A stretch of DNA of 64,000 nt. It comes from Macrostomum lignano. Lineage: Eukaryota. The stretch lies in the NCBI GenBank assembly GCA_002269645.1, contig NIVC01002664.1, forward strand, positions 53,473 through 117,472, given 5' to 3'. Shown piece after piece: positions 1 to 64,000 of this stretch. Below the pieces are notes generated by a model. That model was not told the DNA's origin, made no database searches, and saw only the letters and a program-made list of their open reading frames with translations. A program made the position numbers and the translations under genes. Numbering within the stretch: the stretch's first letter is position 1; every line of letters starts with the position of its first letter.

Positions 1-3000
1 GACAGTTTGGCCTCCCGTTCGGCGACACGCTGTGCCACCGATTCCGTCAGCTCTTTGAGCTCCGGGAAGTCGTCGAGATTGTCGATTAGCGGGATCAGCA
101 GTGGCTCGATGCTTGGGTGCTTGCTGGCTGGAATTGGGCGATGCAGGTGAATTGAGACTGCATTCTTGATGGGCCGAGTGATAGACGGGAATGTACACTC
201 GATTGGGATAGAGAGGCTGTATGTACATTCTTGATAGGTGGAGTGGTGATAGTGAAACTGTACACTCGATTGGGATAGAGAGGCTGTGTGTACATTCTTG
301 ATAGGCGGAGTGGTAGAGGGGATTGTAATATTCCTGCACGAAAACGAGACGCACGAGTTTGCGTGTAGGAAAATCATTGTCTTTTGACCATAGACAAAGT
401 CATTCCTGCACGGTTTTCGAGAAACGTTAAGAAGAGATGAAAATTGAGTGGAGAGTTTATAGAAAAGTGTATAAAGCTTATTGACTATGGCGTCTGTAAT
501 CGACTCGGCTCTGAATCCTCCATTAATTGATTTTCGCTATGCTACGGTGTCTGGATTAATTGGCGACGAAATGTTTATTGAAAGTGTGTCCAGCAACTTT
601 GAGAGGACGGGCGACGATTTGACTCCACTGATAGCGGATTGCACGTTCAGCGAGGAATTAGAGAAACTTTTCAGCTCGGATCCGGAAACCTTGTGTAACC
701 TTGACGAATTGGAAAGTCTGGCCGCTCAACTGGAACGCGACAACGAATGTCATTCGACTGTCTCTAAGGATAAAGCTGTGATCAACCGCTTGACGGCCTG
801 GTTGGCGGAGAATAATTTAAAAGTGGATTACGCGACTGCTTCGGTGGAAGAAATTGCCAAATGGGTCCGCTACTTCTATGCGACTCTGCGTAAGTCAGAC
901 GGCAGCTTCTATTCGCCGAATACAATCGTAGGAATTCGAGCCGCACTGTTCAGGTACTTTATGAAATTACGTGGCCTCAATATCATCGCTCACGAGGCTT
1001 TTCATAGCGCGAATTTGATGGTGAAGAATGTTTGCAATGCGTATTTGAAGTCCGGTGGTCGAGTGCAGCATTACGAAGCCATTGAGTCGGACGACCTTGT
1101 CAAGCTTGCTTCTTACTTCGACAGAAGCACTCCAACACGTTTGCAAGAAGAGGTATATTTCAATGTGTTATTTTATTTCGGCAATCGCGGCAGAGAATGG
1201 CTACGAGGTCTCACTGTTCGTTCATTCCGAGAGAAGGCCCTATCAAACGGAGCTATGGCGATCGAGTTGCAAGGCAGCACCTCAAAGAATGTAAAAGGCT
1301 CGAGTGACATGCGACTCTGCGACGACAATAAACAGGCCTTGATGGTGGCCAAGCCGGAGTCAAGGCACTGTCCAGTTCAGGCCTTCCAGCTTTATTTGTC
1401 GAAAATTACTGCCGTGCCGGGTTGGAATCAGGAGGACTTCTTTCTGCGTCCGAAACCACGAGTGAATGCGGATGGCATCTGGTACACCAAAGTACCAGTT
1501 GGAATCAACACTTTGGGGCCGTTGCTCAAGAAGATCTCTTCGAATGCTAACCTGTCCAAGCTGTACACTCCGCATTGTGTGCGACCTACAGTTGTTACGG
1601 AGCTGCATGAAGCTGGCTTTTCTGTCGAAAAAATTGCGAAGGTGACAGGTCACAAGGTGAGCAATTCTTTATTCTTAGTAAGTTTATTGACACATGGACA
1701 AGGAATTTATTAAACACCACCTCTATTCACAGAATAGCGCGTCGGTAGAACGATACATCTGGAGAGGCAAGAAGAGGGACTCGATCATGGCAGGGATGAG
1801 TGATCAGCTGACAGTCGCTCTAGCTGGAACTATGCCGGCACCAAGTTCTACATTGAGCGAAGCTCCTGCAAGGGCTGTTACAACTACCGACCCGTGCGCC
1901 CTGAGCGACGCTCCTACAAGGGCTGTTGCGACTACCGACCCGTGCGGATCAGCGTCAATGTCAACTTTCAAGAAGTCACTGGTTGTTGAAGAATCGACCA
2001 CCACACTTGTAGCAGCCCCCACTAAGCGGATGAAGATTTTGGCAAACGGCGAAACGAATGTTGTGCAGTTTATTTTCGAGTAAATGCCGAGAGGGGTGTG
2101 AGTAGGTCTATAGACTCATTAACTGTTTCCCTAGTTCCACTTATTATCCTTTTTGTTCTTCCATATTGTTATTGATTACATATTAAGTTGCTTCTAAAAA
2201 TAAATTGTTAAATCGTGCAGGAATGAAGTCATTCCTGCACGATAAGCTAACGTATGTCAAGTGATTTCTACCATAGACACAGACATTCCTGCACGATAAT
2301 AAATCGAAAAAAATCATTCCTGCACGCTGTGGTCAAACGACAATGTACACTCGATTGGGATAGAAAGGCTGTATGTACATTCTTGATAGGCGGAGTGATA
2401 GAGGGGATTGTACACTCGATTGGGATAGAAAGGCTGTATGTACATTCTTGATAGGCGGAGTGGTGATTGTGAGACTGTATACTCGATTGGGATAGAGAGG
2501 CTGTATGTACATTCTCGATAGGCGGAGTGGTAGATATCTCTAGGCGGAGTGGTAAATATCTCTAGGCGAGATATGTACACTGTAGTACATGTAGGAGGAT
2601 AATTAAAAACTTTAAGGAACAAAATACAGTGTACATTGTTTTTATCGATGCAGGCAGTGGTGAGCACTATAGGGTTCTGATGCTCCCGGTTCTAGGAAAT
2701 ATTGATTTTTTATTCTTATCAATTCGAATGAGATCATTCTTTGATTAAGCGTTTAAGACTTCCGGGAAGTGAACTACAATTAATCAATCTATGAAAGCTT
2801 TTGAACTCCCACCCTTCCTACAATAGTTTAAATGAAATTAAAAGATACAAAGTACTATAGTTATCCAATAAACCTAATTGGAATTGAAAAAAACATTAGA
2901 AGCGCTTTTCACTGTAAAGACTTTTATAATACAAATGATATTCCTGTTGTTGAGTAGTTAATCAGATATATTAAGGAATTTTCCATTTTACTGTACGACC

Positions 3001-6000
3001 TCCTCTTGTAAGCAATTTAATCAAATCTGAAGTTAATCCGGCTTTACGTTGAAGAACAATTTGGAAATTAAAATAACTGCGTCTTGCAATAAAGCGTGAT
3101 AGCAGTTCAAAATGTATTCGAGTGCACTGCAGACAGTCATTTTAACACATTTCTCATTCACAGATTTAGACCTTATCTACAGATTTCACATCTACAGATT
3201 TCTTATCTGCAGATTTCTCATCTACAGATTTCTCATCTACAGATTTCTCATCTAAAGATTTCTCATTCACACATTTCTCATCTACAGATTTCTCATCTAC
3301 AGATTTCTCATTCACACATTTCTCATCTACAGATTTCTCATCTACAGATTTCTCATTCACACATTTCTCATCTACAGATTTCTCATCTACAGATTTCTCA
3401 TTCACACATTTCTCATCTACAGATTTCTCATTCACACATTTCTCATCTACAGATTTCTCTCCCAGAGATTTGCAATTCCTGCTCACCTTGCAATTTGCAC
3501 AGAACGACAACATCCCGACTGCCAATCTGATCCGATAGCGATTCGTGATCCTGCAGCTCGGGCAGCTTGAGCAGTTGGCCACCCACTGTGCTGAGCTCGA
3601 TGACAGCTGGAGTAGGAAAGTTTTTATAGATTTTTAGTATGTAGCCAGGCTCTTAAAATTGTGGAAATCCTAGATATTTTTATTGTGAAATGCCTGACAG
3701 GAAGCTTAGCAAGTTTCAGTGGGAGATTTTTTCCAATCTGACAAATAGTTCGCAGCAGGAGGCAAAAAAACACGATTACAGCATTTTTCCCATGAACTTA
3801 TCTCAACAGAATTTTTTCACGCTTGTAGCTGCTACAATCACATGTAAGCAATACAGACAACTCATCATCTGTGAGTTCGCTGCGTACGAGTACTCGTATA
3901 CGCAGTAGTGTTATATTTCCACCGAGTTCCTCCGGGAGAACTGTAGCATCCAGCTAGCTAGCTGGTTATGACACCAACACTGCCAACCAACATGCTTGAC
4001 CTGTCACTACACGTATTGGAAATTTCACCCTACGTCAGTTGCTTACCGGGCTAAAAATAAATAGAATTGAGGCTTTTTAACGAAACAGATGAGTGAAAAG
4101 CAAACCCCAGCAAAATGTTTTTACAGGGCACAAAAGATCTGCTTTGACTCTTTGGACTTTTAATGTATTGAAAACTAAAAGGGTTACGCAGGATTCTGTT
4201 GAGGCACGCAGGGGTCGGAAAAAAGATTGTGGGGAGAGCCAATCAAAGCCACGTACTTTGCACGCAGAGGACGGAAAACAGGAGGTTAGCGAGAGCCAAT
4301 CAAAAGCCACACATTTCACACGCAGAGGGACGGAAAACAGGTTGCGGGGAGAGCCAACCAAAAGCCACGTACTTCGCACGCAGGGGATGGAAAACAGGGG
4401 GTTGGCGAGAGCCAACCAAAAGCCACGTTACTTCGCACGCAGGGGATGGAAAACACGGGGTTGGTGAGTGAGAGCCAACCAAAAGCCACGCACTTTGCAC
4501 GCAGGGGACGGAAAACAGGAGGTTAGCGAGAGCCAATCAAAAGCCACACATTTCACACGCAGAGGGACGGAAAACAGGTTGCGGGGAGAGCCAACCAAAA
4601 GCCACGTACTTCGCACGCAGGGGATGGAAAACACGGGGTTGGTGAGTGAGAGCCAACCAAAAGCCACGCACTTCGCACGCAGGGGATGGAAAACAGGGGG
4701 TTGGCGAGAGCCAACCAAAAGCCACGTTACTTCGCACGCAGGGGATGGAAAACACGGGGTTGGTGAGTGAGAGCCAACCAAAAGCCACGCACTTCGCACG
4801 CAGGGGATGGAAAACACGGGGTTGGTGAGTGAGAGCCAACCAAAAGCCACGCACTTCGCCCGCAGGGGATGGAAAACACGGGGTTGGTGAGTGAGAGCCA
4901 ACCAAAAGCCACACACTTCGCACGCAGAGGGACGGAAAACACGGGGTTGATGAGTGAGAGCCAACCAAAAGCCACGTACTTCGCACGCAGGGGACGTAAA
5001 ACAGGGGGTTGGTGAGTGAGAGCCAACCAAAAGCCACGCACTTCGCACGCAGGGGACGGAAAACAGGGTGTTAGCGAGAGCCAACCAAAAAGCCACGTTA
5101 CTTCGCACGCAGGGGATGGAAAACAGGGGGTTGGTAAGTGAGAGCCAACCAAAAGCCGCGTACTTCGCACGCAGGGGACGGAAAACAGGGGGTTGGTGAG
5201 TGAGAGCCAACCAAAAGCCACGTACTTCGCACGCAGGGGACGGAAAACAGGGAGTTGGTAAGTGAGAGCCAACCAAAAGCCACGTACTTCGCACGCAGGG
5301 GATGGAAAACACGGGGTTGGTGAGTGAGAGCCAACCAAAAGCCACACACTTCGCACTTAGGGGGTGGGGCGGAAAACAGGGGGACAGAAGGATTGACCCG
5401 ATCTCAAATCTTAAGAGTACGTTCGTATAACCATTCCAGTCTACATGTAGATAGCTCTATCTAGTTTATGCAACGTAAGAAACATCTCATAGATTTTAAA
5501 ACCAATATAAATCTGTTGAGAGCTCACTATTTTGATCGAGTTTGCAGCTACGCCTGATTGCGCTGATCAGATGCTCTTTCTGGCACGTGATGTTGAACAG
5601 GGCTGTCTTATTGTCTGAAATAAGTAATTTTAATTGGTAAAGTGAAATATTTTTTGAATCCGAAAAAATTCAATCAGGTATCATTTTCCCTTAGAGTTAG
5701 GTCTGCACATGTATAATACAGCAAACTGAAAATCTATATGCATTGTATTATCCGTCTAGCCTAAATCTATGCTTAAAATATTCAATTGTCTCCGAAGCAT
5801 TGGGCAGTTCTCGTATTACAAACCTAAGAGGCTTTGCAGCCTAATGCATCAGTTGCAGTGGGGGAGCATAGGGAGAGAAAGAGAGTAGAAGAAGAGCATT
5901 CAGAACCCAAAGTCGTACCTGAAGTCAGAATGGCAACAGGTGAATGGCACTCAGAAACAAGAGATGACAAGACGATAAAGAGAGAGAGAGAGATCCTCTC

Positions 6001-7567
6001 GTCCCGACATTGATGAAGCTATGCGATGCTGGACAGTCTCAGATTAGTAAACAGTGCAATCATTTACAACTCCACTCTGTCCCTCTCCATCCTCATCGCT
6101 ATGGTATTAGTTGATGACCCACATAAAAATAGGCCTGGCAACCAATCCCAGTGATTGATGAAGCTGCTACAGAGTTTCCGGTTGATGCTGAGAAGTCCAG
6201 AGAGCAAGCAGTTCGAGATTTCCGGGGTCTTCTCTGTGGGTGAGGATGCCGCCCTATTCAACTAACCATATGACAAAATACTCTCGAAGGGATTCATCAA
6301 TATGAACTGTTAATACGCTTTGAGTATGATTAACTGGTACCCTCGATACACTGCAACAGTAGCCAATCTGCAGTGTTCCGCGGTAATTAGTCTGTCTAGA
6401 CTAGATGAACACAGACAAAATGTGATTGTAATAAACTAATATGAGACTTGTCCAAACTGTCATTGGTGATACGATGCTGATTCATTTAGTTTCATAATAT
6501 TCAACATATTTCCTAGTTTTCTTTCGAATCAGGTGACTATTCACTAATGAACTCACTCATTCACTAATTTGCTCATTCAAACACTCATTAATTGCTCATC
6601 AACTTACTTTTCATCTTAAGGTGTCACTCATGAACTCACTCATGAAGTCAATCATGAAGTCACTCATGAACTCACTCATAAACTCACTCATGAAATCGCT
6701 CATGAACTAATCAACTCACTCATGAACTCACTCATGAACTCACTCATGAACTCACTCATGAAGTCAATCATGAAGTCACTCATGAACTCACTCATGAAGT
6801 CAATCATGAAGTCACTCATGAACTCACTCATAAACTCACTCATGAACTCACTCATGAACTCACTCATGAAGTCAATCATGAAGTCACTCATGAACTCACT
6901 CATGAACTCACTCATGAACTCACTCATGAAATCGCTCATGAACTAATCAACTCACTCATGAACTCACTCATGAACTCACTCATGAACTCACTCATGAAGT
7001 CAATCATGAACTCACTCATAAACTCACTCATGAACTCACTCATGAACTCACTTATGAACTCACTCATAAACTCACTCATGAACTCACTCATGAACTCACT
7101 CATGAACTCACTCATAAACTCACTCATGAACTCACTCATGAACTCACTCATAAACTCACTCATGAACTCACTCATGAACTCACTCATGAACTCACTCATG
7201 AACTCACTCATGAACTCACTCATGAACTCACTCATGAACTCACTCATGAACTCACTCATGAACTCACTCATGAACTCACTCATGAACTCACTCATGAACT
7301 CACTCATAAACTCACTCATGAACTCACTCATGAACTCACTCATGAACTCACTCATGAACTCACTAGGCATTGCTAGGCATGAACTCACTCATGAACTCAC
7401 TCATGAACTCACTCATGAACTCACTCATAAACTCACTCATTAACTCATCAACCCTTCCCAGCCCACTCACCGCCGTGCAGCACACAGAAGTACAGCGGTG
7501 GACAGGCCGCAGAACCGGTCGCAGAGCTCCGACCCGAGCCGGCGTCAGCGGCGGTGTCTGGCGTCAT
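1..7567 (-). CDS. CXorf65/C22orf15-like protein, multi-exon, 3' end off window (exons 7567-7471, 5614-5528, 3606-3487, 127-<1)
   Basis: All three introns are GT-AG with consistent phase 1. The spliced product is MTPD...PLYFCVLHG/DNKTALFNITCQKEHLISAIRRSCKLDQN/TVIELSTVGGQLLKL...SRDVVVLCKLQ/ASKHPSIEPLLIPLIDN. From recall this follows the CXorf65/C22orf15 pattern (FIKHGDNQQFLVN..C..IRSK..TIDLC..G..YYVCKV..FVPLL). Confidence 0.75.
190..327 (+). repeat. about 65-bp tandem repeat (TGTACACTCGATTGGGATAGAGAGGCTGTATGTACATTC...), left part of an array interrupted by YR element 1
   Basis: Two units here; the same unit resumes at 2343-2530. Confidence 0.85.
328..2347 (+). mobile_element. Crypton-like tyrosine-recombinase DNA transposon, copy 1
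   Basis: YR gene flanked by directly repeated 25-bp sites (388-412, 2271-2295) and several TTCCTGCACG boxes. It interrupts a tandem array, with TGTA at both junctions (324-327, 2344-2347). It lies in intron 3 of the CXorf65-like gene, on the opposite strand. Confidence 0.8.
487..2083 (+). CDS. Tyrosine recombinase, Crypton/DUF3504 (KCTD1/ZMYM/QRICH1-related) type; exons 487-1656 and 1733-2083, 506 aa
   Basis: Motifs LQEEVYFNVLFYFGNRGRE (Arg), SKN, HCVR, TGHK, then SVERY (Tyr at 1754-1756) after a 76-nt phase-0 intron (GTGAGC...TTCACAG, 1657-1732). Collinear with the ORF at 17602. Confidence 0.9.
2343..2570 (+). repeat. about 65-bp tandem repeat, right part, decaying
   Basis: About three units matching 190-327. 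Confidence 0.85.
3166..3455 (+). repeat. 15-bp minisatellite (CAGATTTCTCATCTA / CACATTTCTCATTCA)
   Basis: Direct inspection; source of the LQISH/VDEKS pseudo-ORFs. Confidence 0.95.
4220..5355 (+). repeat. about 60-bp minisatellite (GAGAGCCAACCAAAAGCCACGTACTTCGCACGCAGGGGATGGAAAACACGGGGTTGGTGAGT)
   Basis: Many tandem variant units with no unique spacers. Confidence 0.95.
6540..7445 (+). repeat. 12-bp minisatellite (ATGAACTCACTC)
   Basis: Direct inspection; source of the MNSL/MSEF pseudo-ORFs. Confidence 0.95.
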
Positions 7568-8139
7568 GCCTGCCTTGTCTCGTTCTGGCTGGCTGAGAAA
7601 CCTGTGGTTTCGCTTCTAAATTAAAAGATGATTATTGCATATATATTTTACACTTCGCTAGCTCAGACCGCTCTAATAGTAACATTATCATTTCTGCTAG
7701 GCATTGCAACCAACTATTTAGAGAAAAAGCAAGAGATGAAAGACAGGAAAGAGATGTGAGAGATAGAGAGACAAAAAATACGTAACTTGGCCTATTCCCA
7801 GCTACAAGTGGGGTCATAATAGCTTAGAGAAACTGCGGTATACCCAGTCCTGCATCACCTTGAATAGCTCGTATACTCTAGTTGGCGTACGTAGAAATTT
7901 AAACGAACTCAAAGTTAGTCTGTTTCTGGATGCTCGCTCTGTGCTCTTCTCTTTCTCCTGAGCAACAGCTCTTCTTAGAACTGCTTTGAAATTCTGTGAG
8001 CTGCTGGTAAACAGCTGTGAAAAATTTGTAAGCAATACTTGATGTCTCTGATGACCGCTTGCTAAAGGCCATTCATCATTATGTCATAATTATGTATTTA
8101 GCTTGATCTTTTACCAAATCTAGCTTTCAAATGTGCGTG

Positions 8140-8815
8140 ATCTGTCATTCTATCCATGCGTGATCTGTCACTCAATCTATGCATGATCTGTCAGTCAATC
8201 CATGCATGATCCGTCACTCAATCCATGCGTGATCTGTCACTCAATCCATGCGTGATCTGTCATTCTATCCATGCGTGATCTGTCACTCAATCTATGCATG
8301 ATCTGTCAGTCAATCCATGCATGATCCGTCACTCAATCCATGCGTGATTTGTCACTCAATCCATGCGTGATCTGTCACTCAATCCATGCGTGATCTGTCA
8401 TTCTATCCATGCGTGATCTGTCACTCAATCTATGCATGATCTGTCAGTCAATCCATGCATGATCCGTCACTCAATCCATGCGTGATCTGTCACTCAATCC
8501 ATGCGTGATCTGTCACTCAATCCATGCATGATCTGTCAGTCAATCCATGCATGATCCGTCACTCAATCCATGCGTGATCTGTCACTCAATCCATGCGTGA
8601 TCTGTCACTCAATCCATGCGTGATCTGTCACTCAATCCATGCGTGATCTGTCACTCAATCCATGCGTGATCTGTCACTCAATCCATGCGTGATCTGTCAC
8701 TCAATCCATGCTTGATCTGTCACTCAATCCATGCGTGATCTGTCACTCAATCCATGCTTGATCTGTCACTCAACCCATGCTTGATCTGTCACTCAATCGA
8801 TGCTTGATCTGTCAA
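8140..8815 (+). repeat. 23-bp minisatellite (TGATCTGTCACTCAATCCATGCG)
   Basis: Direct inspection. Confidence 0.95.
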
Positions 8816-9373
8816 AATGGCGGCAATTTCGCCTGCATTTAAATCGATAAACTGATGGAGAATTATTGAAGAGACTGAAGGCAGAAGAAACCGTCAATTA
8901 TGTGCTTAAAAAGTGTAGATTTTCCCTTGCCAATGCGTTTTTTAGGCAAAACATCTTTCTTGCGGTCCTTGCTTTCTACATTGGCAGCAGAAAGTGCACA
9001 AAAAACACCCCCAGTTTGTTGCCAGCAATCAGATGCCAGCCTTCATAAGCGCTCTGACAGATTAAATTTGTTAGCTGCAGTGAAGTCATATTAAGGAGGA
9101 GAGCTCTGAAGTTTAATCATATCCTGCATTATGATATGGTGTACTGTGGCTCACCACTAATTCTTGGCTAGGCATTGAAGGCTGAAATAAATATGGAGTG
9201 AATAACTTCTTTGTCGATTGCAGAGCTGCGACAGAAATATGGAATGCCCGTGCATAATTGATGGGGCTTACTGCTTCAGATGAAGCTCTGAAGCGATTGC
9301 GGCTTGAATGAAGATGGCTGTGCAATGCGGACTCAGTGTGAATAGACTGGTTATGCTGGATATTGGATTAATA

Positions 9374-10285
<912 letters not shown>

Positions 10286-10690
10286 ATGGACATGAAAGGA
10301 ACAGTCCTTAAAATTCTGACTTGACTCGGTCCGTGAGTGGCCAGGCTGCTCTGAGCCCAAGCCCAGGCTCCTCCAGCCTCCTATAAAGTTGCCTCATCAT
10401 TGGTTTGTACGAGCTTCACTGTTCCAGACTGTGGAAGCTCAAGTTGGCTCTGCAGGTGTGACTTGTTAACACAAACATATTAACAGCTGTAATATTTACA
10501 TATTAACTCCTTTATTAACTGAGAACAGGTGAGAATTGAATTGTTTGTCTCTAAAATGAGTTGGGCTTTGACTTTGAGCCGAGTGTGCGCGAGAGTATAC
10601 TATGTAAATGTATTATTTTTTATTTTGTGTTATACGCTCGTGCGTTTCATCAATCTGTCTCATCAGTTCTAGATTGCTACTATTTCAGAG

Positions 10691-12529
10691 ATGCGACTTA
10701 CCGGTCTGCTGGCTCTGCTGTCGGTGCTGGGGACTGCACTGTCTGCGCCACAACAACTCGGTGAGCTTCTGTGGGAAATCCTGTCTTTGTATCCACCTAT
10801 CTTTGTATCTGCCTGTCTTTGTATCTACCTGTCTTTGTATCTACCTGTCTTTGTATCTACCTGTCTTTGTATCGATCTGTCTTTGTATCTACCTGTCTTT
10901 GTATTTAACTGTCTTTGTATCTATCTGTCTTTGTATTTATCTGTCTTTGTATCTACCTGTATTTGTATCCACCTGTCTTTGTATTTACCTGTCTTTGTAT
11001 CTATCTGTCTTTGTATCTACCTGTCTTTGTATCTACCTGTATTTGTATCTACCTGTCTTTGTATCTACCTGTCTTTGTATCTACCTGTCTTTGTATTTAC
11101 CTGTCTTTGTATCTATCTGTCTTTGTATCTACCTGTCTTTGTATCTACCTGTCTTTGTATCTACCTGTCTTTGTATCTACCTGTCTTTGTATCCACCTGT
11201 CTTTGTACCTATCTGTCTTTGTATCTACCTGTCTTTGTATCCACCTGTCTTTGTATCTACCTGTCTTTGTATCCACCTGTCTTTGTATCTACCTGTCTTT
11301 GTATCCACCTGTCTTTGTATCCACCTGTCTTTGTATCTACCTGTCTTTGTATCCACCTGTCTTTGTATCCACCTGTCTTTGTATCTACCTGTCTTTGTAT
11401 CCACCTGTCTTTGTATCTACCTGTCTTTGTATCCACCTGTCTTTGTATCCACCTGTCTTTGTATCCACCTGTCTTTGTATCTACCTATCTTTGTATCTAC
11501 CTGTCTTTGTATCCACCTGTCTTTGTATCTACCTGTCTTTGTATCTACCTGTCTTTGTATCTACCTGTCTTTGTATCCACCTGTCTTTGTATCTACCTGT
11601 CTTTGTATCCACCTGTCTTTGTATCCACCTGTCTTTGTATCTACCTGTCTTTGTATCCACCTGTCTTTGTATCTACCTGTCTTTGTATCCACCTGTCTTT
11701 GTATCTACCTGTCTTTGTATCTACCTGTCTTTGTATCCACCTGTCTTTGTATCTACCTGTCTTTGTATCCACCTGTCTTTGTATCTACCTGTCTTTGTAT
11801 CTACCTGTCTTTGTATCTACCTGTCTTTGTATCCACCTGTCTTTGTATCTACCTGTCTTTGTATCTACCTGTCTTTGTATCCACCTGTCTTTGTATCTAC
11901 CTGTCTTGATCTAATGCTGATGATCTAATCCTAATCTAATGCTTATCTAATCCTAATCTAATGCTTATCTAATGCTGATCTAATGCTGACCTAATGCTGA
12001 CCTAATGCCGACCCAATGCAGATCTAATGCTGATCTGATGCTGATCTAATGCTGACCTAATGCTGACCTAATGCCGACCCAATGCAGATCTAATGCTGAT
12101 CTGATGCTGATTTAATGCTGATCTAATGCTGACCTAATGCTGACCTAATGCCGACCCAATGCAGATCTAATGCTGATCTAATGCTGATCTAATGCTGATT
12201 TAATGCTATTCATCTAGCATCCTGTACTTGTGAATTCGTAAAATCCCTCAGATGAGCAACAGTTGCGGCAGCAGAAGCCGATGCCGGATGCTGAACTCCT
12301 CACTGACCTCATTGAGAAGCGAGGCGTCGAGCTGGCGGGCGACATGTACTGCTGCGTGAACGGCATCCCCGGCTGCTGCCGCCGGCGCCGCCGCCGCTCA
12401 GCGCCGGGTGCCGACGAGGCCCAGGAGAAGCTGCGTGCCGCCTGCAGCTGCTGCCGCAGGCGGTCGGCCTTGTCGAGTCCCTCGCCCTGCTGCCTGGCCT
12501 GTCGCCAGTTGGCGCACCAGCTGGGCTGA
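10691..12529 (+). CDS. Secreted Cys-rich peptide precursor, 115 aa (exons 10691-10760, 12252-12529)
   Basis: Signal peptide MRLTGLLALLSVLGTALSA. Phase-1 intron G/GTGAGC...CCCTCAG/AT joins in frame to DEQQLRQQKPMPDAELLTDLIEKR-GVELAGDMYCCVNGIPGCC-RRRRRR-...CSCC-RRR-...CCLAC. Acceptor-like TTTCAG just before the ATG; TATAAA at 10382. Confidence 0.8.
10780..11905 (+). repeat. 16-bp minisatellite (CTGTCTTTGTATCTAC), intronic
   Basis: Direct inspection. Confidence 0.95.
11910..12210 (+). repeat. 11-bp minisatellite (CTAATGCTGAT), intronic
   Basis: Direct inspection. Confidence 0.9.
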
Positions 12530-12854
12530 AGTTGAACAACAAAGACTTGAAAACAAAACAAAAGCGGAACAAACAGATCGAAACAAAAATCCCCTTGTAA
12601 TAAACGTTTATGAGCTTTGACTCAAGCGGCTACGACTTGCTTGCAAATGCAGCCTTTTTTCTGAATTTTGTTTGCTTCTGTTCGGCTGCAGTTGCCGAGC
12701 TCAGGGCTGCGAAATGCTTTCGGTCGATGCCGCCTTGCCGCGGGATGGAGTACTTATTGATTGGTCTCGGAACCTCCTACTCGTAATTAGACAATGAGGC
12801 TGATGAGGGCTCTCTATTATGAGCGATCGAAGATGTCCCTCTGGCAGCTCGTGC

Positions 12855-13535
<681 letters not shown>

Positions 13536-14112
13536 AACAGTGGAAAATGAACAGGTCAAAACCTCTGAAAGGAAATGCTGGTTTTTTCGGGCCTGCAGCT
13601 TCGCCAATGCTATTTTGGTCGAATGCAGCTGCTGATCCGCCCACTCGGTCAAGGGCCAGCCCAAATTTACAATTGGCAGTGCGACGCACTCTTCAACTAT
13701 TCTTGAGTCTCGCGCGCACTTCATTAATTAACTTTGCTGCTCAACTTCCGAATAATTTCAGCCAGTTTCGCCCCTCCAGTTAGGAACTGGATTCCTTTCT
13801 CCTCCATCCTTTTCTCCACTTGGAGCTGTCTACACATTGATTCATTGTCAGCGCGAGCTGGTTAGCAGAGGAAGTGAAAATCCGGCTTCCCAGCCGCCGA
13901 AAACATGTTTTCTTTATTTCTAGCCATGACAGTTTCCAGCCTCCAAAATTGAATAGTCAGTGGGTTAATTCAATTTTGTGGGAATTCGTAGAAATAGCTG
14001 GTTAATTTGATCCATTGTTCCAGTTCTGCGTGACAATCTGCCGTGCTGACAATTTCCTAAGAGTTTTATTATTTACTATGCCCTAGCCAATTAGCTATGA
14101 GGGAGATAAGTG

Positions 14113-14848
14113 TCAGATGAGGGTGTCAGGTGAGACAGTAGGGATGTCAGTTAAGACGGTGAAGATGTCAGGTGAGACAGTGAGGATGTCAGATGAGACA
14201 GTGAGGATGTCAGATGAGACAGTGAGGATGTCAGATGAGACAGTGAGGATGTCAGGTGAGACAGTGAGGATGTCAGATGAGACAGTGAGGATGTCAGATG
14301 AGACAGTGAGGATGTCAGATGAGACAGTGAGGATGTCAGGTGAGACAGTGAGGATGTCAGGTGAGACTGTGAGGATGTCAGGTGAGACTGTGAGGATGTC
14401 AGATGAGACAGTGAGGATGTCAGATGAGACAGTGAGGATGTCAGGTGAGACAGTGAGGATGTCAGATGAGACAGTGAGGATGTCAGGTGAGACAGTGAGG
14501 ATGTCAGATGAGACGTTGAGGATGCCAGATGAGACAGTGGGGATGTCAGATGAGACAGTGAGGATGTCAGATGAGACAGTGGGGATGTCAGATGAGACAG
14601 TGAGGATGTCAGATGAGACAGTGGGGATGCCAGATGAGACAGTGGGGATGTCAGATGAGACAGTGGGGATGTCAGATGAGACAGTGAGGATGTCAGATGA
14701 GACAGTGAGGATGTCAGATGAGACAGTGAGGATGTCAGATGAGACAGTGAGGATGTCAGATGAGACAGTGAGGATGTCAGATGAGACGTTGAGGATGCCA
14801 GATGAGACAGTGAGGATGTCAGATGAGACAGTGAGGATGTCAGATGAG
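14113..14848 (+). repeat. 21-bp minisatellite (GTCAGATGAGACAGTGAGGAT)
   Basis: Direct inspection. Confidence 0.95.
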
Positions 14849-15379
14849 AATATTTGAATTGAACGTTTCAAACAGTATTAATTTAAAATAGATTTTATGC
14901 TTCATACGGTACTTGTTGCGTGAGAAAACAGATTTGGATAGAATATCTAAAAATTTCTTCCTTTAATCTTCACTTCCCCAGTCCATTAGTCCAGTTTACC
15001 CCAAACCGAATGGGATATTAACTGACGTTCCCAGCCGCCTTTGAGCAGCAAGTCAAGTGAAAGGCGGTTGAATTATTCACAATAAAATCAATGCGCCCGA
15101 CCGCCACAGGATCGTATCTGAACGAAATTGAAGATCTAAACGTAAAATATGAAGTAATATTTATTTTTTTATGAAATCTACTCAACATACTACTGATCAA
15201 AAACTTGAGTAGTAATAACAGCTTTGAATATGGATGAAGGAATAAGAGTCTCGTGATAGATTCCCCTACTAGATTGTACACCAAGACAAGCAATGAAAAA
15301 CGGGAGCCTTTTGGCAGGAGCAAATTGGCAAAAGCACTTTGGCATGAGTATTTGGACAGGTGCAAATCATTTCGATTTA

Positions 15380-15980
15380 ATAATAGTGTCGTTTCAATAA
15401 TAGCGTCGTTTTAAAAGCAGTGTCGTTTTAATGGTAGCATCATTTTAATGATAGTGTCGTTTTAATAATAGTGTCATTTTAATATTAGTGTCGTTTCAAT
15501 GATAGTGTCGTTTTAATAATAGTGTCATTTTAATATTAGTGTCGTTTCAATGATAGTGTCGTTTTAATAATAGTGTCATTTTAATATTAGTGTCGTTTCA
15601 ATGATAGTGTCGTTTTAATAATAGTGTCATTTTAATATTAGTGTCGTTTCAATGATAGTGTCGTTTTAATAATAGTGTCATTTTAATATTAGTGTCGTTT
15701 CAATGATAGTGTCGTTTTAATAATAGTGTCATTTTAATATTAGTGTCGTTTCAATGATAGTGTCGTTTTAATAATAGTGTCATTTTAATATTAGTGTCGT
15801 TTCAATGATAGTGTCGTTTTAATAATAGTGTCATTTTAATATTAGTGTCGTTTCAATGATAGTGTCGTTTTAATAATAGTGTCATTTTAATATTAGTGTC
15901 GTTTCAATGATAGTGTCGTTTTACTAGTAGTGTCGTTTTAATAGTAGCATATTGTTTTAATAATGGTATCGTTTTTATAG
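15380..15980 (+). repeat. 17-bp monomer satellite with a 51-bp higher-order unit
   Basis: TAGTGTCGTTTCAATGA-TAGTGTCGTTTTAATAA-TAGTGTCATTTTAATAT repeated exactly in the core; flanks are degenerate. Confidence 0.9.
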
Positions 15981-17288
15981 AAGCATCGTTTTTAGTAGCA
16001 TATAGTGCATAATAGTTTAGTAGTAATTTTAAGACTATTTACAAATAGAAAGCAAGATATTTGACATAGTGTTAACGAAAACCATCTACTATAATAGCAT
16101 AGTTGCGGAACAATGATTGAAGCATTGCACGATACGATAACAATTTGTCTATGGCCATTAAGATAAAACCTGACTTTACAAAATACAGGACGGCTAATGG
16201 CTGAAATATTTGCACAGGCAAGCACAATTAACAATACAAAGCATATGAAAGCTCTTAAACAAAATTTCAAATACAATAAGAACACTTATCTCAAGCTAAA
16301 AGAATGGCCGACTCAAACGATGTCGCCTGTCCAGCACGTCGTTTGATGCTCTCCAGCGAGAACATAGTTAGACATATTGCCAGCCAAAATGTCAACTTTA
16401 TCAACGAATTTGACTGGAGCAACGGAACCATTACGTCCGGCTGTTGATGCAACAAATCTGCTCAAGGCGAAAGCAATATGACATTCGTTGAGAGTACAAT
16501 AGCAACCCGAGACGTCGCGTAACCGTAAAACAAGTGTCGAGGCACATCGTTTGGACGTGTGCTCGAAAACCGGCAATCGATGGCACCGGCACCAGACACA
16601 ACAGTGACGCCGCCGAACTAGATGAGCCCATGCCAGCCGGACCGTCAACCAGCGGCGTTACAGCGGACCATGCGGCAACTCGCGATGAGAATGGAGACAT
16701 CAGCGTCGACACCAACGTGACAGATGCAGCGACATGCAGCGAGATCGAGCAGCTACAACTGAGTCCGCTGATCCCGCACGACAGTCAGAACTAAACATAC
16801 AAATGTCGAATAGTTCGGTACGCAGGACTCAGATCGGTCAAAAAATCTACCAAACGCAAAACAGCGGACAACGCGGTCGTCTCAATTGCAGCATTGGATG
16901 GAGACACAATCAGTGCACCCGTCCGATTGAGCGCTAAGCAGACTGTTCAACAGGCCAAGGCGACACGGCCACATGGCGAAATGACGATGGCGACAAGGAG
17001 TCAATGCGACACGACGATGACGGCGGCTGCGTTGACAGACGCCGATTAGAATGCGGAAGAGTTTTCACGTCGACTGTATGGTAAGAGAGAATATATTTTA
17101 CATCAATCTGTGCAACTATACAGTAGTAATATACACTCAGCAACATTGAAAAGTGTCCACGTCTGCACAAAAGGCTACACTAGCTGAACGATTAGGATTG
17201 AAAGGTTTTTAACTATGTTTGGGCTATAGACAATCAAAATAAGGCAACAAAGAATGTTAGGATTCTTGAACGCTAACGAGTGCGTCAT

Positions 17289-19216
17289 TGGCAAAAGCAC
17301 GAGTGCGCGAAGCGCACGAGTGCTCTTTGCCATAGACGCACGAGTTGGCGTGCATGAATCTCATTCTTATTTGATTCTTTCATTTTACATTCTGCCCAAA
17401 AAAGGTTATAATTGATATTACTATAGACATTACCCGCTGCTAGCGGGGGTGCGGGGGCAGAGCCCCCGCTGGGGGCGTGGGGGCGAAGCCCCCACATTTT
17501 AACCATAGACAAAATCAATCTTGCACGCTGGAGATGGTGAGGGGAGGGGTAACGAAAGGAGATTACAATTGAAAGCTAGTTGCCACTATAAAAACAAAGC
17601 AATGGTTTCTCTAATCAACCCGTCGATTCTTCCTCCGCTTATGGACATGCGATACGCAACCGTCGACGGTTTGTCATCCGAAGAGGTGGCAATTGCAGCC
17701 ATTTCTAGCAAGTGGGAAAGAGAGAACGAATGGCTGCTGCCCATGTTGGATGCAATTGCTGACACCGATTTAGAGAAGCTGCTAGCGACTGACCCGATGT
17801 CGAATGCAAGTCTGGATGAACTGGAGAGCCTTGCTCAGCAAGTTGAACGTGAGAATCAGTGTCAATCAACCATTGCAAAGGAATTGGCTTCCGTCGGTCG
17901 TTTCGAGAAGTTTCTGACTGACAATGGTGTACAACTGGATCTCAAAGTTGCCTCTGTGGATGATATAGCTAAATTCGTGAGGTACTTTTATGCTGGATTG
18001 AGGAAGCCTGACGGTTCTTTCTATTCGCCAAACACTGTGGTTGGAGTCCGATCTGGTTTGTTTCGCCATATTATGAAGTTGCGAGCGATTGACATAATAA
18101 ATGATAAAGCCTTTCATGCCGCCAATCTTACCATGAAGAGCATTTGCAACGCTTTCCTTCGATCTGGAGGAAGAGTGAAGCACTACGATGCTATTGAGAG
18201 TGACGACCTGAAGAAGCTCGGTAAATACTTCGATCGGTCGAATCCGGTGCGTCTTCAAGAGGAAGTATACTTTAACATCATTTATTACTATGGGAATAGA
18301 GGCCGTGAATGGTTGCGTGGTTTGAGGTTTGATCGGTTTTGTGAGAAGCGGCTCGCCAATGGACTCTACGCGATTGAGCTTGTTCAGGGAGATTCAAAGA
18401 ATCTACATGGTTCTACCAGCGTCGCCGTCATGGTTGACAACAAGCAAGCGTTGATGGTGTCAAAGGGAGATTCTGCCAAATGCCCAGTTGAGGCGTTCAG
18501 ACTGTACAAGCAAAAGGTCACCGAAGTTGAAGGATGGAACGGAGTGGACTTCTTTCTGCGACCAAACGCTAACTTTCGTTCATCTGGTAAGTGGTACAGC
18601 AAGAGTGCAGTAGGAGTCAACACCCTTGGGCCTCTGATGAAGAAATTTTCTACGTCCGCCGGATTGTCCAAGCCATACACTGCGCATTGTGTGCGTGCAA
18701 CTGTAATCACAGAACTTCACGACGCTGGATTTAATGTCGAAACTATCGCTAAAGTGACTGGCCACAAGCGAGGTGCATCCGTCGAGCGCTACATTCGACG
18801 CGGGAATAAACGCGAACAAGCGATTTGTGCTATGAGCCATCAACTAACGGCTGCCGTGGAGGTGGCTACTACGGCCGACCCTCAAGTTGTACGCAGTGAG
18901 GCAAGTGACCCAGTTGACGTGATCAACGATCCTACGTCGGGCTCGGTGCGCTGTGTGCGAGTTATTCCGGAAAATCGGAAGAATTTGAAGATTAGAGCCA
19001 ATGGTGACACCAACGTTATTGAATTTGTATTTGAGTAGCATCTGATCGCAAGCGAAAAACTAGTAATGATATTAACCAATTTTCACTCGTTATTTTCTTG
19101 TTGTCTAAAAATAAATTGCAATCCTGCACGTAAGATGCATTAGACCTAAAGGATAATTTGCCATAGACAACATCAATTCTGCACGCTTGGGCGTGCCAGA
19201 TCAGCAATCCTGCACG
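17289..19216 (+). mobile_element. Crypton-like tyrosine-recombinase DNA transposon, copy 2 (left boundary approximate)
   Basis: Directly repeated 25-bp sites at 17503-17527 and 19161-19185. GACGCACGAGTTGGCGTGCATGAA (17335) matches the copy 1 left end (348). Right-end TGCACG boxes have the same spacing as copy 1. Confidence 0.8.
17602..19038 (+). CDS. Tyrosine recombinase, Crypton/DUF3504 type, intronless, 478 aa
   Basis: MVSLINPSILPPL start aligns with copy 1 MASVIDSALNPPL. Motifs YYGNRGRE, SKN, HCVR, TGHKRGASVERY are all intact. Confidence 0.92.
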   Translation: MVSLINPSILPPLMDMRYATVDGLSSEEVAIAAISSKWERENEWLLPMLDAIADTDLEKLLATDPMSNASLDELESLAQQVERENQCQSTIAKELASVGRFEKFLTDNGVQLDLKVASVDDIAKFVRYFYAGLRKPDGSFYSPNTVVGVRSGLFRHIMKLRAIDIINDKAFHAANLTMKSICNAFLRSGGRVKHYDAIESDDLKKLGKYFDRSNPVRLQEEVYFNIIYYYGNRGREWLRGLRFDRFCEKRLANGLYAIELVQGDSKNLHGSTSVAVMVDNKQALMVSKGDSAKCPVEAFRLYKQKVTEVEGWNGVDFFLRPNANFRSSGKWYSKSAVGVNTLGPLMKKFSTSAGLSKPYTAHCVRATVITELHDAGFNVETIAKVTGHKRGASVERYIRRGNKREQAICAMSHQLTAAVEVATTADPQVVRSEASDPVDVINDPTSGSVRCVRVIPENRKNLKIRANGDTNVIEFVFE

Positions 19217-19269
19217 CAGAATCAAATAAGAATGAACAGCGAAACAAATCCATGCCCATTTCCATGCTG

Positions 19270-19600
19270 TGTACGTGTCTAAAGCACAGTCAGTAACACG
19301 TATAGATAGCAACCACGAGCATCCAACAGACCGCTCACTCGTCGAGACATTCCCGAACAAGGCGCCGCAGAAAGTCTTGTGGAAGCTGTTGCCACGCGAC
19401 TGAAAGCGCATTGCGCAGCTGAACCATTTTCTGGAGGGATAGAGATTGTTGCACCGAATCGTGCGCTTCAGGAAATCCCACACGTGCTCAATCGAGTTCA
19501 TATCCGGTGATCTGGACGGCCAACGCAGAGTGCGCCAATCAGTCATTTAGCGGACTATCGTTGTCACCTGCATCCAGATGCCTCCAGTAAACCCCTGTAC
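19270..19600 (-). mobile_element. Tc1/mariner transposase C-terminal remnant
   Basis: WPSRSPDMNSIEHVWD is the Tc1 WPxxSPDLNPIExxW motif. A frameshifted RRVSGLLDARG resembles the Tc1 C-terminus. Confidence 0.8.
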
Positions 19601-19671
19601 ACTCGTTACTGTAACGCTTTTCCCTGTGACACCAGATATCGGTCTTTACACTTTCCTGCCCTTTTTGCTCA

Positions 19672-20417
19672 TTTGTCTATGGCCCAAAACTAATTGGCGA
19701 AACAATCGATCGTGCTGCCCATAGACCCTTGGCGCAAGGGTGGGCACTTTTAAATGTTGCTGAGTTTATATAGTCAGCCAGATTCGAGGAGTTTATTCAA
19801 CAGACGAATTCTGCTGGCTAATAAAGTGGACGCTGTCGATATGGTGCGCGCACTTCGTAATCATGTTGACCTAGTTGTCCGCAATCTGTCAGCTAGCAAA
19901 ATGGCATTTCACACTGACACCAGCGGTACTGCCGTCGACGATCTCGAATAAGGGAGTAGACATGTCCGCTAGATTGTCGCCAATGCCATTGATGGCTTTG
20001 AACGCATTATATTGCAATATTATTTAAACAAACAGGGCCATAACTCATGCTGAAACTCGATCTCGTTTACGCTTGTAGCTGAACTTTTGTTGAAGTGACC
20101 TGCTTAAAACTTTCTTTAAAACTTTGAATTTTTTTAGTTAATGATCATGGGATGCCAGATGAGACACACGGTGTACATGCTCGGTGTATACACTCGATGT
20201 ACACACTCAATGTACATATTCAAGGTACACACTCAATGTACACACTCAATGTACACACTTAATGTACATTCAATGTACACAGTAATCACACTCAATTTAC
20301 ACAATCAATGTACATACTCAATGTACACACCCAGTGTACACAATCGACTCTCTCTAAACTGGTTTCCCAAAGATTTGCTTGTTGCTCAACGGTCAATGGG
20401 GTTTTGCCATAGACAAA
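19672..20417. mobile_element. Putative non-autonomous element bounded by inverted TTTGTCTATGGC/GCCATAGACAAA
   Basis: 12-bp perfect inverted repeat, extendable with CAAAAC/GTTTTG, sharing the Crypton-site core. Confidence 0.45.
20165..20345 (+). repeat. Degenerate CAATGTACACACT tandem repeat
   Basis: Direct inspection. Confidence 0.8.
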
Positions 20418-21390
20418 GTCAAGGTAAAAAATCCGTTAAGAATAGTTAACCTACAGAAAGTGCATTTCTCGCCTCTTTCCCATCCTTTTTTTTTTCATCC
20501 TTTTCCCGAGGAACAGCAACTTCTATGGTAATTTATCGGTTGTAGGAGTCCTGCTACAGTTGCATTTAACAAATGTAAACTAAACAAAACCAACAACAAC
20601 ATGAAGTTTAACATAGTAAGAAATACGCCGTACACTGTGGAAGCGTCTTTTAAGCACTCACTCAAAAACGATTTCAACAGTGTTGGTGTTACCGTTGATG
20701 TTAGGCCTCATTTTCTTTGCAGGATTAGCTCTCACTACGTACTTTGTTCCATAGCTTCAATAGAGAGTTCAGGCTCGGTTTTAATAGACTGAATTGATGA
20801 CTGACCACCAGAAGAGCATGCGATACTTTAACATGGTCTTGTACGTGAAACTGAATATAGCGCTCAATAGCTGTCGAAGAGTGTCCTGTCACACACGAGC
20901 AATGTCCTCTCTAGCGAAGCCAGCACGGTGTAGAGTACTTGCGCAAGTCTTGTATAGAGACTGATTACCTTTCAGTCACTCCAGTTAGGGGAGCCGTTAA
21001 TTCACGAACAACACCGTCCAAGCTGTGACGGCCGACGGGTGACAACTAGTAGCAGGATTCGTTGTTGCGGATTCTTTACTTTCAAAATATCTTAACACTC
21101 TAGATCTAAGTCGTCTTGCATTGTAAAATGTTACTGTTATGTATGTAGGAGACAAAAAAAATGGATGAACTGCTGTTATAGTTAGCCTAGGCTTGTTGAA
21201 ACGGGGAGAAACGCACAGCATCCCGCCCGCTGCAATAATCTATGGCCAACTTCAATAAGTAAAAAACTCGTATGCATATAAGTATCTAGTTAATGTTTCT
21301 ACAACTTGTATATTTTAAAAGTAAAGCTTAGTGCTGCTTAATAATTCTTAGTATCAGTTACTATTTTTTCAATTCGCAAAATAAGGAGTT

Positions 21391-21844
21391 TTGGCCATAG
21401 ACAATTTTGGATTTCATTATTTCTTTGTCTTGTGTGCTGGTGTGCTAATGTGGGGGCTCCGCTACGCGCCTCAGCGTTATAGCTCATTTCTGCCCTCTGC
21501 AGCCCATCAATATTGGTATCAATATGAGACCGGGAGTGAACGTAATTTATTTGCTTTTTGGCAGTCACCATACAAACAGCTAAGGAGAAATTAGGCAATA
21601 AACCAGAAGCAGAATAGCATATCGAAATGTTTAGTCCATCACTGAAGTCAGCCTGGCGGACTGCGGCAGGAATCGATGGTGCCATCACAGTGAAATCCAA
21701 GGGGTCAGATGCAACCCAAGGGGTGAAGAAGGAGAGCTGGCTGAGGGTCAGAGGGTTAGAGCGATATCTGAAGGCTTTCACACTCAGTCTCATATTGAGC
21801 GTCTTATTCTCATTTTGATATTCCATTTTTTAGTCTATGGCCAA
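21391..21844. mobile_element. Putative MITE-like element with 12-bp inverted ends TTGGCCATAGAC/GTCTATGGCCAA
   Basis: Perfect inverted repeat at 21391-21402 and 21833-21844; no coding content. Confidence 0.45.
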
Positions 21845-22503
21845 GCCATTCCTGCAGCCAAGACTGGGCATGATCTGGCCGTGGCTAGCCTGGCCTTGCT
21901 TGCGATCCTATGCAGTCTTATTTTGAATGTCTAAAGTCTTATCTAGAGCGTCAAAAGCGATATATTAGGTTCACAACATTTTAGCCAGTCAGTCACATAG
22001 CTTGTGCCACAGACTAACAGTACTGGATATTGATGCGTCTTCGGCTTTCTGTAGGCTTCGCCTCGGCCTGAGAAATGCATCCTCGGACTTCCTTTTCCAT
22101 AGCCACACTAGGAAAAGGATGAGAATGTATACATGGCAACAACCGAGATTTCTTTGAACTTGGAGCTCGCTTGCATTTACAAGAAAAAAGTCTAGATAAA
22201 CTTGCAATGCGGCAGGTGTTTGCTTGCTCCATTCTGGAAACCCGGAAAAGTCCAGAAGATAAGATTTATTGACAACTTGGCGCCACAAAAAAAGATGAAA
22301 ACTTCCCATTTTGCCAATGTAGCGAAATTCGCACGATTTGCCAGCGCAGAATCCTTCTGCATCAGCTCACCCAGCAACCAATGAGAACTCTAAAAGCCTC
22401 TGAGTCTGCTGACAAACTCTTTATCTCCAGCTGCAAGTTGAGCAAATCAATCCCCTGATCATGGTAACTAAAATCTCAGAGCTTCAATGCAGAGTCCGAT
22501 ACG

Positions 22504-30170
<7,667 letters not shown>

Positions 30171-30199
30171 CAATGCGAGTTTTACGTTCACTCAAATTG

Positions 30200-31215
30200 A
30201 GCAGAGAGGCAGATTCAAGCACTGACTGATGGAGTGAAGAGGCAGATTCAAGCACTCACTGATGGAGTGAAGAGGCAGATTCAAGCACTCACTGATGGAG
30301 TGAAGAGGCAGATTCAAGCACTCACTGATGGAGCGGAGAGGCAGATTCAAGCACTCACTGATGGAGCGGAGAGGCAGATTCAAGCACTCACTGATGGAGC
30401 GGAGAGGCAGATTCAAGCACTCACTGATGGAGCGGAGAGGCAGATTCAAGCACTGCCTGAGGGAGCGGAGAGGCAGATTCAAGCACTCACTGATGGAGCG
30501 TAGAGGCAGATTCAAGCACTGCCTGAGGGAGTGAAGAGGCAGATTCAAGGGCTGCTGAGGGAGCGGAGAGGCAGATTCAAGCACTGACTGAGGGAGCGGA
30601 GAGGCAGATTCAAGGGCTGCTGATGGAGCGGAGAGGAAGATTCAAGCACTCACTGATGGAGCGGAGAGGCAGATTCAAGCACTGCCTGAGGGAGTGAAGA
30701 GGCAGATTCAAGGACTGCTGAGGGAGCGGAGAGGCAGATTCAAGGGCTGCTGAGGGAGCGGAGAGGCAGATTCAAGGGCTGCTGAGGGAGCGGAGAGGCA
30801 GATTCAAGCACTGCCTGAGGGAGTGAAGAGGCAGATTCAAGGGCTGCTGAGGGAGCGGAGAGGCAGATTCAAGGGCTGCTGAGGGAGCGGAGAGGCAGAT
30901 TCAAGGGCTGCTGAGGGAGCAGAGAGGCAGATTCAAGGGCTGCTGAGGGAGCGGAGAGGCAGATTCAAGCACTGACTGAGGGAGCGGAGAGGCAGATTCA
31001 AGCACTCACTGATGGAGCGGAGAGGAAGATTCAAGCACTGACTGATGGAGCGGAGAGGCAGATTCAAGCACTGACTGAGGGAGCGGAGAGGCAGATTCAA
31101 GCACTGACTGAGGGAGCGGAGAGGCAGATTCAAGCACTGACTGAGGGAGCGGAGAGGCAGATTCAAGCACTCACTGATGGAGCGGAGAGGCAGATTCAAG
31201 CACTTACTGAGGCAA
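30200..31215 (+). repeat. 33-bp minisatellite (GAGGGAGCGGAGAGGCAGATTCAAGCACTGACT) related to the 29-bp array
   Basis: Shares the GGAGCGGAGAGGCAGATTCA core. Confidence 0.95.
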
Positions 31216-31799
31216 GTGACCTAGTTGGAACCTTTTGTTCGCATAATTAATTGCTTTATTCACTCACATCTGTACACAGCATGCTGGTTTCAATGCAACA
31301 AATTTGAATTCATTACTTAGTCCCAATGGTCATTCAAAAATGGATGAAAATTAACTGAACCTGTAAATCGAGTCCAAGTCCCACCCCGAACCACAATAGT
31401 TTTTGTTGTTAATTATTCATCCTTAAATGTGATTGGCTGTTGAAAACGCTAAAAATTCCAAGAAATGATGAGATAATTAAATAAAAAAATTTTTGTTGAT
31501 CATTTTCTTCGCAAGATTTCTTGGCACAGAATTAGATGAGAAACGAGTGTTAGAATGTTGTTGAAATGGTTTATTTTATAAAGCATATGTTCTAGGTAAA
31601 ACCAGTGGGTAAAACGAATAAAGACATAAACGAGCAAAAGGTTCAAAGATAATTTTTTGTTAACCAAGCAATACAGAAGCCATTTGCATCGAAGAAATTT
31701 GCAAGCAAAAATGACACAACTCGGAGACAGACATAACTGAGTGAACAAAAATTGGATTGACATTGTATATTTTACGGTTTTATTTATTATTAGAGGCAG

Positions 31800-32140
31800 G
31801 GGGGTTGTGTGCACCCTGGCGCAATTTAAGCGTCATTGGCACACAACCGGCGAGAGGCATTACTGCCCATTCCGCCGACTCCCCTGAGCAGGCATACAAG
31901 CGCGCGGATACGTTACGCAGGCACACACTCACACAGGAGTGTACAGCGGCCCTAACTTTATTTATTGTTAGGCATATACACTTCACTGCGCCTTGGGGGG
32001 GTTGGCTCTCAAGGCCGTTAATTGCACAAGCGAGCCAAGCCAAGATTCCAATCCAGCCCCAAATTAATGTGGCTGCACTTGGAATCGAGCCTGGGTCGCT
32101 GGCACACCAGAGCAGCTGCGCTACCGCTGGGCTACGGCCC
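31800..32140 (-). mobile_element. tRNA-derived SINE with Pol III A and B boxes
   Basis: Minus-strand head GGGCCGTAGCCCAGCGGTAG...CCAGGCTCGATTCC contains an A box (TAGCCCAGCGG) and a B-box-like GGCTCGATTCC. Second copy at 23.5 kb. Confidence 0.75.
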
Positions 32141-32254
32141 CCTATATGTTTTACGGTAGAACCAAATTTAATAATTAATTTCGACAGTCCTGCTGTGACT
32201 GATACGAATTTAAAAGTTGGAAGTGGGTCACTGTTTCAATTAAAGAGGTGATCA

Positions 32255-32945
32255 GTCTGGGCCGGGTGTATATTGATGGGGTGGTGGGTGAGGGCTGGGC
32301 CGGGGGTACATTGATGGGGTGGTGGGTGGGGGCTAGTCTGGGCCGGGGGTACATTGATGGGGTGGTGGGTGGGGGCTAGTCTGGGCCGGGGGTACATTGA
32401 TGGGGTGGTGGGTGGGGCTAGTCTGGGCCGGGTGTATATTGATGGGGTGGTGGGTGAGGGCTGGGCCGGGGGTACATTGATGGGGTGGTGGGTGAGGGCT
32501 GGGCCGGGGGTACATTGATGGGGTGGTGGGTGAGGGCTAGGCCGGGGGTACATTGATGGGGTGGTGGGTGAGGGCTGGGCCGGGGGTACATTGATGGGGT
32601 GGTGGGTGGGGGCTAGTCAGGGCCGGGTGTATATTGATGGGGTGGTGGGTGAGGGCTGGGCCGGGGGTACATTGATGGGGTGGTGGGTGAAAGCTAGGCC
32701 AGGGGTACATTGATGGGGTGGTGGGTGAGGGCTGGGCCGGGGTTACATTGATAGGGTGGTGGGTGGGGCTAGTCTGGGCCGGGTGTATATTGATGGGGTG
32801 GTGGATGAGGGCTGGGCCGGGGTACATTGATGGGTGGTGGGTGAGGGCTGGGCCGGGGGTACATTGATGGGGTGGTGGGTGAGGGCTGGGCCGGGGGTAC
32901 ATTGATGGGGTGGTGGGTGGGTGAGGGCTAGTCTGGGCCGGGAAT
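32255..32945 (+). repeat. G-rich about 38-bp minisatellite (GGGCCGGGGGTACATTGATGGGGTGGTGGGTGAGGGCT)
   Basis: Direct inspection. Confidence 0.92.
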
Positions 32946-33784
32946 ACGTCAATAGGCCGGCTGCATATGTCAATTCGAAGAAAATACCTGGCTGAATCTA
33001 TATACTAAGAATGAGTTGTCTGTGACTAAGAAAAAAACAGGCTTAACTGAATCTAAAAAGCAGAACCACCAGATGCGAGTGAAACGCAAGCACAAAACAA
33101 TACTGAAAACTTTACTATATAGTTCAGTTTGACAGACTAAATCTGAAATAAAAATCAAACACATTAAGAGATCATTTGCGCATAAAGATCGAAGGAATTC
33201 CAAAGCAATAAAACAATTTTATGAGTGACGGAATAAGAAATCCAAGTCAGAAACATAAGAAATATACAAAATAAAGCAATTAGGATAAGAGAACTGATCA
33301 AAATTTGCTGATAGATGATAATAATAAAAATCCACAGCACTCAGTCAAAAGTAGAGAGGAACTGATATAATATCAAATAAACCAAGAGCATTAATTATTG
33401 CAATATTTTTTGAAATTATATATTAATAATAATGTCAAAACATCCGCAATGGTGAGTAGCGGCTTACAAAATTTCAAGACCTGTCTCCAAGTCAAGTCAG
33501 TAAAAATGGCAGTAGATTGTAAATTTTTAGGCACCTTTAAAATTCTACAGCCTATAGAGGGATTTACAGGATAAGTATTGTAAAATGGGAACTTCTACAC
33601 TCGAGAGTATAAACTTGAGACCTGTGCTACGGTTTGATTGTCTTAGATGTTAGACAAATAAAACAGAACACAACAAAAGAGAACAGCCGTTTAAATAAGG
33701 TTATAGCAAACAAGAAACTACTTTATTTTGATTATTCGCTTTGCTTGAAAAAGTAAAAACCTGTTACATATACTGGAAATTTAT

Positions 33785-34325
33785 TAGATATGGGTGGAAA
33801 CCCTACGGGTGGAAACCAGTTAGATATAGGTGTGAACCCGTTAGATATGGGTGAAACCCTGTTAGATATGGGTGGAAACCTGTTAGATATGGGTGAAACC
33901 CTGTTAGATATGGGTGAAACCCTGTTAGATATGGGTGGAAACCTGTTAGATATGGGTGAAACCCTGTTAGATATGGGTGGAAACCTGTTAGATATGGGTG
34001 AAAACCTGTTAGATATGGGTGGAAACCTGTTAGATATGGGTGGAAACCTGTTAGATATGGGTGAAACCCTGTTAGATATGGGTGAAACCCTGTTAGATAT
34101 GGGTGAAACCCTGTTAGATATAGGCGGAAACCCTGTTAGATATGGGTGAAACCCTGTTAGATATGGGTGAAACCCTGTTAGATATGGGTGGAAACCTGTT
34201 AGATATGGGTGGAAACTTGTTAGATATGTGCGGACAACCTGTTAGATATGGGTGGAAACCTGTTAGATATGGGTGGAAACCTGTTAGATATGGATGGAAA
34301 CCTGTTAGATATGGGTGAAAACCTG
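33785..34325 (+). repeat. 21-bp minisatellite (GTTAGATATGGGTGAAACCCT)
   Basis: Direct inspection. Confidence 0.93.
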
Positions 34326-34639
34326 TTCTTGATAATGTATTAAACACGGGCGAATCAATCAAAGCAATCGAATTGAAAAGAAACATGCTGCTTCACGCAA
34401 ACTCAGAAAAGTGCAGAGTCAAAAAAGCAAGACACAATGGAATTGTGCGCTGGAATAAACAGACAGGAAGAAAGACAGATAGCAGAAACAGAGCTATTAA
34501 ATGTTGAAAACACCTGCTGTGTACAAATACAATGACAGAGAAATATGTACAAACAGTAAGGCGTAGACAATTTACAACTAATTAATATACTCGTATTTCT
34601 TTGAATAAACCAGCTGAAGTTAGGACGCAAAATATGGGG

Positions 34640-35160
34640 ACAATTGCGAATTGATTGGGGTCATTTGAGGACAACATGAACGGTCGTTTGTAAGGATAAT
34701 ATGGGAGGGGTCATTTGAGGGTACAATGGAGAGGTCATTCAAGGATACGATCAAGGGGTCATATGAGAACACGGACAAGGGGTCATATGAAAACACGACT
34801 AAGGGGTCATTTGAGAACACGGACAAGGGGTCATATGAAAACACGACCAAGGGGTCATTTGAGGATACAATGGAGAGGAGAGGACAATCAAAGGGGTCAT
34901 ATTAGGATATGGTGAAGGGGTCATATGAGGACACGGTGAAAGGGTCATGAGGACGCGGCCAAGGGGTCATATGAAGACGCGGCCAAGGGGTCATATGAAA
35001 ATATGGCCAAGGGGTCATCAATGGAGAGGTCATTCAAGGATACGATCAGGGGGTCATATGAGGACACGGCCAAGGGGTCAAATGATCGATGGAGACGTCA
35101 TTCAAGGACACGATCAAGGGGTCATATGAGGACACAGCGTCGGGGTCATGCAAGAACACG
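34640..35160 (+). repeat. Degenerate AGGGGTCATATGAGGACACG repeat
   Basis: Direct inspection. Confidence 0.8.
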
Positions 35161-35361
35161 CTAAAAGACAATAATAGATGCACTAAAGGCTGACACTCCA
35201 GTCAACAATGGATTTCTCAGGGCAGGACTCGAAGCCGATCAGAGAATCGACGCCAGGATCCGCGCGACATCAAACTTAACCGGGCCTGAGGAGAGAAAAT
35301 AACAACAAATACTTAACATTCTACTAAAAGCAACTGGTCAGCAAGCATTAGGATAATCTTT

Positions 35362-38300
35362 CTATATTATAATCCTATGGTTTTTCTTATGTAAGGTTGA
35401 ATTGCAATATTTGAAGGCCTTTACCGGATCAATGACGGCTTCGGGTTCGCCAGCGTCGCCAGATTCGCCGACTGGGGAGGCCGTGGCGGCGGGTGCCAGC
35501 CGGCGCTGCTTGGCGGCAGCAGAGCTGGCGGACTTTGCCCAGCTGAACATGATTGGACGCCACTTCAGGCCCAAACTGCGACTGTTGCCATTGTCAAAGT
35601 CGTTTGCATCGCCAGCTTCAGGGACGACGACTTCAGCGGCTGGCTCGTCGCCTCCGCCACCGCTGCTGCTGACTTGCTCGCTGGCTTGGCCGCCAGTTGC
35701 CGCTGTGGTCTTGGCCGAAGTCGTTGGCCAGCAGTTGCGCTTCGAACCGACGGCCGACTGGGTAAACTGCGATAAAGTCCGAAGACCACCGATCCGCTTA
35801 GCAACTAGCGACTGACGCTGATTCGAGCTGTCAATCATTCTAGCTCTGCTGCTGCTGTTAGAATCCTCCTCAGTTTTGGCCAAATCGCTAGCCAATAAGC
35901 CAACAGCTTGGCCAACAACAGTGTCCACAGCTGGAAAGACGTTGGACGATTCTGGCGGCGACTCTGGCCAGGTAGGCCCGAAACTCGGCTGTTGGAGCAG
36001 CAGCGATTCGCCTCGTGCGATGACCGACGCCAGCTCGGATTCGACCGAGCTCAATTCGCCCGCTATTAGCGACTCCATCGATTGCGTCACGTCTTGGATT
36101 GACTGGTCGGCTACGAAGGTGTCCGCCTCGGAGGATGTCGACACGCGACGGGGCTGAGTCTCAGACGCTGTGGTCGTTGGTGCTGCCCGAGGCTCCGACG
36201 CTGTAGTCGTTGGTGCTGATGGAGGCTCCGACGCTGTAGTCGCTGGTGCTGCCAGAGGTTCTGACGGTGTAGTCGTTGGTGCTGATGGAGGCTCCGGCGC
36301 TGTAGTCGTTGGTGCTGATGGAAGCTCCGACGCTGTAGTCGCTGGTGCTGCCAGAGGTTCCGACGGTGTAGTCGCTGGTGCTGCCAGAGGTTCCGACGGT
36401 GTAGTCGTTGGTGCTGATGGAGGCTCCGGCGCTGTAGTCGTTGGTGCTGATGGAAGCTCCGACGCTGTAGTCGCTGGTGCTGCCAGAGGTTCCGACGGTG
36501 TAGTCGTTCGTGCTGATGGAGGCTCCGGCGCTGTAGTCCTTGGTGCTGATGGAGGCTCCGGCGCTGTAGTCCTTGGTGCTGATGGAGGCTCCGACGGTGT
36601 AGTCGTTGGTGCTGATGGAGGCTCCGACGCTGTAGTCGTTGGTGCAGATGGAGGCTCCGACGCTATCGTTGGTGCTGCCGGAGGCTCCGACGCTATCGTT
36701 GGTGCTGGAGGGGGCGGAGGTGGCGGCGGCGGAAAAGAGGAAATTGATGGCGGCGGCGGAGGAGGATCTGAGTCCAGCCGAGATTCAAATCGAATAAGCA
36801 GCTTCAGCGAACGCGACACGTCCAAGTCTATCATCTCGTTTGATGACGGCGGCAGTGGTGGAGGCGGAGGGCGCGGCGGCCTTGGCAGCAAGGGGCGCAG
36901 CTGCCTCCGCCTGGCCTTGGTGTCGCCAACCGGCTGCACGGAGGCGTACTTCCGACACAAGCCGCACTGGCTGGGACTGACGACTGCCGCTCCCGCGTAG
37001 GGGACGAACTCGCGACTATCAGCTGGCGCAGCCGATCCCGACTGTGGATTGCTAGTGGACAAGTCGGCGACGCCGACACTGCAGGCGGCAATGACGGTGG
37101 ACAGTCGGCTGTAGGCATCGGCAAGGGCAGCTGGCACGGTGTACTCCTGACTGGGGTCGGTAGTGTCCAGACGCATCAGCGGATCGGGACATTCGCTGCT
37201 TGACGGCTGTTCCAGCAGGATGCAGGCTTCACCATTGCTGGCGTCCTTATCAACGGCGCCATTGCTATCCTCGCCGCCGATGACGTGTTCCGGACCTACT
37301 AAACTTAAAGCGCAGTCGTTAACAAGGTCGTCAACCACTTCTAGATTGTCCAGATCGATGCTGCAAGAGTCGTCCTCCTCGTCGTCTTGTACAGCGCCGC
37401 TGTTCTGTTCAATGCAGGACGGATCAACAGTCTCGCAGGCTTCGGTAAAATCTTGTTGACTGTCCGGTTCCGGGCGGTCGGCCTCCGCCTGCTCATCGGC
37501 TTTACGGGTGTCGGGTGTTGGGTCAGTTGCTAACAAACTAGCGTTCCGGTCCGCGCCCAAATCAATGACAATATTGCGGCAGAACAGGCCGGAAGCAGGG
37601 TACAGGACTTCCTCGGATTTCTGCTGCTGCTGGCGGCGGTCTGTTGAAGTGGTGTCAGAGCATTATTTACGGTTCTTGAATGGGATCGAAGGGCGATTCT
37701 TGAATGGGATCGAAGGGCGATTCTTAAATGAGATCGAAGGGCGATTCTTCAATGAGATCGAAGGGCGATTCTTGAATGAGATCGAAGGGCGATTCTTAAA
37801 TGAGATCGAAGGGCGATTCTTGAATGAGATCGAAGGGCGATTCTTGAATGAGATCGAAGGGCGATTCTTCAATGAGATCGAAGGGCGATTCTTAAATGAG
37901 ATCGAAGGGCGATTCTTCAATGAGATCGAAGGGCGATTCTTCAATGAAATCGAAGGGCGATTCTTCAATGAGATCGAAGGGCGATTCTTCAATGAGATCG
38001 AAGGGCGATTCTTAAGTCAGATCGAAGGGCGATTCTTCAATGAGATCGAAGGGCGATTCTTCAATGAGATCGAAGGGCGATTCTTGAATGAGATCGAAGG
38101 GCGATTCTTAAATGAGATCGAAGGGCGATTCTTGAATGAGATCGAAGGGCGATTCTTAAATGAGATCGAAGGGCGATTCTTAAATGAGATCGAAGGGCGA
38201 TTCTTCAATGAGATCGAAGGGCGATTCTTCAATGAGATCGAAGGGCGATTCTTCAATGAGATCGAAGGGCGATTCTTAAATGAAATCGAAGGGCGATTCT

Positions 38301-41300
38301 TCAATGAGATCGAAGGGCGATTCTTCAATGAAATCGAAGGGCGATTCTTCAATGAGATCGAAGGGCGATTCTTAAATCAGATCGAAGGGCGATTCTTGAA
38401 TGAGATCGAAGGGCGATTCTTCAATGAGATTGAAGGGCGATTCTTGAATGAGATCGAAGGGCGATTCTTAAATGAGATCGAAGGGCGATTCTTGAATGAG
38501 ATCGAAGGGCGATTCTTAAATGAGATCGAAGGGCGATTCTTGAATGAAATCGAAGGGCGATTCTTAAATGAGATCGAAGGGCGATTCTTAAATGAGATCG
38601 AAGGGCGATTCTTAAATGAGATCGAAGGGCGATTCTTGAATGAGATCGAAGGGCGATTCTTCAATGAGATCGAAGGGCGATTCTTCAATGAGATCGAAGG
38701 GCGATTCTTAAATGAGATCGAAGGGCGATTCTTCAATGAGATCGAAGGGCGATTCTTCAATGAAATCGAAGGGCGATTCTTCAATGAGATCGAAGGGCGA
38801 TTCTTCAATGAGATCGAAGGGCGATTCTTAAATCAGATCGAAGGGCGATTCTTGAATGAGATCGAAGGGCGATTCTTCAATGAGATCGAAGGCCGATTCT
38901 TGAATGAGATCGAAGGGCGATTCTTAAATGAGATCGAAGGGCGATTCTTGAATGAGATCGAAGGGCGATTCTTAAATGAGATCGAAGGGCGATTCTTAAA
39001 TGAGATCGAAGGGCGATTCTTAAATGAGATCGAAGGGCGATTCTTCAATGAGATCGAAGGGCGATTCTTGAATGAGATCGAAGGGCGATTCTTAAATGAA
39101 ATCGAAGGGCGATTCTTCAATGGGATCGAAGGGCGATTCTTCAATGAGATCGAAGGGCGATTCTTAAATGAGATCGAAGGGCGATTCTTAAATGAGATCG
39201 AAGGGCGATTCTTAAATGAGATCGAAGGGCGATTCTTCAATGAGATCGAAGGGCGATTCTTAAATGAAATCGAAGGGCGATTCTTCAATGAGATCGAAGG
39301 GCGATTCTTCAATGAGATCGAAGGGCGATTCTTAAATGAGATCGAAGGGCGATTCTTCAAGGAGATCGATTCCTAATGAAGATTGAATCAAATTGCTGGA
39401 GTTCATTAAGGGGTCATGCAAGGACACAAAGGGTGATTATTAAAAGATACTGAATGAATTTGTTGTACCTTCCGTTTCGCTCCCGCTGCAACTGCTGATG
39501 GAAGCGGGCGCGCTCCTCTTTCTAGAAACTTTCGTGTTGGCCTCCAGCGCGTCCAGGTAGCGCGCCAATGCCAGCCGGACGAACTGGCGCATATCCTTGT
39601 CGCCGCTGGCAGTCTCCACAACGCTGGATTGCCCGTCCAGCCCGTTAGAACTGGAAGCTACGCCCGCGTCAGCGAGGCAGCGCAGATACCAGCGCCGGCT
39701 GCTCGTCCAAACCGCGCGTGGGCCCTCTGGATTGAGTAGGTTGGAGGACTATGCAATGTGATGTGATGTCTACTATACATTGCTTAGGGTGGCGTGAAGC
39801 TTTGAACAGAGCCTAAGGCGGATAGGTGACCATAGAAAGCATTGTGCACCATTGGAGACACCTGTGTCTGAGCTGGGGTCTTGACCCTAGAGTGTCTGAG
39901 CTGGGGTCTTGACCCTAGAGTGTCTGAGCTGGGGTGTTGACCCTAGAGTGTCTGAGCTGGGGTCTTGACCCTAGACAGTGTCTGAGCTGGGGTCTCGACC
40001 CTAGAGTGTCTGAGCTGGGGTCTCGACCCTAGAGTGTCTGAGCTGGGGTCTTGACCCTAGACAGTGTCTGAGCTGGGGTTTCGACCCTAGACATTGTGTC
40101 TGAGCTGGGGTCTTGACCCTAGACAGTGTCTGAGCTGGGGTCTTGACCCTAGACATTGTGTCTGAGCTGGGGTTTCGACCCTAGACATTGTGTCTGAGCT
40201 GGGGTCTTGACCCTAGACAGTGTCTGAGCTGGGGTTTCGACCCTAGACATTGTGTCTGAGCTGGGGTCTTGACCCTAGACAGTGTCTGAGCTGGGGTCTT
40301 GACCCTAGACAGTGTCTGAGCTGGGGTCTCGGCCCTAGACAGTGTCTGAGCTGGGGTCTCGACCCTAGACAGTGTCTGAGCTGGGGTCTCGACCCTAGAC
40401 AGTGTCTGAGCTGGGGTCTCGACCCTAGACAGTGTCTGAGCTGGGGTCTTGACCCTAGACAGTGTCTGAGCTGGGGTCTCGGCCCTAGACAGTGTCTGAG
40501 CTGGGGTCTCGACCCTAGACAGTGTCTGAGCTGGGGTCTCGACCCTAGACAGTGTCTGAGCTGGGGTCTCGACCCTAGACAGTGTCTGAGCTGGGGTCTC
40601 GACCCTAGACAGTGTCTGAGCTGGGGTCTTGACCCTAGACAGTGTCTGAGCTGGGGTCTTGACCCTAGAGTGTCTGAGCTGGGGTCTCGACCCTAGACAG
40701 TGTCTGAGCTGGGGTTTCGACCCTAGACATTGTGTCTGAGGTGGGGTTATGTCAAAAAACAGAACCCAAAATGGGCCATGATTTTAAAAGCATATCTAAG
40801 GTGGAGTTATATGACCCTAAAAGCGACATTAAGGGCTGACTAAAAGCAGTGACAACCACGCGCCCACAGAAATTCAAGCAGGCTTATAGAATGAGTTTGT
40901 GAAGTATGCAAAAACACTACTTCTAAACAGTAGTATAATGCAGATATACCCGCCATCGATTGGTGATAAAAATTTAGTTACAGACTGATAACTACTGGGT
41001 TCGGGATGACTCACAAATAACCGGCAAACGGGACTAAAAATGGATTAAAGACATACCTCAGCTGTTGCATATTCAATGCCTTAAAATATATTAGATATTC
41101 ACCTCATCAATAGTAATGATTTCTGCTGGACCTGGACAACAAGGAGAAAGCGTTAAACACTGAACAATCCGAGTAAAAAGATACAAGTAAAAAGGTGTCG
41201 AATACTAAAAGATGTCGACGATTTAAGTTAACGTTAGCGTTTGGGCTAGGGTTGACAGTCAAATGTCACTGACAGTCAATTGTCACCTTGGCAGTTAATT

Positions 41301-42438
41301 GTCACTGACAGTTGTCACCCTGACAGTCAATTGTCACTGACAGTTAATTTTCAGTGACAGTTGTCACCCTGACAGCCAATTGTCACGCTTCAAAAGTCAC
41401 TGACATTTAAATGTTACTGACAGTTATTTGTCACCCTGACAGTCAATTGTCACTGACAGTCAATTGTCACTGACAGTCAATTGTCACTGACACTGACAAT
41501 CAATTGTCTCTGACAGTCAATTGTCACTGACATTCAAACGTCACTGACAGTTATTTGTCACCCTGACAGTCAAATGTCACTGACAGTCGATTGTCACCCT
41601 GACAGTCAAATGTCACCTTGACAGTAAAATAAATTACCACTGACATTCAAATGTCACTGACAGTCAAATGTCACTGACATCGTCCTGACAGTCAATTGTC
41701 ACTGACAGTGAAATTGCCTTAAACCCGAATGAAAATCTTCTAGAAGATAAAAACTTCCCAGAAAGCCCAGCTCACCGTGCTGATTGGCAGCAGACAGCCA
41801 GAGATTAATTAGCAGATCGGACACGGAGCACAGCAGCGAATAGGTGGAATCTGGCAGCGCGCTCAACAGGCCTGGGGCGGACACTGGGGACTCAGCAGAA
41901 AAGGAGGAGGCGGAGGCGGCAGCGGCGGCGAACTGAGACCGTCGAGCCCGGGCGCAGTTGAGGCGGGATAGCCGACCGGGACTGTCTAACAGGCTGCCAC
42001 CAGCAGGTATCTCCCCGGCTGACAAAAATGCGAAAAAAGTATTAAATAAACTTCACAATAGCAATTCAGTCCGCTCAAGGTTTATGTCTCTTCTCAGCTC
42101 TCTTCTGTTTTCTCCTCTCCCTCTATCTACTCTTCTCTCTTCTAGCCCGCAGTCATGCGCTAGGTTTCCCGACCCGATTCAGTAGATAGGCACTCTAATT
42201 TCCTGTCATTGGAGCTACTCACATTGATATTTCTGCATTGCCGCAGTCAGTTCAACGCTAAGGCAATGTTCGAGGCCTCTTAACTCGGCTGGGAGGCCGG
42301 CTCTAGCTGACTCATCTCCTGTATCTGCGCTGTCAGATGCGCCAATGGTAGACGCAACGGCGGCAAAACGACGACGCAATCGGCGTAATATTTGTTCGGC
42401 ATCTTCGCAGGTTCGACAGGACAGAGACATTAGCCAGG
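35362..42438 (-). CDS. Unidentified multi-exon protein, 5' exon(s) not found (exons 42438-42223, 42018-41776, 39726-39469, 37640-35362); helical N-part, acidic/Pro/Thr-rich C-part with 13-aa repeats
   Basis: Three GT-AG introns, all phase 1, give one continuous frame (..AMQKYQ/SGEIP..ANQH/EGPRAVW..SETE/DRRQQQQK..). The terminal exon is open for more than 750 codons. Confidence 0.7.
37665..39365 (+). repeat. 24-bp minisatellite (TTCAATGAGATCGAAGGGCGATTC), about 70 units, intronic
   Basis: Direct inspection; source of the FNEIEGRF pseudo-ORF. Confidence 0.97.
39865..40742 (+). repeat. about 30-bp minisatellite (TGTCTGAGCTGGGGTCTCGACCCTAGACAG)
   Basis: Direct inspection. Confidence 0.95.
41250..41712 (+). 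repeat. Degenerate 17-bp quasi-palindromic repeat (TGACAGTCAATTGTCAC)
   Basis: Direct inspection. Confidence 0.85.
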
Positions 42439-42529
42439 CTGCGGTGAGGGAGCACGTGTAGGAAATGCTTGGGGCCTAGTTAGATGCTTTTGTGAATGTT
42501 TCTTTTTATTTATTACCTAATTCTCTTCA

Positions 42530-42960
42530 TCGGTGCTTCAGTAGCCGCTAATCCCTCACTCTGATGCTTCAGTAGCCGCTAATCCCTCACTCAGATGCTT
42601 CAGCAGCCGCTAATCCCTCACTCTGATGCTTCAGCAGCTGCTAATCCCTCACTCTGATGCTTCAGTAGCCGCTAATCCCTCACTCTGATGCTTCAGTAGC
42701 CGCTAATCCCTCACTCTGATGCTTCAGTAGCCGCTAATCCCTCACTCTGATGCTTCAGTAGCCGCTAATCCCTCACTCAGATGCTTCAGTAGCCGCTAAT
42801 CCCTCACTCTGATGCTTCAGCAGCCGCTAATCCCTCACTCTGATGCTTCAGCAGCCGCTAATCCCTCACTCTGATGCTTCAGCAGCCGCTAATCCCTCAG
42901 TCTGATGCTACACTAGTTGCTAATCCCTTATTTTGCTGCTTCACTACTCGCTAATCCCTC
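42530..42960 (+). repeat. 31-bp minisatellite (TGATGCTTCAGTAGCCGCTAATCCCTCACTC)
   Basis: Direct inspection. Confidence 0.93.
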
Positions 42961-43362
42961 AATCGCTTAGCATATTCATAAATCATAATATCAACTTACG
43001 AACAGATGCTGGCCATTCAAATCTTCGCATTCGATTTAAACATTTTGCCTGCGATTTAGTCAAATTAGCCAATAGCTCGGATAGGCAGTCTGCAGGCATT
43101 CAAAGGAATTAAAGGTGCGCAGGTTAGAACAGACACATTTAAACATTGTCTAGGCATCTGGTTTATTAGAGTAGTACAGTTTACTAACCTTCAAATTCAA
43201 TTTGTTGCGATGGTTGCAGTCCTGATAGAGATGACAGCCTACCTTCACCACTTTCATCAGCTTGTTTAGCTGTCAAATTGTCATCTGATTCAGTCATGAC
43301 TGCAGGCTGATTATTGACATGCTTCCCTGCACTGTTGAATTAAATCTACAGCAAAGTGCACG

Positions 43363-45032
43363 AATGATATCCTTTGAATTTTAATTAAGTTTTTCAATGT
43401 TTGGTCTTGTTATAATTTTTTGTTTATGAATATATATGTATAACAATTATTATACAATGTTGAACTGGTATGTTATAGTAAGGCCCATTTTTGGGATAAA
43501 TTTTTTTTGAGATAAGCAGTTTTTTATTGTTTACTACTATGAGTAGTTGGCTATTTATATTTCTAACATGCTATATAAAGGTACTTGATTGTAATAAGAA
43601 AAGTTAACCTTAGGGCTAGAAAGTCAATTGTTACTGACAATAAAATGTCAGATTTCAAATAAAATATAGGTTCTTGACCCTAGATAGTGTCTAAGCTAAG
43701 CTAGGGTCCTAGATCAAATAATATTTGCCATTCAATAACTAAGACTTGAAAGACCATTAAAATTATTGATTTGGTAGATAGGAGTAGAACAATAGAAGTG
43801 AAAGTAAATAAATATTGCCTATTTGAAAGCTATAATGAGAGGAACTATAATTCTTTAAGGTTGGAATACTTAAGCTACCAAGGTTTTTTATGTTAGATTT
43901 TATTACAAAGATAATAAGAGCTATAGTTCAGATGAATGTTTTCATTTTAAATCAAAAGGATCTCTAAAGTCCTAGGATCAAGAATTCAAGCAATAAGATT
44001 TTAATGAGATACAGTTATAATAAAAATTGTTTTAGATAAAAAGCCTATGATTATAAGATTGATTATTTGCTCTGAGTCTTATTGACCATAGTAAATTAGG
44101 AATTTATTCATCTTTTGTGTCTGTTATCACTAGCTTTAATATCATTAAAAGTTATAGGAAGATATAGAAAATTTAATAACTATAGATGTAGATATAGTCT
44201 TTAGATATTAATATTAGATTTCAGTAATAGGAAAAGTTAGATATGGCTATAGACACATATAAATAAATTCCAGTTATGAGCTATAGTAAAACTTTGCCTT
44301 TCAAATACTAATACAAAATATAATATATAATGCATTCATATATATATAATAGTAACACCCTGATTTACACTGGCCATACAACTTACTTTTTGACAAAAAT
44401 TGTGACTTACCTATAAAAAAACCTAAGGTAAGCAAAAATTAATATAATTTTGGATGAATAATAAGAAAAGGTCTAACTAGCCTACTATGACTATATTATT
44501 AAAGCTAAATGTTTAATCATCTAATAAGTACTACATCTATACTTTTTGGGTGGGAATTTTTGTAACTTACCTTGGCAAGGGGCTGGGCCCCTTGTCAGCT
44601 AGCTAGATTGGCTAGGTTGGCTGGGTATTATGTATGTATGATATAGCCTAGGCCTAACCTATATTAAACTAGCTATCATTATCAAAGTCTTTAGATATAA
44701 ACCCTATATAAAGTATTCTAAGAAAGACTATAAAATAGAATTTTATAAAAGGTACCTTATACAAAATAATTGAATTAACATTAACAACTGGCAATTTCAA
44801 ACAAATGCATGATAAAAACTGTCCAAAGAGTTAGGCCTAATTAAGTAGCTAGGGCCTAATTTAATTATCATAATACCAAAATGAGTCTGAGCTGAGTGGT
44901 AATAATTTTGTATGCTCTTAGTTTCTATATCTATACTATATAACTACAACAAACACTAAAGACATTGCCTTAGCCTAACTTTTATACCAGTTAATTTAAT
45001 TAAATAATATCAAACAAAATGCATAGTTTATA
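43363..45032. other. CpG-free, TpA-rich zone
   Basis: Manual scan found no CG dinucleotide between 43362 and 45033. Confidence 0.9.
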
Positions 45033-47319
45033 CGTTTAAACTCAGATAATACTGTTCAATATGCCTAGTCTATCGATAGGACTGCACTGCCATGGTGGCC
45101 CACTGCCATTACTCAGTATGTTTAACTAATAGAAAAAATAAAAAAAAATCTGTGGATTTAAATTTTCTCTTCAAAATTTCCACGCCGACGATTTCGTATG
45201 TTACGTGGCCCATATTGAGATAAATAGTTAGGTAAAAACAAATATTTGGGCTAAGTGCTTAGAAATATGCATTGCCACGCCAATACAGGATTAATTTTTA
45301 AAGGAGTGGCTTTCACTCTAGCAGCTTAGTATTGTCTGTATATTAATATTTTCTTGTAAAGGACTAAATATTTTATTATTTCTTGCGCCATTAGTCATGG
45401 CCAACTATATTTACATGTAAATTCCGTGCTTGATCTCAGTTTTAAAAGCTTTAAAAGCTGCATAAAATAAAAAACGCAACAGTTTTAGTCCCTAGCTCTT
45501 ATGCATCTTATTTAAATCCCATAAGGAGGAAAACCAATGATATAGGCCTATTGCTCGCTTTACGACCAAATTTGCACAAATACAGCGACGACGTTAAAAG
45601 ACTTGGTACAACTTTTACTTCTTGGTCATTTTTCTCAATATCGCTGTATTACTGTTTGAGTTATATTTTAATGTCGCTTAAATAAAATTGTAAGCGCTAG
45701 TACAATTTTATCTAAACAGCAACCTCGTAGAGTCCACATTAGAAACTTGTAACAAATAACAAATGGAACAAATCACTTTCTCAGAGTTCGATTCTTTAAA
45801 AAGCCCGGAATCCGCATCATTAAACAAAGCCAACTCTTTTGCTAAAAAGATTAACCAGAAATTTAAACGTAGGACATACTTTTTACAAAAAAACTTAAAA
45901 ATTAAAAAAATGCTTGTAATTAGAAACGAAAAGAAAAATGACGACACTGTGGCGATCTGCAAATTTCACACACGCGCAACTTTAATCATGATAATCCAAT
46001 ATACTAAACTCTATATCTATTTACTATTAAAGAGTTAAAATGTTTTGATACTCTGCAGGACCATAGAATGCACTTTTTGTATGGGCAGTCATACCAGTTA
46101 TGCAAATTTGGATTTTTAATTGTACTGTTATGTATATTTACTTTATGCCATGTAAATTTGCTGGTTGTTTTTGACTCTTGCTTTAGCCGTGCTGGCTCAC
46201 CAGTACTTGTTTCTGAAGCTACTGCTGATATGAAATGGCTGAAACTTTTATGAGACCATAAACTGATATGTTAAATGTTGTAGTATGGCTGGCTACATTT
46301 TAAAAGTTTAACAGTTAGTTTTACTATACCTGCATGATTACCATTTTTATTATTATAAAAGTGTGCAGTTCTGTATTCAAATTTTACATCCTCTTTCATT
46401 TATTTTCTCAGTTGTGAAGCTTGAAGTATTGTCCACTGGCTACACTTGCCACAGTTTTAAAAACAAGTGTGCTATTTTAAGATTTTTATTTCAAAATGAA
46501 TTTTCATAGTACTTCAGAATATATACACAGTTTGACATAGTTTATACCCTTAATGGTATATATTGAAACATATGAGTATATTGCATAATTTATATGCTTT
46601 GGCATGGTTTGGCAATTTTAAAATTATTAATATTATTGCAATTATTGCAATTATTGCAATTTTGCAATTTTTGCAAAATTTGACTGCTACACTTGCCAGG
46701 CTATGTGGCGCCAAAGAGAGTGCCACACTTCCTTAAATTAATTAACAATTTTAAAATTAATTAATGAGTTGAGCATTGAGTATTTAGTTTTTTCAATGTT
46801 TGTATGCTTTAAAACTATCATTTTTCAATAGAGTATATATTCAAAAGCAATTTAATTTTGATAAATTATTTTAAACTGAAATTTTCATGTTTTGATACTT
46901 AAAAGCTATAATACTGTATTATAACATTAATTTGGTTATTGCTTACCATGCTTTTCGAATAAAAATGCTTCTTAGACACCATATAAACTTATTTGATTTT
47001 ATAAATTTTAAATTTTCGAATATTTTAATAACTACTGATAGTTAAATGTTCAATCTTTTCTTACTAAATAAAAATGCACAGGCTCCCTAACTAAGACAGA
47101 TTGTTTTCGCATGACCTAAATGACAATTAATACAGTTTTGCAATATTCACTATTATTAATTTCCCTCTATAACAATGGAAATACTCGTTTTTTTAATCTT
47201 TTTTCATTGAATATTTACTTAAGCTTACTGCATCTGATAACATAATATTATTTAGCCTAAAAGTAATACAAATTATTTAACTCTGTGTAATATTTTACTC
47301 GTTTGCTCACACATTTAAG

Positions 47320-50300
47320 GCCCACCAAAGCAGTCCCAGCAGAGTCATCATAGTCTTGCTGGACACACAGGACATTCCGGACGCCGATCTGCAAGTCCTG
47401 GCCAGCGGCTTTACAGAATTTCTCTGTCTGAGCGCCAACTGCAGCGGCGACTCGCCAGCCGCCATCTGCCTGATCTGCCTGCGCGGCAATCCCAGCGCTG
47501 CTCTCGCTGTCCTCGAGCTGCAGCCAACTAGTCGAGCTGTTGAGCGCCTCCTTGCTGAAGGCCATCAACTTTTTCAGTTCGAAAATGGCCAAATCACCGC
47601 TGCTGGCGCTGGGGAAGCCTCTGAGATTGACGTGGCTTTGGCGATAGCCGAACAGCAGGTCAAGTTAGCGTTGTTACCTCCGTCAGACTCCGCAGAGCTG
47701 TGCCTATTGACGCGTCGAAGCGCCACCATTCTGAGGCTGCGCCGCAGTTTCAGCTCCAACTGTTCACAGTTTCTTAGTCTGCTGCGGCACTGTCGCAAAA
47801 TTCGACTGCTACACTTGCCAGGCTATGCGGCGCCGAAGAGAGTGCCATCAACCACGGCCGAGTCCAGTGAAAATGAGGCAGCGGAGCAAAAGTTTGACCA
47901 GCTTGTCGAAGTGACAACGGTGCGTCGAGCCGATCCGGAGCTGTTCCTGGCGCTGCGAGCTTGGCTATTACCGCCGTCAGCCACGAGTTCGGTGCGATCT
48001 CGAAGTTTATGCACACTTCCTTGAGTCAAAATTAAATGCAGATGTGGCTGTTCCTGCATTATTTCTTAATTAAAAGTCAGACTATGCATTTGCAGCCGTG
48101 GTCCTTGCGGTTTAAGCTAATGGAATAAAGGCAGGAAACTTGTGGTAAAAAACTGAATAAACGTAGAAATGAGCATGCAATAGTTATTACAATTACTTTC
48201 CTTAAAATGGTGCAGATTTAGTTAGGCGTCGACTGCTTTTGTACAGTGTTATGGGCATCGGCATCGACTACCTGTAGCAGTTTTACGTATTCCCCAACTT
48301 TACCTCTTATTCCCAAGTTAGAATTTGGCTTCAAGACTAAAACCAACTTGGAAACCAACAACGGGTTTTTTCCCGGAGCTCAATTGGTTTTTTGTTTTAT
48401 ATGCAGTATGAGCGCTTCAGCCCCTAAGCCAGGGCAATTACGCTAATATTTATATTTGTTGTTCGATGTTAGTTACCCTAATGCTTTCCGCCTAGTAGTA
48501 ACAGTAATAAGTAATTCAGCGCCTCAGCCACTGATCAGGCTCTTACGCCACTAGATAAATATGAATTCCAGGTTGGGAGTGTACTTATGTACACTGAGAT
48601 CCTAATTGGAGCTAAGAGGACTGTACAAAGGGCAAATGACAGATCAAAAACCTCCCCGACAGTGACAGCGGAACGACATACCAGTCAGGAAGCCCGTGCC
48701 CAAAAATCCAGGTTAGATAGACCCCATGCCTATTAGGGTTGGCCCGAAGGCCGAGGGCCGTGGCTACCATGCTGGGGCCGACCACCCACCACCCCCGGGT
48801 ACTCAAGCCAAACGTACATAAACCTCCCCGGGGCCAGAGGGGGTTGAGTGAACCAATCAGGGAAGCCCGTGCCTTCTCCGGGTTAGAAAAGCCAAAAAAC
48901 CGGTCATATGACCGCCCCCACGGCCGTGGCAACCCTCGAGGAGCCTCCCCCCAACTAGACCCCGGGTACTCTTGCCAAGGCAGTCTCTTATCTTTGAAGC
49001 GGCAGGAGGGCTAATCGCCGGGACTATTTCACCTTTTGCTTCGCCAACCCACCATTTCTATAGTGACCGTGCCAACGGTCTCGTCCTGCTCAGACTCAGT
49101 CCTGGTTCTGGCACACTCCAGCTTTAATAGGGTCGCTGGCTGTACGCTCAGAGGGCACTCCGAGGGGGACCGTCAGAGCACCAACTGATACAGGTATAGG
49201 TCTGCTTCCTCTACAGCTACCCACAGCCCAACCCAGCCTACTCACTCATTACAAGCTTTCAGCCAGGCAGAGACAAGTTTCACAGGGGTACTGCGGTTAG
49301 GCGCCTCTATGCGAGACATAACCACCCTAATGCTTTCCGCCTAACTAACTAACTAAGATAAGTGCTCCGGCGCCTCAGCCATTGAAATAGGCTCTTACGC
49401 CACTAGACTAAATGAGTTTCCTATTAGGGAGTGTACTAATGTACACCAAAAGCCAAGTTAGACTATAGAGGACTGTACAGGGCAGTATCAAAAAAACCAA
49501 ACCTCCCCGGGGGACAGTGACAGCGGAACGACATACCAGTCAGGAAGCCCGTGCCCAAAAACCAGGTTAGATAGACACCCAAGCCTATTAGGGGTGGCCC
49601 GAAGGCCTAGAGCCGTGGCTACCATGCTGGGGCCGACCGCCCACCACCCCCGGGTACAAATCATAAACCTCCCCGAGGCTAGAGGGAGAAGAGTGAACCA
49701 TTCAGGGGAGCCCGTGCCTTCTCCTGGGTTAGATAGGCCAAAAACACCGGTCATAAGACCGCCCCCACGGCCGTGGCAACCCGAAGGAGCCTCCCCCCCT
49801 ACTAAACCCCGGGTACTCTTGCCAACAGACAGTCTCTTATCTTTGAAGCGGCAGGAGGGCTAATCGCCGGGACTATTTCACCCTTTGCTTCGCCAACCCG
49901 CCATTTCTATAGTGACCGTGCCAACGGTCTCGTCCTGCTCAGACTCAGTCCTGGTTCTGGCACACTCCAGCTTTAATAGGGTCGCTGGCTGTACGCTCAG
50001 AGGGCGCCTGAGGGATACCGTCAGAGCACCTTGGTACAGGTATAGGCCTGCCTTCCTATACAGCTACCCACAGCCCCTCCCGATCCACTATTACCCTCCA
50101 ACCCAGCCTACTCACTCATTACAAGCTTTCAGCCAGGCAGAGACAAGTTTCACAGAAGTGACTGCGGTTAGGCGTCTCTATGCGAGACAAAACCATGCTT
50201 TCCGCCTAACTGCTGGATACTTATACTTATAAGGAAGTCCAGAATTCACGATCTAACCCCACCATAATTATTTTCCCTGGCTAGAACTACTGATAGTAGC

Positions 50301-51344
50301 GTAAAAGCATATCTGCCCTACTACACATTGATGCTATTCGTTTGTTAATCAAAATTAACAGGAGCGGCCTAGCAACCGTCTAATATTCCCTAGTAACGGC
50401 TTTGAAAAAGAACGCTTTCTAAATTTCCGCCTATCAGAAGTGGTGCTAAACCCCGGCCTGCTCTCCGAACCAGCTGTGCTGGACGCGTTCCAGCCCCTGT
50501 TCGGTCCGCCCACCAGGCTTAGCCGACTGGTATCCAGCACCACTGAGCTAGAAGCTAGCAATGAAGTTCACCTGGAAGCCTGCGGCTTGGCCAGCCTTAC
50601 ACGTCTATCGCCAGCTCATTTATTTGGCTGGCCGGTACTGCTTCGGCCAGTTGCTGCCGAGAATGAATCCGTTGCCAAATTTTGCAGTCTCGTAAAGCTG
50701 CTGCGTCAGCGAGGTCTCGTTCTTCTTGTTAGGTAAATGTTAGATACTTCTTGTTAGATACTTTAATCGATCCGCACCGATAGAGTCTAGCAGAAAGTAC
50801 ACGCTTGTAGAACCTTTCTGTACATATCAGTTGAGCCAAAATGCATTTGTTTCATGCTTCATGCTGGCACATCGCGATTTTCAGACGCCAACGTCGTCGC
50901 CCTGGTAAGCATCAGCAACTGGCAGCGAATGCGGGTACATCAACTGGTGCAACAAACATACAAGGCGACGACGCGACTCCATCTGCTTCCACTCCAACCG
51001 GCCCGGCTGCCTACTTTGCCCTGGGTCCGACGGAGCACCTCGCTGATGCGTTGGTTGCCAGGGGCTACGCCTGCGACGACCTTCTGTTGCCAGTGAACGT
51101 AACGGCTGCTGCTGAGTCAGGCGAAAATACCGCACCGGATACCGGCTCCTCGGTAGATGACGGGCACGCTGCTGCCGGGCCTGTTTTTGCGCCGGGTGAT
51201 GAAGCTGACGCCAAGGTGTTTGCCGCGCTCAACGCTATTGACAGCTTGGAACAATGGACGCCGCATGATCTGGCCTGCCATTGGGGCCAATATCTGGCTG
51301 GCAGGGCTGTTGCCGCCGCGGCTCGGGCAGGCAGGGAGAAATAA
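47320..51344 (+). CDS. M1AP: M1AP (meiosis 1 arrest protein)-like; exons about 47320-48000 (3' donor unresolved), 50438-50732, 50885-51344; 5' end not found
   Basis: Matches recalled human M1AP segments: FGWPVLLRP vs YGLPFILRP; FCSLVKLLRQRGLVLLVR vs FHALCHSLLKREWLLLAK; YFALGP..LVARGYACDDLLLP vs FYVIMP..LVKAVATRELMLP; LRAWL vs FKAWL. The phase-2 intron 50733-50884 joins in frame. Confidence 0.75.
48481..50209. repeat. Head-to-tail dimer of an about 850-bp element (48481-49329, 49330-50194) closed by a third ATGCTTTCCGCCTA, inside the M1AP intron
   Basis: The two units align along their length with scattered substitutions. The terminal motif recurs at 48481, 49330 and 50195. Confidence 0.9.
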
Positions 51345-51926
51345 CGTACTTGCTAAACTGGGTTTTGATATTTTGTTTGCTATTCCTATCAGCGTTGAAA
51401 ATAGCGCTTATTAATCTGTTTAACTATTTATTTGTTTGAAATTGAAAAAAAAAATTCGTTAGGTTTCGTTTGTTATTTTCACGACTATCAACCACTCAAT
51501 ATATTTTTTCTTTCAAATCATTCTTGATTTTTTAAATTCTCTAACCGAATTAAATTGTTTGCTCAGAATTCAGTTATTTAAACATTGAAATATTTGCATT
51601 CTATTACTGAAAAGTAGTATTTAGTAAGGCCACGTTGAATAAAATTGTCTAATAATAGTGTACGTCCGTAGTATTAGATTCAAAATAAAAACAAGGAACC
51701 AGTCACCAACACAAATTCAGACCGTCAGCATTGAAAATAGGAGTAAAGTCTTCCACCAATGGGAGTAATTTAGGTATATTGATACATTAAAAAATAGTTC
51801 ACCGGCCTCCTTTCCACTGGGAGTTACTGTCTTCATTACTTTGGGCAACTGAAAGACAATACATTTAGGTGTTTGTAAGTATGAAATGAATTTCATTAAA
51901 TTTAAGAAAAATTAACAAAAATAATT

Positions 51927-54900
51927 TCAGACGCAACCGCCCAGCTTACATTCGCAGTCAACAGCAACATTGTTGCCTTTGCATCGGCAGCTGTAGGCGA
52001 CGCCTCTCGACATGATCTGGTAGTAATCCCCAGCCTTTATCCAATTGCCGTGCTTGTCCTTACAGCCAGACGTATTCGAGTCTTCCTCCGTCGCTTCCGG
52101 TTGGCACTGGGTGTACTGCGGACCTTTAGCGCATACACAGATCCAAACTTTGCCGGCGTATAGCACTGTCACGGTGTCCCCGTAGTCAATGTACCTCCCA
52201 CTACGATGATCCTTGCACTTATCCCGATTCACGTAGTCCTCCTCCGTCATGCAGTTGCCATAGTTGTTTGTGCCCTGGCACACGCAAATGTAGGTTTTGC
52301 CATCGGCTGTTCTCGCCACATTTTGTCCTTGAGATACGTATGTGCCATTGTCGTCCTTACACTTGCCTCTGTTTTTATGCTCTCCTCCGTCACGCATCCT
52401 CTATACTGATCGGTGCCAATACATTCGCAGACAAATACAGCACTTTTCTGATCGCACCGTATTCGTACGTTGTCCCCTTTACTAATGAATTCCCCGCTAA
52501 CCACGTCCTTGCACTGGTCCTGATGCATTAAGGACTCCTCTGTTACACAATCACTGTAGCCCATTTGGCCTTTGCAGACGCACACGTATACCAAGTGCTC
52601 AACATTGACCTTTACTTTCTGTCCCTTGTCGACATAGATACCATCGCTGCCCTTGCACCTCTCACGATTAGCGTAAGTCTCTTCAGTCATGCACTTGCCG
52701 TACTGATTGTGACCTTCGCATAAGCAGATGTACGCCTTGCCTCCATGCTCAACACGGACGGTTTGTCCCGGTGCAGCATAGCTGCCGTCACTTGCTCGGC
52801 ATTTGCCTTGGTTTTCAAAAGCCTCTTTGGTGACACAGTCGGCGTACCTGTTTGTTCCTTTGCAACGACAAACGTAGATTTGATTATTGTACCGGTAATT
52901 TACTCGATCATCCTCTTCAACGTAGCTACCATCGATATCTCTGCATTTGTTCTTATTTCTCCAGACCTCCTCTTGCATGCACTGAACAAATTTGTTTGTA
53001 CCGTTGCAAATGCATACATAGGTGTACTGGTCTTGCTTCACGACAACAGGCTCTCCCGCGTCCACGTACGACTCATTGTAACCTTTACAACGGCCATTGT
53101 TTTCAAATGCCTCTAATGTTTGGCAGTTCTTATAAGCATTATTGCCTCCGCAATTGCAAACGTAAATTTGATTTTCGCGCTCAATTGAAACTTTTTCACC
53201 TTTTCCAACGTAGTTACCATGAAGGTCACGGCACTTGTCCCTATTGTGATAAGTCTCGTTTGTCACACAATTCCTGACTCCGTCGCTACCGTTGCAAATG
53301 CAAACAAATACGTCTGCTCCGGACTTAACAACTACCATTTGACCTTCCTCGACGTAGTTTTCATCCATGCCACGGCACTTGTGTCTGTTGTTGTACTGCG
53401 TCTCGGTCATGCAGTCCAGGTACCTATTTGTGCCGCCGCAGTTGCATACATACAAAGTCTCAGAGACGATGTGCCGAACAAGCTGGCCCTGCGGAACAAA
53501 CGTGCCGTTTTTATCTTTGCATTTGCCTTGGTTTTTAACGCTCAACTCCGTCACGCAGTTTCGGTACTGATTAGAGCCGGCGCATTCGCATATGAAGATA
53601 ATACTTTGTTTCTCGCACCGGACCCGCACTTTCTCACCTCGTTTTGAATAGTTCTTACTAACAGCATCCTTGCACTGGTCCTTATGTAGCAGCGATTCTT
53701 CACTCACACAGTCGCTATAACCCATTGCTCCCTTGCAGGTGCACACGTATGATTCCTGCTCTACTTCAACCTTTACCTTCTCATCCAGAAGTACATATTC
53801 ACCATCGCTACCAATGCAATTTTCTCTGTTCTCAAATTGATCTTCAGTGACGCATTGTTTGTAGAGATTCTCACCTTCGCAATCGCAAACGTAGCGCCTT
53901 TTTCCGTGACGTATTCGGACCTTCTTTCCAGGTTCTACGTAATCTCCATCACGATCGCGGCACTTTCCGCGATTATTGAAGACGTCCTGTGGAACGCAGT
54001 TAGCATACTTATTTGTTCCTTTGCAGTGGCAAACATAAATTTTGGCCCCTACTTGATGCTTGACGAGTTCATCTTCGCTAACATAAATTCCATCTATGTC
54101 TTTGCACTTATTTTGGTTGTTCCATGTCTCCTCGAGCATACATTGAATGTAATTATTCGTGCCATTGCAGATACACACAAAAATATAATTATCATGTTTT
54201 ACAGCTACAGGCTCGCCAATATCTGTGTAAGATCCGTTGTGTCCTTTGCAACGGCCAGCGTTTTGAAATGCCTCTATTGTCTTACAGTTTTTGTAAGTGT
54301 TATTGCCGATGCAATCGCAGACATAGATGATTTCATTCTGCTCAATAGAGATCTTCTCGCCTTTTGGAAGGAAGTTTCCCTCCAGGTCCTTGCACATGCC
54401 TCGATGGTAGTAAGTTTCGTTGCTCATGCACTCGGCGATGCCTTTACTACCGTGGCACTGGCAAATGTAGACTTCGGTACCTGACAACACTCGGACTGCT
54501 TCACCTCGGCCGACATACTTGCCGTCGACATCTCGACATCGGTCGCGATTCAAATATGCATCTTTTGATACACAATCTTTGTACTTGTTTGTCCCGTTGC
54601 ACTCGCAAACGTAGATGGTTCCTGACACCTTGTATTCTACAACCTCGCCTATTTCAACGTAGGAACCGTTAGCACTCTGACATCTGTTGATATTGTCGAA
54701 TATTTCTTTAGTCAAGCAGTTTTTATATCCTTGGCTGCCCATGCACTCACAGTAAAAAGTTGTATTTGTGGAGCTTTTAATTACCACAATCTGTCCCGCC
54801 TCTACGTAAGTATCGTTGTAGTTCTTGCATTTATCAGCGTTGACGATCGCGTTGTAGTCCTTGCATTGCTGGTACCTGTTGGTTCCAATGCATTTACACT

Positions 54901-56825
54901 GATACAGGATGCTGTGGTGAAACACCACGACTTCTTTGCCTCTGTCAACATACTGCCCGTTTACGTCCTTGCACTTGCCCTTGTTCATGTAAGCCTCCTC
55001 TGTCAAGCAGTTCTTGTAGCCTGCCGCTCCAGCGCAGTGGCAAACGTAGCTTATACCCTCGCTGACTATTCGTACTTTGCGGCCCTTGGATACAAATTTT
55101 CCATCGGCACCTTTGCATTGATTTCGCGTGCTATAATCCTGCTCTGACTGGCAGTCCGAATAACCTGACGAGCCTTTACAGGTGCAAACAATCACGTTCT
55201 CGTTGTTGAGAATACGCACCAGTCGGCCGCGCTTAACATAGCCACCGCTAAGATCGATGCAGTCATCTCTGTGCGAAAAAGCCTGCTCCGTTAGGCAGCC
55301 CTCGTGTGTGTTCGTACCAGTGCAGTGGCAGACGAACACAGCACCGCCGCGAAGAATCCGAACGTAGCCGCCAGCCTTAACCAACCGGCCATGGTAGTCT
55401 TGGCAGCGGCCCCGGTACTTGTTCGCGTCCTCGTCTGCTAGGCGACATCCGGCGTGCTTGTTGGTACCGTTGCACCGACAGATGTAATCATCGCCTTGAA
55501 ATTCGATCCGTAATTCGCTGCCCTTGGTAACCCACTGGTGGTCCTTGCCCTGGCACATATCCTGATGGTCGTACTCGGCCTGGGTCATGCAGTCAGAGTA
55601 ACCGGAACTGCCGCGACAAGTGCAAATTAGAAATTCACCATTTTCACTTTGCGTAACAACCCGGTGACCAGACTGGATGTAATGCCCATTGACGTCCAGG
55701 CATTTGTCAGCGTTACGAATCGACTCCAAAGTCGAACAGTTGCAATAATCCATGCGGCCGCCGCAGGTGCACTCAAACAATGTGCCGCTAAGCGACACGG
55801 TGACTCGCTCGCCGACGCTTTTGTACGTGCCGTCAACGTCCAGACATCGCTCTAGTGGGTACAGGACAGAAGTGATCATTAACGGACTCCATAACTCCGA
55901 AAGCGAAAAGGACATTGCTAGCAATTTTAAAGTTATGATATTTCGGAGTTGTGATTTTTCGGGTTTGTGATGCCCCCCTTCCCCAAAAAATTCTTACTGA
56001 TGTTTGTAAAGACTAAAAAGCAAGTCATAGTTTGAAAATACCCTGGGAAGAAGTCAAGCAGAATACTTCCGCTGCAGTGAGCGAGACAACTAGGCAAGGA
56101 ATACAGCCATTGAATTCTAATTGTGGTTCTACTTGATCACGGCAAAGATGCAATAAAGCGATGAGAAGAATGATTCCAGAGTTTGAAATCCGAATTCTTC
56201 TTGCAAAGCTTGTTCGACTTCGACTTTGATGTCAGATGATAGTCTAGAGGCTAATTGTTGAAGCAGACAGAGTGGAAGCTGCAACGAGCTTTTATGATAA
56301 CCCATAAGAGCTTAGAAGATACGGTACAGCTTAAAAGAGTGCTACTCACTGATAGTGCACTCAGTTCCGACAAGACTCTTGCCGTCTATCTCTCTCCGAC
56401 AGATGCACTCGTGAACTCCTCGCGTTGTGTTCATTTCGTAGCGCGCATTCTCGTCCACGCATGTGCCCAGCGGATGCAGACAGCCCTCTATGGATGAGGT
56501 TTAGTGAATAGAATTAGAGCAGTTCATAGGTAGAGCAGTTTTTAGTGAGCAGTTCATAGGTAGAGCATAGGTAGAGCAGTGAGCAGTTCATAGGTAGATA
56601 CATGAAGATAATTCGTAGATACTCACTCGGCACACTCTTGCACATCTGCTGCAGGTTGGGATCGCAGACGCAGGTAATCTCGTGGCAGCCTTGAAGATAC
56701 GTGTACGTGTCATTAACAGGAATCTGCACCCCGTCGAATGTGCAACGAATCGATGCGCCGTAAGATGAACCAGCCGTTAGGCAGATCAGGCCAATACAGA
56801 AGCTGACCGCCGCAGCTAACGCCAT
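51927..56825 (-). CDS. Secreted protein with about 28 tandem 4-Cys FN1/VWC-like modules, about 1,374 aa; exons 56825-56627 and 55851-51927 with a 1-nt frameshift at 52372-52376
   Basis: Signal peptide MALAAAVSFCIGLICLTAGSSYG. Phase-1 intron (A/GTGAGT...CCACTAG/AG). Repeat C-x-D-x2-G-x-Y-V-x2-G-E-x-V...Y-x-C-x-C-x-G-x3-Y-x2-C. The ORFs at 52247 and 51927 join if the T5 run is T6. Confidence 0.85.
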
Positions 56826-58899
56826 TCGGGGCTTGAACTTGCTGAGAGCTCTGTTGATCGGTGCGAATTTTTTTTAATTTTGATCTTAAAAGTTAAACAT
56901 CGTCGAGCACTTCAACTGTGATCGTGAAGCTATTGCTGTCAGTCTTTTAAATTATAGAATTTTTGAGTAATTTACCGTCAGGAGTGAGAGAAAGAGTTGC
57001 TTCAAGATGCCCAGAGCTCCTGAAGCTAAGTTAAGTAAGTTAAAGAAATATTCAGAAGGATATTGGGTCATTTTGGGCCCACTGATCGAAGCGAATTTCG
57101 ACCCCCGCTACCAGCGAGGAGCCAAGCAACAACGTCTCCATTTTGCGTGGCATGGACGGCTGAATTAGGAGGACGCAAAACTTGATTTTCTTAGACATCA
57201 GCTCAAAGTCGGCAAGGAATCTATATTTTTAGCATTGCTATGTGCATTTAGTATTGCTGTTGTCAGTCAGCCAAGTTTATAGAGAATTCCCATTCGGCAG
57301 CACGAGCGTAGTAGATTTGGTCTTGCCCATATAGACATACGTGTAGACGGAAAAGGCAAGCAAGTTCAGAATTGGCCATAGACATCAGTACAAAGAAGGA
57401 TGCCAGCAGCAGCCTCTCAGAATGGGTGAATGCCACAGACAAGAGGCTAATTTCTTATTCTGGTTGATTTAACAAGCTGCACTTCTGCAACAAGTGGCAC
57501 TAGTGCAGTTTCGTTCGCGAAATTATTTTTCATTTGAATTCGCGCCAGTGCCGAGGATTTGAATTGATGATTTGTGTGATAAATACGTGGCAAAGAAGTC
57601 TACCTTTTGAGTTATCTATGGCCCAAAACTGCACTATAGTGCCCAACAAGTTAACACGTTAAAATCGATATACAAAAATTTAACAAGCTATGAAGGACTG
57701 CATCTGCAGCAGTCAGTGCAATTACATTTCAAACAATTAACGATGACGCAGTTGGTGACCATCATTGGTACTCTTCGTTAAATTTGCACGCCATGCTTCA
57801 GGCAACTGCTGCTGATGCTGCTACTGCTCTCTCGCTCTTTCACTGCTTGCTGCATCCTCTTGTCTGTGGCATTCACCCAGTCTTACAGTGGCGATTTCAG
57901 CCAGTTCTGACTGCTGTTGTTCATGAACGGACGCACGAATTGAAATAAGAACTGCAGGAAACAAAACTTATGAATGTTGACTATCAGCACGTGCAGTTTC
58001 TAGGAAACAGGAGCAGACAGTTTTGCACAGTATTTGCACAGTTTTTCTCACGAAAAACCGAATTTGTCTATGGCAAAACCCCATTCAGCGCTAAAATAGT
58101 ATAGCGATACGATAAATGTACGTTTACTCTGGCTCATTTCTGAGAAAACCGAGTGTAAGCGTCTTTTAATTTCAGTTGTCTGTTGACTCGCGCACCCACT
58201 ATCAACTATCCAGTTGAAGCATAGCAAACAAGTGTATACGAGCGTATGTAATGGCTTACCGGATCTCCGAATGTTATTCAGAAACTAAAGAATAAACTAT
58301 CAAATCCACCTTTCTGCTAGATAAATTCAATCGAATTTACTCGAAAGATCGTCTTTATTTAGCTGAAAAATGTTTATCAAATATGCATTTCGCGCTCTCT
58401 GCTTTGAGAGAAGAAGTTAATTTCTGTCAGCACAGTCAATTCTGCAATCATTTTATTGACTAACGGATTAAGGCAGCACCTGGTCTGCGCTGGGCCGGAT
58501 TGAGATAATCCTAGCAGTTTTCCGCGACGCAACTGCTTAGAAACGGACTCTCGTCCTGATCCCTGACAAAGATCTGGAATTTGGCATACAGTATATACCT
58601 CGCATATACCTCGCAATGAGAAAAACAGAACTATATGCGCTGTATATGTACGGAGCAGTCTGGAATTTTGCTACTTTTTTATCACAGAGCTCTTTTCATA
58701 AGGCAAGAATGGCTTCGAAAATTACCCGCATCTTTACTGAACTTGCTTAGTCCATTTGAGTAGCAGAAAAAACTGTCTTTTGATAAATCATTTCTAGTTA
58801 ATTCAAAATGCATTAATGATTCTGTGGACTTCCTTGCCACAATGCGAGCTGGTGCGATCAAAGACTCAAATATAACGGCAATGAATATAAATTTAGCCC

Positions 58900-59450
58900 G
58901 CGGGAACTAATTACTTTTAAACTCTGGTTTGTTTAAAACACAGGCCTTGCTCTGGTTGCAATGATTAACTGGCTGAGACAAAGGAAGCCTAGCGTTGACT
59001 GAAGCACTCTCAACTAAAATTAGACCTCCAAGATACTTGATTCGGTGACAGGAAGTTTTAAGCCCATCCAACTTATCTGTTCCATGCGCTTTTATCAACT
59101 CAAGTTTTCCGCTGAGGGGGAGTTCACCTTGATTGCATCAATCTGCACGGCTCAAAAGATTGGGTAAAAAATCATGAATAAATTCCCAATACTCTGTCTC
59201 TCTATCTTGCTTTAAATAGAATTCCAAGAACTTTTAGTTTATCTCTTGTACTTATTTTCTGCCAATTCTGCTGAAACACAATGGACAGTAAGGAAGTCAA
59301 AGACTCATCTCACCAGATCGTGTCGGTCTCTGATCTAAGCCTGACAATGGAACAATAGAGAAAGTCAGGCTTGGTTCGGACAAAGTTGACAGGAAATTTG
59401 CAGGAAATCAGGAAATCTTCCGGATATTGCTGGTGACTTTTATTAGAAAA
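58900..59450 (-). mobile_element. Possible degenerate LINE reverse-transcriptase fragment
   Basis: IKYLGGLI..SVNARL and an upstream KLKVLGI-like stretch resemble non-LTR RT C-terminal motifs; the frames are broken. Confidence 0.4.
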
Positions 59451-60157
59451 GAAATACATGTATGAATTAGCAGGCAGGAATGAAAGTGATTGAGAGGAAT
59501 GAAGACGTCATCATTTTTCTGCGTTTGGAGTCTGGCTTGCTGGATACAATTACGGAATTTTAAAATGAGTTGCGGGAAAACTGAATTTTCTTTGTATTTC
59601 TTCCTAATTCGGAAACTTTTTCCGAAAGTGTGCATTTCCATCAAAGAGAAATCGAAACTCTACAAACCAGGAGCGTCGCCATGGATTTTGTGGTGGGGGG
59701 ACAAGGCCAAGAATTCTGCATGACTAAATTTCTACAATATTTTGAGAATCGTAGTTGTTAGCACTCATTTTGGCGCCGCAGGCACTCATTTTAGAGCCGC
59801 AGGCTCTCATTTTAGCGCCGCAGGCTGGATCAATCTTCCAGCTAAATTTTAAATTCGGAAGTTGAGAGGGATACGCTTCCATTGCCAGTTGAATGCTAAA
59901 ATGGGTAGATTCCCCTATCAGCTCGACTGGTCTCTAGTCAAAGCCGCTCTGCCAGTGTATCGCGTCCTATGCTACTCGATCTGTCCATAGTTCAAGCCGC
60001 CGCCATTGGTCCTGAGGTGGAAACTCGCCAAGCCTCTCCCAGCATAAATAGAGCCACGTAGGCCCCAGTCGCTACAGTCCAAAGTCGCCGATCATTGCTA
60101 ATCGAAACGGAAGCTCAATCGCAACGCAATAAAACCAGACAATCTTGTCAATAGAAG

Positions 60158-60436
60158 ATGCAGGCTCGCAACTGTCTGATCATCCTTGCCGCTCTGTGCG
60201 CTCTCGGCGCCGCCGCCGCTTCGACCAAACGGAGCGCCTTCGGCGCCGACCCGTTCGGGATGGACTCGCCACCGCATCCCAGGTCTGTCGGAGGAGCGCC
60301 CGAGCGACCCTCGGCCGCGCTAATGTACCAGAAGCTTATCTGGCTGATGAACAACGAGCACTGCATCCAGCTGAGGCCCGGCTGCCAGCCGCTCGTCCCG
60401 GAGAGCGAGATGCACGGGGGTTACGTGCAGCCATGA
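60158..60436 (+). CDS. Small secreted peptide precursor, 92 aa, single exon
   Basis: Signal peptide MQARNCLIILAALCALGAAAA, KR site, one Cys pair (CIQLRPGC), GC-rich codons, TATA-like CATAAATA near 60043. Confidence 0.7.
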   Translation: MQARNCLIILAALCALGAAAASTKRSAFGADPFGMDSPPHPRSVGGAPERPSAALMYQKLIWLMNNEHCIQLRPGCQPLVPESEMHGGYVQP

Positions 60437-61249
60437 ACTTAGCACCGGACTAACTGTTTAACTTGCTCTGTCTGCTAAGCGAATCCTTCGAATCTTGATT
60501 TACCGAGTAAAACACTCCTAATTCCAACTATTGAATTGTTACCGCCCGGTTTTATTGTTAACTTCCCCGAACCCCAACTTGGCGGAAAAAATATATACGT
60601 TTCTGTGTTTATTTCTTTGAGTCAGTAGGAAAACGCTTTGATGACAAAATAAAAAACAACAGGCTTTTTAACCTGCAGCAAGCAACAAGCATCTTTAAAA
60701 TGGGTTAATTTTCTTTTGAGATTTTCGCTTTTGTATTTTTTGTTGAATTTTCTGATGCTCTCACGGCTACGACTATGAGGGATTGACAGATGAAGAACCC
60801 AATGATCTGGAACAGAAACGAATTAGAGGTACAACAATGAATTCTTTACACCATCTACATTATGGAGGCCTCATTACTTAAACCTCAGAACATTTTCGAG
60901 AAAGTCCCACGAGCAATCGGATACCAAAAGAAAGGAAATTTCGTCGTTTAGCTAGACGCAAAGCAACTGAACCGAAATTAGTGAGCCATTGCGGGTCTTC
61001 AACGATCGGCATGCTCATTCCGGTGATAGCTCACAACCCATGCTCGCTTGCACACGCTAAGGCGTCTTATGTTAACCCATTTTAATTACACATTTATCAG
61101 TTCTCTTGTTGTATTTGAAAGATCATTTTTAACAGCATTGATTTGGTTTTCACGGGCGCGTGCCGAACCGGCTTTACTGATCAGCTCAGGTGCAGTCTCG
61201 CTTCATATTTACCTACCATTAATTGGGACAGTACGCGCGGGGGCGTCTG

Positions 61250-61680
61250 TAAGGCGACGCAGGACCCGAGGCCACAAGACGGAAGTTGGGTGGACCAGCG
61301 GCTTGTGGTCCGTAAATGCCTGACTGCCAGGTACAACGCGAGCAGCTCGCGGTCTAAGGCGCTGTACTTCTGCTCGAACGAGTGGGAGTTGCGGGCAAAA
61401 GAAGTCAAGCAACTTTCAGGCATCGCCAACAATTCGCTGCTCGAGTGCCGCGCCGACCACGATGTCTGAAGCCTCCGAGGCGTCTACCCAGCCGCTTTGA
61501 CCGGTCGGCTCGGGCGATGTGGGGCACGAAACGGTGGTAGATGGTGGCCCTTGATGGTGGCTGGCGGTGGAACCAGAGCGATGGCGTCGAACATCGCGGC
61601 CAGGCGCTGGAGCAGCGTACGCAGATTCTGTAGCGATGCGACAAATACGCGCTCTCCTTACCAGCCTCCAGCTCAATTTC
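61250..61680 (-). mobile_element. Ty3/Gypsy RT-RNase H remnant
   Basis: DASEASDIVVGAALEQ, EQKYSALDRELLALYLAVRH and FTDHKPL motifs lie in different frames. Confidence 0.85.
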
Positions 61681-62059
61681 TAAGAAAACCGACTGTGTAG
61701 CATCATTCCAACTCAGTTGTCCATGAACCAAACTTTGACAATTTGGAACTTCTGCTGGAAAGTGAAAAAATTCGTGTTTCACTATATACAATACAAGAAA
61801 CGAACTTCCACTCAAGTCTAAACAAGGTTAATCGTGTTGAAGTTCCCGATCTTTCTAATACACCCTTGTCCTCGGCCTGATGGTATTGTATCATTCAGGT
61901 CGAAAGAAAAATCGCTAGCGACGCGGAAAGCCGGCGGGCCAGCCTCATAAATCACTGCATGGCAACCTGGGCCTGGCTGTGTCTATTTTTGTCGAAGAAA
62001 ACCAAATTACGGAGAGACAGAGAGACAGTGGGCGGCAGAGGAGTGTTGAGCATATTTCG

Positions 62060-62520
62060 AGCAGAAGTAACAACTATTGGGGTTCTTTTTAGACGCGTCT
62101 CTAATTACTAGGTTGCGGAGTCTTATATAAGCTTGCTAAAGATTTTTTTCACTGATCCAGGCGTGATTTCTCTAGTTCAAATGTGGAGTGATTTTCCGCG
62201 CCGAATGTCTTGATCAGGCTATGGGAAAATTTGATGAAAGAACAGGACATGCTATAGCCTTAGTGTGCAACGGTTGACTCTGCTTAACCTGATATATGGT
62301 CTGGCTAATCCTGTTAGCGAGATGAAATACTGCCAGGAAAGTTGGATCAAAAGGCAAGCTTTCTTCAACGTGTCTTCACAGATCTGTCTAATCAAGAGCT
62401 TATTTCACAGAAGGCTGAGTGTAACACCTTAAAAAAGGGTTTAGAAGGCCGGTTGTCGTGAGTTCATACCTACCTTTGAGAGGCTTCTAGTTCCGATGTG
62501 TTAATTTTTTGTCTACTGTA
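62060..62520 (+). mobile_element. Possible CR1/L2-type LINE 3' remnant
   Basis: Broken motifs resembling LG(V)LF, LDxAxPIWS, LQRVFT and LPT. Confidence 0.3.
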
Positions 62521-63544
62521 AGCCAAAATCTCGTCTGGCTTAATCCTCAAGTTAGAACTCTATTTTAGATACACGGTGTGACAGTGCAAGGGTAAAGCGT
62601 TTAAGGGGGCTGGTTTACCAGATTCACCTAATTCGCTACTCCCATTAAACACACACAACACTCGCATACCAACTCTGTAAACCAGCCCAGAGTATAACAC
62701 TATTTAAACTAAATTTAAACATTTTCTGACGCGATACACATTTCAAAGTCAAGAGAGAAAAATATACATCGAAAAAAGCAATTTTCAGAAATCGTACCAG
62801 TCAAGGTGAATGTATATGCAGTCGTCGAGCGTTTCTCTGTGCAGTTTGAACGTAGTCGACTTGATGCGCCAAACCTGCTCATATTTCAACAATGATCTGA
62901 CGGACAGGCAGACAGAACGGCAGACAGATTCAATTAGCTAAAGTGAACCTGCAGATCTGCCACCCCTATAGTCTGAATCTGCTTGAATCCATGCACTTTT
63001 ACCAGGTACCCTGAATGGGACCCCCGCTTTCTGTCTCCTATTCGTGATTAAGCAGAGTTAACTCAGGTGTAACTGTAAGTCACCATGGCTCTTCTTAGGT
63101 CCAGCTACAATGGAAACGGAGCTGAGGCATCAGACTTTAAAAAAAGAAAAGGTAGCAGCAGTGATGAAGAAAAGGAAGGAAGAGATCGTGAAATTTTCGA
63201 TGATTGGCATGGGATTTTTTTCAGCACGCATGGCCCACCATAAGCTGAAGCGTCTGGAGAGGCATGGGTCATACAGCTGAAGTAGAATGACGCTCACCGG
63301 TTTTCTTAGAAATGAGGCGGAGGAACGCATATTTATCGTATCGCGAGTGCATGACCCATTGCCAGTGCAGGTTATATGAAGCGCGAGAATTCAAGTGCCA
63401 AGGTTACGAGTTCGCGTAACCATATTGATAATTGAATTTATCTATGGTTGAAATAGCAGGAAAGGAAATGACGAGTGCACACTCCTGTCTATGGCCAGTC
63501 CCATTCGATACATTGGCCAAGAAGTACGAGCGTAGCTCTCAGAA

Positions 63545-63935
63545 GTAGAAGCGACTCTCAGAATCTCACTCTCTGCAGACTCTCTCAGAATCTCACTCTC
63601 TGCAGCACTCTCAGAATCTCACTCTGAAATTCAGAATCTTACTCTCTGCAGACTCTCTCAGAATCTCACTCTCTGCAGTCACTCTCTGAAATTCAGAATC
63701 TTACTCTCTGCAGCCACTCTCAGAATCTTACTCTCTGCAGTCACTCTCAGAATCTCACTCTCTGCAGTCACTCTTAGAATTTCACTCTCTGCAGTCACTC
63801 TCAGAATCTCACTCTCTGCAGTCACTCTCAGAATCTCACTCTCTCCAGTCACTCTTAGAATGTCAGTCTCTCCAGTCACTCTCAGAATCTCACTCTCTGC
63901 AGTCACTCTCTGAAATTCAGAATCTCACTCTCAGA
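63545..63935 (+). repeat. 27-bp minisatellite (CTCTCAGAATCTCACTCTCTGCAGTCA)
   Basis: Direct inspection. Confidence 0.92.
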
Positions 63936-64000
63936 GTCTAAATAACAAAGAGCGAAAGCTCGTTAACAAGCAATTTAATTGAACTTGAAAGCATTGAAGT

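Follow-up and report, generated by a model that had tools for sequence, protein, structure and literature searches.

Probable CryptonA-type transposons of the flatworm Macrostomum lignano, with ANTG targets and subterminal 25-bp sites

CryptonA elements are ~2-kb DNA elements with a single ORF encoding a DUF3504-type tyrosine recombinase, and they carry neither a reverse transcriptase (RT) nor an extra C-terminal domain; their extremities are free of terminal inverted repeats and of long direct repeats, and non-autonomous derivatives arise from them (Kojima & Jurka 2011, PMC3212892). Animal Cryptons are described there as lacking terminal repeats, with no conserved non-coding sequence between Cryptons, and Platyhelminthes are not among the host phyla listed (PMC3212892). 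An active Crypton of Chlamydomonas reinhardtii, CryptonF-1_cRei, has CACCG at one terminus and a target of CAYCG, and its excision leaves the target only (Lopez-Cortegano et al. 2023, PMC9977147). In the retrotransposon DIRS-1, which has RT/RNase H and ~330-bp inverted terminal repeats (ITRs), an internal segment, the ICR, is complementary to the side-by-side extremities and serves as the template on which the termini are restored from cDNA; the circle junction is its inverted form (PMC7192593).

Two loci in a window of 64 kb, the whole stretch of M. lignano DNA that was analysed, share with CryptonA all the features of size, coding content, extremities and derivatives given above, and we consider it likely that both are autonomous CryptonA-type DNA transposons with precise ends, an ANTG target and subterminal 25-bp sites. 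Each is ~2 kb with one gene, for a tyrosine recombinase, which bears out an initial annotation that had proposed Crypton-type elements encoding this enzyme only. Element 1 (family A) spans 326..2345 (2020 bp), its ends being set by comparison with copies at unrelated loci (L001, L003, L006, L007 and L008; 99.4-99.6% identity), and element 2 (family B) spans 17257..19234 (1978 bp), by comparison with copies in unrelated flanks (L002, L005 and L010; 99.2% identity); here and below, coordinates are those of the window and features lie on the + strand unless otherwise stated. Element 1 sits inside a ~67-bp satellite. The proteins of the two families are ~56% identical, a third family is represented by L011 (~55% protein identity), and a gene-less, non-autonomous 263-bp mini-element shares its ends with families A and B. 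Given the 99.2-99.6% identity between copies at unrelated loci and the intact ORFs, both families have probably been active recently, in agreement with their first description as autonomous and possibly active; the activity of CryptonF-1_cRei was observed directly (PMC9977147), whereas that of the flatworm elements is read from copy identity.

The recombinase gene of element 1 (487..2083) consists of two exons, 487-1656 and 1733-2083, separated by a 76-bp GT..AG intron (1657-1732), and its 506-aa product is identical to P0016; that of element 2 (17602..19038) is an intronless, uninterrupted CDS whose 478-aa product is identical to the database protein P0012. The motifs by which the genes had been recognised (GNRGRE, SKN, HCVR, GH and SVERY) were found in both, and the catalytic set of R, K, H, R, H and Y is complete in each; R233, K266 and H362 are invariant in an alignment of 8 sequences. 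The Pfam search proposed at the outset matched both of the expected domains, DUF3504 in the element 1 protein (40 bits, cut-off 29.7) and Phage_integrase in the element 2 protein (28.9 bits, cut-off 27.1). An AlphaFold model predicts a Cre-like fold, with residues 1-87 disordered; its best matches are Cre-loxP complexes (E ~1e-8, target TM 0.62-0.66), PDB 2a3v (IntI) and Tn1549 Int are also among the structural matches, and Tn1549 Int is furthermore the only PDB sequence match (E = 0.04). Database matches included an M. lignano protein 99% identical, with at least 18 paralogous gene models. The 76-bp intron is retained in every family A copy, which argues for movement at the DNA level.

The ends of the elements are defined by 11 independent junctions, all of the form A-N-T-G/element ... 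AATG/flank (a slash marks each boundary). The left boundary reads A-N-T-G/TAAT.. and the right one ..AATG/; each element lies directly 3' of a genomic A-N-T-G and terminates in AATG, and no other target bases are gained on insertion. The target was AATG at six junctions, ATTG at four and ACTG at one. Family A ends are TAATATTCCTGCACG...GACAATG and those of family B TTAGGATTCTTGAACG...AAGAATG, and an empty site for element 1 is seen in the intact satellite unit at 2401-2424, GGGGATTG/TACACTCG. This 4-bp match of terminus to target (AATG/ANTG) is unlike CryptonA as described (PMC3212892). It follows the same logic as the short terminus and degenerate target of CryptonF-1_cRei, which differs in belonging to the CryptonF group and in its protein architecture (PMC9977147). 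An AATG end with an ANTG target fits the Goodwin circle-integration model for Cryptons; a staggered cut with a 2-bp target-site duplication of TG and a conservative recombination would give junctions that are formally indistinguishable. Element ends are also re-used as targets. The mini-element lies head-to-tail behind the family A copy in L007 (..GACAATG/TAATATTCC..) and, in L003, at the mirror-site ATTG of the family A left end. Insertion beside existing copies, with local rearrangements, is shared with CryptonF-1_cRei (PMC9977147), and shared with DIRS-1 is a short element-specific junction sequence, proposed there to set the integration site, with resident copies preferred (PMC7192593).

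Families A and B and the 263-bp mini-element each contain 6-8 copies of an 11-12-bp core, ATTCCTGCACG, whose distances from the ends are conserved; from the distribution of this motif we regard it as a putative recombinase-binding element (RBE). At two mismatches or fewer there are 7, 6 and 8 copies in A, B and the mini-element, where 0.4, 0.5 and 0.06 are expected, and a shorter core, CAWTYYTGCACG, has six matches in element 1 and four in element 2 at one mismatch or fewer, with more degenerate copies at two or fewer. Positions +5, +92/93, -49 and -18/19 are common to all three, and no RBE clusters were found outside the elements. At the left of element 1 the terminal copy L1 (329..340, core ATTCCTGCACG) lies 4 bp from the terminus, corresponding to +5/+6 in A, B and the mini-element, and its mirror partner is an inverted degenerate RBE, CGTGTAGGAAA (362..372, - strand), at +92/93 in full-length copies; in element 2, L1 is ATTCTTGAACG (17262..17272), 5 bp from the left terminus, and is mirrored by the inverted RBE CGTGCATGAAT at position 93 (17349..17359, - strand). 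At the right, element 1 carries a palindromic RBE pair, ATCGTGCAGGAATGA-AG-TCATTCCTGCACGAT (2212..2243, strandless; pair I3, 15-nt arms, 100% complementary), in which R1, 103 bp from the right end, is the direct half and the inverted half is without a counterpart in family B; R3 (2315..2326) lies 19 bp from the right end. In element 2, R1 (19119..19130) is directly 3' of AATAAA, and R3 is at 19205..19216. The right-end sites of the two elements are spaced identically, by 54-55 bp and then by 31 bp. The AATAAA of element 1 (2199..2204), a presumed polyadenylation-type signal, lies in a block, CTAAAAATAAATTG, that is conserved with it in family B (19110-19115), and in a distant relative, L015, AATAAA is directly 5' of the first downstream motif copy.

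The 25-bp sites of the title are composites of a CCATAGACA half and an 11-12-bp ATTCCTGCACG half. As initially annotated, the window has exactly four matches to CCATAGACAnnnnCAWTYYTGCACG, all on the + strand (388, 2271, 17503 and 19161; chance expectation 0.01). In element 1 the left site, L2 (388..412), reads CCATAGACA, 4 nt and an RBE, ~75 bp 5' of the ATG, and the right site, R2 (2271..2295), has its RBE 49 bp from the right end, the same distance in A, B and the mini-element; in element 2 the pattern matches L2 at 17503..17527 and R2 at 19161..19185. With lambda Int, Tn916/Tn1549 Int and the Tn4430 TnpI IRS, multiple direct and inverted recombinase sites flank the exchange core and a circular intermediate joins the ends; the site layout of the flatworm elements is like that of these arm- and accessory-site systems, but no separate N-terminal arm-binding domain was identified in their recombinase.

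The surrounding non-coding DNA had been said not to align, but the families share, at the left end, a 104-bp block of 88% identity; the CDSs of A and B are 58% identical (35% at third codon positions, 70% in the best 105-nt window), and the comparison points to constraint in cis. Unlike CryptonA as described (PMC3212892), the flatworm elements possess such a block, the 6-8 conserved 11-bp motifs and, in inverted form, an internal copy of their joined ends, and neither a subterminal site array nor a palindrome is mentioned for CryptonF-1_cRei in the part of the report covered (PMC9977147).

The last 18-19 bp of each element are found again, inverted, ~100 bp in from the left end; therefore, the joined ends would form an imperfect palindrome of 140-166 nt. 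In element 1 the right-terminal 19 bp, IR-R (CTGTGGTCAAACGACAATG; 2327..2345), which end in the AATG crossover sequence, pair with the arm IR-L (CATTGTCTTTTGACCATAG; 375..393) as inverted repeat I1 (19 nt, 89% complementary, with covariation), and in element 2 IR-R (AGAATCAAATAAGAATG; 19218..19234) also ends in AATG, while IR-L (TCATTCTTATTTGATTCT; 17361..17378) forms an I1 pair of 18 nt, 100% complementary to 19218-19235. The left palindrome centre of element 2 (17273..17348, strandless; direct family D4) contains four GCAC-GA-GTGC-type units, with a pair of CCATTGAC and CCATAGAC and the centre GCGCGAAGCGC. The self-alignment score of the palindrome is 153-165, against 24 +/- 5 for shuffles. 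Computed over three sequence types, its covariation comprises 92.7% of cells paired and changes on both sides in 15/60 pairs, with 0/500 shuffles as high, and pairing drops to 26-46% when the partners are slid. The palindrome would seem, on these 15 of 60 pairs, to be kept by compensatory changes, which could reflect concerted evolution instead of selection. Its centre is deleted to a varying extent in four of six independent family A copies (55 bp in element 1, from the left palindrome) and rearranged in a fifth; therefore much of it may be dispensable, or just unstable. At the joined ends a clear RBE copy stands on one side of the crossover only, the 19-bp terminal arm on the other side having a weak likeness to it (7/11 in B, 5/11 in A), so the core site departs from the canonical inverted pair. 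No report of a palindromic end layout for Cryptons was found in the literature searched. Since the elements lack RT and ITRs and retain their intron, any role of the palindrome must be at the level of DNA.

The 25-bp sites were at first taken as the recombination substrates themselves, in the manner of Cre/lox or Flp/FRT, with excision of a circle that carries a single hybrid site. The elements do carry sequence-defined cis sites, as that proposal held, and the repeats are direct, bracket the ORF in both families, contain the putative binding motif and are kept on the left in the third family, but we now think this role very unlikely. When copies were collected and their ends aligned, the sites proved not to be the element ends: at 11 of 11 independent junctions, with unrelated flanks, the boundary falls beyond the sites, by 62-246 bp on the left and by 50 bp on the right, and since these outer segments move with the element the repeats were rejected as termini or crossover substrates. 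Furthermore, the 25-bp site lacks both an inverted half-site and a 6-8-bp spacer, the mini-element retains the right-hand copy only (by flanking homology), the internally deleted copy L010 has its breakpoints elsewhere, and no product of recombination between two sites, with both ends left behind, was seen among the copies compared; the sites could mediate occasional internal deletion. A two-site system of the Cre/Flp kind is too simple for a cis region made up of a multi-site array and a long palindrome. Cre-loxP and Flp-FRT share with the flatworm elements the catalytic residues, a two-domain fold (predicted as closest to Cre), binding motifs of 11-13 bp and a perfect inverted motif pair, of which family A has one (2212-2243), but the flatworm elements have no identical minimal-site pair, the crossover combining one clear motif copy with a dissimilar 19-bp arm; they have many accessory copies, and their target is a 4-bp degenerate sequence and not a second full site. 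The suggested link to CryptonS, of which TATGG is a terminal motif in oomycetes and diatoms (PMC3212892), is coincidental, CCATAGACA being internal and a genome-wide motif. Alternatively, the 25-bp sites may be mainly transcriptional, with CCATAGACA as a host core-promoter, TSS or host-factor motif, the adjacent recombinase motif as an autoregulatory operator and the right-hand copy driving or terminating 3'-end transcription; this is compatible with the main transposition model and seems to us possible, if doubtful. The CCATAGACA half is ~10-fold enriched genome-wide, CCATAGAC occurs 27 times in ~90 kb outside Cryptons (~3 expected), and the common context is TTTTGG-CCATAGACA-AA in otherwise unrelated flanks, several copies lying 2-30 nt 5' of an ATG, including that of a mariner transposase remnant at 19674; the left 25-bp site is 75-100 bp 5' of the recombinase ATG in A, B and L011. 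However, when the lengths of ORFs 3' of the motif were tested, nothing significant emerged, the M. lignano genome paper describes nothing of the kind, and the right-hand copy stands 3' of the poly(A) signal, not an obvious place for a promoter.

It is also conceivable, but in our view unlikely, that the joined-end palindrome works as folded DNA, a cruciform or single-stranded hairpin whose structure and bulges are recognised as by IntI on attC, or else as a template for copy-back or replication like the DIRS-1 ICR. The likeness to DIRS-1, whose joined termini must have a complementary copy inside the element (PMC7192593), is formal. Chlamydomonas Cryptons rose in copy number despite excision (PMC9977147). 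The joined ends each fold to one hairpin (dG -53 to -55 kcal/mol, z -10.7 to -13.3) with a conserved 2-3-nt bulge exactly 3' of the CAATG crossover; the four CGAG cores are all on the same strand, so that tandem G.A pairs, in a Y-GA-R context, would form in a hairpin. The arms covary, and the centre is prone to deletion, as expected if the DNA extrudes. Integron attC sites are likewise imperfect palindromes of similar length, with conserved asymmetric bulges by the crossover and symmetry conserved above sequence, but they are recombined as folded single strands in bacteria and the flatworm likeness is formal only. A multimeric protein binding double-stranded DNA symmetrically would account equally well for the inverted symmetry and the covariation, the GCAC-GA-GTGC units are each self-palindromic and inflate the apparent symmetry, and the elements encode no RT and keep introns. 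We know of no eukaryotic tyrosine recombinase that acts on folded substrates. That the genes are domesticated or dead, of the KIAA1958/ZMYM kind, and immobile, with the repeats as relics, we hold to be highly improbable. DUF3504 proteins are frequently domesticated (PMC3212892) and one database match is a vertebrate KIAA1958-like protein, but that sequence has lost some of the catalytic residues that are intact here; many near-identical copies share precise boundaries at non-homologous loci, and a non-autonomous derivative with the same ends exists.

The reading that we prefer is transposition through a circle. The recombinase would bind the repeated motifs at both ends and synapse the two junctions, and strand exchange within or next to the TG shared by A-N-T-G and AATG would release a circle and restore the target; among the copies compared, neither a circle junction nor a polymorphic empty site nor an excision footprint was seen. 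In the circle the joined ends would complete the imperfect palindrome of 140-166 bp, with the crossover point adjoining the terminal motif copy and the conserved 2-3-nt asymmetry, and integration would be by the reverse reaction at any A-N-T-G, resident element ends being preferred. The 25-bp sites would be subterminal accessory or regulatory sites, not crossover sites, coupling the recombinase-binding motif to CCATAGACA, a host-wide sequence and possible promoter or host-factor site. The elements are new members of CryptonA, a known kind, and it is the architecture of their ends that had no description in the literature searched.

Both loci encode a tyrosine recombinase. In element 2, the family B copy, an uninterrupted CDS at 17602-19038 gives a 478-aa translation identical to P0012; in element 1, the family A copy, exon 1 (487-1656) and exon 2 (1733-2083) together encode 506 amino acids identical to P0016, and the 76-bp GT..AG intron between them (1657-1732) interrupts the gene between GHK and NSASVERY. 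The GNRGRE, SKN, HCVR, GH and SVERY motifs, with the candidate catalytic residues reported in the initial annotation, are present in both proteins. Pfam matches to both expected domains were obtained: exon 1 of element 1 matches DUF3504 (PF12012) at 40 bits (cut-off 29.7) and element 2 matches Phage_integrase at 28.9 bits (cut-off 27.1); the DUF3504 match of element 2, at 24.1 bits, is below the cut-off and yet aligns the same region. Homologues carry PF12012 and PF00589, and R233, K266 and H362 do not vary across an alignment that includes six relatives. The proteins of families A and B are 54-56% identical to each other.

The AlphaFold model of the recombinase has a mean pLDDT of 61, with residues 90-400 mostly above 70 and disordered N- and C-terminal tails. 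Its best structural matches are Cre-loxP complexes (E ~1e-8, target TM 0.62-0.66), followed by the integron integrase IntI, Tn1549 Int, QRICH1 and Xer recombinases. Since a sequence search of the PDB returned a sole and marginal match, to Tn1549 Int (E = 0.04), the fold is taken from the predicted structure, and on that basis it is predicted to be Cre-like. In family A the CDS for the disordered C-terminal tail contains a 48-bp tandem duplication (1854-1946; two 45-nt copies, 91% identical), and in both families the C-terminus, behind a variable linker, holds a conserved peptide, K(I/M)(L/R)ANG(D/E)TNV(I/V)(E/Q)F(I/V)FE. The C-terminal helix of Cre docks on the neighbouring protomer; by analogy, the conserved peptide might do the same.

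The best database match of the recombinase is a Macrostomum lignano protein of 99% identity; clusters at 90% identity contain 14 and 4 distinct M. lignano sequences, and gene names reach Mlig005367g20. Copies were compared at ten loci from assembly GCA_002269645.1. Identity between copies is 99.4-99.6% in family A and 99.2% in family B, and their flanks are unrelated. In all, six independent insertions of family A, four of family B and two of a 263-bp gene-less derivative, the mini-element, were found at non-homologous loci. Common flanks were seen in two pairs, L003 with L004 and element 1 with L009, which fits the known redundancy of this assembly (PMC5730564). The elements are 1978 and 2020 bp long and the recombinase gene is the only long sense-strand ORF in each; no reverse transcriptase, RNase H, DDE transposase or other enzyme ORF lies within either mapped element. 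The 76-bp intron is retained in all family A copies, which argues against an RNA intermediate; transposition occurs at the DNA level. By protein type and by every structural criterion that could be tested, both loci are CryptonA elements, members of an established group, and their original classification was correct in outline. No paper on Cryptons in Macrostomum lignano, and none linking Cryptons with palindromes or subterminal sites, was found in the literature searched.

The ends of the elements were defined by where copies lose similarity in the flank, which places element 1 at 326-2345 and element 2 at 17257-19234. Family A runs from TAATATTCCTGCACG to GGTCAAACGACAATG and family B from TTAGGATTCTTGAACG to AATCAAATAAGAATG. 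The extremities, TAAT... and ...AATG, are neither inverted nor long direct repeats; instead there is a short match between terminus and target, the right terminus being AATG in every element and the flank before the left end being A-N-T-G in 11 of 11 independent junctions (AATG six times, ATTG four times, ACTG once). Element 1 is located within a ~67-bp satellite, an intact neighbouring unit of which (2401-2424) reads GGGGATTGTACACTCG; TAAT...CAATG is therefore exactly what was gained between ATTG and TACACTCG, and relative to that unit no other base was duplicated or lost. This terminus/target rule follows the pattern proposed by Goodwin for Cryptons. The AATG/A-N-T-G relationship also has the same form as that of the active Chlamydomonas CryptonF-1_cRei, for which the published account gives a CACCG terminus, CAYCG targets and an excision that leaves the target only (PMC9977147). 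The 15 kb between the two elements is largely taken up (2344-15947) by ten separate tandem-repeat arrays with periods of 4, 11, 12, 15, 16, 21, 23, 51, 62 and 67 bp, and the long ORFs listed there are repeat artefacts.

There are exactly four copies of the 25-bp site in the window (388, 2271, 17503 and 19161, all on the + strand), where 0.01 would be expected by chance. In the initial annotation each element is bracketed by these direct repeats, which were read as the sites of a candidate Cre/Flp-like system, so that recombination between them would excise the element. The number and common orientation of the sites are as it described, and the 25-bp site is conserved as a unit despite its composite make-up, a 5' half CCATAGACA and a 3' half with the core ATTCCTGCACG that forms a putative recombinase-binding element (RBE). 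When copies were collected and their ends aligned, however, the boundaries were found to lie further out: the left site begins between 62 bp (element 1) and 246 bp (element 2) inside the left end, and the right site stops 50 bp inside the right end. Therefore the 25-bp sites cannot be those recombined to excise the element as found, and we regard excision between them as very improbable. Their form is also unlike that of the two identical minimal sites that suffice for excision in Cre/lox and Flp/FRT, in which inverted arms enclose a 6-8-bp spacer, whereas the flatworm site has one motif copy and no inverted arm; the arrangement is not a simple two-site system, the element boundaries lying away from the 25-bp sites. 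The 25-bp site is reinterpreted here as a subterminal accessory or regulatory site.

At up to two mismatches, ATTCCTGCACG is present seven times in family A, six times in family B and eight times in the mini-element, against chance expectations of 0.4, 0.5 and 0.06 respectively. In all three the motif stands in direct orientation 5-6 nt from the left end (copy L1) and again at 49 and 18-19 nt from the right end, and in inverted orientation at +92/93; families A and B also have in common the left 25-bp site and one more copy, at -103/104, and family A contains a perfect palindromic motif pair at 2212-2243. No ATTCCTGCACG clusters occur outside the elements in the 170 kb examined. From this distribution we infer that the 11-bp motif is the putative binding site of the recombinase. 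In a third family, at L011 (~55% protein identity), the combined 25-bp site is present as CCATAGACAAAATCATTCCTGCACG ~75 bp 5' of the ATG.

The other half of the 25-bp site, CCATAGACA, is in ~10-fold excess outside Cryptons; CCATAGAC occurs 27 times outside them in ~90 kb, against ~3 expected. These sites share the context (G)TTTTGG-CCATAGACA-AA and their flanks are otherwise unrelated. In the window they lie at 16146(-), 19674(-), 19719(+), 20407(+), 21395(+), 21833(-), 57376(+), 58065(-) and 63486(-), and many more are found in four of the loci with further element copies (L001, L002, L006 and L008). CCATAGACA is often 2-30 nt 5' of a same-strand ATG and might serve the host as a core-promoter, TSS or factor-binding motif. 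Such a role is only hypothetical, because an ORF of 100 aa or more follows one of the 26 sites (background 8.7%), which is not significant. No description of the (G)TTTTGG-CCATAGACA-AA motif was found. CCATA had also been likened to the reverse complement of a CryptonS terminus, TATGG; this likeness does not hold, as TATGG is terminal in oomycete and diatom CryptonS (PMC3212892), whereas CCATAGACA is internal here and genome-wide. Three metagenome matches to the 25-bp pattern, isolated and with neither recombinase nor site clusters, were dismissed as chance. Adjoining element 2 is a Tc1/mariner-type DDE transposase remnant (19016-19700, - strand; Pfam DDE_3 23.7 bits, below cut-off) with CCATAGACA 2 nt ahead of its ATG (19674); its N-terminus reads MSKKGRKV, followed by a stop.

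In each element the last 18-19 bp (IR-R) recur in inverted orientation ~100 bp inside the left end (IR-L): in family A 375-393 is 89% complementary to 2327-2345, and in family B 17361-17378 is 100% complementary to 19218-19235. The region from the terminal motif copy to the inverted copy at +92 is palindromic about GCGCGAAGCGC. When the ends are joined in silico they form a self-complementary stretch of 143 nt (family A), 140 nt (family B) or 166 nt (mini-element), with self-alignment scores of 153-165, where shuffles score 24 +/- 5; by itself, the left end keeps ~100 nt of the palindrome after integration. In an alignment of only these three sequences, the same ones that yielded the structure, 92.7% of 179 cells at 60 pairs are complementary versus 26-46% with the partners slid, 15 of the 60 pairs are changed on both sides (values reached by 0 of 500 shuffles), and the outer helix, between right terminus and internal arm, covaries in 7 of 17 pairs. 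The integration breakpoint lies ~20 bp inside one edge of the palindrome, and in all three types CAATG and the motif copy on that side are 2-3 nt further apart than their counterparts at the mirror position; in the folded strand (dG -53 to -55 kcal/mol, z -10.7 to -13.3) this excess becomes a bulge directly 3' of the crossover.

The palindrome also contains four CGAG cores, all on one strand, which represent a directly repeated self-palindromic protein site or else, in a hairpin, tandem G.A pairs. The centre of the palindrome is unstable: in six independent family A copies the left end is 117, 100, 90, 76 or 62 bp from the 25-bp site, and one more copy is rearranged; the deletion breakpoints fall in the CGAG repeats, and the termini, motif copies and arms are always retained. 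In a family B copy with internal deletions (L010, 1741-2930), from which ~445 bp and 546 bp of CDS are gone, the palindrome centre is symmetrically deleted and both termini and the right-end sites are intact. Between the mirror site (inverted RBE plus IR-L) and the left 25-bp site, family B has a GC-rich block (17414-17486, core ~17430-17495) of two to three GGGGGC-NNN-GCCCCC hairpin units; the idea that it is private to the window copy was discarded, the block being present in three of the four family B copies (window, L005 and L010) and deleted in L002. The left 104 bp are 88% identical between families A and B, as against 58% for the CDS (35% at third codon positions, 70% in the best 105-nt window). 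Such conservation beside so diverged a CDS implies either strong cis-selection on the left end or its recent exchange between the families.

The mini-element has the termini of family A, TAATATTCCTGCACG ... GCCGACAATG. In L007 it stands directly behind a family A copy, and the junction between the two, ..GACAATG-TAATATTCC.., is the sequence predicted for joined ends; this head-to-tail arrangement is compatible with circle excision and reintegration and is proof of neither. The second copy lies at an internal ATTG within the left end of the family A copy shared by L003 and L004. Both known copies are thus at A-W-T-G, a few bases from motifs of the resident element, a placement that fits recombinase-occupied DNA as a preferred target. 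An origin of the mini-element by recombination between left and right 25-bp sites was rejected, since both flanks of its single CCATAGACA site are homologous to those of the right-hand site and its left part stops at the mirror-site CATTG. In the rearranged left end of the L003/L004 copy (997-1400), a 73-bp insert of unrelated sequence is followed by part of the left module, duplicated in inverted orientation and fused at a copy of the motif; next comes the mini-element, at the ATTG of the mirror site. The whole looks like a site- or homology-mediated rearrangement between element ends.

We consider the following scheme of transposition to be the probable one. The recombinase would bind the 11-bp motifs, the two junctions would be synapsed, and strand exchange would then take place at the shared TG; the resulting circle would carry the completed palindrome, with predicted junctions ..GTCAAACGACAATG-TAATATTCCTGCACG.. 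in family A and ..AATAAGAATG-TTAGGATTCTTGAACG.. in family B, and would integrate at A-N-T-G through the reverse reaction. It is doubtful that the palindrome is mechanistically required as such. The more specific proposal, that the recombination site is not a short lox-like sequence but a structured ~150-bp palindrome, existing only when the ends are joined, in which the internal mirror copy and the conserved 2-3-nt asymmetry would single out one of two symmetric positions for cutting, is put forward tentatively and we hold it to be unlikely.

Two known systems offer formal likenesses to the joined ends. Integron attC sites, which are recombined as a single strand, are imperfect palindromes with conserved extrahelical bases; the flatworm joined ends have a palindrome and a conserved bulge, a resemblance of form only. 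In DIRS-1 an internal copy of the joined termini defines the internal complementary region (ICR) (PMC7192593); the flatworm mirror site is complementary to IR-R plus L1, that is, to the joined ends in inverted form. Of other DIRS-like features, reverse transcriptase, RNase H and methyltransferase ORFs are absent from the elements and there are no ITRs at the extremities; since reverse transcriptase and ITRs are lacking, the ICR likeness can be read as an analogy or an evolutionary hint but does not place the elements among the DIRS-like ones. In a distant relative, a CryptonA-like gene on an unrelated ENA metagenome contig (L015, 1985-2230 and 4236-4463; 33% identity in a tblastn alignment), a different 10-bp motif, AACTTACCAC, recurs in seven copies to either side of the gene, with AATAAA directly preceding the first downstream copy; there is also a 111-bp palindrome, 93% complementary, bounded by an inverted pair of AACTTACCAC. 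This relative, known from one copy only so that its ends are undefined, suggests that the layout is not peculiar to Macrostomum, and its motif array and palindrome hint that the layout is perhaps general.

Cryptons are the least understood class among eukaryotic DNA transposons. Animal Cryptons were described as having no terminal repeats, and no non-coding sequence was found to be conserved between Cryptons (Kojima & Jurka, 2011; PMC3212892); the flatworm families depart from this account on both points, and no later account of animal Crypton cis-sites was found in the literature searched. The terminus/target rule, the motif array, the mini-element and the joined-end palindrome go beyond the initial annotation and turn these loci into an experimentally tractable system. 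Together the families define the ends exactly and the target by a 4-bp rule, and they provide a candidate 11-bp motif for binding at conserved positions, a 263-bp derivative indicating what may suffice in cis, and an intact 478-aa recombinase; with transgenesis methods existing for M. lignano (PMC5730564), a biochemical and genetic test of Crypton transposition is directly possible. If working, the system would supply a tyrosine recombinase of animal origin whose donor site is defined and would show the DNA-binding ability ancestral to the domesticated DUF3504 genes (ZMYM2-4, QRICH1, KCTD1 and KIAA1958). The ICR-like mirror site is also relevant to the proposal that Cryptons and DIRS elements are linked in evolution. 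Should the palindrome prove to be required, be it as a symmetric protein scaffold or in an extruded or folded state of the DNA, a cis-architecture would for the first time be defined for an animal Crypton, and the ICR logic of DIRS elements would perhaps have been inherited from Crypton-like DNA ancestors.
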